Source of the DNA: Candidatus Eiseniibacteriota bacterium
GTDB taxonomy: Bacteria; Eisenbacteria; RBG-16-71-46; JABDJR01
Assembly: GCA_963762255.1 (NCBI GenBank)
Contig: CAVXKA010000002.1
Span: 928,001 to 992,000, forward strand
Reading direction: 5' to 3'
DNA: 64,000 nucleotides
Part shown: positions 1 through 64,000 of the stretch, piece by piece
How positions within the stretch are numbered: position 1 is the first letter of the stretch
How the letters are laid out: each line of letters starts with the position of its first letter
Position numbers and translations under genes: made by a program
The notes under the pieces: model-generated
What the model saw: the letters and a program-made list of their open reading frames with translations, nothing else
Told to the model about the DNA's origin: nothing
The model's database searches: none

Positions 1-115
1 ACGGCTTGCTTGCTGCAGGCGCTTCCGCCGTTGGCGGCGCCGCGGCGGCCGGCCCCTGCAGCCGGGCCAGCACCTCGCGGGTGATCCGCTCGATGAGGGC
101 ATCGCGCTCGTTCAT
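1..115 (-). CDS. N-terminus of a gene truncated by the window edge; starts with an encapsulation-peptide-like helix (possibly DeoC or another microcompartment enzyme)
   Basis: Manual translation from ATG at 115 (ATGA overlap with rpiB stop): MNERDALIERITREVLARLQGPAAAAPPTAEAPAASKP; open to the edge. Confidence 0.7.
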   Translation of the reverse strand, partial: MNERDALIERITREVLARLQGPAAAAPPTAEAPAASKP

Positions 116-672
116 CGCGCTCCCGCTCCCGCCCCGTCCAGGGCGTCGATCTTGGCCACCCGCTTCAAGTGGCGCTCTTCCGTGCAGGCGGTCGCAAGAA
201 AGGTCTTCACGATCGCGCGGGCGAGCACGACGCCGATCAATCCCGCTCCCAGCGTGACCACGTTGGCGTTGTTGTGCTCGCGCGCGTTGGCGGCGGTGGA
301 GAGGTCGTAGCAGAGCGCGGCCCGCGCGCCCGGAATCTTGTTGGCGGCCATGCAGGATCCGATGCCGGCGCCGTCGATCATGATCCCGAACTCGGCGCGC
401 CCATCGACGACCGCGCGCGCGACCGCCGCCGCGAAGTCGGGATAGTCCACCGCGTCGGTGGAGTGCGTGCCGAGGTCGACCGGTTCCCACCCGATCGTCG
501 GGAGGAATCGCTTGAGATCTTCCTTGAGCGGAAAGCCGCCGTGGTCGGCGCCGATCGCCACTCGGCGCGCCGCGACCGCACCGGGATTCGCGAGCGATGC
601 GTCGACGACGCGCTCCACCACCGTGCGCACGAGATTCTCAAGCTCTCGATCGTGCAAGCCGCCGTCCTCCAT
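112..672 (-). CDS. rpiB: Ribose-5-phosphate isomerase B with N-terminal extension
   Basis: GADHGGF, VDYPDFA, DGAGIGSCMAANK, AREHNNANV, RHLKRVAKI motifs. Confidence 0.92.
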   Translation of the reverse strand: MEDGGLHDRELENLVRTVVERVVDASLANPGAVAARRVAIGADHGGFPLKEDLKRFLPTIGWEPVDLGTHSTDAVDYPDFAAAVARAVVDGRAEFGIMIDGAGIGSCMAANKIPGARAALCYDLSTAANAREHNNANVVTLGAGLIGVVLARAIVKTFLATACTEERHLKRVAKIDALDGAGAGAR

Positions 673-751
673 TCGCTTCGAGCCGCCTTGCCTCGAAGTC
701 GGGGCGCGATGATACTACGGGCCCCCGGAGGCGTCCACACACGGAGGAAGC

Positions 752-1324
752 ATGGCCGACAAGACGCGCTGCGCATGGGCGGGCACCGATCCCCTCTACG
801 TGGCTTACCACGATCACGAGTGGGGCGTGCCCGAGCACGACGATCGCGCGCTCTTCGAGAAGCTCCTGCTGGACGGGTTCCAGGCCGGCCTGGCCTGGAT
901 CACGATCCTGCGCAAGCGCGAGAACTTTCGGCGGGCCTTCGACGGGTTCGACCCGGAGAAGATCGCCCGCTACCGCGCGGCGAAGATCGAATCGCTGCTC
1001 GCGGATCCCGGTATCGTGCGCAACCGGCAGAAGGTAGCGGCCTCGGTGGGCAATGCGCGGGCCTACATCGAGCTGAGGAAGGAAGCCGGGAGTTTCGACC
1101 GGTATCTGTGGAGCTTCGTGGGGGGGAAGCCGATAATGAACGCGTACCGGACGATGGCGGAATTGCCGGCGCGGTCGGCGGAATCCGAAGCGATGAGCCG
1201 CGATCTCGTGCGTCGGGGGTTTCGATTCGTGGGCCCCACCATCTGCTACGCGTTCATGCAGGCGGTGGGGATGACGCACGATCACCTCGTCGACTGCTTC
1301 CGGTACGGAAAGCTCAAGCCATGA
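752..1324 (+). CDS. tag: DNA-3-methyladenine glycosylase I
   Basis: RCAW, YHDHEWGVP, FQAGLAWITIL, IVRNRQK, FVGPTICYAFMQAVG, DHLVDCF. Confidence 0.95.
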   Translation: MADKTRCAWAGTDPLYVAYHDHEWGVPEHDDRALFEKLLLDGFQAGLAWITILRKRENFRRAFDGFDPEKIARYRAAKIESLLADPGIVRNRQKVAASVGNARAYIELRKEAGSFDRYLWSFVGGKPIMNAYRTMAELPARSAESEAMSRDLVRRGFRFVGPTICYAFMQAVGMTHDHLVDCFRYGKLKP

Positions 1325-1725
1325 CCTCGTTGCGCCGCAACAAGAACTGGATCCTCGTCGCCGTCGCGGTGGCGGTGCCCGTGCTCGTGATCGTGGGGCT
1401 GCGGGTGGCCGCCCGCGTCGAGGAGTGGCCCGTCTCCCTCGGCGCCAACACCGTAGAGCAGGTCAAGGGACAACCGCTGACGCTCTACTCCTGCGACAAC
1501 ATCCCCAAGCTCTCGGGCACGCCGTGTCATGAACAGGGCAGCGCCGACTTCATGATGGTGGTGCTCCACGACAAGCCTGCGGGCGCGGCGTCGGTGCGCG
1601 TCCCCGACCCCGGCGCCGGCATCCCCGCGCGCACGCTCGAGCTTCGTTTCATCGGCGGAACGGTCTGGGTCAAGGTCGAGGCGAGCGATCTGCAAGGATG
1701 GATCGAGCGCGGCTACACGCGCTGA
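1321..1725 (+). CDS. Hypothetical membrane-anchored protein
   Basis: ATGA overlap with tag stop; N-terminal hydrophobic helix; C-terminal WVKV...GWI resembles an SH3b-like end. Confidence 0.65.
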   Translation: MTSLRRNKNWILVAVAVAVPVLVIVGLRVAARVEEWPVSLGANTVEQVKGQPLTLYSCDNIPKLSGTPCHEQGSADFMMVVLHDKPAGAASVRVPDPGAGIPARTLELRFIGGTVWVKVEASDLQGWIERGYTR

Positions 1726-1781
1726 ATCGCGCGGCAACAACCGCCGCGTGACATCCGCCCGCTTCGGTTCCGTCGCCCCCG

Positions 1782-2450
1782 CTACTCGGCCTTCACGAAC
1801 CTCACCATCCCGGTCTTCAGGTCTTCGCTGGCGGGGCTCGGGCCGAACCAGATGGCGAAGAGGGCCCGCGCGAACGCAGGATCGGCGATGGGCGCGCAGG
1901 GGCGACCCGGCATCATCACGTAGAGCCCCATGCCCGGCATCCAGGTGATCTCGATCGTCTGACCGTCCTTGACGCCGGCGTCGGTGAAGAAGCCGAGGAA
2001 GGCCGCCTTCGCTTTCTCCAGGTCCGGCGTCATCGCATCCGCGGGAAGAGTCTTTGCGAACCCCTCCTCATAGGTCTCGCGGATCTTTCCGCCGTCCACG
2101 TCCCGCAGGAAGTGCATCTCGACCCGCTTCGCGAAGTTTCCGTTGATCAACGCGGCAAAGGGATCGGCACCGAGCGGCGCGTTCTCGTCCGCATAGAGCA
2201 CACCCTCGTACACCTTGAACATGAGCTTCTTGCGCAGGCCGGAACCGAGCGCCTTCAAGGTGACCGTCTCCCCCGCCGCCTTGATCGCGATCTTCTCGGG
2301 GAACTTCTTATCCGTGCCCTTTCCCTTGAAGGTCTCCGTGCCCGCGGGGGACACGTTGAGGATCTGCGGGATCGCGCCTTGGGCGCGCACGAGGACCGCA
2401 GCGAAGATCGTGAGGACCAGGGCGAGGAGAGCCATGCGGGCGAGCTTCAT
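1782..2450 (-). CDS. Chalcone isomerase-like exported protein
   Basis: Signal peptide; GSGLRKKLMFKVY, FLRDVDG, FARALFAIWFG..P.SEDLK pattern; GGAGG RBS. Confidence 0.8.
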   Translation of the reverse strand: MKLARMALLALVLTIFAAVLVRAQGAIPQILNVSPAGTETFKGKGTDKKFPEKIAIKAAGETVTLKALGSGLRKKLMFKVYEGVLYADENAPLGADPFAALINGNFAKRVEMHFLRDVDGGKIRETYEEGFAKTLPADAMTPDLEKAKAAFLGFFTDAGVKDGQTIEITWMPGMGLYVMMPGRPCAPIADPAFARALFAIWFGPSPASEDLKTGMVRFVKAE

Positions 2451-2466
2451 CGTTCACCTCCGGAGG

Positions 2467-4602
2467 TCAGGGCCGGATATCGAGCCTGATACGGGCGTCG
2501 ACCGCCACGCATCCCTTGCCAACTGATAGCACCTTTACAGGGTTCAGGTCCATCTCCGCGATCTCGGGATGATTCCCCACCAGAACGGACACACGCAGGA
2601 TCGCTTCCTCCAGGGCCGGGACATCGGCCGGAGGCGCGCCGCGATAGCCGTTGAGGAGTGCATACCCCCGAACCCCCCGAACCATTTCGTCGGCGTCGCG
2701 GTCGGTGAGCGGGTGGATGCGGAAGGTCACGTCCTTCATCACTTCGACCTGCACCCCGCCGAGGCCGAACGCCACGAGCGGGCCGAACTTGGGATCCTGG
2801 GTCACGCCGACCAGAACCTCGACCCCTTCCTTCACCAGGGGCTGCACGGTGAAGCCGTGCGCCGCGCCCTCCAGGCCGCGGGTGCGCAGCGCGGCGCAGA
2901 TCTCGTTCACCGCGCTCTCGACCTCCGCTTCCGTGCGCAGGTCGAGCCGCACACCGCCCACGTCGCTCTTGTGCGAGATGGAATCGGAGTGGAGCTTCAC
3001 GACCACGGGGAAACCGAGGGAGCGCGCGGCGGCCGCCGCCTCCTTGGGGGTCGCGGCGAAGAGCACGGGCGGGGTGCGGATGCCGTACGCGGCCAGGACG
3101 CGGTCGACTTCGTCGGCGTTGAGCCAGCCGCCTTCATCGCCCATGCGCTCGCGCGCGGCCGCAAACACCGCGGCGGCGTCCGCCGCGCGCACGTCGTCAA
3201 AGGCGATCTCGCGACCGGGGGCCTTCGCCATCCACTGGCCGTGGCGCACCGCGCGCCCGAGCACGCGCACCGCGCTCTCGGGAAACGCATACGAGGGGAT
3301 GTTTCCCTCCTTGAGCGAGCGCAGTCCTTCCGGCACGCCGTGCTTGCCGAGGAAGCAGGTGAGCACCGGCTTCTCGGTGCCTTCGGAGCCGTTCACGATC
3401 CCCCGCGCCACCTCGCGGGGCTCCGTCACGATCGGCGGCACGAAGAGCGCGATCAAGGCGTCGATCTTCGGGTCCGCGAGCAGCGCCCGCGTGGCACGCT
3501 CGTAGTTCTGCGCGGTGGCCGAAGCGATCATGTCCACCGGGTTGCGCACGCTCGCTTCCGGGGGAAGGAACTCGTGCAGGCGCGCCGTGGTGCTCTCGCT
3601 CAGGTCGGACACCTCCAGCCCGTGCGCCTCGCAGGCATCGGTCGCGAGGATCCCGGGACCGCCGGCGTTGGTCAGGATGGCCACGCGGCTCCCCTTCGGG
3701 ATCGGCTGATACGCGAGGAACGCGGCCATGTCGAAGAGTTCTTCCACGGTGTCGACGCGGATGATGCCGGTCTGCGCGAAGAGCGCGTCCACCGCCACGT
3801 CGGCGCCTGCCAGGGCGCCGGTGTGGCTCGTGGCCGCGGTCATGCCTCGGCGCGTGCGCCCGCTCTTTACGGCGACGATCGGCTTGCGCCGCGTGATCTC
3901 ACGAGCGAGCCGCGTGAACTTGCGGGGGTTACCGAACGATTCCAGGTACAAGAGCATGACCTTGGTGCGCGGGTCGGCGTCCCACCACTGCACGAGGTCG
4001 TTGCTGGAAACGTCGGCCTTGTTCCCGATGGAGACGAAGTCGCTGACCCCGATGTTGAAGCTGCGCGTGTAGTCGAGGATGGCCACCCCGAGCGCGCCGC
4101 TCTGGCTGGCGATGGCCACGTTGCCTTCCGGCGGATAGGTCGGGGCAAAGGTCGCGTCGAGGCGCACGTCGGGTGCGGTGCTGAGCACACCGAGGCAATT
4201 CGGCCCCACCAGGCGCATGCCGTGCGCGCGAACGATCTCCTTCAAGCGCGCTTCGCGGGCCGCGCCTTCTTCGTTGACTTCCTTGAACCCGGCCGAGATC
4301 ACGACCACCCCGCGCACACCCTTCGCGGCGCAGGCTTCGACCATGGCGACGACGACCTTGGCCGGCACCACGACCACCGCGAGGTCGACCGGGCCCGGGA
4401 TATCGGCGATGCTCGCGTAAGCCTTCACCGACTGCACGAAGTCGGACTTGAGGTTGACCGGGTACACCGGCCCCTGGAAACCGTTCAAGAGCAGGTTGCG
4501 GAAGATCTCGCCGCCGATCGACCCGCGCTCGGTGGAAGCGCCGATCACCGCCACCGATCGCGGGCGCAAGAGACCCGAGAGATCCACGGCGCTCCCGCTC
4601 AC
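2467..4602 (-). CDS. Acetate/acyl-CoA ligase (ADP-forming family, fused CoA-binding and ATP-grasp domains)
   Basis: PRSVAVIGAS, GPNCLG, SQSGALG, SHTGALAG, HKSDVGGV, MDLNPV, DARI; GTG start at 4602 overlaps USP stop. Confidence 0.9.
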   Translation of the reverse strand: MSGSAVDLSGLLRPRSVAVIGASTERGSIGGEIFRNLLLNGFQGPVYPVNLKSDFVQSVKAYASIADIPGPVDLAVVVVPAKVVVAMVEACAAKGVRGVVVISAGFKEVNEEGAAREARLKEIVRAHGMRLVGPNCLGVLSTAPDVRLDATFAPTYPPEGNVAIASQSGALGVAILDYTRSFNIGVSDFVSIGNKADVSSNDLVQWWDADPRTKVMLLYLESFGNPRKFTRLAREITRRKPIVAVKSGRTRRGMTAATSHTGALAGADVAVDALFAQTGIIRVDTVEELFDMAAFLAYQPIPKGSRVAILTNAGGPGILATDACEAHGLEVSDLSESTTARLHEFLPPEASVRNPVDMIASATAQNYERATRALLADPKIDALIALFVPPIVTEPREVARGIVNGSEGTEKPVLTCFLGKHGVPEGLRSLKEGNIPSYAFPESAVRVLGRAVRHGQWMAKAPGREIAFDDVRAADAAAVFAAARERMGDEGGWLNADEVDRVLAAYGIRTPPVLFAATPKEAAAAARSLGFPVVVKLHSDSISHKSDVGGVRLDLRTEAEVESAVNEICAALRTRGLEGAAHGFTVQPLVKEGVEVLVGVTQDPKFGPLVAFGLGGVQVEVMKDVTFRIHPLTDRDADEMVRGVRGYALLNGYRGAPPADVPALEEAILRVSVLVGNHPEIAEMDLNPVKVLSVGKGCVAVDARIRLDIRP

Positions 4603-5063
4603 GGGTTCTCCATCTCGCCGTCTGGTCGATGCACGACGAGAACCGGACAGGGCGAGGTCCGCACGACCTTCTCGGTCACGCTTCCCAGCAGCATATGTTT
4701 GAGGCCGGTACGGCCATGAGTGCCCATGACGATCAAGTCGGTCTTCTCCTCTTCCGCAAGGCGAACGATCCCCGCGAAGGGCGCGCCGTGCAGGACGCGC
4801 GTGTCGAGCCGCACGCCCTCGGGCAACGCCTTCGGCACGAACGCCTCCATCTCCCGAGCCGCCTCTGCGGACAGTCGCTGGGTCAGCTCGGGGGGCGGCA
4901 CCGCGATCCCCACGTAGCCGTAGGTAAGCGGGATGTCGTCCACCACGTGGCAGACCAGGAGCGTGCCGCCGGGCGAAACGAGGTCGAGAGCGTAGTCGAG
5001 GGTGGCCCGCGAGGTCTCGGAGAAATCGATAGGAGCGAGCACTTTCGTGAACTGCTTGGCCAT
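4599..5063 (-). CDS. Universal stress protein
   Basis: VLAPIDFS, DLIVMGTHGRTG, LLGSVTEKVVRTSPCPVLVV. Confidence 0.93.
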   Translation of the reverse strand: MAKQFTKVLAPIDFSETSRATLDYALDLVSPGGTLLVCHVVDDIPLTYGYVGIAVPPPELTQRLSAEAAREMEAFVPKALPEGVRLDTRVLHGAPFAGIVRLAEEEKTDLIVMGTHGRTGLKHMLLGSVTEKVVRTSPCPVLVVHRPDGEMENP

Positions 5064-5216
5064 GCTCCACCTTCCTCTCCGCCCCGGATCCGTGCGGCGC
5101 GCGCGGCCTCCGGATCTGTTCGAGGCGCGCGGCCATCGCGTCCGCGCCCGGGGCTGTTGCTATCAGTATAGCCCGCGCCGCTTGCGCCGGCACCGCGCAT
5201 TCCCCACACTCTGGCC

Positions 5217-6351
5217 ATGGTCCGGCAACGTCCGCTTCGCATCCCCGATCCCCCCGGCGTCCCCCGGCTGCGCGCCGCGCTCAACGCGTGGTACCGCCGG
5301 CATCGCCGCGCGTTGCCGTGGCGCGACGTGGACGATCCGTATCGCGTGCTCGTCTCCGAGTTCATGCTGCAGCAAACCCAGGTCGCCACCGTGCTCCCCT
5401 ACTTCGACGCGTTCTTGCGGCGCTTCCCCGACCCTGCGCGCGCTCGCCCAGGCTCCGGAGATCACCGTCCGCGCGGCGTGGTCCGGCCTGGGCTACTACC
5501 GCCGCGCGCGGAACCTCCAGGCCACGGCGCGGGTGGTGGTGCGCGATCACGGCGGCGCGCTACCGGGTTCCTACGAAGCGCTGCGCGCCTTGCCCGGCGT
5601 GGGCGACTACACGGCCGCGGCGTTGGGGAGTCTGGTGCACGGGTTGCCGCGCGCTGTCGTGGACGGGAACGTGATCCGCGTGCTGACACGGCTGGTCGCG
5701 TACCGAGAGGTCGTCTCGCGCGCGCCGGCGCGGCGAGCGTTGCAGGAGCTGGCCGATGCGCTGCTCGATCCCCGACGACCGGGCGACTGGAACCAGGCGA
5801 TGATGGAGTTGGGGGCGACGGTGTGCCTCCCTCGCAATCCGCGATGCACGGCGTGCCCCTGGCGGAGCGCATGCCGGGCTTGCGCCGCCGGCGAGCCGGA
5901 GCGATACCCCCTGAAGGACGCGGCGCGAGCGAGCGTGAACGTGACGCGGGCGGTCGCGGTGCTTCGTCGCGGTGGCGCGGTCTATCTCGTCCGCCGGTCG
6001 GATCCCCGATTGCTTGACGGCACCTGGGAACTTCCCGGCCTGGACGTCTCCGGCAGCGGCGATCCACGAGACGCGTTGGCCGAGCATCTGGAGACAATCC
6101 TGGGGCGGCGCGAGCGCGCAGGGCTGAAGGCGGCGCGCGTGGGCGCGGAGCTTGCGCGCGTGAAGCACACGATCACGCATCGGCGGTTAACGGTGAGCGC
6201 CTACGCGGTACAAACGCAGCCGCTTCCTCGCGCGCGCAAGGACAGGGCGGCATGGGTCGCGTTGGATGATGCGACCGACTACCCGATGTCCTCGATGACG
6301 GCCAAGCTCCTCAAGGAGCTTGCGAAGCTTCCCCCGCCATCAAGGCCCTGA
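5217..6351 (+). CDS. mutY: A/G-specific adenine glycosylase MutY, split by a +1 frameshift near 5428 (probable sequence error)
   Basis: RALPWR..DPYRVLVSEFMLQQTQV in one frame; WSGLGYYRRARNL, LPGVGDYTA, VDGNVIRV, C-x6-C-x2-C-x5-C in the next; extra base in TTCCCCGACC. Confidence 0.88.
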
Positions 6352-6883
6352 TCTCCTCGCCGCTCCAGGGCTTGGCGCGCCCCGAAGTCTCCGCGCGCAC
6401 GCGCGCCACATCGGCGGCCGTCACAGGCGTGCCCACGTTCCCCCACGATGCGCGCAGGTAGCTCAGGATCGCTGCGAGCTTCTCGTCGGGGAGCTGCCCG
6501 CCTTGCGGCGGCATCTTGTTCATGAAGCGCACGCCGTCGACGGTGATCTCGCCTTCGAGGCCGTGGAGCACGATGCGGATCGCCACGGTCGGATCCGCGT
6601 TCACCCACGATCCGCCGCGCAAGGGCGGATAGAGCTCTCCCATCCCGCGCCCCTCGCGTCCGTGACACGGGGCACAGGTGAAGCGGTAGTACGAGCGCCC
6701 GTTCATATGAGCCGGATCGGCGTCGGCCGCGTCGGGCTCGGCCTGCTTCCCGCCTCCACCGCAGCCGGTTGTTCCCACGAGAACGGCAACGGCTAGTGCG
6801 CATATCCACGCCCGGCGGCCGAGGAACAGGCTCAGCGCGGCGAGGCCGCGGTCGGTTCGAAGAGGAAGTCGCGTCCTGCGCAT
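6311..6883 (-). CDS. Monoheme cytochrome c lipoprotein
   Basis: Lipobox-like TTGC, CAPCH heme motif, YPPL.G, KMPP, YLRASWGN; start uncertain. Confidence 0.85.
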   Translation of the reverse strand: MRRTRLPLRTDRGLAALSLFLGRRAWICALAVAVLVGTTGCGGGGKQAEPDAADADPAHMNGRSYYRFTCAPCHGREGRGMGELYPPLRGGSWVNADPTVAIRIVLHGLEGEITVDGVRFMNKMPPQGGQLPDEKLAAILSYLRASWGNVGTPVTAADVARVRAETSGRAKPWSGEEIRALMAGEASQAP

Positions 6884-7008
6884 GAAGGCATCATACACGG
6901 GTGACCGTTCGTTTTCCTCCGCGTCTCTCCGGGTGTAGGCTTGGGTCCTTATCAGCCCCCGGCGCGCGCCGGGTCGACGCAAACAATCGATCGCGGAGGA
7001 CTGGAACG

Positions 7009-7410
7009 ATGATGAACCTCGACTACGCCTTCACCCGCAACTTTCCGGGGGTCACCCCCGAGGCCGCCCGCACCCGCATCGAGGCGTCGCTCAAGGAGGA
7101 GGGCTTCGGCATCCTCACCGAAATCGACGTCAAGGCCACGCTGAAGAAGAAGCTCGACGTGGAGTTCCGCAAGTACTGGATCCTCGGCGCGTGCAACCCG
7201 AGAGTGGCGCACGAGGCGCTGACCATGGAGCCGGGAATCGGACTGCTCCTTCCGTGCAACGTCGTGGTGACAGAGGACGACGCGGGGAACGCGGTGGTCT
7301 CGATCATGGATCCGCACGCGATGGTGCGCGCGATCCCGAACAACGAGCACCTGAACCGACCCATGGAGCAGGTGCGCGAGATGTTGAAGCGAGCGTTGGA
7401 GAAGGCGTAG
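7009..7410 (+). CDS. DUF302 family protein
   Basis: EGFGILTEIDVKATLKKKL, ILGACNP, IGLLLPCNVVV; GGAGG RBS. Confidence 0.9.
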   Translation: MMNLDYAFTRNFPGVTPEAARTRIEASLKEEGFGILTEIDVKATLKKKLDVEFRKYWILGACNPRVAHEALTMEPGIGLLLPCNVVVTEDDAGNAVVSIMDPHAMVRAIPNNEHLNRPMEQVREMLKRALEKA

Positions 7411-7459
7411 CGCGCGCGCATCCATCTACGCGTTTTTTTACGAATCCATCACTTTTTTA

Positions 7460-7488
7460 TTGACGTATCTGTGGCGTCGCGATAGATT
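7460..7488 (+). promoter_or_regulatory. Sigma70-type promoter of the HNH gene
   Basis: TTGACG - 17 bp - TAGATT preceded by T tracts, 53 bp upstream of the ATG. Confidence 0.65.
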
Positions 7489-7541
7489 CTCTGTGCCCGC
7501 CCACTTCCCCCGTCCTTCCACCCGTCCACGGAGGGACCGCC

Positions 7542-8852
7542 ATGTCCGCTGAAACCACTGCACTTCACACTGACACCGCCGTGTTGCTTGAGGGGGCCGT
7601 GCTCACCCGGGTGAGCACCGGGGTCGTAGGTCGATCGCCGGCCTTGAGTCCGGCTAATTCCGCATCCGCGCGCCCACTTCCCGCCGCGGAGGTCGAAGCT
7701 CGTCTGGTCGCCGCGTTGGGGGACCTGGACGCCGCGCGGAAGAACGCGGTGATCTGGTTCGGAGAGATCCTCGCCCGCAAGCTCTACTTGGAGTTCGGGT
7801 GCTCGAGCATCCACCACTATGCGCGAGAGAGACTGGGGTTCTCTCGGGCGAGGACCGCGTACTTCCTGCGACTGTGTCGGTCCTTCGAAGCACTGCCGGC
7901 GTTGAAGGAGTCGATCGCTACCGGGATGGTGCCGTGGACGAAGGCACGGGAGGTGGTGAAGGTGGCCACGCCGGAGACGGAGTCGTTCTGGGTCGAGCAG
8001 GCTCGGACCACCGGCCGGCGCGAGTTGGAGCAGCGGGTGGCGGCGACACAGGGGGCGGCGCGCTCCCGGCGGCGGGCACCAGGGCAAGGGGAACTGCTGG
8101 CGGCGAATGGCGTGGATGGCCCGGCGAATGGGCGGGCGGCCGGAACCCATGATGCGGTGGACGGCGCAGCCGGCACGGTCGTGAGCCCGGTGACGGAAGT
8201 CCCGGTCACGGTATCGTTCCAACTTTCGCCGGAGCAGTACGCGCGGTATGAAGCGATCCTGGAGCAGGCGCGCAAGACCGGTGCGCGTGGATCTCGCGAA
8301 GAGTTGTTCCTCGCCGCGTGGGAAATGCTCACCCGGGGCAACTTCGGCAGTGCACCGCCCGCGCGGAGCGGGCGGAACCCGGACGTGATCACCCGGGGCA
8401 ACATACCGGCGGCGAATGCGACTCCCGTGTCATCCGCGCCCCGCTACCAGATCGTCATTCGCCAGTGTGAGACCTGCGGCCGAGCTGAGATCGCGACGGG
8501 GCGGGGGGCGATGCCCATCGCGCCCAGGACGTTGGAGACCGCGCTCTGCGATGCGCGCGTGCATCGAAAGGGTCAACCCAACCGCGCGACCATCCCTCCG
8601 TCGGTGCGGCGCGAGGTGCTCGCACGTGACGGTCATCGCTGCCGGACGGCGGGATGCGGCGGTGTGCGGTTCCTGGACGTGCACCACATCGTGCCGCGCG
8701 AACACGGTGGCAGCAACGATCCTGACAACCTCATCACCCTGTGTTGTGCCTGTCACCGGATGATCCACGAGCGCAGCAACGCGGTTGATGCGTGGCCGCT
8801 GCGGCGGGGTTCCGGGATCGATGCTCACCCGGGTGGCACCTCCGCGGCGTAG
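7542..8852 (+). CDS. HNH endonuclease with DUF222-like N-terminal region
   Basis: VLARDGHRCRTAGC...LDVHHIVPREHGGSNDPDNLITLCCACHRMIH; extra CETC; N-terminal GCSSIHHYARERLG...LPALKESIATG..PWTKAREV; GGAGG RBS. Confidence 0.9.
   Translation: MSAETTALHTDTAVLLEGAVLTRVSTGVVGRSPALSPANSASARPLPAAEVEARLVAALGDLDAARKNAVIWFGEILARKLYLEFGCSSIHHYARERLGFSRARTAYFLRLCRSFEALPALKESIATGMVPWTKAREVVKVATPETESFWVEQARTTGRRELEQRVAATQGAARSRRRAPGQGELLAANGVDGPANGRAAGTHDAVDGAAGTVVSPVTEVPVTVSFQLSPEQYARYEAILEQARKTGARGSREELFLAAWEMLTRGNFGSAPPARSGRNPDVITRGNIPAANATPVSSAPRYQIVIRQCETCGRAEIATGRGAMPIAPRTLETALCDARVHRKGQPNRATIPPSVRREVLARDGHRCRTAGCGGVRFLDVHHIVPREHGGSNDPDNLITLCCACHRMIHERSNAVDAWPLRRGSGIDAHPGGTSAA
7599..7618. repeat. Palindrome copy 1 (perfect 20 bp GTGCTCACCCGGGTGAGCAC) inside the HNH gene
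   Basis: Read directly from sequence. Confidence 0.9.
8326..8402. repeat. Two degenerate palindrome copies TG(C/A)TCACCCGGGGCAAC, 60 bp apart, inside the HNH gene linker
   Basis: 8326-8342 and 8386-8402. Confidence 0.8.
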
Positions 8853-8985
8853 CGTGGCGCCCGTCGACCGCAGTCCGACGGGCCGCGAAGCGGGGGACCC
8901 GTCGGCGAGGACGACGGGCGCACGCGAAGCCGCGGGCGTGGGCGAGCCGGGTGGGGGCCGCACCGGGCGCTCACCCGGGTGAGCG
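8821..8985 (+). repeat. HNH-associated structured element copy A: palindrome, stem-loop, palindrome
   Basis: TGCTCACCCGGGTGGCA at 8822-8838; nested stems 8857-8921; perfect 18 bp CGCTCACCCGGGTGAGCG at 8968-8985. Confidence 0.8.
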
Positions 8986-8993
8986 TGACGCCC

Positions 8994-10226
8994 CTACGTC
9001 CCCACCTTGAACATCTGCCGCGCCTTCTCCAGCGCGCGCACCAGCGCGTCCACTTCCTCGGGCGTGTTGTAGAGGTAGAACGACGCGCGCGTCGTCGCCG
9101 GCACGCCGAGCACGCGCATGAGCGGCTGCGCGCAGTGATGACCGGCCCGCACCGCCACCCCTTCGTTGTCGACGATGGTGGCCAGATCGTGCGGGTGGAT
9201 GTCGCCCAGGCCGAATGAGATCGCCCCACCCCGCTCGGTGCGCGGCCCGTAGATGCGCAACCCCGGAACCGCGCTCAACGCCTCCAGCGCGTACGCGGTG
9301 ATCTCCTGCTCGTGACGCCGCACATTCTCCATCCCCAGCGCGGTCAGGTAGTCGACGGCCGCCGCCATCCCTACCGCACCGGCGATGTTGGGCGTGCCCG
9401 CTTCGAACTTGTGCGGCGCCTTCTTGTAGGTGGAGCGCTCGAGCCGCACCTCCAGAATCATCTCTCCTCCGCCGTGGAACGGGGTCATCGCGTCCAGCAG
9501 ATCCGCCTTGGCGTAGAGCGCACCAACGCCCGTCGGCGCGAGCATCTTGTGCCCGCTGAACGCGAAGAAGTCGACGTCCAGCGCCGCCACGTTCACCGGC
9601 ATGTGCGGCGCCGACTGCGCGCCGTCCACGAGCACCTTCGCGCCGACCGCGTGCGCGGCCTCCACAAGCCGCCGCACCGGGTTGATCGTCCCGAGCGCAT
9701 TCGACATCTGGTTGAAGGCGACAAGCTTCGTCCGCCGGGTGAGCAACTCGTCCAGCTTGCTCAGGTCGAGCGTGTAGTCCTGAGTCAACGGGATGAACCG
9801 CAGGACGGCCCCGGTGTCTTGCGCGACCATCTGCCACGGCACCAGGTTCGAGTGGTGCTCCATCACGGTGAGAAGGATCTCGTCGCCCGGCTTGAGCGTG
9901 CGCCGCGCCCACGCGTACGCGACGAGGTTGATGCTCTCGGTGGTGCCGCGCGTCCAGATCAGTTGATCCGGCGACGGCGCCCCGATGAACGCCGCCACGG
10001 TCGCACGCGCGTCCTCGAAAGCCTGGGTCGCACGCTCCGCCAGCGCGTACACCCCGCGGTGCACGTTGGCGTTGTCGTGCTCGTAGTAGGCGCGCACGCG
10101 GTCGAGCACCTGCCGAGGCTTCTGCGAGGTGGCCGCGTTGTCGAGGTAAACCAGGGGCTTGCCGTGCACGCTCTGGTGCAGGGCCGGGAAATCGGCGCGG
10201 ATCGTGTTCACGTCGTACATGGGCAT
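8994..10226 (-). CDS. sufS: Cysteine desulfurase, SufS family
   Basis: YLDNAATSQKP, NANVHRG, EHHSNLVPW, FSGHKM, RAGHHCAQPLM, RASFYLYNT. Confidence 0.95.
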   Translation of the reverse strand: MPMYDVNTIRADFPALHQSVHGKPLVYLDNAATSQKPRQVLDRVRAYYEHDNANVHRGVYALAERATQAFEDARATVAAFIGAPSPDQLIWTRGTTESINLVAYAWARRTLKPGDEILLTVMEHHSNLVPWQMVAQDTGAVLRFIPLTQDYTLDLSKLDELLTRRTKLVAFNQMSNALGTINPVRRLVEAAHAVGAKVLVDGAQSAPHMPVNVAALDVDFFAFSGHKMLAPTGVGALYAKADLLDAMTPFHGGGEMILEVRLERSTYKKAPHKFEAGTPNIAGAVGMAAAVDYLTALGMENVRRHEQEITAYALEALSAVPGLRIYGPRTERGGAISFGLGDIHPHDLATIVDNEGVAVRAGHHCAQPLMRVLGVPATTRASFYLYNTPEEVDALVRALEKARQMFKVGT

Positions 10227-10274
10227 CGAGTATAGCGCTCGCCCGAAAGGCTCCCAACTCGCTATTCTCCCCCC

Positions 10275-11504
10275 ATGCCTCTCCACATCCGGCCGCACCC
10301 GCACGAGGATCGCCCGGACTTCACGCCGAGCGAACGCTCGGTGGTGGGCGGCCTCACCGCGCTCCTCACCCTGCGCATGCTGGGGTTCTACCTGGTGCTG
10401 CCGATCCTTGCTCCCTACGTGCGCGGGCTCGCGGGAAGCACCCCGCTCCTGGTTGGGATGTCGGTGGGCGTGTACGGCCTCGCCCAGGCCCTCCTCCAGG
10501 TTCCGTTCGGAGCATGGGGCGATCGATGGGGCCGACGCCCCGTGCTCACGGTAGGGCTCCTTTCGTTCGCGCTGGGCTCGGTCGTGTGCGCGATCGCGCA
10601 CGACGCGCGGCTCATGGTGCTCGGCCGTCTTGTGCAGGGGGTGGGCGCGATCTCCTCCACCCTGGTCGCCATGCTGGCCGATCATACGCGCGACCGGGTG
10701 CGCACACGCGCGATGGCCATGATCGGAGTGGCGGTGGGCGGCTCGTTCGCGGCCGGGCTTCTCTTCGGTCCCGCTGCCGCCGCGCGCTTCGGCATCCCCG
10801 CCCTCTTCTGGCTCACCGCCGTTCTCAGCGTCCTTGCCGTGGTGTGGTTGTGGTGGAAGATCCCCGACCCGCCGCTCTCGATCCATCACGAAGAGATCGA
10901 GTACTCGCGAGGCCATTTCCTCGAGGTCCTCCTCGACCGAAACCTCCTTCGCCTGGACCTCGGGGCGTTCAACCTCCACGTCGTGCTCACCGCGATCTTC
11001 GTCACCGTGCCGTTCCTGTTGCGGCATCTCCTCGCCGAGCAGTATCAGTGGCGGTTCTTTCTCCCCGTCCTCGCCGTGGGCCTCGCCGCCCTGATTCTCG
11101 CCCCGCCCCTGAGCGAGAAGCGGGGGCGACCGAAGAAAGTCGCCGTCGCCGGGCAACTGGTGCTCGCGGCATCCCTAGTCGTGCTTGCGTTGGGGGTTCC
11201 GGCCAGCGTGCGGGAGCCGCGGGTCGGGCTCACCACGCTCATCGCGGGGCTCCTCCTCTTCGTGATCGCGTTCGCCGTCTTGGAGCCGCTCTTCCCCGCT
11301 CTCATCACGCGGTTCTGCCCATCCTCGACGCGCGGCACCGCCCTCGGCGTATTCAACATGAGCATGTTCAGCGGGGCGTTCGTGGGGGGAATCGTCTCGG
11401 GACTCCTGATCGAGTCGAACGTCGAGGCGCTCTTCTGGATCCTCACCGGCACGACGTTGTCGTGGATCGCGCTCGGGTCGACGCTCAACGATCCGGAGAG
11501 GTAG
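10275..11504 (+). CDS. MFS transporter (YajR-like)
   Basis: About 12 hydrophobic segments; LRMLG, YGLAQALLQVPFG.WGDRWGRRPV, GRLVQGVGAI. Confidence 0.88.
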   Translation: MPLHIRPHPHEDRPDFTPSERSVVGGLTALLTLRMLGFYLVLPILAPYVRGLAGSTPLLVGMSVGVYGLAQALLQVPFGAWGDRWGRRPVLTVGLLSFALGSVVCAIAHDARLMVLGRLVQGVGAISSTLVAMLADHTRDRVRTRAMAMIGVAVGGSFAAGLLFGPAAAARFGIPALFWLTAVLSVLAVVWLWWKIPDPPLSIHHEEIEYSRGHFLEVLLDRNLLRLDLGAFNLHVVLTAIFVTVPFLLRHLLAEQYQWRFFLPVLAVGLAALILAPPLSEKRGRPKKVAVAGQLVLAASLVVLALGVPASVREPRVGLTTLIAGLLLFVIAFAVLEPLFPALITRFCPSSTRGTALGVFNMSMFSGAFVGGIVSGLLIESNVEALFWILTGTTLSWIALGSTLNDPER

Positions 11505-12399
11505 CACCCCGGGCGACCGCGTCGGGCTCCGCGTAGGCGCCGGCGCGCCGAAGCGCCTCGGTGGCGCGCGCGCCGGGAAAGCTCACGAGGATCGCCAGCG
11601 CCGCTCCGGCCAGCGCGTCGATCGCGTAGTGATATCCCCCGTAGACCGCTCCTACCGCCAGCGCGGGGACGATGAGCGCGAAGACTCGCGCGAGCCGCAC
11701 GTGATAGCGCATCGCCATGATCCATGCCGTCACCGCCACCGCCACGTGGCTGGAGGGAAAGGCGGCGCCCACCGCGGAGCCTCGATCCAACACGGATCGC
11801 ACGAGCCCCGGCAACAGGTAGCCCACCGTGGCGGGATCGCTGCGTGGAAAGGCGTGGTAGGGGCCCACGACCGGATAAAGCACGAAGATCGCGAAGCAGG
11901 AGTAAGTAGAGAGCGCGACCGTTCCGATCGCGATTTCGAACTCGCGGCGCGGGCGTCGCAGCCACAAAACCGCGGCCAGCGTTGGCGTGAGGAAGTAGTA
12001 CGCGAAGTAGCCCAGGTGCAGGTACTCGCCGAGCAGCCGCCATGGCCAGAGCAGGTGAAGCTCGCGCGCGGGCTGAAACCCGAAGACGATCTGCTCCAGG
12101 TCCTGGATCGCCGCATCGTGGAAGACCCCGGCGTGCACCGCCTTCACGAGCAGGCCCACTTCGGAATAGAAGAGCGCGAACGCCACGATCGGATAGAAGC
12201 CGAGAACGACCGCGCCCACTTTCCATCGGTGGACACGATACGCGCGCGCGAGCACGATGGCGGCGATCGCGGCGACGTGAAGCACGATGAGCAACGCGGC
12301 GTTCGGCGGCCGGTGCGGCGCGAGAAGGAGCATCACGAGCCCGAAGACGAGGTAGGCCAGGGTGTACAGATCCGCCGGCCGCAGACGCCTCACAAGCAT
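11485..12399 (-). CDS. PAP2-superfamily multi-pass membrane enzyme (Aur1/IPC-synthase-like)
   Basis: PVVGP, AAFPSSHVAVA, GYHYAIDALAG motifs; several TM helices; start overlaps the upstream gene. Confidence 0.8.
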   Translation of the reverse strand: MLVRRLRPADLYTLAYLVFGLVMLLLAPHRPPNAALLIVLHVAAIAAIVLARAYRVHRWKVGAVVLGFYPIVAFALFYSEVGLLVKAVHAGVFHDAAIQDLEQIVFGFQPARELHLLWPWRLLGEYLHLGYFAYYFLTPTLAAVLWLRRPRREFEIAIGTVALSTYSCFAIFVLYPVVGPYHAFPRSDPATVGYLLPGLVRSVLDRGSAVGAAFPSSHVAVAVTAWIMAMRYHVRLARVFALIVPALAVGAVYGGYHYAIDALAGAALAILVSFPGARATEALRRAGAYAEPDAVARGATSPDR

Positions 12400-13367
12400 C
12401 CCTCCCGACGGTACCAATCGACGGTCTCCGCAAAGCCCGTCACCGCATCGATGCGCGCACGAAAACCGAAGTCGGTCTCGGCGCGCGCCCCACTGCAGAC
12501 CCAGCCCGGAGCGAGCAGATCCGCAAGCCGATCCGGAGGAAGCCCATTGGGACGCCCGCTCATCGCCGCTGCGATGCCGGCGATCCGGCCCACCGCGGGG
12601 ATCCCCCGCCGCGGGATCCGCAGACGCCTCACGCGACGGCCGAGCCGAGCCGCGATCAGCCGACCGAGCGATTCCCAATCGGTGATCTCCGGGTGTGCGA
12701 CGTAGTACGTGCGGCCGATCGTGCGGTCGGACTCCGATGCCGCGACGATCGCCTCGGCCAAGTCGCGCGCATGGATGAGGCTCACGTGCTGCGCGACACG
12801 TCCTATCGCGGGCACCCATCCCCGCGCCGCGAGCCGCGCGAGCAGCAGAAACGAAACGTCGCGCGGGCCGTAGACCGCGGGCGGACGGAGGATCGTCCAG
12901 GCCGTACTTCCCGCCTCCGACTTGAGCAGGGTCTCTCCACGGAGCTTGCTACGGCCGTAGGAATTGCATGGCGTGTCGGGATCATCCTCGGTGCGTGCTC
13001 GCCCGGCGACGCTGGGACCGCCGGCGGCGAGGCTGCTCACCAACACCAAACGGCGCGCGCCTTCCGCGGCTGCGGCGCGAGCCACATGTGCGCACCCGCC
13101 GGCATTGACGCGGTCGTATTCCTCTGGATCGGTGGCACGAGTGATCCCCGCGACGTGGTAGATCACCTCGATCCCGCGCGCGGCCTCGGCGAGCGCTTGC
13201 GGCTCGGTAACCTCGCCGTAGACCAACTCCACGCGATCCACCGGGAGCCACGCCAGCTTGCTGGTGCGCCGCACCAGACACCTAACGCGATGCCCGCGAG
13301 CAAGCAGCGCGTCGGCAAGATGACTCCCCACGAACCCGCTCGCTCCGGTGACCAGCGCCAGGGTCAA
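12390..13367 (-). CDS. NAD-dependent epimerase/dehydratase (extended SDR), candidate ceramide/3-ketosphinganine reductase
   Basis: VTGASGFVG, SSLAAGGP, YGRSK, ILRPPAVYGP; TTG start overlapping upstream stop. Confidence 0.8.
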   Translation of the reverse strand: MTLALVTGASGFVGSHLADALLARGHRVRCLVRRTSKLAWLPVDRVELVYGEVTEPQALAEAARGIEVIYHVAGITRATDPEEYDRVNAGGCAHVARAAAAEGARRLVLVSSLAAGGPSVAGRARTEDDPDTPCNSYGRSKLRGETLLKSEAGSTAWTILRPPAVYGPRDVSFLLLARLAARGWVPAIGRVAQHVSLIHARDLAEAIVAASESDRTIGRTYYVAHPEITDWESLGRLIAARLGRRVRRLRIPRRGIPAVGRIAGIAAAMSGRPNGLPPDRLADLLAPGWVCSGARAETDFGFRARIDAVTGFAETVDWYRREGCL

Positions 13368-14497
13368 GGGGCCGTCGCTCCCTCGGAGCGGCCCTCGTAG
13401 ATACGGTAGGTCTTGTAGGGCCTCCCCCCGAAGTTCTCGAGCGGCTTGCGTATGGCGAGGTTGTCCTCGAGCAGCCAGGAGAACTCGCCCCAGGTGTAGC
13501 CCTTCTTCACGCCGTGGCGGAAGTAGTCGCGGTACATGATCACGTCGATGCCGGTGTGCCGATACTCCTGGAGAAGTCCCAGCACCAGCACCCGCGCGCG
13601 GTTGATATGGCGCGCGTGCCAGAGGATCTTGAGCAGCCCGAACGGAAAGAGGTGCCCGTTGGCGTGCTTGACCGCCTGGTTGAGATCGGGGAGCCCGAGC
13701 GCGAAGCCCACCGCCTTCCCCTCGAGTTCGGCGATGAGGATGAGCCCGGGGTCGATGACCGGCTTCAACTGCTTGGCCATGTGATCGATCTCGGCGTCGG
13801 TCATGGGCACGAAACCCCAGTTCTTCTCCCACGCCGAGTTGTACACGATCCGGAACTTCTCCACGTCCTCCTGGAACCGCTTCTTGTCCAGGCGACGAAC
13901 GACAACCCCCGGATTGCGCTCCTGGGCGATCGCACCTCCCCGCTCCAGCCTCTCCGGGACTCCCACGTTCGGCATGCAATAGGCGAAGAGATCCTTGGCC
14001 TTCACGAGCCCGCAGGCTTCCACCAGCCGCCCGTAGTACGGCAGCGCGTGCGTCATCATGACCGCGGGGGGCGTGTCGAAGCCCTCCACCAGGAGCCCGC
14101 ACTCCTCGTTCGTGCTCGGGTTCATGGGACCGATGAACCGCGGCAGCCCCTGTTCGCGGTGGTAGGCGCGCACCGCATCGAAGAGCGCCCGCGCGGCCTC
14201 GGTGTCGTCCTCGCACTCGAAGAACCCGAAGAATCCCATCGCCTCGTCGTGGAACGACTCGTGGTTGCGGTTGCGGATCGCCGCAATGCGCCCGACGACT
14301 CGCCCGTCGCGCAGCGCCAGCATCGGACGGATGTCGCCGTGCTCGAAGAAGGGGTTCTTGGCCGGGTTGAAGAGCGCCTTCACGTCGCCGATCAGAGGCG
14401 GGATCCAGTGCGGATCGTCGCGATAGAGGCGCCAGGGAAGCGTCACGAAGACGTGCAGTTCGCGGCCCGAGCGGACCGGTTCCACCGTGATCGACAT
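13364..14497 (-). CDS. GNAT-fold protein resembling bacterial ceramide synthase (bCerS/YghO-like)
   Basis: LYRDDPHWIPPL, NPFFEH, GRIAAI, GFFGFFEC, GPMNPSTNEECGLLVEGF, NWGFVP, LPDLNQ, EFSWLLEDN. Confidence 0.8.
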   Translation of the reverse strand: MSITVEPVRSGRELHVFVTLPWRLYRDDPHWIPPLIGDVKALFNPAKNPFFEHGDIRPMLALRDGRVVGRIAAIRNRNHESFHDEAMGFFGFFECEDDTEAARALFDAVRAYHREQGLPRFIGPMNPSTNEECGLLVEGFDTPPAVMMTHALPYYGRLVEACGLVKAKDLFAYCMPNVGVPERLERGGAIAQERNPGVVVRRLDKKRFQEDVEKFRIVYNSAWEKNWGFVPMTDAEIDHMAKQLKPVIDPGLILIAELEGKAVGFALGLPDLNQAVKHANGHLFPFGLLKILWHARHINRARVLVLGLLQEYRHTGIDVIMYRDYFRHGVKKGYTWGEFSWLLEDNLAIRKPLENFGGRPYKTYRIYEGRSEGATAP

Positions 14498-14526
14498 GGG
14501 CTAAGCCCCCCGAAGTTCCTACGCGG

Positions 14527-15759
14527 TCAAGAGATGATGCCGAGCTCGCGCCCGACCTTGCGGAAGACCTCGAGCATCCGGTCGATGTTCTCTTCGGTGT
14601 GGGTGGCCATGTACGAGGTCCGGATCCGGCACGAAGTCTCGGGTACCGCCGGCGGCACCACCGGGTTCGTGAAGACGCCCTCCTCGAACAGGCGCTTCCA
14701 GAACACGAACGTGTGCTCGAGGGTACCGATGATGACCGGGACGATGGGTGTCTCCGACGTCGTGGTGTCGTAGCCCATGCGCTGGAATTCCCGGCGCATG
14801 CGGTCCGAGATCTCGTTCACGCGCTGCCGCCGCCAGGGCTCTTCCTTGATCAGGTCGAGGCACTTCTGCACCGTCGCCACCGCATAGGGAGGCATGCTGG
14901 CGCTGAAGATGAGGGCGCGCGCGTGATGACGCATGTAGTGGATGACCGATTCCTCGGCGGCCACGTAGCCGCCGATGGACGCGAAGGACTTGGAGAACGT
15001 ACCGGCGATCAAGTCCACATCGCCCACGACCCCCTTCACTTCGCTGGCGCCGATCCCCTTCTTCCCCAGAATCCCCACGGAATGTGCCTCGTCCACCATG
15101 AGCCGCGCGCCGTGGGCGCGGCATGCCTTGACGATCTCCGGAAGCGGCGCGATGTCCCCCTCCATCGAGAACACGCCGTCCACGACCACCAGCCGCCCGC
15201 GCTTGGAATCGATGCGCCCCAGGATCCGCTCGAGGTCGCCGATTTCGTTGTGCCGGAAGCGGCGGGTCTCGCCGTAGGAGAGCCGGCAGCCGTCCACGAT
15301 GCTGGCGTGGTCGAACTTGTCCATGATGACCACGTCGTCGCGGCCCACCATGCTGGAGATCGTGCCGAGGTTCGTCTGGAAACCGGTGGAGAAGATGAGG
15401 CAGGATTCCTTCTCGCAGAACTCCGCGAGGTCGTGCTCCAGCTTCTCGTGAATGTCGAGGGTGCCGTTCAGGAACCGGCTCCCGGTGCAGCCGGTGCCGT
15501 ACTTGCGCGCCGCGGCCTCGGCCGCTTCCATCACCCGCGGGTCGTGCGTGTAGCCCAGGTAGTTGTTGGAGCCCGCCATGATCAGCGACCGGCCGTCGAT
15601 GATGACTTCGTTCGCCGACGAATCGGCGATCGGGATGAAGTAGGGATAGTAGCCCGACGCCTGCGCCTCGCGGGCGCGCGTGAAGGTGTAGGCCTTCTTG
15701 AAGATGTCGGCGATTTCCTGAGCCTCGTGGGCCGGAGTCGCCATCGGATTCGGATCCAT
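14527..15759 (-). CDS. spt: Alpha-oxoamine synthase, probable serine palmitoyltransferase
   Basis: GSNNYLG, GTGCTGSRFLNGTLDIH, DHASIVDG, DEAH, GTFSKSFASIGG, LIFSASMPP; context with bCerS-like gene; GGAGG RBS before 15759. Confidence 0.8.
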   Translation of the reverse strand: MDPNPMATPAHEAQEIADIFKKAYTFTRAREAQASGYYPYFIPIADSSANEVIIDGRSLIMAGSNNYLGYTHDPRVMEAAEAAARKYGTGCTGSRFLNGTLDIHEKLEHDLAEFCEKESCLIFSTGFQTNLGTISSMVGRDDVVIMDKFDHASIVDGCRLSYGETRRFRHNEIGDLERILGRIDSKRGRLVVVDGVFSMEGDIAPLPEIVKACRAHGARLMVDEAHSVGILGKKGIGASEVKGVVGDVDLIAGTFSKSFASIGGYVAAEESVIHYMRHHARALIFSASMPPYAVATVQKCLDLIKEEPWRRQRVNEISDRMRREFQRMGYDTTTSETPIVPVIIGTLEHTFVFWKRLFEEGVFTNPVVPPAVPETSCRIRTSYMATHTEENIDRMLEVFRKVGRELGIIS

Positions 15760-16007
15760 CCTGCCTCCGCACATGGTGATTCACACGGTGTCTCCCACGA
15801 GCTGGGGGCGGTCGGGAGACGGGCCGGGAACGCAATAGCCTAACCGGAAGGCGTAGTCATTCCAAGGGCTTTCCCGTTTCGCGCGCGCGGTCGGGGGCGC
15901 GGTGCCTCGGTGCGTGCCGCGGATAACGGATGCGGCGCCTCGGCACGCGCCATGAAGAAAGCGGTACGGTTGGCCGTGTCCCGTGGATCGGGTAGAATCG
16001 CCCGCTT

Positions 16008-18116
16008 ATGACCCCCACAAGCAATCGCACTCCGTCGTCATCGCTCGATCGGGACCAGCTCGTCGCGATCTACCGCAACATGGTCCTCTCGCGTCGCATG
16101 GACGACGCGGAGATCAAGCTCAAGCGTCGCAACCAGTACTTCTTCCAGATCAGCGGCGCGGGGCACGAAGCGGTCCTGACCGTGGCGGGGATGCTCCTCC
16201 ACTCCGGCCACGACTGGTTCTTCCCCTACTATCGCGACCGCGCGCTGTGCTTGCAGCTCGGAGTGACCCCGCGCGAGATGCTGTTGCAGGGGGTGGCCGC
16301 CGAGGACGACCCGGCGAGCGCCGGGCGCCAGATGCCGAGCCACTGGGGTCACGCGAAGCACAATATCGTCTCTCAATCGAGCCCGACCGGCACCCAGTGT
16401 CTGCATGCGGTGGGTTGCGCCGAGGCGGGGATGCATTTCGAGCGCCATCCGGATCTGCCCGGCAAGCCGCGCTTCGAAAGCGACGAGGTCGCCTACACCT
16501 CGGTCGGCGACGGCACCACGAGCGAGGGCGAGTTCTGGGAGGCGCTCTCCGCCGCCACCGTGAACAAGCTTCCGGTGCTGTTCATGGTCGAAGACAACGG
16601 CTACGCGATCAGCGTGCCGACCAGCGTGCAGACCCCGGGTGGGAAGATCAGCAAGGCGGTGGAGGGGTTCACCGGGCTCCTCGTGGAGGAGTTCGACGGC
16701 ACCGACGCGGTCGCTTCCTATGAGGCCCTCGCGCGGCTCGTCCAGTATTGCCGCGAGCGCAAGGGACCGGCGCTGGCGCACGCACATGTGGTGCGCCCCT
16801 ATAGCCACTCCATGTCGGACGATCATCGCGCGTACCGCACCGAGGCCGAGTTGGCCGACGAGGCAAAGCGCGATCCGGTCGACAAGCTGCGGAAGCGGCT
16901 GCTGGAGGAAGGTGTCTTGACGGACGCCAGGCTGGACGCTCTCCACGCCGAGGTGGACGAAGAGATCGAGGCGGCGGTGGCGGCGGCGCTGGAATCGTCC
17001 ATGCCTCCGCTCGAGAGCGCGGGACTCTACGTCTACTCCCCCGACGTCGATCCCACCTCGGGGGCGTTCGCCACGGAACCGGCGCCAGGAGGCGCCGACG
17101 CGTCCGTGGTGGAACTCATCAACGCCTGCCTCGTCGACGAGATGGAGCGCGATCCTCGCATCGTGGTCTTCGGCGAGGACGTGGCCGACGCCACCAAGGA
17201 GGAAGCGCTCCGCGAGACCAAGGGGAAGGGCGGGGTGTTCAAGGTCACGAGCGGACTGCAGCGCCGCTTCGGCAGCGATCGCGTGTCGAACTCACCCCTG
17301 GCCGAGGCCAACATCGTGGGACGGGCGGTCGGCATGGCCTTGCGGGGACTCAAGCCTGTCGTGGAGATCCAGTTCTTCGACTACATCTGGCCCGCGTACC
17401 ACCAGATCCGCAACGAGCTCGCGATGATGCGCTGGCGGAGCGGCAATCACTGGAAGTGCCCGCTCGTCATCCGGGTGCCGATCGGCGGCTACCTCGGCGG
17501 CGGCGCGGTCTATCACAGCCAGTGCGGCGAGGTGCTCTTCACCCACAACCCGGGATTGCGCGTGGTCATGCCCTCCAACGCGCTCGACGCGAACGGGCTC
17601 CTGCGCACCGCGATCCGCTGTGACGATCCGGTGATCTTCCTCGAGCACAAGCACCTCTACCGCCAGCCGTACGCCAAGGGACCGCGCCCGGGCCCGGACT
17701 ACATGATCCCCTTCGGCAAGGCGCGCATCGCGCGCGAGGGGAAGGACGCCACGCTCGTGACCTACGGCGCCACCGTGCGCCGCGCGGAAATGGCGGCCAA
17801 GGATCTCGAGAAGGACGGGGCCTCGATCGAGGTCATCGACCTCCGCTCGCTCTCGCCGTGGGATCAGGATGCGGTGGCGCAGAGCGTGCGCAAGACCGGT
17901 CGCGCGCTGGTGGTCTACGAGGATAACCGCTCGTGGGGTTACGGCGCCGAGATCGCGGCGTGGATCGCCGACGAGCTCTTCGAGCACCTCGACGCGCCGG
18001 TGCGCCGTTTCGCGGGGATGGACAACCCGGTCGCCTACGCACCCAACCTCGAAGACGTCATCCTGCCGCAGACGGAGACGATCGCGCGCGCGATGCGGGA
18101 GCTGCTCGCGTACTGA
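16008..18116 (+). CDS. 2-oxoacid (probably branched-chain) dehydrogenase E1, fused alpha/beta
   Basis: [24 protein letters not shown] motif, [37 protein letters not shown]. Confidence 0.92.
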
Positions 18117-18179
18117 CGTGCCGGCGGCTGACGCGTTGCCGGCTGATGCATCCTCCCGGCGACGGCGGAGTGAGCCGTT

Positions 18180-19206
18180 CTAGTCGATGAGGAGGAGCCG
18201 GAACAGGTAGTAGCTCCCGGCCCCGATCAGAGCGGCCGCGGGGATGGTCAAGAGCCAGGCCCAGATGATGCGGCCCGCGACGCCCCACTTGACCGCGGAC
18301 GCGTTGGTGGTCGCGCCGACTCCCACGATTGCTCCCGTAATGGTATGCGTCGTCGACACGGGAATACCGGCATGGGTCGCCATCCACAGGGTGAACGCCC
18401 CCGAGGTCTCGGCGGCGAATCCACCCACCGGCTTCAGCTTCGTGATCTTCATCCCCATCGTCTTGACGATGCGCCAGCCGCCGAAGGCCGTGCCGATGGC
18501 CATCGCGAGGTGGCAGGAGAGGATGATCCAGAGCGTGTGCGGGTCGGTGAGTGAGAGTTGGACGTCGGGGCTCATGTAGACCCGCCGCGACAAGCAGCGC
18601 CACGATCACGCCCATCGTCTTCTGGGCGTCGTTGCCCCCGTGGCCCAGCGAGTAGAGCGCCGCCGACAAGAGCTGCCCGCGCCGGAAGACGCGGTCGACG
18701 GTGGCCGGACGCCACTTCCGAAAGATCCAGAAGACGGCATGCATCACGATGAAGCCGAGAACCATGCCGATCACCGGCGCGAGCGGGATGTACTCGACCA
18801 CCTTCATGACCTTGTCCCAGCGGAGAATGTCCCAACCCGCGTAAGCGATGCCGGCCCCGCCGATGCCTCCGATGAGCGCGTGCGAGGAGCTGGTGGGAAG
18901 CGCCCACCACCAGGTCAGCAGATCCCACACGATCGCGCCGATCAGCCCGGCCAGGACCACGTAGACGAACGTTGGTTCATCCGGAGTGATCTTCACGATC
19001 TTCGAAATCGTGTCGGCCACTTTGGGGGCAAAGATGAACATGGCCACGAAGTTGAAGAAAGCAGCCCACAGCACCGCCATGCCGGGGCGCAGGACTCGCG
19101 TCGAGACCACCGTGGCGATGGAGTTGGCCGAGTCATGGAAGCCATTGATGACGTCGAACAGGAGCGCGAGGATGATCGTGAAGACGACGACGACGGTGAT
19201 CGACAT
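18180..19206 (-). CDS. pit: PiT family inorganic phosphate transporter, +1 frameshift near 18580
   Basis: NGFHDSANSIAT, PTSSSHALIGG, HGGNDAQKTMG in one frame; GGWRIVKTMG, PVSTTH in the next. Confidence 0.88.
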
Positions 19207-19208
19207 GG

Positions 19209-19835
19209 TCAATCGTGCTCGAGGACCACGCCTTCGATGATGTTGGCCACGTCCTCGCAGCGGTCGGTGGCCTTCTCCAGGATCTCGTAGATCTCCTTCC
19301 ACTTGATCACCATGATCGGATCCTTCTCGGTCAGGAACAGATTGGCGATGGCCTCCCGGAGAACGGCGTCGGCGTCGTTCTCCAGCCGGTTCACCTCGAT
19401 GCACTTCTGGCGGATGACGTCGGCGTGGCGAAGGTCGCGCAGCCCGTTCACCGCGTGCTGAACCTCGACTGCGGATTGGGCGAGGATGCCGGCCAGGGAC
19501 TTGATCTCCGGCGTCATCTCGGTGAGCCGATACAGGTGCAGCCGTCCGGCCACACCGTCCACCGAGTCCATCACGTCGTCCATCTTGCTGATGAGGCGAT
19601 GGATGTCGTTGCGATCGAGCGGGGTGATGAACGTCTTGTGCAGGGCTTCCATGCAGCGGTGCGTGATGACGTCCGCCTCGTGCTCGATCTCCTTGATGCG
19701 CCTCGCCCGGAGGCTCACGTTACCCCCGGAGGTGACGAGCTCGACAAGTTCCGTCGTCCCGGACACGGTGAGCGCGATGTGCTGATCGAAAAATCCGAAG
19801 AAGCTCACCTCGCGGGGCAAGAGACGCGGGAACAT
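19209..19835 (-). CDS. DUF47/PhoU-like phosphate transport regulator
   Basis: EHEADVITH, TFITPLDRNDI, LENDAD, WKEIYEILEKATDRCEDVA; directly upstream of pit. Confidence 0.9.
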   Translation of the reverse strand: MFPRLLPREVSFFGFFDQHIALTVSGTTELVELVTSGGNVSLRARRIKEIEHEADVITHRCMEALHKTFITPLDRNDIHRLISKMDDVMDSVDGVAGRLHLYRLTEMTPEIKSLAGILAQSAVEVQHAVNGLRDLRHADVIRQKCIEVNRLENDADAVLREAIANLFLTEKDPIMVIKWKEIYEILEKATDRCEDVANIIEGVVLEHD

Positions 19836-20038
19836 GCGGATCCTCCCTTCGTGGAGGGGCACTCCGTGGAGAGCCGCCTCGACACCCATCCGGCCTCACT
19901 CGCGGACGGGCAGTCTACAACAAGTGCCACCGTCCTGCCCTCCCCCTGCAAGAGCGAGCGTGCTGGCGCGAGCCCAGACTCTATCTTCTTATATCTACAA
20001 GGGTTGCGGGTGCGATTGGGGGCACGCGTTCGCGACTG

Positions 20039-20644
20039 TCAGGGCCGCGTCTCGACGGGTTCCGCGTCCGAGGCGATGTCGGGTGAGATGAGCATGCGTT
20101 CCAGGCGACGCGCCCACCGATGCGCCTCCCACGCTCCGCCGTCGACTTCGCTTGCGACGACGACCAGGCCGTGGCAGAGCGCGGCGATGATGCGATTACG
20201 CCACCAGCGGCGGTCGAGCGATTCGGCCGACTCGTTGGGGAAAGGGCTTAGCAGGAGTCCGCCGCTCTCGACGATCCTGCGGGCCAGCTTCCCCTGTGTG
20301 GAAGCCAGAAGGGCGTTGATGCCGGATCCCGGCACCACGATGGCCTTGAGCCCGGCCTTCATCGCCGCTTCGTGGGCGGCGGCGTCCACGCCCGGCGAGA
20401 TCCCGCTCACGATCACCATCGCGAACTCGGAGGCCACCTCGACGATACGCGCGGTATCGCGCTCGATCTCCGGGGTCGGTGTGCGCGTCCCGACCACCGC
20501 CAGCGCGGGGCCCTCGCCGAGGAGCTTGAGATCTCCCAGGCTGCGCATCACGCGCGGACGGCCGGGCAGCTCCAGCACGCGCTGCGGATACTCAGGCAGG
20601 TTGGGCCTGAGTTCGCGAATCTCGAGCTTGTCGGTCTTGGTCAT
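20039..20644 (-). CDS. DprA/Smf (SLOG) Rossmann-domain-only protein
   Basis: LAVVGTR, IVSGISPGVDAAAH, GGLLLS, RNRIIAAL; only 201 aa. Confidence 0.8.
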   Translation of the reverse strand: MTKTDKLEIRELRPNLPEYPQRVLELPGRPRVMRSLGDLKLLGEGPALAVVGTRTPTPEIERDTARIVEVASEFAMVIVSGISPGVDAAAHEAAMKAGLKAIVVPGSGINALLASTQGKLARRIVESGGLLLSPFPNESAESLDRRWWRNRIIAALCHGLVVVASEVDGGAWEAHRWARRLERMLISPDIASDAEPVETRP

Positions 20645-20777
20645 CGCTTCCCCGCTTCGCGGTACGCGCCCCGCAGGCGCCCGCGTTCGCCGTGATGATC
20701 GCAGCTTCGGGGCGCGATGGCTAGGGGAGGCAGATCATGCGCCGATCCGCGCGCGACGGCTCTGCTATCCTCTCCGC

Positions 20778-20999
20778 ATGGCAATGACATGCAACATCGA
20801 TGCCCGCGGTCGCCTTCTGCGAGCGCTTATCGGACTCGTATTCATCGTGGCGGCACTCGTCCTCGTGTTCGCACTGCCGCCCACCGGCTGGCGTCGCGCG
20901 CTGGTCGTGGTTCTCACGCTGGGCGGCATCTTCTGCCTGTTCGAAGCGCGGGCCGGCTGGTGCGCGGTGCGGGCGATGGGGATCAAGACGCGGATCTAG
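20778..20999 (+). CDS. Small two-TM protein (DUF2892/YgaP-like)
   Basis: CNID..GR..R, two TM helices, C-terminal FEARAGWCAVRAMGIKT. Confidence 0.75.
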   Translation: MAMTCNIDARGRLLRALIGLVFIVAALVLVFALPPTGWRRALVVVLTLGGIFCLFEARAGWCAVRAMGIKTRI

Positions 21000-21010
21000 C
21001 GGACGGGCGG

Positions 21011-21170
21011 GCGCGGCTCTCCGCGTGTCGCGGGTCGTCCTCGCCGAAGGGGCCCCCGCTTCGCGGCCCTTCGGACTGCGGCCGACCCGCGAACCCGCTA
21101 CGCGCCGCGCCCACACCGCACGATCACTCCATATCACGATTCGTGCGGAGTGCTCACCCGGGTGATCATC
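21011..21170 (-). repeat. ORF-free copy B of the HNH-associated structured element
   Basis: Reverse complement aligns with 8821-8934; palindrome TGCTCACCCGGGTGATCA at 21151-21168; nested stems 21028-21092; lies between convergent genes. Confidence 0.8.
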
Positions 21171-21227
21171 CTGCGTCGCATGAGTCCAGCCGGATGGACT
21201 GGTGGGTACGCGGGCGCGGCGCGGCCG

Positions 21228-22059
21228 CTACCCCGGAACCCCGAACTCCCGCAGCGCCTCGTTCAATGACGTCTTCCGATCGGTGGACTCTCGCCGGCGT
21301 CCGATGATGAGCGCGCACGGCACCGCATAGTTCCCGGCGGGAAAGGCCTTGGGCCGCGTGCCAGGGATGACCACGGACCGCGCCGGCACTCGCCCGTGCG
21401 ACACGACCGGCGATGGGCCGGTCACGTCCACGATCGGCGTGCTCGCGGTGAGCACCACGCCCGCACCGAGCACCGCTTCCTCTTCGATCAAGACGCCCTC
21501 CACCACGATGCAGCGCGAGCCGATGAACGCGCCGTCCTCGACGATGACCGGCGACGCCTGCACCGGCTCCAGCACGCCGCCGATGCCCACGCCTCCCGAG
21601 AGGTGCACGCCCTTGCCGATCTGCGCGCACGAGCCGACCGTGGCCCAGGTGTCCACCATCGTTCCCGCCCCGACGTGAGCGCCGATGTTCACGTACGACG
21701 GCATGAGCACCGCGTCCGCCCCGATGAATGCGCCGTAGCGCACGGTCGCGGGCGGCACCACGCGCACCGACGCGGCCGCGAAGCCCCGCTTCAGCGGGAT
21801 CTTGTCCCGATACTCGAAGGGCCCGACCTCACGCACCTCCGCCTTGCGCAGCGTGAAGTAGAGGAGCACCGCTTCCTTCAACCACGCATGGGTCACCCAC
21901 GCGCCGTCGAGCTTCTCGGCCACGCGCAACTCGCCCGCGTCCAGCGCCGCCACCGCGCGTTCGACCGCCGCCGCCACGTCCGCTGCAGCCGCGCCGCGCC
22001 GGATCGGCCCAGGCCGCCTCGATGAGCGCGGCGTCATCCTTCCATCGTTTCTCGTCCAT
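21228..22059 (-). CDS. dapD: Tetrahydrodipicolinate N-succinyltransferase, +1 frameshift near 21995
   Basis: LDAGELRVAE, WLKEAVLLYF, DKIPLK, VLMPSYVNIGA, DTWATVGSCAQIG, GIGGVLEP; N-terminus MDEKRW..IEAAW lies in another frame. Confidence 0.9.
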
Positions 22060-22067
22060 GCCCTCTC

Positions 22068-23231
22068 CTACGGCGTCGCGCGGGCGAGCCGATCCATCGC
22101 ATCGCGCAGCGTTTCCTCGTTCGAGGTGAGCGCCAATCGCACGTAGCCTTCGCCTTGCGCGCCCAGCGCGTTTCCGGGCAGCACCACGACTCCCGCTTCC
22201 AGCCAGCGCGTCGCAAGCTGATCGGAGGTCATGCCGCTTGGAACCGGGAGCCATATGTAGAACGTCGACGGCGGCGGGGTCACCGCGAATCCCATCCGAT
22301 TGAGCGCGGCCACGACAAGATCGCGCCGCCTGCGGAAGCGCTCGCGAATGCCTTCGACATGGGCATCGTCGGCCCACGCCGCATGCGCCGCCGCCTGGAT
22401 GAAATCCGGCGTGGCCACACCGAGGCCCGGCCGCACACGCTTGAGCGCCTCGATGAGCCGCGCGTCGCCCGCCATGATGCCGCTGCGATAGCCCGCCATC
22501 CCCGAGCGCTTCGAGAGCGAGTAGAGCGCCAGGATGTTCTCGGTCCCCCACTGCAGCGGCGAAGGCGGCGGGTCGTCGAAATAGGTCTCGCTGTAGGCCT
22601 CGTCGCTCACCAGGAGCACGCCGTGCCGGCGCGCCAGGACCACCGCCTCGGCGAGGAACGACGCCGGCGCCACCGCACCCGTGGGGTTGTTCGGGTAATT
22701 GATCCAGAGGATCGACGCGCGCCGCCATACCTCGTCGGGAATTGCGCGCAGATCGGGAAGAAATCCATGATCGGCGCGAAGCGGCATCGGATAGACCTCG
22801 CCGCCGAACGCTCGCGTGCCGAGCGCGTAGACCGGGTATGCGGGGTCGGGCACGAGCGTGAGCGGGCGCTCGGCGGGGTCCAGCACCGCAAGCGGCAGGT
22901 TGAAGATCGCCTCCTTCGAGCCGTTCACCGGCAGCACTTCGCGCTCCGGATCGACGCGGGCGCCGAACCGGCGCGCGAGCCACACCGCGGCAGCCTCGCG
23001 CAACCCGGGGAGACCGGTCACGCGCGGATAGGTCGACTCCTCCGGGATCGCCTCGGTCATCGCGAGCTTCACGAAGTCCGGGGTGGGCTCGTGGGGATCC
23101 CCCATCCCCAGGTCGATGACGCGGATGCCGCGCGCTTCCACCTCGGCGCGCAGCGCGTCGAGGCGCGCGAACGGATACGGCGGGAGATCGCGCAAGTAGC
23201 GGCTGGTGGGAAGGGACGCCGGCAGGGACAT
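22068..23231 (-). CDS. dapC: Class I/II PLP aminotransferase, probable succinyl-DAP aminotransferase
   Basis: LPPYPF, GSKEAIF, WINYPNNPTG, SDEAYSE, SLSKRSGMAGYRSG; lies between dapE and dapD. Confidence 0.82.
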   Translation of the reverse strand: MSLPASLPTSRYLRDLPPYPFARLDALRAEVEARGIRVIDLGMGDPHEPTPDFVKLAMTEAIPEESTYPRVTGLPGLREAAAVWLARRFGARVDPEREVLPVNGSKEAIFNLPLAVLDPAERPLTLVPDPAYPVYALGTRAFGGEVYPMPLRADHGFLPDLRAIPDEVWRRASILWINYPNNPTGAVAPASFLAEAVVLARRHGVLLVSDEAYSETYFDDPPPSPLQWGTENILALYSLSKRSGMAGYRSGIMAGDARLIEALKRVRPGLGVATPDFIQAAAHAAWADDAHVEGIRERFRRRRDLVVAALNRMGFAVTPPPSTFYIWLPVPSGMTSDQLATRWLEAGVVVLPGNALGAQGEGYVRLALTSNEETLRDAMDRLARATP

Positions 23232-23233
23232 GC

Positions 23234-24328
23234 TTACCTCCCGTCGAGAAACGCGGCGAGCGCATCGTGCGCGCGGACCAGGTTGACGATCGGCACGCGC
23301 TCTTCACGCGTGTGGGCGAGTTCGGAAAGACCGGGCCCGAAGTTGGCGGCGGGAACGCCGTGTTGCGCGAACTGGGCCACGTCGGTCCATGCCTGCTTGG
23401 CCCGCGTGTCCAGGGCGTTCGACTCGATGAACCGGCGCAGGAGCGGCGCGTCCGCACGCGCGGGGGCCGCGGGAGCGAGATCGACGATCTCCACCGTCGA
23501 GCCTGCTGGGGCGAGCGAGCGCACATGGGCGGCGGCATCCTCAGGCGAGCGGTCGGGGGCGAAGCGAAAGTTGAGGTTCACGGTGAAGCGATCGGGCACC
23601 ACGTTGCGCGCCGAACCGCCCTCGGCGAGCGTGGCGGAGAGGACTTCGCGAAAGATCACCGATCCTGCGCCATGCTCGCGCGGCGGCATTTCCGCGATCC
23701 TGGTCAGAAACGGACCCGCCTTGTGGATCGCGTTCTCCCCCTGCCAAGGCCGCGCGCTGTGGGCAGCCCGACCGTGGAAGGTCACGCGCGCGTGCAGCGT
23801 CCCGAGGCAGCCCAGTTCCGCCGCGTTTCCGGTGGGCTCGAGCATGAGCGCCAGCTCCGCGCGGGTGAGCCACGGCTCCAGCGCGAAGAGAGAACGCAGG
23901 CCGTTGCGCTCGAAGGGCCCCTCCTCGCGGTCGTAGAACACGAGGGCGAACGGCGTCATCGCGCGCGACGCCGCGCGCTCGGCCAGCGCCAGCATCACCG
24001 CGAGTGCACCCTTCATGTCGGTGGCGCCAAGACCGTGGACGTCGCCGCCGTCGATCGCGGGCTCGAGGTTCCCATTGGCGGGCACGGTGTCCAAGTGCCC
24101 GGCCAGCACAACCACGGGTTCCAACGCGCCGAACCCGGCCACGACCGCGTTCCCGTGCCGGCGCAGAAAGGCCGGGCGCGTGCGCTCGCGCAGAACGCTC
24201 TCCACGAAGCCGGCGATCGCGACTTCGTCGCCGGTCACGCTCGGGATGCGCACGAGGTCGAGGGTGCATCGGGCAAGAGTCTGGTCGAGGGAGGCGGGAT
24301 CCGCGGGCGTCAACATGCGCGCAAGCAT
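23234..24328 (-). CDS. dapE: Succinyl-diaminopimelate desuccinylase
   Basis: LAGHLDTVP, GATDMKG, YDREEGP, AHSARPW.G.NAI, AWTDVA, FGPG..AHT. Confidence 0.88.
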   Translation of the reverse strand: MLARMLTPADPASLDQTLARCTLDLVRIPSVTGDEVAIAGFVESVLRERTRPAFLRRHGNAVVAGFGALEPVVVLAGHLDTVPANGNLEPAIDGGDVHGLGATDMKGALAVMLALAERAASRAMTPFALVFYDREEGPFERNGLRSLFALEPWLTRAELALMLEPTGNAAELGCLGTLHARVTFHGRAAHSARPWQGENAIHKAGPFLTRIAEMPPREHGAGSVIFREVLSATLAEGGSARNVVPDRFTVNLNFRFAPDRSPEDAAAHVRSLAPAGSTVEIVDLAPAAPARADAPLLRRFIESNALDTRAKQAWTDVAQFAQHGVPAANFGPGLSELAHTREERVPIVNLVRAHDALAAFLDGR

Positions 24329-24394
24329 ACGGGTTTTCGGCCGGATCGCCAGCCGGTCACTCGAACTTCGTGCAGAAGCCGGATCGCCGGCCGG

Positions 24395-24772
24395 TCACTC
24401 CCACTCCCCCGTGCGGCGCTCCTCCTTGGTCTTGCCACGGCGTTTCTTCTCGACCAGCCGCTTCTCGCGCGCGGACGCGGTCGGCTTGGTGGCCCGCCGC
24501 TTCTTGGGCGGCACCAGCATCCGCGCCAGCCGCTCCCGCAGCCGGTTCAGCGCGTCGGTTAGGTTTCGCCGCTGGGAACGCTCACGCCGCCCGATCACCA
24601 CGACGCCGCTCGGACGGTGGTGGAGTCGGATCGAAGAGAGCGTCACGTTGCGGTGCTGCCCGCCCGGTCCCGAAGACTTGAACGCGGTGACGTCGCACTC
24701 GGCGAGCAGCTCCTCGTCCGTCCCCGGCAACTGATACGAAGCGCGCAACGCCTCCGGTGTCGGCCGGTCCAC
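24395..24772 (-). CDS. GGQ peptidyl-tRNA hydrolase (ArfB-like ribosome rescue factor)
   Basis: SSGPGGQHRN, ERSQRRN, basic tail RRATKPT..REKRLVEKKRRG. Confidence 0.85.
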   Translation of the reverse strand: MDRPTPEALRASYQLPGTDEELLAECDVTAFKSSGPGGQHRNVTLSSIRLHHRPSGVVVIGRRERSQRRNLTDALNRLRERLARMLVPPKKRRATKPTASAREKRLVEKKRRGKTKEERRTGEWE

Positions 24773-24773
24773 G

Positions 24774-25769
24774 CTACGCCGCCGGAGCGGAACCGCCGGC
24801 GACGGACTGCGCGGCCTCGGCGGGGCCCGCGCCGCTTCGATTGAGCGCGCGGATCCGCGCGATGCGATCGTCCAACGGCGGATGGGTGGACAAGAGCCCC
24901 TGCGCCCGCTTCTCGAAGGACTTGAACGGATTCACGATGTAGAGGTGCTGCGTGGCGCGGTTGGCCACTTCGAGCACCTCTTTGTCGTTGCCGAGTTTCT
25001 CGAGTGCGGAGGCGAGCCCGTCCGGATTGCGGGTCAACTCCACCGCCGACGCGTCGGCCAGGTACTCGCGCTGCCGCGACGCTCCGAGTTGGATGAGCTT
25101 GGCCAGGATCGGCGCCACGATGGACAGCACGATGGCGAGCACAGCGACGATCGCCATCGCCGGCCCCGCGCCGCCGCTGTTGTCACGCGACGAGCGCCGC
25201 CGTCCGCCGCCCCACCACATCCAGCGACGGAATACGTCCGCGGCCAGCACGAGGAAGCCGACCATCACCGCCAGGAGCATGGCGAAGCGGATGTCGTAGT
25301 TGCGCACGTGGCTCAGCTCGTGGGCCAGCACCCCTTGCAGCTCGTCGCGGGTGAGCTGCGAGCGCAGCCCGCGCGTGATCGCCACCGAGGCGTGAGCGGG
25401 ATCCCGCCCGGTGGCGAACGCGTTGAGCGCGGTGTCGTCGATCGCGTAGACGCGGGGCATCGGCGTGCCCGCCGCGATGGAGAGTTCCTCCACGACGTTC
25501 CATAGCTGCGGATCGTCGTCCCGGCGAATCTCCTTCGCCCCGCTCATGGTGAGGATCGCGCTCGCTCCACCGTAGTAGCTGAGGAGCGCGACCACCAGAG
25601 CCGCCCCCACCGCGATCGCCGCGGGCACGATCGCGGTGCGGGGGTCGTCGCCCAGGAGGGTGATCGCAAACACGTAGACGGTCACCATCAGGAGCAGGAC
25701 GAAGAGGAACACCAGCCCCGCCGACTTGCGGCGGTTCTCGGCCATGAGATCCCGAAACGTCTTGGGCAT
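24774..25769 (-). CDS. htpX: M48 zinc metalloprotease HtpX
   Basis: NAFATG, VLAHELSH, SRQREYLAD, STHPP; next to lemA. Confidence 0.92.
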   Translation of the reverse strand: MPKTFRDLMAENRRKSAGLVFLFVLLLMVTVYVFAITLLGDDPRTAIVPAAIAVGAALVVALLSYYGGASAILTMSGAKEIRRDDDPQLWNVVEELSIAAGTPMPRVYAIDDTALNAFATGRDPAHASVAITRGLRSQLTRDELQGVLAHELSHVRNYDIRFAMLLAVMVGFLVLAADVFRRWMWWGGGRRRSSRDNSGGAGPAMAIVAVLAIVLSIVAPILAKLIQLGASRQREYLADASAVELTRNPDGLASALEKLGNDKEVLEVANRATQHLYIVNPFKSFEKRAQGLLSTHPPLDDRIARIRALNRSGAGPAEAAQSVAGGSAPAA

Positions 25770-25778
25770 CGCGGCGGG

Positions 25779-26336
25779 TTAGAACTTCACCTGGGGCGCC
25801 TGACGCTGTGCCGCATCTTCCATCTCGAAGAACTCCTCGAGCTTGAAGCCCATGGTGTTCGCGATGATGTTGGCCGGGAACGACTGCACCCGCGTGTTGT
25901 ACTGCGCGGTGATGTCGTTGTAGTGCTGCCGCGAGAAGGCGATCCGGTTCTCGGTGCCGGCCAGCTCTTCCTGCAGCGCGAGGAAGTTCTGGTTGGCCTT
26001 CAGATCCGGGTAGCTCTCGGAGAGCGCGAACAGTTGCCGGAGGGCGCCGGTCAGCATGTTCTCGGCCTGGGCCTGTTGCTGCACGCCGGTGGCCGCCATG
26101 GCGGCGTTGCGGGCCTGCACCACGCTCTCGAACGTCCCCTTCTCGTGCGCGGCGTAACCCTTGACCGTCTCCACCAGATTGGGGATCAGGTCGTACCGGC
26201 GCTTGAGCTGGACGTCGATCTGGCTCCAGGCATTCTTCACCTGCTGCCGCAAGCCGACCAGGCTGTTGTAGAGGCCGATCGCCCACATGACGATCGCCGC
26301 GATCAAGATCAGGGGCAAGAGAAAGAACATGCCCAT
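25779..26336 (-). CDS. lemA: LemA family protein
   Basis: [42 protein letters not shown]. Confidence 0.93.
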
Positions 26337-26449
26337 CGAAACCTCCTGCGTTCGTTCCCTCGGGCGCCGGTCTGCGACCACGCCGGTCGTTCCGTGCGCC
26401 CGTCCCCGGAAAGCGGCCGGGTGGCCGATCCCGACATGAAACTACCCGT

Positions 26450-27382
26450 TCAGGGCCACTCGTGCAGCATTTCTTCCGCGGTCTGGAGGTGGATCTCCAC
26501 CGTTTCTTCGGGATCCTCTGCGTAACCTCCGGCGAGCAATACGACGACCGACGCTCCGCTGTTGCGGCAAACGGACAGGACCCGGCGATCGCGCTCGCGA
26601 AGCCCTTCCAGGGTGAGTCCCAGGCCGCCGAGCTTGTCCAGGCGGTACGGATCCGCGCCTGCCAGATAGTAGACGAGTTCGGGGCGGCGGGCGGTCACGG
26701 CGATCTCCAGGCCGCGCTGGAGCTCCGCCAGGTAGGTGGCGTCGTCGACGCCGTCCGGGAGGCCGATATCGAGGTCACTGCGCTGTTTCAGGGGGTAGTT
26801 GTTCTCCTGGTGCATCGAAAACGTGAACACGCGCGCGTCGTCCTCGAAGATCCGCGCGGTGCCGTTCCCCTGGTGCACGTCGAGGTCCACGACGCTCACC
26901 TTCGTCACCTCGCGCCCGGCGGCGTCACCGAGCGGCGTCCCGTCGTCGTCGCCCAGCGCCCAGCGGGCGCCGATGGCGGTGTCGTTGAGGTAGCAGAACC
27001 CCTCGGCGTGGTCGGCGAATGCGTGATGGAACCCCCCACCGATGTGCATGGCCGCGCCGCGCGCCAGCGCCAGTTCGGTAGCGGTGGCCGTGCCGTAGGC
27101 CGCCAGCTCGAACCAGCGGGCGATTTCCATGGTGAGCGGAAGCTCCGAGGAAACCGTGGCAAAGGTCTGCCGCAGGGTGAACAGATCGGCGAGGTAGGTC
27201 TCGGTGTGGGCCAGCCTGAGGATCGCGCGATCCCGCGCCCGGGGCTCGACAAACGCATCCGCCGAGGCGAGCCCCGTCTCGAGGATCCGCTCCTTCACGC
27301 GGCGGTACTTGAAGGTCGGAAAGACGTGCGGTCCGATGTCGGCCTCGTAGGCGGGGCTGAAGACGAAAGCGGGAACGCTCAT
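26450..27382 (-). CDS. Histone deacetylase family protein
   Basis: GGGFHHA, GFCYLND, DLDVHQGNGT, AGADP, LAGGY. Confidence 0.92.
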   Translation of the reverse strand: MSVPAFVFSPAYEADIGPHVFPTFKYRRVKERILETGLASADAFVEPRARDRAILRLAHTETYLADLFTLRQTFATVSSELPLTMEIARWFELAAYGTATATELALARGAAMHIGGGFHHAFADHAEGFCYLNDTAIGARWALGDDDGTPLGDAAGREVTKVSVVDLDVHQGNGTARIFEDDARVFTFSMHQENNYPLKQRSDLDIGLPDGVDDATYLAELQRGLEIAVTARRPELVYYLAGADPYRLDKLGGLGLTLEGLRERDRRVLSVCRNSGASVVVLLAGGYAEDPEETVEIHLQTAEEMLHEWP

Positions 27383-27431
27383 GACGACAGACTCCCGGAA
27401 CTACGAGACCGACTCGACGCCGCTGCCCGCC

Positions 27432-28097
27432 CTAGCGGGTTTCGAACGTGATGGTGTCCATCGTCACAGGCGTGTTCGGCTTGCCCTGCGGGCTCTTCGG
27501 CACCTTGACGATGGCGTTCACCACGTCCATTCCTTCGACCACCTCGCCAAAGATGGTGTGGTGACCGGTGAGGTGCTTGCTGTGTTCGCCATCCAGCGTG
27601 ATGAAGAACTGGCTCGAGTTGGTGCCCGGGCCGGCGTTGGCCATCGCGAGGAGCCCCGCCCGGTCGAACTTCAACTCGGGGGAGAACTCGTCGGCGAACT
27701 TGGCGCCCCAGAGGCTCTTCCCGCCGCTGCCGGTGCCGGTAGGATCGCCGCCCTGAATCATGAAGTTCTCGATGAGGCGATGAAAGCCCACGCCCTTGTA
27801 GTAGCCCGTCGCGGCCAGACCCTTGAAGTTGGCCACCGCGAGGGGCGCCTGCTTGGGGAAGAACCGGAGAACGACCGTCCCCATGCTGGTCTTCACGACC
27901 GCGTACTCGTTCGAGGGGCCGGGATCCTTCTTCATCGAGCGCTCGAGAACCATCGTGTCCGCCACCTTCTTTGCCGTCACAACCTTGGCCTTCTCGGCCG
28001 TCTTCACCGGTTCGGCCGCGTTGGCCGAGCCGATCGTCACGGCGGCCAGAAAACCGGCCGACGCTGCAATGAGAACCAAAGACCTGGTAGATTTCAT
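27432..28097 (-). CDS. Exported cyclophilin-type peptidyl-prolyl isomerase
   Basis: Signal peptide; FHRLIENFMIQGGDP, LAMANAGPGTNSSQFFIT, HTIFGEV. Confidence 0.92.
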   Translation of the reverse strand: MKSTRSLVLIAASAGFLAAVTIGSANAAEPVKTAEKAKVVTAKKVADTMVLERSMKKDPGPSNEYAVVKTSMGTVVLRFFPKQAPLAVANFKGLAATGYYKGVGFHRLIENFMIQGGDPTGTGSGGKSLWGAKFADEFSPELKFDRAGLLAMANAGPGTNSSQFFITLDGEHSKHLTGHHTIFGEVVEGMDVVNAIVKVPKSPQGKPNTPVTMDTITFETR

Positions 28098-28317
28098 GAA
28101 ACGCTTCCTCCTCGGTGATGCCGAATCCCCGGCCGCTCAGGGCCGGACGGTACGCATGGCCTGCGGGTTGGGGTATTCTAGGGCCCTCATCGACCCTGGG
28201 GCAACCGGTCCGCCGGGGCCCAATACAATCAGCCCGCTCGTCCGAGTCCCCGGCGCGTTCATTTGACGGACTTTCCGGCTTGGGTGAGAATCCCGCGATT
28301 CAGCACATGGGGGATGA

Positions 28318-29094
28318 ATGCTGCCGATCGACCTCTCCGGCAAATACGGCCTCGTTTTCGGGGTCGCCAACAAGCGAAGCCTGGCGCTGGCCATCGCCGA
28401 GTACCTGCACCGCGCAGGAGCGCGGCTGGCCTTCGCGTATCAGGGGGAGCGGTTCCGGGAGTCGGTCGAGGAGTTGGTCCGGGACATGCGCGATCCGGTG
28501 CTCATCGAATGTGACGTGAGCCGCGAGGAGGATCTGGAGCGCACGTTCGAGACGGTGAAGCTGGAGTTCGGCGCGCTCGACTACCTGGTGCACAGCGTCG
28601 CCTTCGCCCCCCGCGAGGAACTCGAAGGGAACTTTCGCGACACCACGCGTGAGGGATTCCGCATCGCGCTCGACATCTCCGCCTACTCGCTCATCCCGAT
28701 GGCGCGGCTCGCCGCCCCGCTCATGGAAGGGCGCGCCGGATCGCTTCTGGCCCTCTCCTACATCGGCGCCGAGCGCGCGGTGCCGGGCTACAACGTGATG
28801 GGAACGGCCAAGGCCGCGCTCGAGCAAGCGGTGCGTCAGCTCGCCTTCGACCTGGGCTCCCTCGGCATCCGCGCCAACGCGATCTCCGCCGGGCCGGTGA
28901 ACACGCTCTCCGCTCGCGGGGTGAGCGGCTTCACCGACATCCTCAAGATCTACCCCGAGCGCGCGCCGCTCCATCGCAACATCGATCAGGAGGACGTGGG
29001 CAAGGCCGCGCTGTTCCTGTTGAGTGACCTGGCCAGCGGGGTCACCGGCGAGGTGCTCCACGTGGACGCCGGCTTCCACATCACGGCGTTTTGA
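28318..29094 (+). CDS. fabI: Enoyl-ACP reductase
   Basis: GVANKRSLA, VHSVAFAP, YNVMGTAKAALE, ISAGPVNTLSA. Confidence 0.94.
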   Translation: MLPIDLSGKYGLVFGVANKRSLALAIAEYLHRAGARLAFAYQGERFRESVEELVRDMRDPVLIECDVSREEDLERTFETVKLEFGALDYLVHSVAFAPREELEGNFRDTTREGFRIALDISAYSLIPMARLAAPLMEGRAGSLLALSYIGAERAVPGYNVMGTAKAALEQAVRQLAFDLGSLGIRANAISAGPVNTLSARGVSGFTDILKIYPERAPLHRNIDQEDVGKAALFLLSDLASGVTGEVLHVDAGFHITAF

Positions 29095-29770
29095 CGGGCC
29101 ACAGATCTCCCTGATCGCACTCCATCACCCACGCGGTGTTGCGGCGGTGGATGGGGCACGGGCCGAGGCGCCGCAGTGCCTCGTGGTGCTCCGGCGTGGG
29201 GTAGCCCATGTGACGCGCGAACCCGTAACCCGGGTGGCGTCGGTCCATCCGCCGCATGAGCGCATCGCGGAACGCCTTGGCCACCAGGCTCGCGCACGCG
29301 ATCTGATAGAAGGTGGCGTCCCCCTTCGTGTGCGCCTCCTGCGGGAGATCGATGCCGGGTATCGTGCGCGCGTCGACTAGCACGAGTTCGGGCGACGGGT
29401 CGAGGCGCCGCACCGCGCGCGCCATCGCGCGCAGCCCCGCGTGGTAGACGTTGACGCGTTCGATCTCGCGCGCGCTCGCCACGCCGATCCCGGCCGCGAT
29501 CGCCTCGGCGAGGATCTCGCGCGCCAGACGCTCGCGCTCGTCCGGAGAGAGCACCTTCTTGGAATCGTCCACGCCGCGAATCGCCGAATCCTCGGGCATG
29601 ATCACCGCCGCCGCCACGAGCGGGCCGGCCAGCGGTCCCACCCCCACCTCATCCACGCCGGCGAGCAGGCGGATCCCGCGTTTGCGATAGGGCTGCTCCC
29701 TGCGGCGAAGTCGCCACATCACCGGGACCACACGCTTCTTGGTCGCCTTCGCGCTTGCCACCGTCGTCAT
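29081..29770 (-). CDS. rnhB: Ribonuclease HII
   Basis: GVDEVGVGPLAGP, DDSKK, LVDA, KGD, ASLVAK..RD, GYPT..H, PCPIHR. Confidence 0.92.
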   Translation of the reverse strand: MTTVASAKATKKRVVPVMWRLRRREQPYRKRGIRLLAGVDEVGVGPLAGPLVAAAVIMPEDSAIRGVDDSKKVLSPDERERLAREILAEAIAAGIGVASAREIERVNVYHAGLRAMARAVRRLDPSPELVLVDARTIPGIDLPQEAHTKGDATFYQIACASLVAKAFRDALMRRMDRRHPGYGFARHMGYPTPEHHEALRRLGPCPIHRRNTAWVMECDQGDLWPVKTP

Positions 29771-29838
29771 GGGCCATCATCCTAGTGCGCGGTCGGGCGG
29801 CCCACAACCCGCCCCCGCGAGAAAGGACGCAGCGCGAG

Positions 29839-30441
29839 GTGAAGATCTACACACGGTCGGGAGATCGCGGCGAGACCGCGCTGTTCGGCGGCGGCCGCGT
29901 GATGAAGGACAACGATCGCATCGAGGCCTACGGCACGACGGACGAGCTGACCGCCTATCTTGGGTGGATTCGCAGCTGCACTCCGCACCGTGATCTCGAG
30001 GAGATCCTGCGCGAGGCGCAGAAGGCGCTCTTCGACATCGGCGCGCACCTCGCTACGCCGCCGGAAGCGCTGAAGGCGTGCGCGGTGCTCCCGCCACTCC
30101 GCCCGGAGCGAGTGGCCGAGCTGGAAGCTGCCATCGACAAGCTGGAAGGCGAGCTCGAGCCGCTCACTTCGTTCATCCTGCCGGGCGGCACCGAGGAGAG
30201 CGCGCTCTTCCACGTCGCGCGCTCGGTGTGTCGGCGCGCGGAACGGGTGGTCGTGGCGATGCGCATCGACGAGATGCTTCCGCTCCCCGAACCCGGCCTC
30301 GCCTACCTCAATCGCCTCTCCGATCTCCTTTTCGTCATGGCCCGCGTGGTGAACCGGCGGGCGGGAGCGGCCGACGAGCTCTGGATCCCGGAGCGGCCGG
30401 ACGGTGCCGAGACGCCCCCGCTCCCGGGCGGGGGCGTGTAA
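29839..30441 (+). CDS. PduO-type cob(I)alamin adenosyltransferase
   Basis: KIYTRSGDRGET, EAYGTTDE, FILPGG, CRRAER, LNRLSDLLF; GTG start. Confidence 0.9.
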   Translation: MKIYTRSGDRGETALFGGGRVMKDNDRIEAYGTTDELTAYLGWIRSCTPHRDLEEILREAQKALFDIGAHLATPPEALKACAVLPPLRPERVAELEAAIDKLEGELEPLTSFILPGGTEESALFHVARSVCRRAERVVVAMRIDEMLPLPEPGLAYLNRLSDLLFVMARVVNRRAGAADELWIPERPDGAETPPLPGGGV

Positions 30442-30447
30442 TCGATC

Positions 30448-31464
30448 ATGCGTGAGTTCTATCCCCTGCCGCAGATCATGCAACGCGCGGTACTCGAGCG
30501 AAACGGCCGCTTCCGCCTGGAGACGGTGCCGCTGCCCGAGCTTGAATCGGGCGATCTCCTCTTTCGATTGCTGTCCGCCGGCATTGGCCCAGCCGACCTC
30601 GACCTCACGCTCAACGTCGGACGCACGCCTTCGGCGCTGCCGGTGACGGAGATCGCTGCGGCGGGCGAAGGCGTCTCCGGGTGGAATCCGCTCGATCGCG
30701 CGCTTCTGCTCGCGCCGCTGCTTGCGGTCGGCGGTGCGCCCTTCGAAGGCCTGGCGGAATTTGTACGAGTGCCGGCAGGAGCAGTGCACGGCGGCGGCGT
30801 CATCAAGCTTCCTATGGAGATCCCCGCCGACGATGCGACGCTCATCCCCGCGGCGGCGATGGCCGCGCGGGTGCTGCACGAGACGCGCTCGTCGAATGCA
30901 GCGGGGCTCCTGGTGCTGGGGCTCGGGCTCGCGGGCCAGGCGCTCATCCGCATGGCGCGCCATCAGGGCGTGCGTGCGGTGGTGGCCGTGGACACGTCGG
31001 CCACGCTTCGCGAGCGCGCGTCGTGGAGCGGCGCGACGCATGTCGTGCGCGTCCCCGAGGAACAGGTGCGCGCGGCGGTGATGGATGCGACGGGCGGAGC
31101 AGGAGTCCAGGCGGCGGTGATCCTCACCGGGGATCCGTCGTACGCGCCGGAGGCGCTGCAGTCCCTGGCGCCGCGCGGCACACTGATCCTCGGTGCGCCC
31201 TTCCCGGCGTCCTTCCTCTTCGCGGTGCCGGGCACGCTCGTGCAGCGTCGCGAGCTGCGCATCATCGGGGTGAGCGGCTTCGAGACACGCGACGTGCGTG
31301 ACGCGATGCAGGCGTTGCGGCTGGGGATCGTCAACGCGGAGACGCTCGTCTCCAAGCATGTCGCGTGGTCGGAACTCCCCTCGATGGAGCTGGAGCCCGG
31401 CTACTGGTCGCACGGCACTCACGTCGTGGTGGAAGGCCCCGAGGACCTGGCGCCGGAGAGCTAG
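30448..31464 (+). CDS. Medium-chain dehydrogenase/reductase-like protein lacking canonical Zn ligands
   Basis: GroES-like N-terminus, GLGLAG Rossmann motif; GIGPAD where GICxSD is expected; no GHE motif; no Cys in the translation. Confidence 0.65.
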   Translation: MREFYPLPQIMQRAVLERNGRFRLETVPLPELESGDLLFRLLSAGIGPADLDLTLNVGRTPSALPVTEIAAAGEGVSGWNPLDRALLLAPLLAVGGAPFEGLAEFVRVPAGAVHGGGVIKLPMEIPADDATLIPAAAMAARVLHETRSSNAAGLLVLGLGLAGQALIRMARHQGVRAVVAVDTSATLRERASWSGATHVVRVPEEQVRAAVMDATGGAGVQAAVILTGDPSYAPEALQSLAPRGTLILGAPFPASFLFAVPGTLVQRRELRIIGVSGFETRDVRDAMQALRLGIVNAETLVSKHVAWSELPSMELEPGYWSHGTHVVVEGPEDLAPES

Positions 31465-31552
31465 CCACCCGCCCCGCCGCTGCAGCACCTGACCAATAGT
31501 GTCATGTGTAGGGTGATTCCTCCCAACACGGCTTCCCGAACGAAATGCGCCT

Positions 31553-31582
31553 TTGACTTTGCCTACTGATTGGGCATAAAGT
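31553..31582 (+). promoter_or_regulatory. Putative sigma70 promoter of the lipoprotein pair
   Basis: TTGACT - 18 bp - TAAAGT in an AT-rich patch; AGGAGG RBS downstream. Confidence 0.45.
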
Positions 31583-31626
31583 AATTGTAAGTCCTCCCCT
31601 CGACTGGCGCCTGAAGGAGGTTGCCG

Positions 31627-33654
31627 ATGTCGAGAACCCTCGGTCCGGCCGCGCGGTCGTTCGCGATTGCGTCTCTGGTGTTTCTTGCCCTCTTCGGTTT
31701 CGGCTGCGGCTCCGGCCATGGCCCACGAGGCGAAAACCAGCTCCCCACGGCACAACTCACCGCCGGCCCCGTCGAAGGCGATACTACGAGCTACGAGGTG
31801 CGCCTGTTCTGGACGGGCAACGATCCGGACGGGTTCGTCAGCGCCTACGAGATCGCGGTCGACCCTCCGGATGAGCTTTCAACCGCGGAATGGGAGCGGA
31901 CGACCGAGTTCAGCCGACTCTTCCGGTTCTCCACCTCTGAGGCCGAGTCCGCGGGAAGCGTGACGTCGAAGCTGGCCACCGGCCGTTTCCTCGGCATGCA
32001 CGCGGTCTATGTGCGCGCGGTCGACGACGAGGGCGCGGTCTCCGCGCCCGCCCACATAGCGGTCACCGCACGAAGCATAGCCCCGGTCACGACCATCACC
32101 GGGCCGAACATCCAATCCACCATCCTCCGTATCGGGCCCGCGCTTCGAGTGTCCTGGCGCGGCGAAGACCTGGATCCTGCCGGGGCGGGCCCTCTTCGGT
32201 ACGAGTACAAGCTCATCGACCTGACCGAGCTCGTGCCGCGGGTCCACCTCCTTAGTGTCGTGGATCCGTACATGATCTTGTTGCGTGCAGTGGGCCTGCC
32301 CTGGGTTTCGGTGGACGACTCCCTCTCGGTGCGCTTGAGACTCGTCGTCCCCTCTCAGTACGTCTTCGCCGTGCGGGCCATCAACGCGGCGGGCGCGACC
32401 GAGCCGTTCTTCGATTGGGGCCGAAACGCCTTCAAGTTCGAGACGCTTTCCGGTGCGGGCTCGCCGCGGCTTACCGTCACGAGCGAGTTGGGCACGTACA
32501 CGTGGGACGGCTCGATGACGCATTACGTGACCTATGAAATGTTCCTGGACGCACCGATCCACTTCGTGGTGAGCGCGACGGCTGAAGCGTACGGAGAGGA
32601 CATTGCCGGCTGGCGATGGGGTGTCGATCTGGCCGACGTCGAGAGCGAGGAGGGATGGTCCCCTTGGACCACCGACCCGGACCTGTCCCTTCCCTCCTTC
32701 GCTCACCCGGGCGTCCACGCCCTCTACATTGAGGCTCGTGATGCCGTCGGCGGGGTGACCCTGGCCACCCTGATCCTCAATGTGATCGAAGCCACGATGG
32801 ATCGCCCCGTCCTCTGGGTGGACGATGCCCGGGACACGACGTTCCCGATCGACGCGCAGCAGGATGCGTTCTGGCTGTCCCTGTTTCAGGACTCCGGTCG
32901 GTTCAACATGGAGACCGAGTTCTTCAAGTTCGAGGTCTACGGTGCGGGCGACGTCTTCAGCCCGACACCGATGCCTCCCACGCTGGAGCAGTTGGGGCGC
33001 TACAAGACGATCGTCTGGGAATGCACTGGGGGTGGCTACGACAGCCAGAGCGGGCTCCTCTACGTCTCGACTTTGAATCGGCAGCTTGGCGTCTACCTGC
33101 TGGCGGGCGGACAACTCTGGGTGGACGGCACGCTCACGGTTCCGGCGATGCTGCCATCGCAGGTCTCCATCCATTCCGACTTCAACTACCCCAAGAACGT
33201 GGCAGCCGAACCGAGCAGCTTCGCCTATCACTTCATGAAGCTGGCTTCGAGCCGCATCATGAACGCCAAGGGCGCGGTTCCGAACGACAACATGATTGGG
33301 GTGAAACCCTTCCCGGGCAGCACCGCCATCTACCCGCAGATGGACCAGGACTCGAACAAGATCAACCCCTTCAAGGCCTCGATCAGCCACTGCGACGCCA
33401 TTTACGACCCGATCTACCTCCAGGACTCCGGGCTCGCGGGCGTCCTCGACTCGCTCTACGTCTATCAGGCCAAGAGCGCGATCAGTTCCTATCAGAACAA
33501 GCTCAACGCAGTCCGCTGGCACGATCCCGATCCGGCGCGCGAGCACGGCCGCACCCAGTGGTTCGGCTTCCCCCTCTACTACATGAAGAAGGACCAGGCC
33601 CAGGAGACCTTCAACCGGGCGATCGACTGGTTCCGGGAGGAGATGAGGCCTTAG
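31627..33654 (+). CDS. Large hypothetical lipoprotein (paralog 1)
   Basis: Lipobox-like GFGC; repeated W.G.D.D and VRAVD/VRAIN beta-sandwich motifs; C-terminal WFGFPLYYM; start could be TTG 31621. Confidence 0.8.
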   Translation: MSRTLGPAARSFAIASLVFLALFGFGCGSGHGPRGENQLPTAQLTAGPVEGDTTSYEVRLFWTGNDPDGFVSAYEIAVDPPDELSTAEWERTTEFSRLFRFSTSEAESAGSVTSKLATGRFLGMHAVYVRAVDDEGAVSAPAHIAVTARSIAPVTTITGPNIQSTILRIGPALRVSWRGEDLDPAGAGPLRYEYKLIDLTELVPRVHLLSVVDPYMILLRAVGLPWVSVDDSLSVRLRLVVPSQYVFAVRAINAAGATEPFFDWGRNAFKFETLSGAGSPRLTVTSELGTYTWDGSMTHYVTYEMFLDAPIHFVVSATAEAYGEDIAGWRWGVDLADVESEEGWSPWTTDPDLSLPSFAHPGVHALYIEARDAVGGVTLATLILNVIEATMDRPVLWVDDARDTTFPIDAQQDAFWLSLFQDSGRFNMETEFFKFEVYGAGDVFSPTPMPPTLEQLGRYKTIVWECTGGGYDSQSGLLYVSTLNRQLGVYLLAGGQLWVDGTLTVPAMLPSQVSIHSDFNYPKNVAAEPSSFAYHFMKLASSRIMNAKGAVPNDNMIGVKPFPGSTAIYPQMDQDSNKINPFKASISHCDAIYDPIYLQDSGLAGVLDSLYVYQAKSAISSYQNKLNAVRWHDPDPAREHGRTQWFGFPLYYMKKDQAQETFNRAIDWFREEMRP

Positions 33655-33836
33655 AGACGCGCAGGCCCCACACGAGCGGCGCGCGATTCCCCCTCCCGGC
33701 CCGGCCTGCTAGACTCCTTGCACTCCGCGCAGGGCCGGGCCTTGGACCCCCTGGGCCCGCGGGGTATCGATCCACCAGGGCTTGCCGGAATTGCATGAAC
33801 TTCGTCCTCAGATCCCAACGATCCCCGGGCCGCTCC

Positions 33837-36011
33837 ATGCGTGCCTTGCGAGCGCTGCTCGCCGGACTCCTGCTGACCTCGATCGCCGGATGCAGCGACC
33901 ACCCGGAGGACCACCCCACCGCCAACCAGCTTCCCTTGGTGCGCATCACCGGCGGGCCGCTCGAGGGCACGAAGGCCGCCTACACCGCAAGGGTCTACTG
34001 GACGGGTTGGGACAACGACGGCGTCGTCACGAACTATGAATACGCCATCGATCCCCCTCAGGCCTTTACGTTAGAGGAGATCAGCCACCCGGAGCTGTTC
34101 CCCGACATCAAGATCAGGATGATTCCCGGTCCGGCGCTTGGGCTCGACACGCTGCGCGTGTCCAAGACGGTGGACGGAACCGTCCATTCCTTCCGTTGGA
34201 TCCAGACCACAGCCTACAGTCGCTCCTTCGAATTCATGACCCCCGACGCGGATTCCTTGAGCGCCGGTTCGAAGAGGGTCCCCGACACATCGTTCTCGGG
34301 CTTCCACGTGGTCTACGTGCGCGCACGCGACGACGACGGCGATTACGCAGCCCAGGCCGAGCTCCTGGCGTACATCGCGAAGACGTTCGTGCCCGAGTCG
34401 CTCATCACACGGCCGCTCATCAGCGCCAACGTCCTTCCGGTCGGAAGCACGATCACCGTGCACTGGGACGGGCTCGACGCCGACTCGCCCGATCCGAACA
34501 AGAAGCCTGTCGGCTATATCCATCGACTGCTCAACCTCGAAAGTCTTCAACCGACGCCATCCCTGCTGCACGTGCAGGCCTCGGTGCTCTTCAACCCGGC
34601 GGGCCGAGAGAGCACCTGGACCTATCAGAGCGCGGACACGTTGAGCCGCACCTTCTACCTGAACACCAAGGACCGCTATGTGTTCGGGGTGCGCGCGGTG
34701 GATGTGGCCGGAGCGATCGAGCCGTTCCTCGACTACGGGCGAAACGCGTTCAAGTTCCAGTCGTTCGCGGGAGGCGGAAACCCGCGCCTGACGGTCACCG
34801 AACCCTCGTTGGGGACCTTCGAGTTTCGCGGCTCCGGAACCGCCTACGACGTAGAGGTTCCATTTGGCGCGTCGCTCCGCTTCACGTGGAGCGCCTCCGC
34901 CGAGGACTACGGCGGCACCATCGAGGGGTTCAGCTACGGGGTGGACATCCCCGACCTCGACCGCGAGGGACCCACCTCGGGCTGGAGCGGGTGGGGATTG
35001 TTCTACGCCAACTTCCAGCCCATCGTGTTCCGCACATCCGGCGTGCACGTGTTCTACGTGAGGGCGCGGGACGTGTCGGGAAGCGTCACGCTGGGCATCC
35101 TCGTCATCAACGTGCTGGAGTTCCCATTGGACCGGGAGATCCTCATGGTGGACGACTCTCTCGACCGGACCCATCCGGACGATGTGGAGCATGACGCCTT
35201 CTGGACCTCGCTCTTCGACGACTCGGGTCGGTTCGGGGAAACGGGGCACTTCGATCACGCCGTGCACGGAGCCAACGATACGTACTCGGCGGCCCCCATC
35301 CCGCCCCGACTGAGCGACCTGGGCCGCTACCAGACCGTCATCTGGGCCTGCACCGGGAGCGGTTACAACGGCCAGAGCGGCCTCTTCTCCACGACCGTGT
35401 TCAAGAAGCACCTCGGCGCGTATCTGCGGGCGGGAGGCAAGCTGTGGCTGACCGGCACGATGACCGTCGCCGCATCGATGCCCTCCGTCACCGGGACCAA
35501 CGCCGACCTGGTGTACCCCAAATCCCCCGATCGCGGCACGTTCCCGTTCGACTTCCTCAAGCTGTATTCCACCAAGATCGACAACGACAGGGGCACGCGC
35601 AAGAACAACAACTTGATCGGCGTGAGCCCGTTCCCCGGGAAACCGGAGATCTACCCCCCGATGGATTCGGACGGGGTGAAGGTCGGGACATACAAGAGCG
35701 GAATCAGTCACAGCGACGCAGTATTCGACCCCATCTACGGCCAGGACCAAGACGACTTCAGCGGCAAGATCGACTCGCTCTACGTCTACCTGTCCTATGT
35801 GCCCAACACGACATACAACAGGAAGCTCAACGCCATCCGGTGGCACGACCCCGATCCGGCGCGCAGACAGGGGCGCACGCAATGGTTCGGGTTCCCTCTA
35901 TACTTTATGAAGAAGGAACAAGCGCAGATCGTCTTCAATCGGTCGATCGACTGGTTCCGCGAGGAGCAGCGATTCGAGCCTAACGAGATGCCGGCGTCGC
36001 CGTCTCGTTAG
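33837..36011 (+). CDS. Large hypothetical lipoprotein (paralog 2)
   Basis: Lipobox IAGC; colinear similarity to 31627-33654 (GRNAFKF, LGRYxT, KLNAxRWHDPDPA, GRTQWFGFPLY). Confidence 0.8.
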   Translation: MRALRALLAGLLLTSIAGCSDHPEDHPTANQLPLVRITGGPLEGTKAAYTARVYWTGWDNDGVVTNYEYAIDPPQAFTLEEISHPELFPDIKIRMIPGPALGLDTLRVSKTVDGTVHSFRWIQTTAYSRSFEFMTPDADSLSAGSKRVPDTSFSGFHVVYVRARDDDGDYAAQAELLAYIAKTFVPESLITRPLISANVLPVGSTITVHWDGLDADSPDPNKKPVGYIHRLLNLESLQPTPSLLHVQASVLFNPAGRESTWTYQSADTLSRTFYLNTKDRYVFGVRAVDVAGAIEPFLDYGRNAFKFQSFAGGGNPRLTVTEPSLGTFEFRGSGTAYDVEVPFGASLRFTWSASAEDYGGTIEGFSYGVDIPDLDREGPTSGWSGWGLFYANFQPIVFRTSGVHVFYVRARDVSGSVTLGILVINVLEFPLDREILMVDDSLDRTHPDDVEHDAFWTSLFDDSGRFGETGHFDHAVHGANDTYSAAPIPPRLSDLGRYQTVIWACTGSGYNGQSGLFSTTVFKKHLGAYLRAGGKLWLTGTMTVAASMPSVTGTNADLVYPKSPDRGTFPFDFLKLYSTKIDNDRGTRKNNNLIGVSPFPGKPEIYPPMDSDGVKVGTYKSGISHSDAVFDPIYGQDQDDFSGKIDSLYVYLSYVPNTTYNRKLNAIRWHDPDPARRQGRTQWFGFPLYFMKKEQAQIVFNRSIDWFREEQRFEPNEMPASPSR

Positions 36012-37987
36012 GCTCGCAGATACTTCTCCAGCCACCCGAGTACATTGTCCCACCACACCCGGCGGTTCTTGGGCTTCAGAACCCAGTGCCCCTCGTCGGG
36101 GAAGTAGAGGAATCGCGAGGGCACTCCGCGGCGCTGAAGCGCGGTAAACATGGTGAGCCCCTCGCTCACAGGGCAACGGAAGTCCTGTTCGCCCTGCACG
36201 ACCAGGGTCGGGGTGCGCATGCTCCCCACGTGCAGATGCGGCGACCACTTGCGGTACTCCTCGGGTCGCTCCCACGGCGCGCCGAAGAACTCCCACTCCG
36301 TGAACCAGAGCTCGTCGGTCGCGTAGTCCATCATCTCGGTGTTGAAGATGCCGTCGTGGCTGATCAGGCAGCGGAAGCGGTCGGTGTGGCCGGCGATCCA
36401 ATTCACCATGTACCCGCCGAAGCTCCCGCCGGCGGCGGCGGTCCGCTCTCCGTCGCAGTAATCGTAGGACGCGAGGACGTGGTTGAATCCGCGCTCGAGG
36501 TCCTCGTAGCAGGCCCCGCCCCATTCGCCGCGGATGGCGTCGGTGAAGGCCTGTCCGTAGCTGGTGCTCCCGCGGAAGTTGATCATCACCACGACATAGC
36601 CGGGAGAGGCGAAGAGCTGGGAGTTCCACCGCTCGTGGAAGTCGAGCCCGAACATCCCCTGAGGACCGCCGTGGATCAGGAAGACCACGGGGTACTTGAG
36701 TCCCTTTTCGAATCCCGGGGGCTTGATCAGGAAGCCGTGTACGCGGGCCCCTTGTGCCCCCTCGAACCAGAAGTCCTCAGCGGGCCCGAGATCGAGTTCG
36801 GACAGAAGTTCGCGGTTGAGCGCCGTGAGTGCGACGGCGTCGCCCCCGCGGGCGGCTACCCGGTGGATCTCGGGAGGGCCGTCGGCCCCTTCGCGGCCGA
36901 ACACGAGCCAGGCCCCGTCCGGGCTGATCGCGGGATCGTGATCCGTGGGTCCGTCGGTGAGGGGTCGCGGCGCTCCTCCGTCCGCATCCACCGCGAAGAG
37001 CCGGGTGCGGCCATCGTCCTGTGCGGAGAAGTAAAGGTGCTTTCCGTCGGGACTCCAGACCGTCGGCCCCGCCGAGCGGTCGAAGTCGGGCGCCACCTCG
37101 CGCACCTTCCCCGTGCGCCGATCGAAGACGAGGATCTCGCGCTTGTCCGCCTCGTAGCCGGCCCGGCGCATGCCGAGGTAGGCGATCTGCGCTCCGTCGG
37201 GCGAGTAGACCGGAAACGCGTTGCCGCCATCCCACGGGCTGATCCGCTTCGGCTCGCCACCGGAGACCGGGATGGTCCACAGGTGAGCGCTGGTCGACAG
37301 TGCCTGCGCGTCGTCGCGAAGCGAGACGAAGCAGATCTCCTTGCCGTCCGGTGACACGGCGTAGTCCGGTTCGCCGGTCAACGAGCGCGGCGGCACCGGG
37401 TAGGGCCCGGGGGTAAGATCCCGCGCCGCGCCGGTCCCGAGATCGACCGCGAACAGGTGATCGATCTTTCCCTCGCCCCAGGAATCCCAGTGGCGAAACA
37501 TGAGCGCGTCGATCTCGCGCGGCCGGACTTTCTCCTTCTCGGCCGCCGCTTCCCGCTTGGCGATTTCATCGGGGTCGTTGGTGTCGGCGTAGACGGAGGA
37601 GATCACCAGCAACCGCTTCCCATCGGGGAACCACATCGGACGCTGCGCACCGAGCTTGATATCTGTGACTTTGCGGGCCTCGCCACCCTCGGTGGGAAGA
37701 ACCCACACCTGCGACGTGCCGCTCCGGTTCGATGTGAAGGCGATCCACCGGCCATCGGGCGAGAACGCGTGGTCGCCGTTCGAAGTGCCCTGCCGCGTGA
37801 GCTGCACCGGCTCCCCGCCGGCCAGCGGCATCCGGTGGAGGTGACTCACGTTCCGGTTCTCTTCCAGGCTCGGCTTCGAAACGACGAACACCACCGACGT
37901 CCCGTCCGGAGATACCCGTGGCCGGCTCGCACGGTGCATCGACAAGAGATCCGCGACCTGCATCGGCCGCTTGCGGTTTGCGTTCAC
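36008..37987 (-). CDS. S9 family peptidase with PD40 beta-propeller
   Basis: SPDG repeats, IHGGPQ, GGSFGG nucleophile motif, QDFRCP, DEGHW. Confidence 0.92.
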   Translation of the reverse strand: MNANRKRPMQVADLLSMHRASRPRVSPDGTSVVFVVSKPSLEENRNVSHLHRMPLAGGEPVQLTRQGTSNGDHAFSPDGRWIAFTSNRSGTSQVWVLPTEGGEARKVTDIKLGAQRPMWFPDGKRLLVISSVYADTNDPDEIAKREAAAEKEKVRPREIDALMFRHWDSWGEGKIDHLFAVDLGTGAARDLTPGPYPVPPRSLTGEPDYAVSPDGKEICFVSLRDDAQALSTSAHLWTIPVSGGEPKRISPWDGGNAFPVYSPDGAQIAYLGMRRAGYEADKREILVFDRRTGKVREVAPDFDRSAGPTVWSPDGKHLYFSAQDDGRTRLFAVDADGGAPRPLTDGPTDHDPAISPDGAWLVFGREGADGPPEIHRVAARGGDAVALTALNRELLSELDLGPAEDFWFEGAQGARVHGFLIKPPGFEKGLKYPVVFLIHGGPQGMFGLDFHERWNSQLFASPGYVVVMINFRGSTSYGQAFTDAIRGEWGGACYEDLERGFNHVLASYDYCDGERTAAAGGSFGGYMVNWIAGHTDRFRCLISHDGIFNTEMMDYATDELWFTEWEFFGAPWERPEEYRKWSPHLHVGSMRTPTLVVQGEQDFRCPVSEGLTMFTALQRRGVPSRFLYFPDEGHWVLKPKNRRVWWDNVLGWLEKYLRA

Positions 37988-38014
37988 GTCATACTCCCGC
38001 CGGTTTCCCGGCTC

Positions 38015-39075
<1,061 letters not shown>

Positions 39076-39079
<4 letters not shown>

Positions 39080-40944
39080 GAGCGCCCGGTCTCCGTGAGT
39101 TGCTGAATCCTCTCGATGATCTCATCCACCGTGAACGGCTTCCCCTGCACCTTGCCGAAGGCGATCGCGTCCACGAGGTACTTTCCGCGCAGCAGGAAGG
39201 CGAGCTGACCGGTGTTCATCTCCGGCACGAGCACCGTGCGAAAACGACCGAGCGCTTCCCCGAGATCGCGGGGAAGCGGGTTCAGGTACCGCAAGTGAAG
39301 GTGACCCACCGAGAGTCCGCGCGAGACCGCCTCCTCCGCCGCGCCGCGCAGCGCGCCGAAGGTGCCGCCCCACCCTACCATCAGCACCTCTCCGCTCTGC
39401 TCGCCGTAGATCTCCACCGGCGGGATCTCTTCCGCCACGCGCTCCACCTTCTCCGCCCGCAGACGGATCATATGCTCGTGGTTCTCGGCGTCGTAGGAGA
39501 TGGTGCCGGTTCCGTCCTGCTTCTCCAGCCCGCCGATCCGATGCTCCAACCCCGCGGTTCCGGGTCGAGCCCAGTTGCGCGCCAGGGTCCCGGGGTCGCG
39601 GCCGTAGGGCAGGAACGGCTCTCCATCCGTGGGCGGCGCCGCGAACCTCACCTTGATCTCGGGCAAATCCTCCGCACGGGGAATGCGGAACGGCTCCGAG
39701 CCGGTGGCGATGTATCCGTCGGTGAGCAGCACGACCGGGGTCATGTACTTGAGTGCGATACGCGCGGCCTCGAACGCCATCCAGAAGCAGTCCCCGGCGG
39801 TGGCGGCGGCGAGCACCGGGAGCGGGGACTCGCCGTGCCGTCCGTAGAGTGCCTGGAAGAGGTCGGCCTGCTCCGGCTTCGTCGGGAGCCCCGTCGAAGG
39901 CCCACCTCGCTGGATGTTGACGACAACGAGCGGCAGCTCGGTCATGACCGCAAGGCCGAGCGCTTCGCCCTTGAGCGCCATGCCGGGACCGCTGGTCGTG
40001 GTCACCGCCAGCGCTCCCGCGAAGGCGGCGCCGATCGACGAGGTGATCGCCGCGATCTCGTCCTCGGCCTGAAACGTCACCACCTCGTAGTTCTTGTAAC
40101 GGCTCAGTTCGTGCAGCACGTCGCTGGCCGGGGTGATCGGGTAGGAGCCCTGGAACAGGGTGAGCCCCGCGCGCTGCGCCGCGCAGATGAGGCCCAGCGC
40201 CAGCGCTCCGTTCCCGGAGATGCTCCGGTACCAGCCTGGATCGAGCGGGGCCGGCGGCACCTCGTAGGTGGACTGGAAGAGTTCGGAGGCCCGCGCGAAC
40301 TCGGTGCCCCCCTTCAGCGCGAGCAGGTTTGCTTCCACCAGATCGGGACGCGCCGCGAACTTGCTCTCGATCCACTTCACCGTGGTCTCCGGCGAGCGGC
40401 TGTAGAGCCAGTACATGATCCCCAGTGCGAAGAAGTTCTTGCAGCGATCCTTCTCCTTGGGCGTGAGCTGCGTGCTCTCCAGCGACTTGCGGGTCAGCTC
40501 GGTGAGCGGCGCGGCCACCACGCGGAAGGCGTCGAGCGTGTGATCCTCGAGCGGGTTCGTCGTGTAGCCCACGCGCTCGAGATTGCGCTGCGTGAAGGCA
40601 TCGAGGTTGAGGATCAGGATCCCGTTCGGGCGCAACTCCGCGATGTTCAAGCGCAGCGCGGCGGGGTTCATGGCCACCAGCACGTCGGGGCGCCCCCCCG
40701 GCGTGTGGATATCGTGGCTCGAAAAGCGGATCTGGAAACCGGAGACGCCGGGAAGCGTCCCCGCCGGGGCGCGAATCTCGGCGGGAAAATCGGGCAGCGT
40801 GGCGAGATCGTTGCCGGCAATGGCGGTGGTGGTCGAGAACTGGCTCCCGGTGAGCTGCATGCCGTCGCCGGAATCCCCGGCGAAGCGGATGACCACGTCG
40901 TCCAGTCGCTCCGGCTTCACGGCGTTTCGAGCTTTCGCGTCCAT
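39076..40944 (-). CDS. korA: 2-oxoacid:ferredoxin oxidoreductase alpha subunit
   Basis: RFAGDSGDGMQLTG, PAEIRAPAG, YPITPAS, QAEDEIA, QRGGPSTGLPTK. Confidence 0.92.
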
Positions 40945-40970
40945 GCAGGTGGTCCGTGGGTGGTTGGGGT

Positions 40971-41783
40971 TCAGCCGGCCAGGATGCGTTCGAGACGGCG
41001 GGCGTGGGCGCGCACCGAGGGATCGCCGTGCCCCGCGTAGTCCCGAACCACACGCAGGAGCCCGCGCTTCTGGCGCGCGGAACCGTGGCCGGAGTCGAAC
41101 CACAACTCTACCTGATGCTCGATCTGGCGTGCCACCGGCCGCGCCGCCGAGGCGCCGTCGTTGAGCCAGCGCGCCATCTCGTCCAGCGCGTATTCGGGGT
41201 GGCTCAGGTAGAGACCCTGGCCAAGGACATGACCGAGGAGCCGCCGCACGCGCACGTGCCGTTCGCCCCGCAGCACGCGCAGCACCTTGAGCGTGGAGCG
41301 AGGGTCGGTTCGCGCGGGCACCTCGAGGCCGTGCAGCGCGGCCCAGCGGCGCCAGGGATCCCGGTGGGCCAGCCAGGGCGACATCAGCCGGAACATGTCG
41401 CGGGGAGCGCGGCCCCACATCCAGTAGAGCTCCTCCATGATCGCGACCCAGGGGCGGCGCCCCGGGAGGGACGCTACGCGTCCCATTTCACGCACGAACG
41501 CGCGGGGGTCGTCGTCGTAAAGATAGGCCCGGGCATAGAGGACGGCGGTCCGCACTCCGAGCCGCCGGTCGTTCTCGTGATCGGCGATGAACTCGTCGGC
41601 TGCGGCTCGTCGGGACCGGCCGCATCGGGCGAGGGCGTAGCCGACGTCGTCAAGATGATCGAGATCCTCGCTCATGCAGAGACCCAACAGCCACCGCTTC
41701 GTTTCGGCTCGAGGCCAATCATCGAGACATTTCCAGACGGCGGTCTTGAGCGTCTTGCTTTCCGGACGGGCGCTCCTGCTCAC
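40971..41783 (-). CDS. Hypothetical helical-repeat protein (HEAT/AlkD-like)
   Basis: Repeated amphipathic helices such as WLAHRDPWRRWAA and GERHVRVRRLLGHVL; family assignment is weak. Confidence 0.5.
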   Translation of the reverse strand: MSRSARPESKTLKTAVWKCLDDWPRAETKRWLLGLCMSEDLDHLDDVGYALARCGRSRRAAADEFIADHENDRRLGVRTAVLYARAYLYDDDPRAFVREMGRVASLPGRRPWVAIMEELYWMWGRAPRDMFRLMSPWLAHRDPWRRWAALHGLEVPARTDPRSTLKVLRVLRGERHVRVRRLLGHVLGQGLYLSHPEYALDEMARWLNDGASAARPVARQIEHQVELWFDSGHGSARQKRGLLRVVRDYAGHGDPSVRAHARRLERILAG

Positions 41784-41910
41784 ACCCTTACTCCTTTGCG
41801 CGACACAAGGGGCCGCGCACGACCTTGGGCATGATAGAAAATGACCGCCGGGTGCGCCAGAGTATTTTGTGGTGCGGCGCGTGCTTGCCTTCGGTCGCGG
41901 ACTCGGCCGG

Positions 41911-41952
41911 AAAAGCCGGGGCCCCTTCCGCCTGTTGTTGGAAGGGGCCCCG
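41911..41952 (-). terminator. Rho-independent terminator for the two secreted-protein genes
   Basis: 13 bp stem CGGGGCCCCTTCC/GGAAGGGGCCCCG followed by GCTTTT on the minus strand. Confidence 0.7.
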
Positions 41953-41986
41953 CGAAACAGAAACGCCTGTGGTCGACGTGATCTAG

Positions 41987-42682
41987 CTAGTACAGGCTCT
42001 TGATCCGTCCCCAGGTGGAGGACTCGGTCGCGACTGGAGGCTGCACGTCGAGCTTGGTGTCCGACATCCCGAAGTAGCCCAGATTGGCCACAGGAACAAC
42101 TTCCGGATCCACGCTGAAGCCCCCGGTGTCCTTCCCGATGAACCCCATACCGGACTGGCTCACGCGGCTGAACAGCGATCCACCCGTGAACTGGAAGTCG
42201 GAGTTCTGGCTTCCGGTCGTCTTGATCGTAGAAGTGTGGAATCCGGAGAACGAACCTTCCAGGATCATCGTCCCGTCCTGGAACGTGGCGATGTTTCCGA
42301 AGTCGGCATTGGGCGAGGCGTCTTCATAGATCCGAAACGTGCCGCCGCTGTAGTTCGTCACGTACTGTGGGTACTGCGGGATGGGGGGAGGCAGGCTCCC
42401 CAGCGACACCATGCCGGTCATGATGTAGGTGTACTCCACCCCCGCGGCGTTCGGGTTCAGGTCCGCGAATGGATCGTTGAAATCCACGACCTTCCCCACG
42501 ATGGTGAGCACGTCGCCCGCGATCGAGGTATGGGTGCCGACCACCCGCGTCCCTTCCCGCGCGTAGCTGGCGGCCCCGAATTCCACCACCGGGTTCACGA
42601 TCGCCGCCCCCACCCCCGAGAACGCCATGACCAGGGCGGTCGAAAGCGTCGCAGTCAGCATGAAGCGATAGCGATTGCGCAT
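41987..42682 (-). CDS. Secreted hypothetical protein with C-terminal TWGRIKSLY tail
   Basis: Signal peptide; GGTFRIYED and TFQDG motifs; ends PVATESSTWGRIKSLY. Confidence 0.8.
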   Translation of the reverse strand: MRNRYRFMLTATLSTALVMAFSGVGAAIVNPVVEFGAASYAREGTRVVGTHTSIAGDVLTIVGKVVDFNDPFADLNPNAAGVEYTYIMTGMVSLGSLPPPIPQYPQYVTNYSGGTFRIYEDASPNADFGNIATFQDGTMILEGSFSGFHTSTIKTTGSQNSDFQFTGGSLFSRVSQSGMGFIGKDTGGFSVDPEVVPVANLGYFGMSDTKLDVQPPVATESSTWGRIKSLY

Positions 42683-42685
42683 GGT

Positions 42686-43360
42686 TTATTCCTCCCCCAG
42701 GTACTTGTGCTTGAGACTTCCCCAGGTGCTCGGCGTGGTGCCGATCGTATCCTCGATGTAGAGCGCCCCGTCGATCTGCCAACTGTACCCGATGGGGACC
42801 GGGCTACCCGGCGTCGGGAATGCCCGAAGCCCGGCCAGGGTCCAACCCGTCCTCTGGTAAGTAGGGACGTTTGCGAGCTGGGTTCCGCGGACGAGGTCCA
42901 TCGTCCCCTCCAGGCTCCCTTCCCCGGTGGACAGATCGAAGTACACGGTGAGGCCCGTGAAGTCGGCGCCGATCACGCACTCCCCGTCGGTAAACGTGCT
43001 CGGAGAGACGGCGTTGGGAGGATTGGTCCCGTAGTCCGCCGCCGTTCCGCCCATCAAGGGGTCACCGTACACGTCGAAGGTCCCCCCGGTGAACGAGATG
43101 ACGACGAAGGTCCCGAAGGTATCCGCCTGAGCGATGCACGCCCCGGTGGCGTAGAACGTGTACTCGTTGGTGGCGTAGTCGAAGTTCAGATAGGTGGGCT
43201 CGACAGCGGGAACGTAGCCGACCGCGTTGTAACAGCCGGCCGGATTCCAGTAGTCGTAACCGTAAAAGTCGAGGAAGAGTTCGGCGGCTCCGGCCGCCAC
43301 GGCGAACAGCACGATCACAGCAAAGGCCAAAACCGCTCCCCGATATCTCAAGTTCTTCAT
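42686..43360 (-). CDS. Secreted hypothetical protein, paralog of the neighbour, with TWGSLKHKY tail
   Basis: AAGGAGG RBS; signal peptide; EYT, GGTFDVYGD, TFTDG shared with the neighbour; ends TTPSTWGSLKHKYLGEE. Confidence 0.8.
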   Translation of the reverse strand: MKNLRYRGAVLAFAVIVLFAVAAGAAELFLDFYGYDYWNPAGCYNAVGYVPAVEPTYLNFDYATNEYTFYATGACIAQADTFGTFVVISFTGGTFDVYGDPLMGGTAADYGTNPPNAVSPSTFTDGECVIGADFTGLTVYFDLSTGEGSLEGTMDLVRGTQLANVPTYQRTGWTLAGLRAFPTPGSPVPIGYSWQIDGALYIEDTIGTTPSTWGSLKHKYLGEE

Positions 43361-43587
43361 GCGGACCTCCTTTGGCGCGCAGAGCAGTGCGCCCGTCGAC
43401 GCGAAGCAGCACACGCGCGGTCAGGGGGAGGATCCCCACCGCGGAGAGTCAAGCAACATCTCGAGTCTGTAGCCCCGTATCTGCCAGACTACCCGATGGT
43501 GCCGGTTCTTTCAAGATAGGAGATGGTTCTTGTAATTCTTTATAGTCTCTGTAATTCAGTATAGATTCAGTACGGTTTGCGGGCGTG

Positions 43588-46091
43588 TCACCTCAATAGA
43601 AGCAGTCGGCTGCTGACGGAGCGGCCGGGGGTGTCGAGCCGCGCGAAGTAGGTCCCCCGCGGGAGCGACCGCCCATCCGCCCCGCGGCCATCCCATACGA
43701 TCTCCTTCTCCCCCATCTCGGAGTATCCCTGGCTCAAGATCCGAACCACGCGTCCAGCCGCATCGAACAGTGCGAGGCGATAGGATGATGGGCGGTCCAT
43801 AGAGAAACGGATCCGACTTTCCGCGCTGAACGGGTTGGGGAACGCCCGAAGCGGGCGCGAGAAACCGGGCGTCTCGGGGAGATCCGATCCGGCGGAGAGA
43901 GCCGATGCGGGCGGATAGGCCAGAACGACGATATCGTCGATCAACCACCCCGGCATTTCGACTCCCGAATCGCTTCGCAGCCGGAAGCGCAAGCTCAGGG
44001 CACTGGCTCCAGCGTGGTCGGACAGATCGATCTCCTCATCCACCCACAGGCGCCTATCTCCATCGTAGCCGGGAAGACCGAGGGCTTGGGTTCCACCGGC
44101 GTAGCCGCCCGTCGTGCCATGGCCGGGCCGCGTCCACCGCCCGTGCCGGGGTGTCCAGGTCGCTCCGGAATCCGCGCTCACCTCGACGGTGGCGAAATCG
44201 AAGCCTGTCTCGACGTCCCACCGGGCGCGGAATCGCAACACCGCACCGGCCGCTCCGCTCAGATCGAGGAATCCCGCAAGCGTGAGCCGGGACATCGGCG
44301 CCCGCTGCATAGTCCGCGATGGGCGAATCGGAGAACGCCGAGTCTCCATCCACCGCCTCCAGGCCCCACCCTCCCGAGGCGGTCCAGTGATCGAGAGAAA
44401 TGTTGCCGCTGTCGACGAATACCTCGGTGGGCTCGCCCAACCGAAACGTCAACGTGTCGCGTCCGACGTATCCGGCGGCGTCCACGATCTCCAGGTAGAG
44501 CGGGACGATCTCTCCGGGGACGGCGTCCGCGTCCGCGTGCACCACGAGCGATCCGTTCGTGACCGGCCACGATCCCCCTCCGGGAGAAAGATCGGGGAAG
44601 TTCGCCTCACCGTCGACGAGGGTGACTGCGGGGTGGCCTGAGACCGCGTGGACGGTGATGCCCCCCGAGGTCTGGCTCGTGATGCCCATGTGCCGGAGGT
44701 AGAAACGCACATCGCGCGTCTCACCGGGGCGCAGCACCCCGACGGAATCCTCGACTTGCTAGGCTCTCCGCGACCGCGTAGACCCCGGCGGCGTAGGCCG
44801 TGGCAACGTGCGAGGGAAGCGTCAGCTCGGCCAGCGGGAGGATCCGCGACGGCGGCGGCCAGAACCCGTCGTCCTGGTTGCCGATTTCGGTCGTGTAGGC
44901 CAGGGCCCTGGGCTTCGACGTGTCGCCGTACATCCAATCGTTGGCGTCACCGTTCACCGGATAGAGGATTTGACCCGACCGTCCATGGGCGTAATGGTCG
45001 ACCTCGGTCTTGGCGTCCCCGAGCCGGACGAACGCCGCCGAGTCGGGCGTGTCGGCGGCGATGTACCCCCATGGATAGAGGCTCGCTTCGTAGTAGGTGT
45101 GCAGGTTGTCGGCGGTGCGAAACGCGTGGCTCGCGCAGAAATCGCGCACTGCCTGGGTCTCGGGCTCCGAGAACGCAGCCGGCCCACGATACAGATCGCT
45201 GGACGGATTCGGAGACGATCCGATGTTGTCGTAGCCCCACTGATACCCGAAGTTGCGATTGAGATCCACGCCCTCGCGGGCCTCGACGACGCCGTCCCCA
45301 TCGTTGTCCCGGGCGTTCTTGCGCCAGAAACCGAACGCGCCCCCCGAGACCCAGGTGGACTCGTTGATCGCATACCCGTCCGGATTGACGACCGGGATGA
45401 ACCAGATCTCGCGTTCATCCACGAGATACGTGAGCTCGGGATCGGTGCCGTAGCCGTCGATGAGAGCGATCAGAAAGTGGAGCGCCGACTGCATGCTCTC
45501 CGGCTCGCGGGCGTGGGTGAGGGAAGTGAACAGGACTTCGGGGCGGGTACCCAGAGACTTTCCGGGTCCGGCCACCCCGATGGCGAGGATCGGGCGCCCC
45601 TGCCTGCTGGTCCCAATCGTGTCCACCTCTGTGAGGATGTTTTGCATGTCCGCGGCTGCGAGCGAGTCCAGCAGCGCGGCCACCTCATCGTAGGTCCAGA
45701 ACCCGCCGAGCGAGCCTTGGCCGAAGCCGGGCACCGAGGCGGATTGAGCGGATGCCCCGGCAAGGGTTCCCGGACCGCGCGGCGCAACGCCGTTCGCGCG
45801 GGCCAGATGGGCACCGTAGTCGGCGACCACCTCAAGCGGACATAGACCGGCGTCCTCGAGGGCCTCGCGTGCGCCCGGCCAGCCCAGAACCAACGCGCGA
45901 TAGCCGGGGCGAACCGAGATCAGGTCCACGTCGACTCCGACCAGCCGAGCCCAGGCATCCGGGCCCGTGAGATCGACTTCGTAGAGCGGAAGCGGCCCGA
46001 GAACGGAGGACGGCCGGCCCGCCCCCCCCAACACGACTGCGGCCAGGAAGATGGGGAGTATCAGAGATAGAGAGCGAGGGAATATCCGCAT
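43588..46091 (-). CDS. Secreted M14 zinc carboxypeptidase with jelly-roll-like and FlgD-Ig-like C-terminal domains; two +1 frameshifts (~44757, ~44290)
   Basis: THAREP, VNPDG, WRKN, GVDLNRNF, FSEPET, LHTY in frame 1; WDVETGFDF, GWLIDD, FPNPF, WDGR...GTYFARL in frame 3. Confidence 0.82.
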
Positions 46092-46187
46092 GCTCAGAAT
46101 CATACCAGCCTCGGAAGGAGCGCTCGGCCGGGCCTCCCCCGCCATCGGGTTTGGCGGGACATGGTCCACCCGCTACAATCCCCACCC

Positions 46188-46871
46188 ATGAAAATCACGC
46201 TTCCTTGGCGCAGCATACTCGTGCTCGTGGTGGTGGGCGCCGCCATGGGACTCGCCTTCAACCTACTTCGCCCCGATCCTCTCCCCTGGGTGGCCCAGGC
46301 CAAAGCCACCGTGAACTTGGAGGATCTCACGATCCCCGCGCCGGACACCGGCAGGGTAGAACCGGCGCGCGAGACCCCGGCGGTCACGACCCCGGTTTCC
46401 GCCGACCCATCGCCCGTGACCCCGGCCACCCATGACACGCCACCCGCCAACTCCATCCCCGTCCCGCCCGCTGCCGAAGCCCGGCCGCCGGCAGACAGGG
46501 ATCTCTATCCCGATATCCCGGAGGCCGTCCTTCCGATCAGTATTTCGCTGGAGCAAGCCAAGGGCTTCTACGATCGGCGAGGGCTCCTCGTTCTGGACGC
46601 GCGCGAGATGGAGGAATTCGGGGAGGGCCACATCAAGGGTGCGGAGGCGGCCCCGTACGACGACAAGGTCGCGGACAGCGATTGGATGGAGAAGACGGCC
46701 GCAGATCCGCGGCCGATCCTCGTCTACTGCACCGGAGGAGAGTGCGAGCTGTCCCACGATCTCGCCGACGAGATCCTGCGCACCGGGCACAAGCGGGTGA
46801 TGATCCTGACCGCGGGGTACGAGGACTGGAAGAAAGCGGGCTATCCGACCGCAACGGGGGTGACACCATGA
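46188..46871 (+). CDS. Membrane-anchored rhodanese-domain protein
   Basis: N-terminal TM; LDARE..F.EGHIKGA, VYCTGGECELS, GYEDWKKAGYP. Confidence 0.85.
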   Translation: MKITLPWRSILVLVVVGAAMGLAFNLLRPDPLPWVAQAKATVNLEDLTIPAPDTGRVEPARETPAVTTPVSADPSPVTPATHDTPPANSIPVPPAAEARPPADRDLYPDIPEAVLPISISLEQAKGFYDRRGLLVLDAREMEEFGEGHIKGAEAAPYDDKVADSDWMEKTAADPRPILVYCTGGECELSHDLADEILRTGHKRVMILTAGYEDWKKAGYPTATGVTP

Positions 46872-47320
46872 TCGAGCGATCTGCGTGGGGGTGGCGGTAT
46901 GCGCCTCGCTTCTTGCTAGGAGCGCTCTTCCTCTGGGCATCGCTGGCCAAGATCGGCAACATCGATGGCTTCGCGACGGATCTTCACCATTACCGGATCC
47001 TTCCCCTTGCACTCGAAAACATCCTCGCGATGATGTTGCCTTGGATCGAGGTTCTGGCCGGGCTCGCTCTGGTGCTGAACTTCGCGCCCCGAGCGGGCAG
47101 CGTGATCCTGGGTGTCATGCTCGTCGTGTTCATCGCCGCGATCTTGAGCGCGATGGCGCGCGACCTCGACATCGCGTGCGGCTGCTTCGGCACGGCCGAC
47201 GCCACGCGCACCGGATGGATCGCCCTCCTGCGCGACCTTGGCTTCCTGGCTCTCGCGTGGGTCGGCTATCCGCGCGAGCGCGTCACGAGCCCACTTCACA
47301 CGACGCACGCGCACGCGTAG
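46868..47320 (+). CDS. MauE/DoxX-like membrane protein
   Basis: ATGA overlap; ASLAKI, LPWIE, LDIACGCFG, RD motifs. Confidence 0.85.
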   Translation: MIERSAWGWRYAPRFLLGALFLWASLAKIGNIDGFATDLHHYRILPLALENILAMMLPWIEVLAGLALVLNFAPRAGSVILGVMLVVFIAAILSAMARDLDIACGCFGTADATRTGWIALLRDLGFLALAWVGYPRERVTSPLHTTHAHA

Positions 47321-47329
47321 TCTCCCCGC

Positions 47330-48091
47330 GTGCACGAGCTGGTTCTTGGCCTCATCCTTGTGGGCGGGTTCGTCGCCGGCATCCTCAACACGCTGGCCGG
47401 CGGCGGATCTCTCATCACCCTCCCCCTTCTGATCTTCTCCGGTCTTCCCGCCGGGGTCGCCAACGGCACCAACCGGGTGGCGATCGTGCTGCAGAACGTC
47501 GGGGGGCTGGCCGGCTTCCGCAAGCACGGCCTGGGCGTGGGCCGGGACGCGTGGATCCTCCTCATCCCCTCGATGGCGGGGGCGATCCTCGGGGCCAAGC
47601 TCGCCGTCGACCTGGACGAGGCGATGATGCGCCGAGCGATCGCGGTGCTCCTCGTCATCATGCTCGTCCCGATCCTGCGCTCCACGAGACCCGCCGTGAA
47701 GAAGGCTCCGGTCTCGCTCTCCTTCCCGTGGTGGGTCTGGCCCGCCTACTTCGTGGTCGGGGTCTACGGGGGATTCCTGCAGGCGGGGGTGGGGTTCCTA
47801 TACCTCGCACTCCTCGCCGGCGCGCAGGGGCTCGACCTCTTGCGCGCGAACGTGATCAAGGTGTTCCTGATCCTCGCCTACAGCGTGGTCGCGTTGGCGA
47901 TGTTCGCCGCCGAGGGGAAGGTGGCCCCGGTGCAGGGGTTGGTGCTCGCCGTCGGCAACATGGCGGGTGGGTGGGTCGGCGCGCACATGGCGGTGCGCAG
48001 GGGAGAGCGCCTCATCCGCGTGATTCTGGTGGTCGCGGTTCTCGCTTCCGCCGCGAAGCTCACCGGTCTCCTCGATCTCCTGTTTCGCTGA
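47330..48091 (+). CDS. TauE/SafE family sulfite/organosulfur exporter
   Basis: NTLAGGGSLITLP, ANGTNRV, YGGFLQAGVG; about 8 TM. Confidence 0.88.
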   Translation: MHELVLGLILVGGFVAGILNTLAGGGSLITLPLLIFSGLPAGVANGTNRVAIVLQNVGGLAGFRKHGLGVGRDAWILLIPSMAGAILGAKLAVDLDEAMMRRAIAVLLVIMLVPILRSTRPAVKKAPVSLSFPWWVWPAYFVVGVYGGFLQAGVGFLYLALLAGAQGLDLLRANVIKVFLILAYSVVALAMFAAEGKVAPVQGLVLAVGNMAGGWVGAHMAVRRGERLIRVILVVAVLASAAKLTGLLDLLFR

Positions 48092-48147
48092 TCGGTCCCG
48101 GGGGGAGGCCGCTTCCGTCGGCAGCCGTGCGGCGCTAGAATCCCCGC

Positions 48148-48609
48148 ATGGACCTCCAGGCCACCTATCACGAAGGCCATCTCATCGTGGCCGCGATCCG
48201 CATCCTCAAGCATCGCCACGGCGGTCGACCTCCCACGGTGGAAGAAGTCGCGGAGCACATCGGGCTCTCGCGCGAGTGGATCGGCGTCATGGCCGCCGCG
48301 ATGGGGCGTGCCGGCGTGCTCGACGAGCTCACCGGCCCCTTCGAGACGCGCATCGAGATCCGCGACCATCTCGCACTGGAAGATCTGCCGCGCGCCGACG
48401 CCACCGCGGGCGTGGACGAGGAGTTGCGCGAGTTCTCGGCGAAGAAGCGCGAGGAGGAAGAGGGGCTTCGCAAGCTCTTCGCTTCAGGCGACGCGCTCAA
48501 GAAGCAGCAGTCCAAGATGGGCAAGCTCGCCGACGACCTCAAGCGCTACAAGCCCAAGGGGCCGACCGCGACTCCCCTCTTCAAGGACGCCCCCCCCGAG
48601 GACGACTAG
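48148..48609 (+). CDS. Hypothetical protein with N-terminal winged-HTH-like segment and charged tail
   Basis: RPPTVEEVAEHIGLS resembles a LexA-type HTH; coiled-coil-like C-terminus. Confidence 0.6.
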   Translation: MDLQATYHEGHLIVAAIRILKHRHGGRPPTVEEVAEHIGLSREWIGVMAAAMGRAGVLDELTGPFETRIEIRDHLALEDLPRADATAGVDEELREFSAKKREEEEGLRKLFASGDALKKQQSKMGKLADDLKRYKPKGPTATPLFKDAPPEDD

Positions 48610-48674
48610 CGAGGACGACCCACGGCACGCGCAGCGCGGCGCGGCGCCGCATCGCTGGTATGATCCCCTGCCTC

Positions 48675-50000
48675 ATGAACGGCCGCACCGCACCCGATCT
48701 CCGCCGCGTCTTCACCGTCTGGTGGCCTCTCGCCGCGAGCTGGCTCATGATGGGCTTCGAGCTGCCGGCGGTGAGCGCCTTCATGGCGCGTCTCCCCGAT
48801 CCGGAGCTCAACCTCGCCGCTTACGGCGGCGTGGTCTTCCCGGTCGCGCTGATCGTGGAAGCGCCGATCATCATGCTCCTCGCCGCTTCCACCGCGCTCT
48901 GCAAGGACCGCGCTTCCTACCTGAAGATCCGCCGTTTCATGTTCACCACGGCGGGTGCGCTCACCGTCCTGCACGTACTCGTGGCGGCGACCCCGCTCTA
49001 CGACTTCGTCGTGGGCCGAGTGATCGGCGCACCGGAGGAGATCCGAGGTCCTGCGCGCGTGGGGCTCCTCATCATGACGCCCTGGACGGCATCCATCGCC
49101 TACCGCCGCTTCCAGCAGGGCGTGCTCATCCGCTTCGGCAAGGCCCGCCTCGTGGGGATAGGCACCGCGGTTCGCCTGGGTACCAACCTCGCAGTGCTGA
49201 TCACCGGCTACACGCTGCACTCGCTGCCCGGCATCGTGGTCGGCACGGCGGCGGTGGCGGCGGGGGTCATGGCCGAAGCGATCTTCATCGGCATCGCGGT
49301 GCGGCCGACGCTGCGCGGCGCGCTCACGCAGGCGCCTCCGGTGCCGGTACTTCTCACCTGGCGCACGTTCCACGCGTTCTACATCCCTCTCGCCATGACC
49401 TCGCTCCTCACACTCCTCGCCCAACCGATCGTGAGCGCGGCCCTGAGCCGGCTGCCCCGCGCCCTTGATTCCCTCGCCGTGTGGCCGGTCATCAACGGAC
49501 TGGTGTTCACGCTGCGAAGCATGGGGCTCGCCTTCAACGAGGTCGTGGTGTCGCTCCTCGAGGAGCCCGGCGCCCACCGCGCGCTCCTGCGCTTCACGCG
49601 GCTCCTCGCCGGGATCACCAGCGCCGTCCTTCTGCTGCTGGCGGTCACGCCTCTGGGATGGCTCTGGTTCTCCGGTGTCTCGGGGTTGAGTCCGTCGCTT
49701 GCGCGCCTCGGCGCGGCCGCAATCTGGGTCTCGATCCTCGTCCCGGCCGCAAGCGTGTACTTGAGCTGGTACACGGGGATTCTCGTTCACGCGCGGCGCA
49801 CGCGGGCGATCACCGAGTCGGTGGCGCTCTACCTCGCGCTCAACGTGGCGCTCCTCGCCGCCGCCGTCGCCTTCACCGACATCACCGGGATCTACGTGGG
49901 ATTGGCCACGGTGGCGGTGGGCGTGCTCGGGCAGGCGTTCTGGCTGCGCTATCGCGCCGAGGCGCCGCTCACCGCCATCAAGGCAGCCGAACGCGGATGA
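48675..50000 (+). CDS. Multi-pass MOP-superfamily transporter (MATE/ANKH-like)
   Basis: Two internal halves beginning WWPLA and YIPLA; EAPIIMLL; YRRFQQGVLI; about 12 TM. Confidence 0.7.
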   Translation: MNGRTAPDLRRVFTVWWPLAASWLMMGFELPAVSAFMARLPDPELNLAAYGGVVFPVALIVEAPIIMLLAASTALCKDRASYLKIRRFMFTTAGALTVLHVLVAATPLYDFVVGRVIGAPEEIRGPARVGLLIMTPWTASIAYRRFQQGVLIRFGKARLVGIGTAVRLGTNLAVLITGYTLHSLPGIVVGTAAVAAGVMAEAIFIGIAVRPTLRGALTQAPPVPVLLTWRTFHAFYIPLAMTSLLTLLAQPIVSAALSRLPRALDSLAVWPVINGLVFTLRSMGLAFNEVVVSLLEEPGAHRALLRFTRLLAGITSAVLLLLAVTPLGWLWFSGVSGLSPSLARLGAAAIWVSILVPAASVYLSWYTGILVHARRTRAITESVALYLALNVALLAAAVAFTDITGIYVGLATVAVGVLGQAFWLRYRAEAPLTAIKAAERG

Positions 50001-52134
50001 AGTCGGGATCGCTGCCGCCGCCCTCCACTTCCCGGCCGTCGAGGAGGACTCGCACCTTCACCTCGTCGCCCCTGATGCTCAGGACCGCGCCCTCCACCGT
50101 CTCCCTGCGGACGTCGAGCACGCCCCCGGCGGTGGTGGCCGTGTATCGCACGATCCCGTACCTGCCGTCGAGATAGCCGAACCCGTCGCCCTCATCCCTG
50201 TAGAGGTACCCTTCCGCACGGCCCTCCGCATCGGGAGCGACAAGGAGCGTGCGCGGTTCACCCGGCTTCTCCCCCACATACTCGATGGCCGGTCCCACGC
50301 ACACGATGGCACCGGGACGCAGGAAGAGTGCGGGGAGATCGGCCTCGTTCGCCTCGGCGGGATCCAGCACGAACCGGCGCCACGTGCGCTCGAGGTTGGT
50401 GGCCTTGCGCGTTCCGCGAGGGGTGACCGTGGCCGCCACCAACACGTCGCCACCCAGGAGGAAGGCGTCGTCCACCGCGCGCAGTGAAAGGTCCCGCGGG
50501 TCCGCGAAGAAGAGCGGACGCGCCACGGGAAGGCCGGTCTCGGCGGCCTCGCGGAAGACGGTGTAGAGGTACGGCATCAACAGGTAGCGGCGCGAGAGTG
50601 CCAACCGGCAGGTCTTCTCCACCGCGGGACCGAACGCCCACGGTTCCTTGTCGATTGCGCCTTTCTCGGTGTGCCCCCGCGCGAAGGGCAGGAGGGAGGC
50701 GAAGCCCATCCAGCGCGCGAACATCTCACCGTCGCCGTTGCCTGCGAAGCCGCCGATGTCGGGTCCGGCGAAGGGCTGGCCGGAGAGCCCGAGGTTCAGC
50801 ACCATGGGAATCGAGATCGCGACATGTTCCCAGGTCGCGGAGTTGTCACCGGTCCACGCGGCGGCGTACCGCTGGCCGCCCAGATGATTGGCTCGCGAGA
50901 GGACGAACGGCCGCAGGTCCGGGCGCGCGGCGAGGAGCCCGTCGCGCGTTCCCCGCGCCATCTGCATGCCGTACACGTTGTGGTAGCGATCGTGCGTGTC
51001 GGGCCCGCCGAGATCGGGATCCGCGCGATGGCGGTTCTCGAGCGGCATGGTCTTGCTGCCCACATTGAACACGGCGGGCTCGTTCATGTCGTTCCACACC
51101 CCGTCCACCCCCATGGCGAGGAAGTCGCGATAGAGGCCTCCCCACCAGGATCGCACGGCCGCGTTGGTGAAGTCGGGGAAGACGCAGGGTCCGGGCCACA
51201 CGTTGCCGATGAAGGGGGCGTCCCACTGCGTGGTCACCCACGCCGAGGCCTCGGTGCCCGAGTCGTAGACCGCGTTGCCCGCTTCCGCCTTGATGCCGGG
51301 GTCAATCATCCACACGCTGTGGAACCCTTCAGCGTGCAGGTCGCGGTTGAGCGCGGCGGGATCGGAAAATGACGCCGGATTGAAGGTGAAGGAGCGAAAA
51401 CCGTCCATGTAGTCGATGTCCATCCAGATCACGTCGCAGGGAATGTCCCGGCGGCGAAACTCCGAGGCCACCTCGCGCACGCGCGCATCGGGCGTGTAGG
51501 AATAGCGGCACTGCTGGTAGCCCAGCGCCCACTGGGGCGGGAGCGGCATGTGCCCGGTGAGATCGGCCAGCGCCATGACGACCCTCTGCGGCGAATCGCG
51601 GTCGATCACGATCACCGCGAAGGGCGGCCCGTCGGCGATGCAGACGATGCTGGCGTTGAGCTCAATCCGCGCGCGATACGTCGTGTCGAAGAGCACACCG
51701 AACGCGGTCCCGTCCTTGCGCACACCGAGCACCCAGGGATGGGACTGGTAGAGATGCGGGGTTTCCGAGTCATACCCGTAGGCATCGTAGTTCCAGCATG
51801 TGACGGTCCGGCCGTTGCGAAGCAGCGGCCCCCCCACCATGCCGGTGCCGTAGAGGCTGGTCCCGTCCGGCACGGGAACCACCGCCGCGTAGCGATTCTG
51901 AATGAATCGGAACTCGGGGGCGAGAGGGCCGTCCGCGGACGACGGGCCAAGCGCCGGACGCTGCTCGGCCAGGGCGACAGACGGGCGGGCCGATAGCCGC
52001 AATTCATCGGAGGCAAAGTACCGAACGATGCCCTCGCCGATCGATTCTGCCACCGGCGCCGCGAGCGCCCCCCGAGCGCACGCGGCAAGAAGGAATGCGA
52101 ACAGCAGCACCCGGCCGATCGATCGCCGCATCAC
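49978..52134 (-). CDS. Glycoside hydrolase family 31 (alpha-glucosidase-like), exported
   Basis: WALGYQQCRYSY, WMDIDYM, WNDMNEP nucleophile motif, WTGDN acid/base motif, GPDIGGF; signal peptide. Confidence 0.93.
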   Translation of the reverse strand: MMRRSIGRVLLFAFLLAACARGALAAPVAESIGEGIVRYFASDELRLSARPSVALAEQRPALGPSSADGPLAPEFRFIQNRYAAVVPVPDGTSLYGTGMVGGPLLRNGRTVTCWNYDAYGYDSETPHLYQSHPWVLGVRKDGTAFGVLFDTTYRARIELNASIVCIADGPPFAVIVIDRDSPQRVVMALADLTGHMPLPPQWALGYQQCRYSYTPDARVREVASEFRRRDIPCDVIWMDIDYMDGFRSFTFNPASFSDPAALNRDLHAEGFHSVWMIDPGIKAEAGNAVYDSGTEASAWVTTQWDAPFIGNVWPGPCVFPDFTNAAVRSWWGGLYRDFLAMGVDGVWNDMNEPAVFNVGSKTMPLENRHRADPDLGGPDTHDRYHNVYGMQMARGTRDGLLAARPDLRPFVLSRANHLGGQRYAAAWTGDNSATWEHVAISIPMVLNLGLSGQPFAGPDIGGFAGNGDGEMFARWMGFASLLPFARGHTEKGAIDKEPWAFGPAVEKTCRLALSRRYLLMPYLYTVFREAAETGLPVARPLFFADPRDLSLRAVDDAFLLGGDVLVAATVTPRGTRKATNLERTWRRFVLDPAEANEADLPALFLRPGAIVCVGPAIEYVGEKPGEPRTLLVAPDAEGRAEGYLYRDEGDGFGYLDGRYGIVRYTATTAGGVLDVRRETVEGAVLSIRGDEVKVRVLLDGREVEGGGSDPDFIRVRLP

Positions 52135-52145
52135 GTCACCACCTC

Positions 52146-53195
52146 TCAGAGCGTGTCATCGAATCCGAGGAGCACCGGCTCCGGCTTGAGCACCACCCCG
52201 AACCTCTCGCGCACCCGGTCACGGATCTCTCGGGCCAGGTCCAGGATCTCTCGCGCGGTCGCGCGATTCCGGTTCACCAGGGCCAGCATGTGGCGAGACG
52301 AGATCGCCGCGCCCCCGCGACGATAGCCCCGCGCGAAGCCCGCCTTCTCGATCAGTTTGGCGGCGGGCACCTTCACCAGTCCCTCGGAAGCGGCGTAGCG
52401 CGGCAGTTCCGGCCCGGCCAACTCGTTCAACCGGACGTACTCGGCTTCGCTCACCACCGGGTTTTTGAAGAACGACCCCGCGCTGCGCGAGTCGGGATCC
52501 CCGGGCACGAGGAGCATGGCCTTTGCGCGGCGAATCCCTCGCACGGCGGCGCGCACATTACGAAGGGACGGCACCGCGCCCGACGACCGGAACTGCTCCA
52601 TCACGTCGCGATAGCTCACGCGGGGCTGACCGCCCGGCGTCAACCCATAGGTCACCCTCAGCACGACGTAGCGCCCGGCGTGCGCGGTATTGAACGCGCT
52701 GGAGCGGTACTCGAAACCGCAATCGGATGCGGAAAGATCGCAGGCCTCGCCTGTCTCTCGGTCGAAGACGCGGACTGCGCGGATGACCGCGGACACTTCC
52801 TGTCCGTAGGCGCCGACGTTCTGCACCGGGGTTCCTCCCACGGTGCCGGGAATACCGCTCAGACACTCGACACCGGCGAGACCGCTTTCAACGCAACGGG
52901 CCACCAGAGGATCCCACGGCTCGCCAGCCCCGGCCTCCACCAGCGTTTCCTCCCCCGCGGCGGTTTCGGCCACACCGAGGATGCCCATGTGCAACGCCAC
53001 ACCCGGGAAACCGGCGTCGGCGACGAGCAAGTTGCTGCCGCCCCCCAACACGAAGAGCGGGATCCCCTGGCGCGCGGCGAACTCCACCGCCGCCGGCACG
53101 TCGTCCTCGGTGCGCGCTTCCGCAAAGAAACGCGCGGGGCCGCCCACGCCGAGCGTGGTGAAGGGAGCCAGGAGGACGTCGCGTCGCAGGTCCAT
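52146..53195 (-). CDS. murB: UDP-N-acetylmuramate dehydrogenase
   Basis: TTLGVGG, LGGGSNLL, GIPGTVGG.PVQNVGAYG, FEYRSS, SAGSFFKNP, LVN, PEP. Confidence 0.93.
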   Translation of the reverse strand: MDLRRDVLLAPFTTLGVGGPARFFAEARTEDDVPAAVEFAARQGIPLFVLGGGSNLLVADAGFPGVALHMGILGVAETAAGEETLVEAGAGEPWDPLVARCVESGLAGVECLSGIPGTVGGTPVQNVGAYGQEVSAVIRAVRVFDRETGEACDLSASDCGFEYRSSAFNTAHAGRYVVLRVTYGLTPGGQPRVSYRDVMEQFRSSGAVPSLRNVRAAVRGIRRAKAMLLVPGDPDSRSAGSFFKNPVVSEAEYVRLNELAGPELPRYAASEGLVKVPAAKLIEKAGFARGYRRGGAAISSRHMLALVNRNRATAREILDLAREIRDRVRERFGVVLKPEPVLLGFDDTL

Positions 53196-53229
53196 GCGGC
53201 GAGAGTATCGCGCAGGGGAATCGAGAGGG

Positions 53230-54193
53230 CTAGAGGGTCTCCCCCCAGTTCGTGTGCGGACGTCGATTGCGGACGAACCACTGATAGAGGATCTCGCCGT
53301 AGCCCATCGGGAGCAGCCCGATCCGCTCGTAGAAAGGCTGGAGTCGACGTTGCAGCTCCGGGAGGCGGTAGCAGGGGACGCCCACCAGGTAGTGATGCTC
53401 GATGTGGAGGTTCGAGTAGACGAAGATCCAATCCCAGAACCAATGGCTGCGCACAAGGGTGGACCACTTGGCGGGATCGCTCGGATCGATGGCGTAATGC
53501 TGGCCTAGCCGGTTCAACGTGAAGGCGATCGGGAAGAACAGGAAGAGTGGAGCTCCGTGCACCCGGAACCAGAGCGCGAAACCGCCGGTGGACCACAGCC
53601 ACCAGAGAAGCGCGATGTGGAGCCCCATCACTATGGCGCGTTCGAGTCTGGATGGTCCGGCGCAGGGATGATGAGTATCTGCGCGCCGCTTTGGCCGAGC
53701 CGATCGAGTAGATCACGAAGAGCGCCGGGGTGAGGTAGAGCGCCTTGTACCATCGGGCCACTCGCTTGGGCGTCAGGTACGCGCGTTTGGGGTCGTCGGT
53801 CTCCGTGCCCAGCTCGCGGTGGTGATCCAGGTGCCAGCGCCGGAACTGGCTCGCCGAGATCGCGCTGGGGAGCGCGTAGCCAAGTCCGCATATCCGCTCC
53901 CAGAAGGGGCGGCGCTTGGCGAAGATGAGCCCGTGCACCTGCTCGTGAAGGAGGATGATGAAGGAGAGGATGACAAAGCCCTGCAGCGCGGCGAGCGGCA
54001 CCCAGACCCAGGGAATGGCCACGCGATAGCTGACGAAGCCGATGCCGAGCAAGAGCAGCGCCTGCCGGGCGACCAGCGCGAAGTGCCGGGCGGCGCTCCG
54101 CCCGTGCAGCTCCCGGATATCCTCACCGGTGAGGACCTCCCGAAGCCTGCGTTGGATGTCCGGGTTGATCGTGCGATCGTAGAAACGGTTCAT
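53230..54193 (-). CDS. Membrane fatty-acid desaturase family protein, +1 frameshift near 53645
   Basis: His boxes HEQVH and HLDHH in one frame; QH and HIEHH in the next. Confidence 0.82.
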
Positions 54194-54273
54194 GGCAATT
54201 GCTTGAAAAGAGCGCGAGGGCGCCTGGCGCCCTCGCGCATGTCATCCACCTGACGGCAAGGAATGCGGATGGG

Positions 54274-56274
54274 TCAGCGCAGCTTCGTCATGCGCCGCGT
54301 CGCCGTGTACTCCGGAGTCGTCAACCGATAGAAGTAAATCCCGGGCGAGGTCTCGCGCCCGTCGCCGGCGAGACCGTCCCAACCGACGTCGTGGGCTCCG
54401 GACCCCATCTCCCGGTCGAGCACGGTGCTGACGAGGCGTCCCCTCACGTCGAAAACCTCGATCCGCACGCTGCTCTCCTTCAGCAAATCGAACTGGATGC
54501 GGGTACCCGAGGAGAACGGGTTCGGGAAATTGGCCCGCAGAAGGGTCGCGGTGACGGGAAGGCCGTCATTCACGCCGGTCTGATCGGCCGCCTGCACCGT
54601 CGCCTTGATATACACGGTGAGGCTCGCCAGGTTGGTCGCCCCCGGGAGGCCCTGCTGATCCCGTGTGGTGAAGGTGAGGGTCGCGGTGTAGGTCGTATCC
54701 TGGCCGGTGGCGGCGCCGGTGTCGTTGAAAGCCACGGTGAACGCCGCCGGAGTCGCGTTGACGTCCACCGCGCTGAAAGCGGGCACCAGCGTGAAGCGCC
54801 CACTCCCCCCGACGATCGTCGCCCCGTAGACGTTGAGAAGTGCCTGCAAGGCGTCGTACCCGACGTTGCTCACCGACGCCGTCCCGTCCGTGAATTCCCC
54901 TTCCTTGTGGGTACCGAAGTCGAGCGTATCCGACAAGGTCTGCACCCCACCAGCCAGGGACGGAACTGCGTGGCGCAGAACCGTGCCGGAAAGGCCCACG
55001 TTCTTGGAGGGATTGTCGGGGTCGTCGCTGAGGATGACGAGATTGCCGCCTTTCACCCCCGCGGTCGCGGTTAGCATCGTGATCGTGTGGGAGTTGCTCC
55101 CGCCGCCGGCGGCCTCCGCGAAGGGACCGCCCGGCGAAGTGAAGCCGATCGGCGCGGTCAGCGTATAGGTGAGTTCGTCCGCGGGAACGACCGCGGTGTT
55201 GGTCACCGTGAGCGACTGCTGAGCGGTGGCCCCCACGATCACGGTGCCGAAGCTCAGAGAGGCATCGGCGCTCACGATCGCGGGAACCTGGAAGTTCATC
55301 ACGACCGGAAGGTGGTCGGACGCCCGCTGCAGGGCGTCGGCAATCACCTGCCCCACCGCTGCATTCGTGGGCGCGGCGTTGACGTCGGTGTTGAAGTGCA
55401 ACCCGTCCTGGCCGTAAGCGGTGTAGGTCGAGGCGAGCTGGTCGAGCCCTTCCCCATCGTTCAGTGAGTACGTTGGAAGCACGAAGTCGAACCGGTCATC
55501 CATCCCGCCGGTCGCCCCACCGTCGCCGGGAATCAGCAGCCCAGAGCGAGTGCTCTGCGTGTGAATAGAGGCAAACGTCGCGTTGTTGTTCCAACTCCCA
55601 GGGCTGTTGATCGGGTCCTGCACCCGCCCGATGTTGACAGCCTGACTTTCGAGAAGCTCCACGTACGCGGGCTCCGTCGAGGTGTATACGTTGAAATCCC
55701 CGCAGATGACCATATTGGTTCCGGCGGGATACGTGTTCATGAAGGCACGCAGCCGCGTGGCCTCCGCCAGCCGGTCGGTCTCGTAACCCTCACTGGCCTT
55801 GAGATGGACGACGAACACCACGAACTCGGCGCTTGACGCGGTGTAGGGCTTCGGTCGCAACCGGTAGTAGGGGATGTCGCGGGGGTCGTTCCCCAGGGTG
55901 TCCGAACTCACGTAGGTGACGGTGGCGGACCTGTAGAACAGACTCTGGTTCTGGCTCGAGCCGGCCTGATCGTAGAACGGCGCCGCTGACCACTGCCCGG
56001 GTTCGATGTTGTTGAGCACGTTGTTGAGGAAGTTGTTTATCGAAGTCTGGTCCTGGATCTCGCAGACGGCCAGAACGTCGGCGTTCGCGATCCCCGCGAT
56101 CACGGTCCGGAAGGACGGATCGCGCGTGGAGGCTAAGTTGTCGTAGTTGAGCGTGTTGTAGCTCACGAACCGCAATGCGTGTGCAGGCCGGGGGGTGCCG
56201 AACATACCGAAGAGAGCGACCAGGGCAAGGAGCAGGGGGAGGACCGGACGATCCGGACGGGAAGCTCGCTGCAT
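54274..56274 (-). CDS. Secreted endonuclease/exonuclease/phosphatase (DNase I-like) with Ig-like and FlgD-Ig C-terminal domains
   Basis: Signal peptide; SYN, EIQ, HLKA, GDFN, DRFD, SDHLPV; NFPNPF...WDG...GIYFYRL. Confidence 0.88.
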   Translation of the reverse strand: MQRASRPDRPVLPLLLALVALFGMFGTPRPAHALRFVSYNTLNYDNLASTRDPSFRTVIAGIANADVLAVCEIQDQTSINNFLNNVLNNIEPGQWSAAPFYDQAGSSQNQSLFYRSATVTYVSSDTLGNDPRDIPYYRLRPKPYTASSAEFVVFVVHLKASEGYETDRLAEATRLRAFMNTYPAGTNMVICGDFNVYTSTEPAYVELLESQAVNIGRVQDPINSPGSWNNNATFASIHTQSTRSGLLIPGDGGATGGMDDRFDFVLPTYSLNDGEGLDQLASTYTAYGQDGLHFNTDVNAAPTNAAVGQVIADALQRASDHLPVVMNFQVPAIVSADASLSFGTVIVGATAQQSLTVTNTAVVPADELTYTLTAPIGFTSPGGPFAEAAGGGSNSHTITMLTATAGVKGGNLVILSDDPDNPSKNVGLSGTVLRHAVPSLAGGVQTLSDTLDFGTHKEGEFTDGTASVSNVGYDALQALLNVYGATIVGGSGRFTLVPAFSAVDVNATPAAFTVAFNDTGAATGQDTTYTATLTFTTRDQQGLPGATNLASLTVYIKATVQAADQTGVNDGLPVTATLLRANFPNPFSSGTRIQFDLLKESSVRIEVFDVRGRLVSTVLDREMGSGAHDVGWDGLAGDGRETSPGIYFYRLTTPEYTATRRMTKLR

Positions 56275-56439
56275 GTCGTTTCCTTCCACCCCCCGTCCGA
56301 CCGGGACAACGACGGCCGAGGGGAGGGATGCGGGTCCCCAGGGTGAACCCAAGTGAGCCAAGCGGTTAGCGGATTAATTCTACACGATTTTCCAAGGTCA
56401 AAACCAGGGCTCCGGGCCAAGACCCGGAGCCCCGGTGCC

Positions 56440-57981
56440 TTACGGTAGTTTGACGAGCCGGAGCCCGCGGCGGTTACCGATTATTTTCGCCAGGTAGACG
56501 CCCGGTGGTGCAGGCTCCCCCCTGTCCGTCCGCCCGTCCCAGAAGTGAGTCTGGCCGGCGGACCCGATCCCCAAGTGCCGAACCCTCCGCCCGCACACGT
56601 CGGTGATCACAAGCTGGTTCGATCCGGCGGGATCGCCCCCATCCAGGCGTACCCCGTGCCGGAACGGGTTGGGGGAAGCCCGAATCCCTATGGGCGACCC
56701 GCGCCGAGACGGCCCCACCCCCGTGACATCGGCCACCAGCGCCAAGGGGACGGGTACCGGGACCAGGGTTGTGTCGGCGACGGGGAACACCCCCGAATAG
56801 AGATCGTCGTCGTCCAGCGGCAACGGCAACCGCCACGCCGCGACCGCCTCGGTTCCCCGCACGGCAAGGACGGCATCCGCCACGTGGTCGGCGGGGTCTG
56901 TCAGCGCCAGCCCGCCCGCCGGATGCACGCCGCCCGACGCATCCACCCACGCCCGGCGCAGGCCTCTTCCCGCAACATCGTGATCGAACCAGATGAGACA
57001 GGCTGCCTCTCCCATCGCCGCCAAACGCGGGCCGTACTCGAACCCCGGCGACGCGGCGATGGAGAACGGGCCGGACCCGAGCGGCATGCCACGGGAATCC
57101 GCGAAACGCCCCACCAGATCGCTTCCCCCACTCCCCGGCTCGCGCCACACCACCAGCCACCGTGACCCCATCGCGACGACATCGGCCTCGGTGGCGGAAT
57201 CGAGATCGCGTGAGATGGCCCGCGTGGAATCCGCCGGGATACCGTCCTCCCCGATCGCGCGGACGAGGACGCGGTGCACCAGCGCCTCGGTCGACTCGGT
57301 CCACACGACCAGGAAGCCGCCCGGGGCGGCTGCGACCCGCACATGAGAGCGGAATCCCGCGCCCGTTGCGAACGGCACCCCTTCGGGATCGCGGAGTCCT
57401 TCGGTGCGCTCCCAGATGGCGCAGTAGAGGTCGCCCGGCTTGATCCGCTCATCCTCCCACACGATCACCGCCACGTTCTCCAACACGGCGAGTGCGGGGC
57501 GGCGGACGGGGCCCGGTCCCGAGGTGATGCGGGTCACATCCCGAGAACCGGGCACACCCGGGCCATCCACACGCGCGGCAGCGAGACGGGTCCCCGTCGT
57601 TGTCCAGCTCTCCCATGCCGCGAGCGCCCATCCGGAGCCCGAGGCAAGCGCGGCGTGGAGTTCCGACGCGACGTCCGTCGTGAGCGGAGCGGCGAGACTA
57701 TCCGGAGGGTCACCGGTGAAGTGGGTCCAATAGAGGCGATCGAGCGCTCCCTCGCGGCCGTCCGACCATGCCGCGAAGAGGGTACTCCCGAGTGAGGCGA
57801 GCGCCGGATAGGACTGGAGCCCACCAGGCGGGGTGCCGGACACCGGAATCAACGGAACGCTCGCTCGCGCCGGTAGCGTGACCGGCGGTCCGGACACGAT
57901 CGCGGCGGCCAGAAGAAGCGCGCGGAACACCCCCGGCACGCGCGCGCACCGGAAGGGTTTCGAGGCGAGAGAGAATGACAT
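56440..57981 (-). CDS. Secreted beta-repeat protein with FlgD-Ig-like C-terminus
   Basis: Signal peptide; repeated P.LA...hhVW.D units; SPNPF, WDGRTD, PGVY. Confidence 0.7.
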   Translation of the reverse strand: MSFSLASKPFRCARVPGVFRALLLAAAIVSGPPVTLPARASVPLIPVSGTPPGGLQSYPALASLGSTLFAAWSDGREGALDRLYWTHFTGDPPDSLAAPLTTDVASELHAALASGSGWALAAWESWTTTGTRLAAARVDGPGVPGSRDVTRITSGPGPVRRPALAVLENVAVIVWEDERIKPGDLYCAIWERTEGLRDPEGVPFATGAGFRSHVRVAAAPGGFLVVWTESTEALVHRVLVRAIGEDGIPADSTRAISRDLDSATEADVVAMGSRWLVVWREPGSGGSDLVGRFADSRGMPLGSGPFSIAASPGFEYGPRLAAMGEAACLIWFDHDVAGRGLRRAWVDASGGVHPAGGLALTDPADHVADAVLAVRGTEAVAAWRLPLPLDDDDLYSGVFPVADTTLVPVPVPLALVADVTGVGPSRRGSPIGIRASPNPFRHGVRLDGGDPAGSNQLVITDVCGRRVRHLGIGSAGQTHFWDGRTDRGEPAPPGVYLAKIIGNRRGLRLVKLP

Positions 57982-58102
57982 GACTGAACTCCCAGGACGG
58001 GGAGTTCCCTAAGGAAAGCGGGCACGGGCGGGGCGGATCGAACGGGACGGATCAGACGAGACCGATCGAACGGGGAACGTAGAGGGAACGGGGCAGGCCC
58101 TA

Positions 58103-59449
58103 CTAGGCCCGCCCCCCACCTGTCTGTGCTCGACGCGCCTCGCCGGCCTCACCCGCCGAGTCCGACTCCGGTCGGATCGGAGGATCGTTGGCGAGGTACC
58201 GGAATCGCTCCTCGAACTGCCGCGGCGTCATCTTGCCGATGGTGGCCAGTCGCGCCACCGCTTTGGGGTCGGCGAAATCCGACGCTTCGAGTCGAATCAT
58301 GTAATGGCGCGCGACCTTGTACGAGTCGCTGTCGATGTCCACTTCGCGGATGCGCGCCTTACCGGTCTTCTCATCGAGAATCTCGGTGAACGGGATCGGG
58401 ATGAGTTGGCCGCGATCGATGGTGACGATCGAGCCGGTGCCGCCCGAAAGCAGGTATTGCACGGCGGCATAGCCCAGATCCTGGGTGTATTCGAGGTCGA
58501 AGGGAATCGGGTCGGCGCAGCGCAGCTCGTATCCGATGTCCTTGTCCACGATGGTGGCCGGAATGCCGCGCTCCTTGAGCCGGCGGCGCACCTCGTTCTT
58601 GAGCATGCGCCCCAGTTCGATCTCCGCGTAGCGGATGTTGCCGTGGGAATCGCGCTCGAGCTCGGTGTGGCGCGAGAGCTCCTCGGGATCGATGCGCTCG
58701 GAGAGGCCCTCGGCGAGGAGCACGACTCCGTAAGGACGCCCCATGGCCATCCGCTTGATGATCGAGCCTTCGAGGATGTCGCAGATCGTCTCCACGGAGA
58801 TCTTCTGATTGCGGAACTCCTCGCCGATGATGGTCAGCGTGGCGCCGGCGGCCTTGCCGATGCCCAGGGCGAGGTGACCTGCTTTGCGGCCCATCGACAC
58901 CAGGAAGTACCAGCGCGTCGTGGTCTGGGCGTCGACGATGATCGACTGCGTGATCCCCACACCGTAGTGGCGCGCGGTCTCGTAGCCGAAGGTAGGCATG
59001 TGGCCCGGCAGGGGCAGGTCGTTGTCGATCGTCTTCGGAACGTGAGCGACCTCGAGCTGAGGGCCGGCAAGACGATCGATCTTCATGGCGCTGGTGGCCG
59101 TGTCGTCGCCGCCGATGGTCACGAGGTAATCGACCGCGAGTTCGGAGAGGGCGCGCACGGCGGACTCGAGCTTCTCCGGACTGCTTGCCGGGTTGGCCCG
59201 GGAGGTCCGTAGCACAGAGCCCCCGTCGTAGTGGATGCGCGAGACGTCGTCGATGCGCAGCTCCACGTGACGGCTGGAATCCCCCTCCGAAAGCCACTGG
59301 AAGCCGTCGTAGAGACCCAGCACCCGGAGCCCCGAATTGATGGCCTGGATGGTCACCGACCGGATCACCCCGTTGATCCCCGGCGCGGGGCCTCCGCCCA
59401 CGAGCATCGCCAGCGTCTTGCCGCGATTGTCCCTGAAGTCCTGGATCAA
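58103..59449 (-). CDS. pfp: Pyrophosphate-dependent phosphofructokinase
   Basis: GGGPAPGIN, IGGDDT (Asp typical of PPi-dependent PFK), PKTIDNDL, MGR, GYELRC. Confidence 0.88.
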   Translation of the reverse strand: MIQDFRDNRGKTLAMLVGGGPAPGINGVIRSVTIQAINSGLRVLGLYDGFQWLSEGDSSRHVELRIDDVSRIHYDGGSVLRTSRANPASSPEKLESAVRALSELAVDYLVTIGGDDTATSAMKIDRLAGPQLEVAHVPKTIDNDLPLPGHMPTFGYETARHYGVGITQSIIVDAQTTTRWYFLVSMGRKAGHLALGIGKAAGATLTIIGEEFRNQKISVETICDILEGSIIKRMAMGRPYGVVLLAEGLSERIDPEELSRHTELERDSHGNIRYAEIELGRMLKNEVRRRLKERGIPATIVDKDIGYELRCADPIPFDLEYTQDLGYAAVQYLLSGGTGSIVTIDRGQLIPIPFTEILDEKTGKARIREVDIDSDSYKVARHYMIRLEASDFADPKAVARLATIGKMTPRQFEERFRYLANDPPIRPESDSAGEAGEARRAQTGGGRA

Positions 59450-59615
59450 GCGTCCTTCTCCTCACGCGCCGAGGGGGTCGAAAAAATCGTCAGCGCACTA
59501 TACTCCAACACAAGGGACGCTGGAAGCGGTTACACCAGGGGGATTCCCAAGCGACGCCGCGGCGTGTACCTTAGCCTGTGAAAGCAGACCGAGAGACTGC
59601 GGCGAAGCCGGGACG

Positions 59616-60713
59616 ATGGGTTCTCAAGCTCCGTCCCACGCGCGCGGTCGAGGAGGTGCCTTGCCCGCAACACAGGTCCCGTTTCCCCAGGTTCTCGCCC
59701 GCATAGCCCGGCAGACGGGTCTTGCCGGCGAGGAGTTCCTGGGGAAGAAATCCCCCGCCCCGTTGGTCACGGCGGTGGTGGGCCTGCGTGGTGATCGGCT
59801 GGAGCCGGCCCACCTCGCGCTGGCCGCCCGGCTCCCCGAGTACCGGCCCGAGATCCTGACGAAAGCCCTCCAGGAGAAGCACACGCTGGTGAGAACATGG
59901 GGGGCGCATGGCGCCTTCCAGGTCGTTGCCACGGCCGATCTGCCCCAGCAACTCGCCGCCGCAGGGATCTCCGCGCCTCGCTGGCAGCGGTTTCTCGAAG
60001 CGCGCTCGAGCTTGGCGGCCCCCGCGCGCCTTCGCCTCCTGAAACGACTCTGTCCGACAGAGATCTCCAAGGACGGCCTCAAGGACTCCATCCCTGACCC
60101 GAGCACTCGGCTCTTCATGCTCCGCGAGGCCGCCCAGGCCGGACACATTGTCTGGAAGGGCGGCGATGGGCAGCAAGCGGTCTTCGCGTGGGCCGAGGAG
60201 TGGTTGGGGCGCCAGGTGCACCCGGATCGGGACTATCGCGTGCTGGTCGGACGGTACTTGACCGCCTTCGGTCCGGTGGAGGCGACCGACCTCGCCGGTT
60301 GGCTTGGCGTGACCATCGCCGCCGCTCGGAAACTCATGGCCAAGCACAGGGTGGTCGAGATCCAAGTGGAGGGCGAGCCCCTGAACTCGTTCATGAAGCC
60401 CGAGGATCTCGAGAAGCTCCTCGAAGTGCGCAAGGCGCAAACGCGCGGGACCGTGGTCATCCCACCCGGGGATCCCGTTCTGCACGCCTACCGAGGCCGG
60501 TTCCATCCGCGGAACAAGGAGGGGGCTGACGACGGGCTCGTCTACACGGACGGGCGGCTCGCGGCGGTGTGGAATCTGGGTCGAGGACAGGTCTCGGTGC
60601 AGTTGATGGAAAGCGCCAGCGCCACCCGGGTCCACAAGCTCTTGAGCGCTCTGCTCGAGCGAGCGGGCATTCAGGCTGAGATCGATCTGACCGAACCTCC
60701 TGCCCAGGCGTAG
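59616..60713 (+). CDS. Divergent AlkZ/YcaQ-like (HTH_42) winged-helix protein
   Basis: LALAARL, LVRTW...G.F, RYLTAFGP...DLAGWLG; the QxQ/QxD catalytic motif is not evident. Confidence 0.6.
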   Translation: MGSQAPSHARGRGGALPATQVPFPQVLARIARQTGLAGEEFLGKKSPAPLVTAVVGLRGDRLEPAHLALAARLPEYRPEILTKALQEKHTLVRTWGAHGAFQVVATADLPQQLAAAGISAPRWQRFLEARSSLAAPARLRLLKRLCPTEISKDGLKDSIPDPSTRLFMLREAAQAGHIVWKGGDGQQAVFAWAEEWLGRQVHPDRDYRVLVGRYLTAFGPVEATDLAGWLGVTIAAARKLMAKHRVVEIQVEGEPLNSFMKPEDLEKLLEVRKAQTRGTVVIPPGDPVLHAYRGRFHPRNKEGADDGLVYTDGRLAAVWNLGRGQVSVQLMESASATRVHKLLSALLERAGIQAEIDLTEPPAQA

Positions 60714-60730
60714 CCGCAGCGCCGCATTCC

Positions 60731-61621
60731 ATGCCGTTCCTCGGCGAGATCGCCGCCCTCACCACCGCGACCTTCTGGGCGATCTCTTCCCTGCTGTTTA
60801 ACGCGGCGGCGAGACGCGTCGGTCCGTTCACCCTCAACCAGGCTCGCATCACGCTGGCTCTGGTCGCGCTCACCGCCATCCTGCTCGCCACGCGCGGCGT
60901 GTGCTGGGCACCGGACGCGCGGTGGAACAACGTGCTCCTTCTCGCCATGTCCGGCCTGATCGGGCTCACGCTGGGAGACTGGGCTTACTTCGGGGCACTC
61001 GTGTACCTCGGTCCGCGTCTCTCCACGCTGCTCATGACGCTCGCACCTCCCACGACCGCGCTCCTGGCGGTGCCGGTCCTGGGCGAGACGCTGAAGCCGT
61101 CAGCCTGGGCAGGAATGGCGCTCATCCTGGCCGGCGTGGCATGGGTCGTTCTGGAGCGCCCGGCGGAGCCGATCCCCCGGGGTCGCCGGATACGCGGGGT
61201 CGTGCTCGGAGCGATCGGGTCGATCGGTCAGGCGCTGGGCCTCATTCTCTCCAAGCTCGGCATGGAGACGGTGGTCGATCCCCTCCCCGCAACCGCGATT
61301 CGTATGGCGGCTGCGACGGCCGGCGTGTGGATCCTGGCCCTCGCCTACCGGCGGGCTGGAGAGGTCAGAAGACTCGTCCGGGATCCGGTCGCGCGGTGGG
61401 CGACCGTCGGCGCGTCCTTTCTCGGACCCGTGTTCGGCGTGTGGCTCTCGCTGGTCGCGGTACGACTCACCAAGACCGGGATCGCCGCCACGCTCATGGC
61501 CACGACTCCGATTCTCGTGCTGCCCCTCGTGGTGATCGTCCGCAAGGAGCGGGTCACGACCCGAGCGGCGGTGGGCGCGCTGCTCGCGGTGGCAGGCGTC
61601 GCGCTCATCTTCCTGCGCTGA
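60731..61621 (+). CDS. EamA/DMT family transporter
   Basis: About 10 TM in two repeats; GEIAAL, LGD..YF, LGE. Confidence 0.88.
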
Positions 61622-63207
61622 TCGCCCGATATCGAGCCTCCCAGGGTCGCGCGGCGCCCGATCGCGCCACGCCGTGGTCGGGGTTGGCCGCGGCGTGCTC
61701 GAGCACCTTGAAGAGGGTCTCGGTCTCCTCCTCGACTCCCAGATGGGCGGCCAGTTCCTCTGCGCACCACTCCTTTGCCGGCTCCGCGCGCAATGCCATC
61801 AGAGCGCGGCGCTGGATCTCCAGCACGCGACCCGCTGCCCGCTTCCCCGCCTCTACACCCGGCTGGTTGTACGCGTTGATGCCGACGAGCCCGGCGTAGA
61901 TTCCCACCGCGCGTTCGTAGAGTGCGATCAGCATGCCGAGCGTGCGCGCGGACACCTCCGGGATCGTGATCGTGAGCGAGCGGCGGTCGGCCTCGGTAAG
62001 CGCGTCGCGGGTGCCGAGGAGAAAGCCGAGAAGGTAGTCCCCCGAGGTCGTGTCTTCCTCCACGGCGAGCGAGGCACCTCCCCGGTCCTTCTGGACCTCG
62101 ATGAAGGTGAGGAAGAAATTGTCGGGACCCTCGCGCAATTGCTGCACAAAGGCGTGCTGATCGGTGGAGCCTTTGTTGCCGTAGACCACGATCCCTTGAT
62201 GGACGCCGCGTCCTTCGAGATCCGTCTTCTTGCCGAGCGACTCCATGACCAACTGCTGCAGGTATCGGCTCAGGAGGAGAAGCCGGTCCTTGTAGGGGAG
62301 CACGACCATGTCCCGGTCGCCGCGTCCGTTTCCGGCGACGAACCAGGCGAGGGCGAGCCGCGCGGCGGGATTCGCGTCCGGATCCGCGATGCGGGTCCGC
62401 ACGTCCATGGCGCGGGCCCCATCGAGCAGCCCCGCGACATCGATGCCCTGCAACGCCGCGGGAAGGAGCCCCACCGCGGACGTCAGCGACGTGCGCCCAC
62501 CGACCCAGTCCCACATCGGAAACCCGTCCAGGAATCCGGAGGCCCTGGCATAGCGATTGAGTTCGCTCCCCTCCCCCGCCACCACCACCGCATGCGGACC
62601 CAGAGTGAGTCCGCAGCGCCGGTACGCTGCCTCCGTCTCGAGCAGGCCGTTTCGCGTCTCCTTCGTGCCGCCCGACTTGGAGATCACCACGGTAAGCGTG
62701 CGGGAGAGCGCGCCGCCGATCTCGCCCCAGCACCAGGTCGAAGCCGTCGGGATCCGTGTTGTCAAGGAAGTGTGGCCTCATCGCGTCGTCGGCCGATCCC
62801 AGAGCGTGGGCCAGGAGCTGCGGCCCGAGCGCGGAACCGCCGATGCCGATGACGAGGAAGTGTTCGAAGCGGCCGCCTTCGGGCGGGTGAACGCGCCCGG
62901 CGTGCACGGCGTCAGCGAACAACCGGATTCGCCGGGTGGTGTCCTCGATGGCGGTCCGAAGTTCCGGCTCGGGGGCGAGTTCGGGCGCGCGCAACCAGTA
63001 ATGTCCCACCCTCCGATTCTCGTCCGGGTTGGCGACGCCCCCGGCCTCGAGATGGGACATGGCCCCGAGAGCCTCGTCCATCCGACCGCGCACCGCGGCC
63101 GCGTCGGCGGAGCCGAGCCCCATCCGGCTGAAGTCGATCTGCAAGCCCAGGTCAAGGTCGTACCACAACTCCCTGCGATAGCGATTCCAAGCGTCGCGCG
63201 GCGACAT
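61605..63207 (-). CDS. pgi: Glucose-6-phosphate isomerase, +1 frameshift near 62727
   Basis: [29 protein letters not shown] in one frame; [36 protein letters not shown] in the next. Confidence 0.9.
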
Positions 63208-63493
63208 GACGGTGGCTCCTCCCTTGGCAAGAGATCCGGGCCGGCTGATTGGCCAATGGTGGCAACCGCGGCCGGCCCGCGCAAGCCCCAGCTCCATGAC
63301 CCTACTCGAGTCCGGCCCCTGGAGCGAGCGGCCGGCCGCCGGACTGGATACCGGGTTCTCACCCATGGGATACAGATCGTTGATGGGTACCCGCGTCCCT
63401 TGTTTCGAATGACCCCGACTTCCACCCGGACCCGCGGTGGTACCCAGGGTACCGCCGGACTCATCATCGAAGTTGTCAAAGTCCTGGCGGTGC

Positions 63494-63555
63494 TTGACAT
63501 ATATTTAACCAACAAAATAGTTGCAGTATCTATATTTAGCTTGTATATTTATCTG
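63494..63555 (+). promoter_or_regulatory. AT-rich promoter region with perfect TTGACA
   Basis: TTGACA at 63494-63499 in a strongly AT-rich island upstream of the last gene; -10 box ambiguous. Confidence 0.4.
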
Positions 63556-63686
63556 TGAGACGAGCGCAACGAGTTCGGTTCCCCTCCCCTCAGCGCGTTC
63601 GATGCCTCGTTCTCGATCCCTCTCAGGAACGCGCGGCTTCCCCTCGGTCATCGCGTCAGAAAACGGGCAACTCCGGAGGTGTATCC

Positions 63687-64000
63687 ATGCAGAAACGCCT
63701 GATGTTCACCTTGGTGCTCCTGCTTGCCTGGTCAGCGCTCGCGCTGGCCCGACCGGCGGACAACACCAATGTGAACGCCAAATTCCAACTCGTCACCCTC
63801 TCGTCGGAGAAGGCGCTCTCCGCGGCGGAAACGCCGGGCGTGACGACCGCCGCCCAACCGGGCACCACATTCTTCGGCGGCACGGTCTGGGCCGCCGACT
63901 CCTCCCGATGGGAGGCGATTCAAGACTCCATTTGGACGTTCGACTCCGGCGCGGGATCGCACTTCGATTTCTCGGCACCCGGCGTCAACCCGTACAAGTA
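63687..64000 (+). CDS. N-terminus of a secreted protein truncated by the window edge
   Basis: GGAGG RBS; manual translation MQKRLMFTLVLLLAWSALALARPADNTN...; open to the end. Confidence 0.75.
   Translation, partial: MQKRLMFTLVLLLAWSALALARPADNTNVNAKFQLVTLSSEKALSAAETPGVTTAAQPGTTFFGGTVWAADSSRWEAIQDSIWTFDSGAGSHFDFSAPGVNPYK

Follow-up and report, generated by a model that had tools for sequence, protein, structure and literature searches.

The window (the whole stretch of 64,000 nucleotides that was analysed) carries an inserted unit whose gene probably encodes an HNH nuclease of a ParB-like, protein-guided kind, with parS-like palindromes of its own as the sites that it reads; the gene is multi-copy and probably selfish. 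This reading rests on the match between nuclease lineages and amplified palindromes, on a palindrome at a fixed place within the reading frame of most homologues, and on a predicted N-terminal DNA-binding domain of the ParB type.

An inserted unit with its own promoter

The unit lies between two converging genes, a DUF302 gene (plus strand, ending at 7410) and a sufS-like class-V aminotransferase gene (minus strand, ending at 8994). In a genome of the same genus, G001, the corresponding stop codons are separated by a 9-nt spacer (TAG-cggacgcgc-CTA) and the stretch between them in the window is therefore an insertion; the empty site between the DUF302 gene and sufS, a check proposed in the first-pass annotation, was thus found. 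In three further genomes (G004, G005 and G006) the spacers at this place are about 170–260 nt long, and the HNH part of the query has no match in them. Within the insertion are five TCACCCGGG sites and a 99-nt hairpin, in addition to a promoter and an HNH gene of 436 aa (Table 1). No palindrome is present at the G001 empty site; insertion was therefore not simply directed at the palindrome. With respect to the features of MITE/TIR transposons, palindromes are found at the right edge of copy A and at the left edge of copy C, and copy E has them on both sides; the ends of the stretch common to the copies (7449–8934) do not lie in palindromes, and no target-site duplication was seen at the single junction compared (G001 versus copy A).

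Table 1. Coordinates of the features of the inserted unit and of the second locus in the window
Feature	Position	Strand	Basis or remark
Inserted stretch	7411–8993	+	Between the DUF302 stop (7408–7410) and the sufS-like stop (8994–8996)
Promoter-like site TTGACG-17-TAGATT	7460–7488	+	Followed by a conserved 5' leader, a GGAGGGA Shine-Dalgarno and ATG at 7542
HNH nuclease gene, intact, 436 aa	7542–8852	+	ORF; Pfam HNH
Site 1, 20-bp perfect palindrome GTGCTCACCCGGGTGAGCAC	7599–7618		Variable N-terminal extension; same place in copies B, D and E
Predicted ParB/Noc/KorB-like DNA-binding domain, aa 61–175	7722–8066	+	Fold comparison; Pfam HTH_ParB
Two-helix segment, aa 219–266	8196–8339	+	With helix 46–85, modelled dimer interface
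Linker half-sites TCACCCGGG at 8329 and 8389	8329–8397		Variable linker before the zinc ribbon
Zinc-ribbon/HNH nuclease domain, aa 349–412	8586–8777	+	Pfam; fold match to McrA (Z 6.5) and IscB (Z 5.9)
Near-palindrome TCACCCGGGTGG near the stop codon	8825–8836		One mismatch to the 12-mer; kept in copies B, C and D
Hairpin module, long imperfect palindrome, 99 nt	8843–8941		Belongs to a genus-limited interspersed repeat with 23 copies
18-bp perfect palindrome CGCTCACCCGGGTGAGCG	8968–8985		Right edge of the insertion; outside the stretch common to copy B
Solo hairpin module copy, inverted	21012–21103	−	Repeat match
Solo palindrome TCACCCGGGTGA	21154–21165		Palindrome match
Second palindrome family, consensus GAGTCCAGCCGGCTGGACTC, here GAGTCCAGCCGGATGGACTG	21182–21201		Pattern search

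The promoter-like site is the only one in 7300–9100 (shuffle mean 0.1). Copies A, B, C and E have it in conserved form, copy D matches more weakly and one remnant (C1:221835) has it too; genome-wide, the motif precedes no other gene, giving no sign of a wider regulon. Pfam places the HNH domain of the encoded protein at aa 376–411 (E 8e-12), and its catalytic and zinc residues (H381, H382, N396, H405, H409, C367, C372, C401 and C404) are invariant in 60 homologues. A sequence-based profile search of the PDB returned HNH-domain relatives only (IscB, McrA and a group II intron maturase) and no match for the N-terminal part. Pfam DUF222 (PF02720) had no match in the 436-aa protein at E up to 0.1, is matched by three of the 60 homologues at E up to 0.01 (best E 6.5e-6), and appears in the precomputed Pfam assignments of one homologue. 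The first-pass description of a DUF222-like HNH gene holds for HNH, with Pfam giving no DUF222 match in this protein itself; the other features it had reported, namely a promoter belonging to the unit, the gene, five palindromes in or beside it, a stem-loop at the stop codon and a second locus, are all in place.

The source genome encodes seven HNH paralogues with 51–90% identity, of which copies B and D are broken, and G004 has three copies that are 97–99% identical over about 2 kb. Matches were found in 26 of 41 related genomes, at up to 29 per genome, and five unrelated MAGs have 10–20 matches each. The HNH gene is multi-copy, with some copies decaying, and is probably selfish.

Palindromes in the source genome

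Matches to TCACCCGGG in the unit start at 7603, 8329, 8389, 8825 and 8971, with the full 12-mer at 7603 and 8971, and the 9-mer has 10 strand-wise matches in the window versus 1.13 expected, with none of 100 shuffles reaching as many. In the linker, copy A has half-sites only and copy D a full 18-bp palindrome; this is the position at which the homologues described below have theirs. Genome-wide, the palindrome occurs 70 times against about 0.5 expected (reversed-pattern controls, 0). The five close HNH units cover 0.195% of the genome and contain 10 of these copies, so that enrichment there is 73-fold. The genome-wide count that had been suggested as a check thus favours an association of the palindrome with the gene. 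The remaining 60 are outside HNH units, some in accessory DNA with no HNH gene. Sites are mostly at the 3' ends of genes; by a crude gene caller, 49 of the 70 are intergenic, five of them between divergent genes, and doublets 76–88 nt apart occur at four places. G001, a genome only 75% complete, has 10 palindromes and no HNH match. Written as a 20-bp duplex, the predicted cognate palindrome is TGCTCACCCGGGTGAGCA.

The second locus lies between a YgaP-like gene (plus strand, ending at 20999) and dapD (minus strand, ending at 21228). It had been described as an ORF-free inverted copy of the palindrome and stem-loop, and both are indeed present, but this copy is no special partner of the unit because it is one of 23 hairpins and 70 palindromes genome-wide. 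The second palindrome family found beside it occurs at 21 places in the genome, with up to four mismatches. In the other genus, gene order at the dapD locus is not collinear; from G001 the locus was not recovered.

The 3' hairpin is a separate repeat

The hairpin has 32 consensus pairs, with 97% of cells paired and compensatory changes at nine pairs, and the stop codon TAG of the HNH gene (8850–8852) lies within its outer arm. The structure is symmetric and either strand folds equally well, with predicted energies of −70.8 and −66.2 kcal/mol for the two strands. The HNH gene is absent beside 17 of its 23 copies, six of the 23 have a palindrome within 150 nt, forming mosaics, and in a search of 11 genomes it was found in the source genus only. 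The distant paralogues F and G have no adjoining hairpin match, and an Rfam scan of 7000–22000 at E up to 1 returned a single chance snoRNA row. The hairpin is a separate, genus-limited repeat and not a guide RNA: being genus-limited, mostly without an HNH gene, foldable on both strands and without an Rfam match, it gives no sign of RNA guidance. Two expectations of the first-pass annotation, that homologues would carry a 3' structure and that the nuclease may be guided by the folded module, are not borne out. An unrelated interspersed hairpin repeat was probably caught in the ancestor of copies A–D, in all of which the hairpin begins at the stop codon.

A predicted ParB-like reader

Fold-level evidence from structural models suggests that the N-terminal domain has a ParB-like fold. 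The whole model aligned to Noc, ParB, Spo0J and KorB over 96–102 residues with Z 6.3–7.6, and a model of the domain alone (pLDDT 89.8) placed ParB, Spo0J and KorB at ranks 1–4 of 48,161 chains (Z 6.8, 6.2, 6.1 and 5.3), with only five chains reaching Z 5; all of these scores are below 8, a range in which, the tool warns, a match may reflect a common helical arrangement. Foldseek ranks 1–14 were all ParB, Noc or Spo0J (E 0.12–0.87), and Pfam HTH_ParB matches seven of the 60 homologues. Comparison of the family profile with the ParB of the source genome by hhalign gave a non-significant probability of 0.14%, an uninformative result because the template was a single sequence. Pfam detected no ParB-CTPase (ParBc) domain in the 436-aa protein or among the families matched by the 60 homologues; the protein would therefore have its DNA-binding domain in common with ParB, yet is not a ParB.

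The structured part of the monomer model opens with one long helix at aa 48. A homodimer model of aa 46–270 scored 0.67 versus 0.00 for the best control, on a calibration whose mark was reached by 20 of 30 proteins solved as pairs and by one of 23 solved as single chains; the runs agree in at least 76% of contacts, with pLDDT of at least 71. A ribbon-helix-helix assignment for aa 219–266 was rejected since the monomer model has two helices and no strand there, and the region is termed a dimer-interface segment only.

Residue 159 of the predicted reader is Arg in proteins with CCGG-centred sites and Ser, Asn or Cys in those with ACGT-centred sites. The change went in the same direction in three of four independent contrasts and in the opposite direction in none (sign test on three contrasts, p 0.25), in a tree test run with one locus, L099, scored as having a CACGTG core where its recurring site has a GCCGGC core. 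The equivalent of ParB G201 is a different residue, the nearly invariant Thr133, according to a manual alignment that agrees with hhalign.

Each nuclease lineage has its own palindrome

The prediction that each homologue would carry its own palindrome was examined in 80 loci from other uncultured bacteria of several phyla, counting perfect palindromes of at least 14 bp at +450 to +800 of the gene. Such a palindrome is present at this fixed place in 58 of the 80 loci versus 41 of 669 control windows, in agreement with the prediction. The loci contain 25 distinct palindromes of 14–26 bp with ACGT or CCGG centres. The same 10-mer is found again on the upstream side in 10 of 53 loci and on the downstream side in 12 of 51. 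The other 22 have no perfect in-gene palindrome, and the G006 copies have one of 12 bp only.

Five of these palindromes were counted across genomes, with all reversed controls at 0: (i) TTTACACGTGTAAA has 20 copies, only in G041; (ii) GTCCCCCCGGGGGGAC has 33, only in G043; (iii) TTGCGCCGGCGCAA has 188, only in G044; (iv) GTCGCCACGTGGCGAC has 22, only in G045; and (v) GTCCACCCGGGTGGAC has 16, 17 and 3 copies in G042, G043 and G045, respectively. Each is amplified 16–188 times only in genomes with that HNH lineage, which bears out the pairing of nuclease gene and palindrome that had been suspected from the window. In G041, 14 solo sites have no common flanks and no HNH fragment within 1 kb, which makes them bare sites, as opposed to copies of something larger.

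A model and its alternatives

These data have led us to propose a model whereby the gene product combines a zinc-ribbon HNH nuclease with a DNA-binding helix-turn-helix domain of the ParB/Noc/KorB type and with a helical segment for dimerisation, and the TCACCCGGGTGA palindromes serve as the cognate sites to which it binds, as in parS/NBS systems. A dimer would read both half-sites and bring the nuclease there. Sites within or adjoining the gene would most likely act in self-regulation, as break and recombination points, or both, and the scattered sites may have been either made by the activity of the enzyme or left behind by it; binding and cutting of the palindrome, and a role of the enzyme in spreading it, are what the model predicts. 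A wider version, which we offer tentatively, is that HNH nucleases with ParB-fold readers seed, maintain or mobilise bare perfect palindromes, and perhaps palindrome-bounded cassettes, throughout genomes. It would account also for the DUF222/13E12 genes of Actinobacteria and relatives in several phyla, and would make the family a double-strand, dimer-read counterpart of REP/RAYT.

Most of the palindromes (60 of 70) and hairpins (17 of 23) have no HNH gene beside them, and many features of the source genome would suit ordinary REP/BIME-like repeats, moved by the host or by something else, that pile up in dispensable DNA, selfish HNH genes included: the REP-typical intergenic placement (49 of 70, with five between divergent genes), the palindromes in accessory segments specific to that genome (a toxin-antitoxin island and a RibD_C cassette) and the palindrome/hairpin mosaics. 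We consider such a coincidence unlikely, as it leaves unexplained the fixed in-frame place in 58 of 80 homologues from several phyla with 25 different sequences, the one-to-one correspondence of HNH lineages with amplified palindromes and the covariation at residue 159; nor was a RAYT gene found in the source genome. A protein guided by RNA in the manner of OMEGA/HEARO, with the 3' hairpin transcribed to guide or activate it, would fit the start of the hairpin at the stop codon in copies A–D and an HNH domain that is nearest in sequence to those of the IscB type. The limited range and strand symmetry of the hairpin, its absence from paralogues F and G, the lack of Rfam matches in 7000–22000 apart from the chance row, the lack of a RuvC domain and the failure of the IscB model (52 bits against a cut-off of 175, in the HNH region only) bring this reading close to refutation, and we regard it as highly improbable.

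The bare G041 sites and the ParB-like fold would also be expected if the scattered palindromes were selected sites of a host-serving, ParB/Noc-like system and the HNH proteins domesticated factors for chromosome organisation or defence against invaders; the true parS sites and parB gene of the host are separate from the HNH system. Broken and near-identical copies, a copy number ranging from 0 to 29 among relatives, presence that varies within one genus, the lack of a Pfam ParBc match and the enrichment of sites in accessory, genome-specific DNA make this quite unlikely. Another possibility is that the palindromes are recombination sites bounding movable cassettes, loosely like the attC sites of integrons, with the HNH gene as one cargo and its product as the site-specific enzyme. 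Indeed, where G001 has a 7-nt TGA...TCA gap there is a 1.35-kb segment with RibD_C and antitoxin-like genes, lying between a palindrome doublet and a single palindrome; a 3.4-kb island absent from G001 has RelE-, MazF- and Doc/MazE-type modules set apart from one another by three palindromes; and edge palindromes occur at copies A, C and E. However, the toxin-antitoxin island does not have palindromes at its borders, the comparison covers two loci, and what is constant in the family is the in-gene site and not the flanking ones (10 of 53 and 12 of 51), so this too appears quite improbable. The model that we favour remains that of a selfish nuclease directed by its own ParB-like domain.

Comparison with known systems

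The HNH domain is of the Cas9/IscB type that IscB/HEARO (OMEGA) systems have. Identity with IscB was rejected: the NCBIfam IscB model scored 52.3 bits against a cut-off of 175, at positions 182–240 only, with no RuvC. The HNH system differs from IscB/HEARO in having no RuvC, omega-RNA or Rfam match, and its sites are predicted to be read by protein rather than RNA. Free-standing HNH homing endonucleases likewise consist of an HNH gene with its own promoter, present or absent at a fixed place, and have long specific DNA sites. A target into which a homing endonuclease gene has inserted is destroyed by the interruption; in the present system, by contrast, intact palindromes lie in and beside the HNH gene and at 60 other places, and the empty site has none.

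Lists of repeats have included multi-copy HNH genes of the DUF222/13E12 type from the first mycobacterial genomes onwards. The REP13E12 elements (DUF222 plus HNH) of Mycobacterium and other Actinobacteria are, like the present unit, about 1.3–1.6 kb long, occur in several copies per genome and encode an N-terminal helical domain and a C-terminal HNH domain; the C-terminal HNH and several dispersed copies of a ~1.4-kb unit are found here as well. The differences are the lack of a Pfam DUF222 match in the 436-aa protein and the phylum. A plasmid collection searched with a DUF222-bearing homologue gave one weak Rhodococcus match. No public sequencing run contained more than 0.12 of the sampled words. 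In the literature searched, we found no mechanism for these HNH genes and no paper that brings an HNH protein together with a reader of the ParB type and with palindromes that are in-gene or amplified. REP13E12, or the 13E12 repeat, is a listed repeat class in the part of PMC10589994 available to us (citing Gordon et al. 1999).

REP/REPIN-RAYT systems resemble the HNH family in these respects: a short palindrome, extragenic and abundant, goes with one protein family; each protein lineage has a palindrome of its own; doublets occur; and the sites are mostly at gene 3' ends. The enzyme is different: RAYT is a Y1/HUH transposase, and the HNH family has a predicted ParB-like HNH protein with no Y1/HUH domain in a Pfam search. 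Matches to the Y1/RAYT transposase family PF01797 numbered 0 in the source genome (93.6% complete), with positive controls in six of 14 genomes. RAYTs are described as single-copy, as a rule, with REPs on either side (PMC5581495 and PMC3116915, available in part), whereas the HNH gene is multi-copy and its constant site lies within the reading frame. REPs are imperfect 20–40-nt palindromes with a conserved GTAG or CGTC head (PMC3733652, in the part available). The HNH-family sites have no such head and are perfect to the dyad, which fits reading of double-stranded DNA by a dimer and not single-strand hairpins. With the proposed system, the REP/RAYT idea of short genomic palindromes kept by a cognate protein would extend to a second enzyme class, unrelated to the first, and the combination of a ParB-like reader, an in-gene lineage palindrome and 16–188-fold amplification makes the family testable by simple binding and cleavage assays.

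Close parallels exist with ParB-parS, Noc-NBS and KorB-OB, which appear, on the models, to share the fold of the DNA-binding domain with the HNH protein; a dimer is modelled for it too. A parS site lies inside spo0J of B. subtilis, just as the HNH family has its in-gene site. The HNH sites are perfectly palindromic over 14–20 bp and close to parS and NBS, the core being CACGTG or CCCGGG and the arms T-rich, and the 25 lineage-specific candidate sites correspond to the palindromic sites of about 16 bp typical of the ParB/Noc/KorB family. They resemble both parS (TGTTTCAC-GTGAAACA) and NBS (TATTTCCC-GGGAAATA) as given in the part of PMC7383237 available to us, which also reports that G201R in ParB/Noc reads C6:G-6; in the HNH family, a Ser/Arg change tracks an A-to-C change beside the dyad, at residue 159 and not at the G201 equivalent. 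ParB-CTPase/HNH fusions of a different architecture are mentioned elsewhere (PMC12704722, in the part available). The HNH protein differs from ParB, Noc and KorB in having no Pfam match to the N-terminal CTPase (ParBc) domain, in adding a C-terminal zinc-ribbon HNH domain and in being multi-copy with some copies decaying, and the family, with at least 25 palindromes, would offer a natural series of reader/site pairs in which to study how the specificity of a ParB fold changes.

The HNH unit as an insertion

Sequence checks bore out the description of the region in the first-pass annotation as a promoter, an ORF, palindromes and a hairpin with an inverted second copy (see table). The 9-mer TCACCCGGG has ten strand-wise matches in the window against 1.13 expected, a count equalled in none of 100 shuffles; an extra half-site lies at 32703-32711, remote from all HNH genes. 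A DprA-type (DNA_processg_A) gene on the minus strand (20039-20644) stands immediately left of the second repeat locus.

Coordinates of features in the window and on contigs C1-C3 of the same genome
Feature	Position	Remarks
Sigma-70-like promoter TTGACG-17-TAGATT	window 7460-7488	sole such site within 7300-9100
HNH gene, copy A	window 7542-8852	436-aa ORF; Pfam HNH at aa 376-411
TCACCCGGG sites, first locus	window starts 7603, 8329, 8389, 8825, 8971	
Long hairpin, first locus	window 8843-8941	copy A stop codon inside outer arm
Flanks of first locus		DUF302 on one side, class-V aminotransferase on the other
Inverted hairpin, second locus	window 21012-21103	between YgaP-like gene and dapD
Palindrome, second locus	window 21154	between YgaP-like gene and dapD
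Composite palindrome unit	C2:1043824-1043911, C2:1047227-1047314, C3:595517-595606, C3:452107-452206	
RibD_C segment	C2:788300-789760	locus L140 1322-2754
Toxin-antitoxin-type island	C1:1208700-1212100	locus L141 1193-4616

In G001, a genome of the same genus, the stop codons of the DUF302 and sufS-like genes are 9 nt apart (TAG-cggacgcgc-CTA) with no HNH unit between them, an empty site of the kind envisaged by the first-pass annotation. The corresponding spacers in three genomes of the neighbouring genus measure ~170-260 nt, and nothing in them matches the HNH portion of the query. Nucleotides 7411-8993 are therefore extra DNA in the genome that holds the window (G000; 4.14 Mb, three contigs).

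This genome encodes seven HNH paralogues, five of them close (A-E, with B-E 70-90% identical in DNA and B and D broken by frameshifts) and two distant (F and G, ~52% protein identity). The unit common to copies A-E spans ~7449 to 8934 and takes in the promoter, a conserved leader containing a Shine-Dalgarno sequence, and the gene; the hairpin belongs to it in copies A-D only. The promoter motif stands upstream of no other gene in G000. Related genomes contain up to 29 HNH matches each, and one, G004, has three copies 97-99% identical across ~2 kb. With several copies per genome, some of them decaying, and a presence that varies between close genomes, the HNH gene behaves as a selfish gene.

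Within the leader (7505-7541) conserved in copies A-E, TCCTTCC could, by eye only, pair with the Shine-Dalgarno GGAGGGA, which would mask the ribosome-binding site. At C1:221793-221886 lies a gene-less remnant of the unit: a palindrome, then the HNH promoter in decayed form, then a palindrome-like site fused to part of the hairpin's outer arm in inverted orientation. Its structure suggests that DNA between sites was deleted.

The hairpin module

The structured 3' module of the first-pass annotation stood as a covarying hairpin, with 32 consensus pairs, 97% of cells paired and compensatory changes at 9 pairs, and fell as a family-wide feature, being found only in G000 and G001 among 11 genomes searched; in a relative, G007, three stretches of 29 nt match its inner stem. 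It folds equally on either strand (-70.8 and -66.2 kcal/mol). Of 23 copies in G000 (2 partial), five follow HNH copies, one is inverted before copy B, and the others are solo, often wedged between convergent genes. A palindrome lies within 150 nt of 6 of the 23, against ~0.16 expected, showing that the two repeats form mosaics; 12 have none within 2 kb. We read the hairpin as a separate REP/MITE-like repeat that the common ancestor of copies A-D picked up.

In-gene palindromes across the family

Eighty loci encoding HNH homologues in other uncultured bacteria, with record titles including Candidatus Eisenbacteria, Krumholzibacteriota and Fibrobacteraceae, formed the comparison set. Perfect palindromes 14 bp or longer cluster at +500 to +799 nt from the match start, where there are 61, the background elsewhere in the loci being ~0.02 per 100 nt per locus; lesser peaks occur at -400..-200 and +900..+1099. 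Such a palindrome is found at +450..+800 in 58 of the 80 loci; for control windows of equal width, taken from the outer flanks, the figure is 41 of 669. The palindromes are lineage-specific, with 25 distinct ones centred on CACGTG, CCCGGG or CCCCGGGG, and GCCGGC, which agrees with the earlier proposal that homologues carry their own. A perfect palindrome is absent from this interval in 22 loci, several of which have a one-mismatch version, and the HNH copies of the relative G006 have 12 bp at most.

This position lies between the N-terminal domain and the nuclease, either in the variable linker or where the zinc ribbon starts. At the linker position in G000, copy D has the full 18-mer, copy A two half-sites and copy F TGTGTACCCGGGTACACA; in copy G a near-palindrome of 20 bp stands there. 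The in-gene 10-mer has a further copy on the upstream side in only 10 of 53 loci and on the downstream side in 12 of 51, so that the constant feature is the in-gene site, not a three-site layout. Many partial HNH matches in three unrelated genomes (G041, G043 and G044) start or stop near profile positions 215-270, the position of the in-gene palindrome; some are single genes split between hits and others lone halves, which hints that the palindrome is a breakpoint.

Amplification and genomic placement of the palindromes

Five lineage palindromes were counted in five unrelated genomes, G041-G045, each with 10-20 HNH matches; reversed-pattern controls gave 0 throughout. TTTACACGTGTAAA occurs 20 times in G041, GTCCCCCCGGGGGGAC 33 times in G043, TTGCGCCGGCGCAA 188 times in G044 and GTCGCCACGTGGCGAC 22 times in G045, each with 0 in the other four, and GTCCACCCGGGTGGAC occurs 16 times in G042, 17 in G043 and 3 in G045, with 0 in G041 and G044. 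Amplification of a cognate palindrome is confined to genomes in which the matching HNH lineage lives. Six of the 20 sites in G041 lie within HNH genes; the other 14 are bare sites, as their flanks are unlike one another and no HNH fragment lies within 1 kb of them.

In G000 the core TCACCCGGGTGA occurs 70 times against ~0.5 expected (our own calculation from base composition) and its reversed pattern 0 times; the complete site, (A)TG[A/C]TCACCCGGGTGA[T/G]CA(T), is a palindrome of 18-20 bp. The five HNH units, 0.195% of G000, hold 10 of the 70, a 73-fold enrichment. Among 41 relatives counted, TCACCCGGGTGA is frequent only in G000 (70), G007 (31), G005 (23) and G001 (10), and TTCCCCGGGGAA is frequent in G007 (35), G004 (17) and G003 (10). 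A second family of perfect palindromes, GAGTCCAGCCGGCTGGACTC (GCCGGC core), occupies window 21182-21201 and 20 other places in G000, frequently 20-40 nt from the first palindrome. GTCCAGCCGGCTGGAC also stands upstream of the HNH homologue L091 of another MAG. A composite unit of ~90-100 nt is made up of a palindrome, a TTTACCCGGGGAAA-like palindrome, GGTGCGTGTTAACCGC and a palindrome, and two such units stand after two tandem paralogous large genes; TCACCCGGGTGA and TTCCCCGGGGAA are likewise spaced 20-30 nt in G007 and G005. The host partition system is distinct from the HNH palindromes: a cluster of three canonical parS sites, one of them TGTTTCACGTGAAACA and the others differing from it at a single position (C1:763556-763853, outside the window), lies ~1.2 kb from the true parB gene (C1:765037-765921; HTH_ParB E 6e-35).

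Palindromes mark genome-specific DNA at convergent gene ends, as comparison of two places with G001 shows. At C2:788.3-789.7 kb, a 1.35-kb segment encoding a RibD_C protein and an antitoxin-like (addiction-module-like) small ORF fills what in G001 is a 7-nt TGA...TCA gap. At C1:1208.7-1212.1 kb, a 3.4-kb island of RelE-like, MazF/PemK, Doc/Fic and MazE-type antitoxin genes, with three palindromes inside, is missing from G001, where two genes converge; a 314-nt piece with a fourth palindrome is likewise absent there. The last TCA of the single palindrome beside the RibD_C segment is also the stop codon of the neighbouring gene.

Protein fold and residue 159

A model built from 60 homologues (pLDDT 74.9), among which the catalytic and zinc residues are invariant, shows a helical N-terminal domain, two more helices and a zinc-ribbon/HNH domain. 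Superposition of residues 61-175 on the DNA-binding domains of Noc, ParB, Spo0J and KorB covers 96-102 residues (rmsd ~3 A) at Z 6.3-7.6. A search of 48,161 representative chains with a model of this domain alone (pLDDT 89.8) placed ParB, Spo0J and KorB at ranks 1-4 (Z 6.8-5.3), with Z 5 or more for only 5 chains, and the top 14 Foldseek rows were all ParB, Noc or Spo0J. All these Z values are below the tool's trust level for helical folds. Pfam matches among the 60 homologues were HTH_ParB in 7, DUF1016_N in 13 and DUF222 in 3; no ParB CTPase domain was found, and a profile comparison of the family with the ParB of G000 was not significant. Modelled as a symmetric dimer, residues 46-270 scored 0.67 against 0.00 for the best control, on a scale whose mark was reached by 20 of 30 proteins solved as pairs and 1 of 23 solved as single chains; runs agreed in at least 76% of contacts (pLDDT at least 71).

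All 44 rows whose sites are CCGG-centred have Arg at residue 159; of the 25 rows whose sites are ACGT-centred, 24 have Ser, Cys or Asn there, the exception being L099, whose palindrome was mislabelled by the script. Two pairs of near-identical proteins switch site and residue together (TGTACACGTGTACA vs TGTACCCGGGTACA; GAGTCGCCACGTGGCGACTC vs GAGTGCACCCGGGTGCACTC). On a tree built without residue 159, three of four independent contrasts ran in the same direction and none in the opposite one, the fourth being a locus with a script-mislabelled palindrome (p 0.25; three contrasts are too few to reach significance). This pattern is suggestive, not proof, that palindrome core and residue 159 change together.

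A model for the HNH unit and its relation to known systems

We favour, as rather probable, a model in which a dimer of the ParB-like domain would read the palindrome and, once bound, would bring the HNH nuclease to the site. Sites in or near the gene would serve in feedback control or as break points, and scattered sites would be products or relics of nuclease activity.

Unrelated REP-like repeats piling up in junk DNA are an unlikely source of the pattern. They would fit the finding that 49 of the 70 TCACCCGGGTGA sites are intergenic, with only 5 between divergent genes (by a crude gene caller); no Y1/RAYT transposase was found in G000. We also doubt a host-serving, Noc-like system. Similarly improbable is a cassette system; the RibD_C segment has a tandem palindrome doublet on one side and a single palindrome on the other, and the borders of the toxin-antitoxin island are not palindromes. 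Guidance of the HNH protein by RNA, as the first-pass annotation had suggested for the 3' module, is very hard to credit, as nothing points to a guide RNA.

For the favoured model of a palindrome-reading dimer, the literature searched yielded no paper joining HNH, a ParB-type reader and in-gene or amplified palindromes. The family's palindromes are similar to both parS (TGTTTCAC-GTGAAACA) and NBS (TATTTCCC-GGGAAATA) as given in extracts of PMC7383237, where ParB/Noc read an A-to-C change beside the dyad through a Gly-to-Arg substitution. Judged by extracts of the sources, the nearest items in print are REP13E12/DUF222/HNH, a listed repeat class (PMC10589994), HNH enzymes with DUF222 as an extra domain (PMC3592412), ParB-CTPase/HNH fusions (PMC12704722) and REPIN/RAYT (PMC3116915, PMC3337134, PMC5581495, PMC3733652).

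Follow-up and report, generated by a model that had tools for sequence, protein, structure and literature searches.

A probable REPIN/REP-like family of ~105-nt palindromic repeats in a Candidatus Eiseniibacteriota genome

Introduction

Bacterial genomes owe some of their plasticity, and their 3' UTRs part of their form, to small palindromic repeats. The MITEs (Correia, ERIC/IRU and RUP, for example) are small, non-autonomous intergenic repeats with self-complementary ends that can fold in transcripts; a REPIN contains two inverted REP units, each with a conserved 5' GTAG tetranucleotide, and the RAYT, a Y1 HUH transposase, usually has REPs on either side of its gene; and integron attC sites carry R''/R' boxes of the form RYYYAAC...GTTRRRY and stand in tandem arrays with cassettes, alongside an IntI integrase. 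To our knowledge, an account of how small palindromic repeats spread exists only for cases with a RAYT or a parent IS.

According to excerpts of PMC3337134, REPINs are ~89-bp hairpins in which the spacer keeps its pairing but not its sequence, and folding in ssDNA or RNA has been proposed for them. The REPs of E. coli are described, in an excerpt of bioRxiv 10.64898/2026.03.23.713779, as terminator-stabilisers, including between convergent genes, with positions that differ between strains. At a smaller scale, DNA mini-hairpins of the GCGNAGC type have an unusual stability that is far from matched by their RNA counterparts (PMC13037366, in excerpt).

The stretch of DNA analysed here (the window) comprises 64,000 nt of a Candidatus Eiseniibacteriota bacterium (GCA_963762255.1, contig CAVXKA010000002.1, positions 928,001 to 992,000). 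The 4.1-Mb genome that carries it is referred to as G000, its contigs as C1, C2 and C3, and a genome of the same genus as G001. A stem-loop in this window is, in our judgement, probably a member of a lineage-specific family of ~105-nt palindromic interspersed repeats, REPIN/REP-like and non-autonomous, akin in kind to REPIN/REP-BIME, ERIC and other hairpin repeats. The family adds one more case to a class of small bacterial repeats that is already familiar; it represents neither a new type of molecule nor, on the evidence given here, a new mechanism.

Architecture of the hairpin and its two copies in the window

A first-pass annotation of the window had described two copies of a stem-loop with compensatory changes between them. 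All of the stem coordinates and strings that it gave for both copies are present in the sequence, and the copies indeed differ at three outer pairs and one inner pair, with complementarity kept in all four. The span assigned to the element, 8843-8934 (92 nt), was too short, as the covariance model extends it to 8835-8942 and adds two more helices outside the outer stem. Copy B is inverted with respect to copy A (reverse complement), so that the shared segments CCGCAGT, CGAGGA, CCGC-GAA-GCGG and GCGTAGC lie on the minus strand there. In window coordinates the features are:

8835-8942, plus strand: copy A, the whole ~105-nt hairpin repeat, as placed by the covariance model (C2:936835-936942, 101.7 bits; subfamily 1, HNH-linked variant)
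8842-8848, plus strand: 5' arm of the basal helix (stem 0), CCGCGGC, pairing with GCCGCGG at 8929-8935; helix 1, with 7 of 8 pairs changed on both sides
8849-8851, plus strand: left G-N-A (GTA) of GCGTAGC, opposite the right G-N-A (GAA, 8926-8928) in a 3x3 internal loop
8857-8866, plus strand: 5' arm of the outer stem, GCGCCCGTCG, pairing with 8912-8921; helix 4, with 7 of 10 pairs changed on both sides and 93% of cells paired
8867-8874, plus strand: 5' side of the conserved internal loop (by alignment conservation), consisting of A, CC (pairing with GG at 8909-8910) and GCAGT
8875-8882, plus strand: 5' arm of the inner stem, CCGACGGG, pairing with 8898-8905; helix 6, with 97.7% of cells paired and 3 of 8 pairs changed on both sides
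8883-8897, plus strand: apical cap CCGC-GAA-GCGG followed by unpaired GGGA (from fold and conservation)
8906-8911, plus strand: 3' side of the conserved internal loop, CGAGGA, with C, G, A and G unchanged in 32 of 32 sequences
21006-21115, minus strand: copy B, as placed by the covariance model (C2:949006-949115, 100.5 bits; subfamily 1, solo variant, outer stem GGG/CCC)
21028-21037/21083-21092 and 21044-21051/21067-21074: outer and inner stems of copy B, counterparts of 8857-8866/8912-8921 and 8875-8882/8898-8905 in copy A

The predicted folding energy of copy A is -78.8 kcal/mol for RNA (z -5.8) and -47.8 kcal/mol for DNA (z -4.9), values equalled by none of 200 shuffles in either case; the corresponding figure for copy B as DNA is -48.8 kcal/mol (z -5.2). 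RNAalifold returns a single long hairpin of 35 pairs that takes in the whole element, and the same fold is found in all three subfamilies of the repeat. The basal helix occurs across copies as a few related variants with compensated G/C flips; it is part of the element and is missing from the empty G001 sites described below.

A hairpin with asymmetric, conserved loops has been maintained through many compensated changes in three subfamilies. Covariation was measured over 32 sequences from the three subfamilies and two genomes, a set that includes related copies and is set against shuffles that ignore kinship: 91.0% of cells pair against 78.6% in shuffles, 21 of 35 pairs are changed on both sides against 12.3, and the covariation score is 0.298 against 0.104 in shuffles and at most 0.062 in slid controls, with none of 500 shuffles matching on any measure. 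The alignment from the model search, which contains reverse-strand echoes of the palindrome, was left out of these counts. On the 5' side of the internal loop, columns G41, C42, A43 and G44 are unchanged in 31-32 of the 32 sequences, the GGG 3' of the cap is unchanged in all of them, and pair 39/81 is swapped from C-G to G-C in nine. The proposal that structure and loop sequence are both conserved is therefore upheld, with strong covariation and (nearly) invariant GCAG / CGAG.A. Its reading as selection is upheld as far as this conservation goes, but the word changes its meaning in a repeat family that is mobile and dispersed: besides selection on a functional molecule, master-copy propagation or hairpin-templated correction can also give rise to the compensatory pairs of a palindromic repeat.

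The G-N-A pattern noticed at the outset also holds across copies: all three motifs are on the same strand, the G and the A are retained by 21-23 of the 23 sequences, and variation is greatest at N. At the left motif G is found in 22 and A in all 23 (N being T in 15, A in three, C in two and G in three), and at the cap both G and A are found in all 23 (N being A in 21, G in one and C in one). The left end reads GCGTAGC, which includes GTAG, in 15 of 23 sequences, and the right end GCGAAGC is in direct, not inverted, orientation. In the lowest-energy fold the two outer GCGNAGC heptamers oppose each other across the internal loop, without separate mini-hairpins, and only the cap forms a GAA triloop.

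Copy number and distribution

The statement that only two copies exist is true within the window, but the G000 genome holds 21 full copies on all three contigs (95.8-117 bits; BLAST and covariance model) together with diverged relatives. The latter fall into two subfamilies, one with a single copy and one (subfamily 3) with at least seven, bringing the total to ~30 loci; in the covariance model, diverged copies with the same architecture score 63, 49, 37, 30 and 24 bits. The loops are strongly asymmetric, and the model scores 28-45 bits on the reverse strand of the copies against ~100 on the forward one. The first-pass annotation had named a lack of covariation among further copies as evidence against it; a covariance model run over the genome and its relatives found more copies, and their covariation is strong.

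Three of 41 related genomes are matched by the model, namely G000, G001 and, weakly, G007. An exact-pattern scan of 185,579 species genomes gave two loci, both within one other MAG, and the element was not found in the viral contigs or plasmids searched. Within the libraries searched it was found only in one genus, carried there by two species-level genomes. Contigs from four soil metagenome DNA runs have a depth over the element ~10-15 times that of its flanks, and they show only the multi-copy state and the occupation of the same site in one related population. In RNA runs, sampled words of the region were present at no more than 7% in any run. Since the flanks of the copies do not align, there is no evidence for a conserved promoter of the element's own.

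A wider family was sought on metagenome contigs with a degenerate architecture pattern, and the 53 loci returned include no member. Eleven of them are one conserved stretch, which at one locus (L117) translates into an ORF resembling, by eye, a zinc alcohol dehydrogenase; this stretch has no excess fold (z 0.15), and nine of its 11 loci score 23-30 bits because the search pattern itself forces such scores, the remaining two scoring 18 and 13 bits. Rfam gave no match at the gathering threshold in the 64-kb window, and at E up to 10 on 8780-9000 its matches stayed at noise level (15.8 bits or less).

Genomic context and mobility

The copies are multiple, dispersed and near gene 3' ends, preferentially between convergent genes. 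In G000, convergent ORFs enclose 11 of the 21 copies, compared with 374 of the 2622 intervals (14%) genome-wide (binomial p 4e-5), these counts resting on a heuristic GC-frame set of 2625 ORFs of at least 100 aa and not on gene-finder output; five further copies are in tandem intervals, none is in a divergent one, and five are overlapped by a long ORF call. When four HNH-linked duplicate copies are left out, nine of 17 are convergent. For many copies the hairpin base begins 6-33 nt from a stop codon. Both orientations occur, without arrays, and orientation does not follow GC skew (13:8); in tandem contexts outside the HNH units three copies are antisense and two sense relative to the upstream gene.

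At all three loci where a comparison was possible, the element is absent from the orthologous G001 site, and it is therefore mobile or gained. At a fourth orthologous site the G001 element is opposite in orientation, and G000 also retains a truncated reverse copy there. One locus has the element in place of a different small hairpin of G001, and at two empty G001 sites the convergent genes are without any hairpin. The copy-specific complementary flanks had raised the idea of insertion into existing terminator hairpins, which was rejected, as two of the three empty sites are hairpin-free and the basal helix belongs to the insert.

Neither a target-site duplication nor a terminal inverted repeat distinct from the hairpin was seen at the three filled/empty pairs; a candidate duplication, CTAG/CTAC at C2:1081k, was not repeated at the other two. 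Comparison of the genome with itself revealed no IS with matching ends and no longer repeat sharing the ends of the element. Far from the elements lies a further repeat of ~0.8 kb, present four times, that carries a small tyrosine-recombinase-like ORF.

Search for a mobilising enzyme and the linked HNH nuclease gene

Y1/RAYT proteins (PF01797) were found in none of the eight genomes of the family, of which G000 is only 93.6% and G001 only 75% complete, with positive controls in six reference genomes. The best integron integrase match in G000 reaches 107 bits, below the cut-off of 265. No retron-type RT was found in G000, where the sole RVT_1 match is a 720-aa ORF more than 39 kb from any element; the C-terminal half of this ORF is Cas1-like by eye, i.e., it resembles an RT-Cas1 fusion. 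Judged from the gene content, the mobilising enzyme appears to be other than a RAYT, and the only linked multi-copy gene is that of a DUF222-like HNH nuclease. Two features of the window are relevant to this gene:

7542-8852, plus strand: multi-copy HNH nuclease gene, 436 aa, with the HNH domain at residues 376-411 and a stop codon, TAG at 8850-8852, that falls within the repeat
7603-7614, no strand assigned: short palindromic repeat with a TCACCCGGGTGA core, located in the 5' portion of the HNH ORF

G000 has five close HNH paralogs, each followed by a subfamily-1 element in sense orientation, with the fifth element ~340 nt downstream. The ORF stops at the 5' edge of the element in two of them, the window copy (checked base by base) and C3:154588-153308 (from the ORF call). 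Of the five linked copies, four are duplicates of a single ~1.5-kb unit, element included, and not independent insertions. Exact copies of the short palindrome number 70 in the genome, where 0.5 would be expected; two of these, 8971-8982 and 21154-21165, are each no more than ~40 nt away from an element.

Alternative explanations

It is unlikely, in our estimation, that the element is a functional cis-acting RNA, i.e., a bidirectional terminator or 3'-end protective hairpin under locus-by-locus selection, with the loop as a putative site for an RNA-binding protein or RNase. The placement a few nucleotides past stop codons, the enrichment between convergent genes, the very stable RNA fold and the replacement of a G001 hairpin at one locus all favour it; internal loops of the G-N-A x G-N-A kind, with their sheared G.A pairs, are moreover stable in RNA as well. 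E. coli REPs work in this way according to the excerpted bioRxiv 10.64898/2026.03.23.713779. Yet copies in tandem contexts stand in both orientations despite their strongly asymmetric loops, G.U is not in excess of A.C (29 G.T against 25 A.C mismatch cells overall, nine against nine in the core helices), there is no terminator-like site in 7300-9300 and no T run 3' of the hairpin in the 21 aligned copies, no Rfam family was matched, and the convergent G001 genes at two empty sites manage without a hairpin. The first-pass annotation had suggested that the molecule may act as folded ssDNA rather than RNA; it would then be a recombination, priming or promoter site like attC, the single-strand initiation sites of phages and plasmids, or the N4 hairpin promoters. 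We regard this as highly improbable. The same-strand GCGNAGC-type motifs with fixed G and A and free N do suggest it, and the order of parts, two stems parted by an asymmetric unpaired spacer and closed by a small loop, is attC-like; the GAA-capped apex of the attC(aadA7) hairpin presumably has the string CCGCGAAGCGG in common with the cap. The annotation's remark on the exceptional stability of such DNA mini-hairpins agrees with PMC13037366, whose excerpted text has them far stabler in DNA than in RNA and present at natural ssDNA-acting sites, and the CCGCGAAGCGG string occurs also in attC-variant oligonucleotides in the excerpt of PMC2811028. Against this stand the lack of an R-box (RYYYAAC/GTTRRRY) in the alignments, the dispersal of copies in both orientations without arrays, and the 13 against 8 orientation, which lacks the replication-strand bias of ssDNA transposons. 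The balanced mismatches, the absence of a link to GC skew and the lack in G000 of an HUH/Y1 transposase, of an integron integrase above the cut-off and of a retron-type RT (the sole RT being, by eye, the RT-Cas1 fusion) likewise leave the ssDNA proposal without support.

The element could also be the cognate hairpin of the DUF222-like HNH nuclease, with gene and 3' hairpin forming an autonomous unit, solo hairpins being derivatives or homing targets, and the nuclease nicking or cutting the folded or duplex element so that it is copied, as a RAYT-independent analogue of REPIN-RAYT. We hold this to be improbable. It would account for the sense subfamily-1 element downstream of all five close paralogs, and several details are in its favour: one HNH copy lies between two inverted elements (C3:950365 on the plus and C3:948922 on the minus strand), the fifth HNH copy carries a subfamily-3 element in frame in its linker, no repeat above 400 bp with at least three copies adjoins elements apart from the HNH unit, the window unit is an insertion relative to four of four genomes of genus g4, and the HNH motif of the window copy looks intact by eye. 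At pair 50/72 (C-G) and at column 68 (A), the HNH-linked copies also agree with subfamilies 2 and 3, and so look like the older state. Because four of the five linked copies duplicate one unit, however, the linkage comes down, in essence, to one or two independent associations. No element lies downstream of the two distant HNH paralogs of G000 or, by eye, of any of 12 HNH loci from G004, G006 and G007; the covariance model has no match in G004-G006 and only a weak one in G007; the three G001 copies have no HNH gene near; the solo copy C1:701970 is of the 'old' variant and has no remnant of an HNH gene in its vicinity; and HNH genes are tied more consistently to the short CACCCGGGTG palindrome than to the hairpin element. 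The stronger version, in which hairpin and gene make up a RAYT-independent REPIN-like system whose nuclease uses the GCAG / CGAG.A loop and the G-N-A motifs to recognise the element folded as a single strand, and drives solo copying or its own homing, seems to us quite improbable. If true, it would provide the DUF222-HNH repeat genes, widespread and so far unexplained, with a function, and the element would be a genuine ssDNA-acting site.

A tentative scheme for the repeat family

Under the preferred reading, that of a non-autonomous REPIN/REP-like repeat family, the element would spread as DNA, with a putative mobilising protein recognising the single-stranded hairpin and its conserved loops. 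Copies would persist mainly between convergent genes, perhaps because no promoter is disrupted there. Transcripts reading through from either neighbour would fold into a very stable hairpin, which, by analogy with E. coli REPs, probably limits read-through and blocks 3' exonucleases.

With its clear covariation, invariant asymmetric loops and partial HNH linkage, this family from an uncultured soil lineage offers a compact test case for RAYT-independent spread. The ~30 loci of G000 should be annotated as repeats, not as RNA genes.

Comparison with known systems

Each element resembles the mini-hairpin DNAs in carrying three GCGNAGC-type heptamers with a variable N. With integron attC sites it shares an imperfect hairpin, an unpaired asymmetric spacer and a structure conserved beyond its sequence, and its cap string CCGCGAAGCGG recurs in the attC oligonucleotides of PMC2811028; unlike attC, it has no R-box, array or integron integrase and occurs in both orientations. 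Like MITEs, it is a small, presumably non-autonomous intergenic repeat with self-complementary ends and could fold in transcripts. It differs from them in lacking a target-site duplication (at three pairs) and a parent IS with matching ends, and in being complementary throughout and not just at its termini. The likeness to the E. coli REP/BIME, going by the excerpted preprint, lies in GC-rich extragenic palindromes at gene 3' ends, convergent intervals included. REPs are ~35-nt units that are often clustered, whereas the present repeat is a single 105-nt composite hairpin.

In contrast to REPINs, no RAYT/Y1 was found in G000 or its seven relatives, the internal loops are conserved and asymmetric, the copy number is low (~30), and some copies are HNH-linked; the ends carry G-N-A-G in direct orientation, apparently unlike the inverted units of a REP doublet. 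It is nevertheless with the REPINs and their RAYT, e.g., those of Pseudomonas fluorescens SBW25 in the excerpts of PMC3337134, that the family shares a length of ~90-110 nt, a near-perfect long hairpin, an intergenic and dispersed distribution in tens to hundreds of copies, pairing that is kept while the sequence drifts, and several subfamilies within one genome.

The stem-loops of the window

The pair of stem-loops that the first-pass annotation noticed in the window is real, well supported and was correctly described: all of its strings and coordinates are present, and between the two copies (termed A and B) three outer and one inner pairs differ, all of them still complementary. Left unstated was that the two copies are reverse complements, so that in copy B the shared CCGCAGT, CGAGGA, CCGC-GAA-GCGG and GCGTAGC lie on the minus strand. 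Both copies are flanked by convergent ORFs.

Copies and stems in window coordinates, the stems as confirmed by sequence check
8835-8942, + strand, copy A
8857-8866/8912-8921, + strand, outer stem of copy A
8875-8882/8898-8905, + strand, inner stem of copy A
21006-21115, - strand, copy B
21028-21037/21083-21092, - strand, outer stem of copy B
21044-21051/21067-21074, - strand, inner stem of copy B

The complete element is approximately 105-110 nt long and, from the outside inwards, is built as follows.

Anatomy of the element
Basal helix, 7-9 bp, outermost
3x3 internal loop of two G-N-A triplets, namely the previously noted GCGTAGC and a matching GCGAAGC
Short helix, 3-4 bp
Outer stem, 10 bp
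One A facing one A
Small helix, 2 bp
Asymmetric loop, GCAG(T) facing CGA
Inner stem, 8 bp
Apical cap, CCGC-GAA-GCGG, then unpaired GGGA or GGGC

The fold energy of copy A is -78.8 kcal/mol for RNA (z -5.8) and, for DNA, -47.8 kcal/mol (z -4.9), values equalled in either case by none of 200 shuffles.

A dispersed, lineage-restricted repeat family

Although only two copies had been reported, the element proved to be a dispersed family: BLAST with a 92-nt query against the host genome (G000; 4.14 Mb, three contigs, C1-C3, 66-67% G+C) returned 21 near-full-length matches over all three contigs, plus fragments. In this genome the window corresponds to C2:928001-992000. A covariance model (R1), built on an alignment of 21 copies (A1), recovered them at 95.8-117 bits, while the reverse strand of each gave weak echoes of 28-45 bits; the element is therefore palindromic in its stems and clearly asymmetric overall. 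The model also added diverged relatives in the same genome (63, 49, 37, 30 and 24 bits), which constitute two further subfamilies: subfamily 2, with one copy and one ortholog in a second species of the genus (G001), and subfamily 3, with at least seven copies. All three subfamilies adopt the same fold despite different stem sequences. The flanks of different copies could not be aligned with one another, so that no shared promoter is apparent.

Three of 41 related genomes match the model, these being G000, G001 (three loci) and, weakly, the sister-genus genome G007, which has in common with the family just a 29-nt apical module. Three G007 loci (L033, L036 and L039) carry a different repeat of ~150 nt with this identical module, comprising the top of the inner stem and the GAA cap; at L033, the one locus examined, this repeat adjoins tandem repeats offset by ~36 nt. 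When 185,579 species, represented by one genome apiece, were scanned for the exact pattern, two loci matched, both from one further MAG, and a search of viral contigs and plasmids gave no match. In contigs from four soil metagenome runs, copy B is covered ~10-15 times as deeply as its flanks, as expected for a repeat, and one contig runs from the left flank into copy B, indicating that the same site is occupied in that related population.

Covariation and base conservation

Covariation was assessed on 32 sequences (alignment A3: 21 of subfamily 1, two from G001, two of subfamily 2 and seven of subfamily 3) against a structure hand-written from the folds. Standard pairs occupy 91.0% of cells (78.6% when shuffled), the covariation score is 0.298 (0.104 when shuffled; slid controls ≤0.062), and 21 of 35 pairs are changed on both sides (12.3 when shuffled), in cells that are not independent since the copies are related and that represent, by eye, about a dozen independent double changes. 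None of 500 shuffles attains the observed value for any covariation measure, and the partial misalignment of subfamily 2 in the outer stem biases against structure.

The unpaired bases are conserved at least as strongly as the stems: 31-32 of the 32 sequences retain the G, C, A and G of the 5' loop, and all 32 retain the C, G, A and G of the 3' loop as well as the GGG that follows the cap. Each of the three G-N-A motifs retains its G and its A in 21-23 of 23 sequences, with N the most variable site (left, T15, A3, C2, G3; right, A14, G3, T2, C4; cap, A21, G1, C1). Of the earlier proposal that structure and loop sequence are both under selection, the conservation of both is borne out. Hairpin-templated correction during replication can also yield compensated changes in palindromic repeats, however, and such changes alone are therefore no proof of selection on a functional molecule.

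RNA or single-stranded DNA

The first-pass annotation had further suggested that the molecule may act as folded ssDNA rather than RNA. The G-N-A pattern favours reading the purine-rich strand as a single strand: there it can be understood as GNA triloops or sheared G.A pairs, an explanation that the complementary strand does not offer. RNA, too, forms stable G-N-A x G-N-A internal loops, so this pattern does not decide between the two. Mismatch cells are balanced between G.T and A.C (29 vs 25 overall, 9 vs 9 in the core helices), and element orientation does not track GC skew (13 vs 8). No RNA run was found that includes the region. The cap string, CCGCGAAGCGG, presumably also forms the tip of attC(aadA7) when that site folds into its hairpin. 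This same string is contained in attC-variant oligonucleotides (PMC2811028), and GCGNAGC mini-hairpins, whose stability as DNA far exceeds that as RNA, are found at natural ssDNA-acting sites (PMC13037366).

Gain and loss of copies

The family is mobile or, at the least, subject to gain and loss. We compared G000 with G001 (75% complete) at sites with both flanking genes on one G001 contig, and the element is absent from G001 at all three comparable sites.

Empty sites in G001
C2:1081k, two convergent genes abut
C1:1244k, a 12-nt spacer instead
C2:884k, a 47-nt spacer with a different small hairpin

The basal helix is missing from these empty sites and is therefore part of the element; its interpretation as a pre-existing terminator stem was rejected accordingly. 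No target-site duplication was seen at the filled/empty pairs. At a fourth orthologous site, C1:1225k (G000 C1:1225186-1225340; G001 L032), the element is oppositely oriented in G001, and in G000 a truncated reverse copy lies beside a full forward one, a pattern suggestive of a hot spot where the element inserted repeatedly or was inverted in situ.

Candidate mobilising genes and the HNH unit

Y1/RAYT transposases were found in none of eight genomes of the family, and no integron integrase match exceeded the cut-off. The sole reverse transcriptase, a 720-aa ORF (G000 C1:145569-147731) located far from any element copy, is probably an RT-Cas1 fusion of a CRISPR system, its C-terminal half being Cas1-like by eye. 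Self-comparison of G000 revealed almost no IS-like repeats, the exception being a ~1.5-kb unit encoding a 436-aa HNH nuclease (Pfam HNH at residues 376-411).

HNH unit in the window
7405-8955, complete unit
7460-7488, AT-rich promoter-like stretch, TTGACG-17-TAGATT
7542-8852, + strand, HNH nuclease ORF

One homolog of this protein passes the DUF222 Pfam cut-off, and we take it to resemble actinobacterial 13E12-type repeat proteins; the closest solved structures match in the HNH domain only. The window unit is an insertion relative to all four sister-genus genomes, and HNH paralogs number five close and two distant in G000 and are multi-copy in the related genomes G004, G006 and G007.

All five close paralogs are followed by a subfamily-1 element in sense orientation. 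ORF calls place the stop at the 5' edge of the element in the window copy and in C3:154588-153308, a placement checked base by base only in the window copy, where TAG (8850-8852) falls within GCGTAGC. The fifth close paralog has its element ~340 nt downstream, and one HNH copy lies between two elements in inverted orientation. Four of the five linked copies are duplicates of one unit that includes the element, and the two distant paralogs are without it. By eye, the element is absent downstream of all 12 HNH loci examined in G004, G006 and G007, these ending instead in short CACCCGGGTG-like palindromes, and the covariance model found no element anywhere in G004-G006. The link with the nuclease gene therefore involves very few independent events and is suggestive.

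Other repeats were observed in G000. The fifth HNH paralog carries a subfamily-3 element (C2:317325-317434), in frame and without a stop, in its variable linker, which is thereby lengthened by ~35 residues; some repeats in other bacteria likewise insert into ORFs. A ~23-kb segmental duplication of 82-93% identity (C1:45444-68144 and C2:1404987-1427725) has a C2 arm that begins ~660 nt after the distant HNH paralog C2:1403210-1404325. A repeat of ~0.5-0.8 kb in four copies of ~84-87% identity (C1:467291, C1:612588, C1:1408213 and C2:1148449) encodes a small tyrosine-recombinase-like ORF, with no copy near a hairpin element.

Genomic context

With a heuristic gene set (2625 ORFs of ≥100 aa with GC3>GC1>GC2), a convergent gene pair encloses 11 of the 21 copies, whereas 374 of 2622 intervals genome-wide are convergent (binomial p 4e-5); without four HNH-unit duplicates the count is 9 of 17. 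The remaining copies comprise five in tandem context, none in divergent context and five overlapped by a long, possibly over-extended, ORF call. By our tally, tandem-context copies outside HNH units are antisense in three cases and sense in two. Many copies begin 6-33 nt past a stop codon, and the hairpin is not followed by a T-run.

Another repeat, a palindrome of 18-20 bp with TCACCCGGGTGA at its core, occurs in the window at 7603-7614, 8971-8982 and 21154-21165. The genome holds 70 exact 12-mers (0.5 expected), ten of them within 100 nt of one of 26 hairpin elements listed; all close copies of the HNH gene contain the palindrome in their 5' part and a near-copy at their 3' end, and similar palindromes terminate the HNH paralogs of a sister genus.

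Comparison with known systems

The element conforms neither to MITEs (by TIR and TSD) nor to attC sites or canonical intrinsic terminators, and it matches no Rfam family. A narrow literature search on CCGCGAAGCGG (with some hits on integrons) or on DUF222 with HNH returned no description of such a repeat. The element represents a new family of interspersed repeats that form hairpins, restricted to its lineage and ordinary in kind. The closest kind is the REPIN, a ~89-bp hairpin from a REP doublet whose spacer is conserved only in pairing, and for which folding in ssDNA or RNA and movement by a RAYT have been proposed (PMC3337134). The element displays REPIN phenomenology but seems to lack the inverted-doublet layout of REPINs, and no RAYT was found. 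That the hairpin and the DUF222-like HNH nuclease gene form a RAYT-independent REPIN-like system seems improbable to us, an idea that three points keep in play: no enzyme known to mobilise such repeats was found, the asymmetric loops are invariant, and some copies are linked to the gene. As regards function, the best analogy may be the E. coli REP, which serves as a terminator and mRNA stabiliser, including at convergent gene pairs (bioRxiv 10.64898/2026.03.23.713779).
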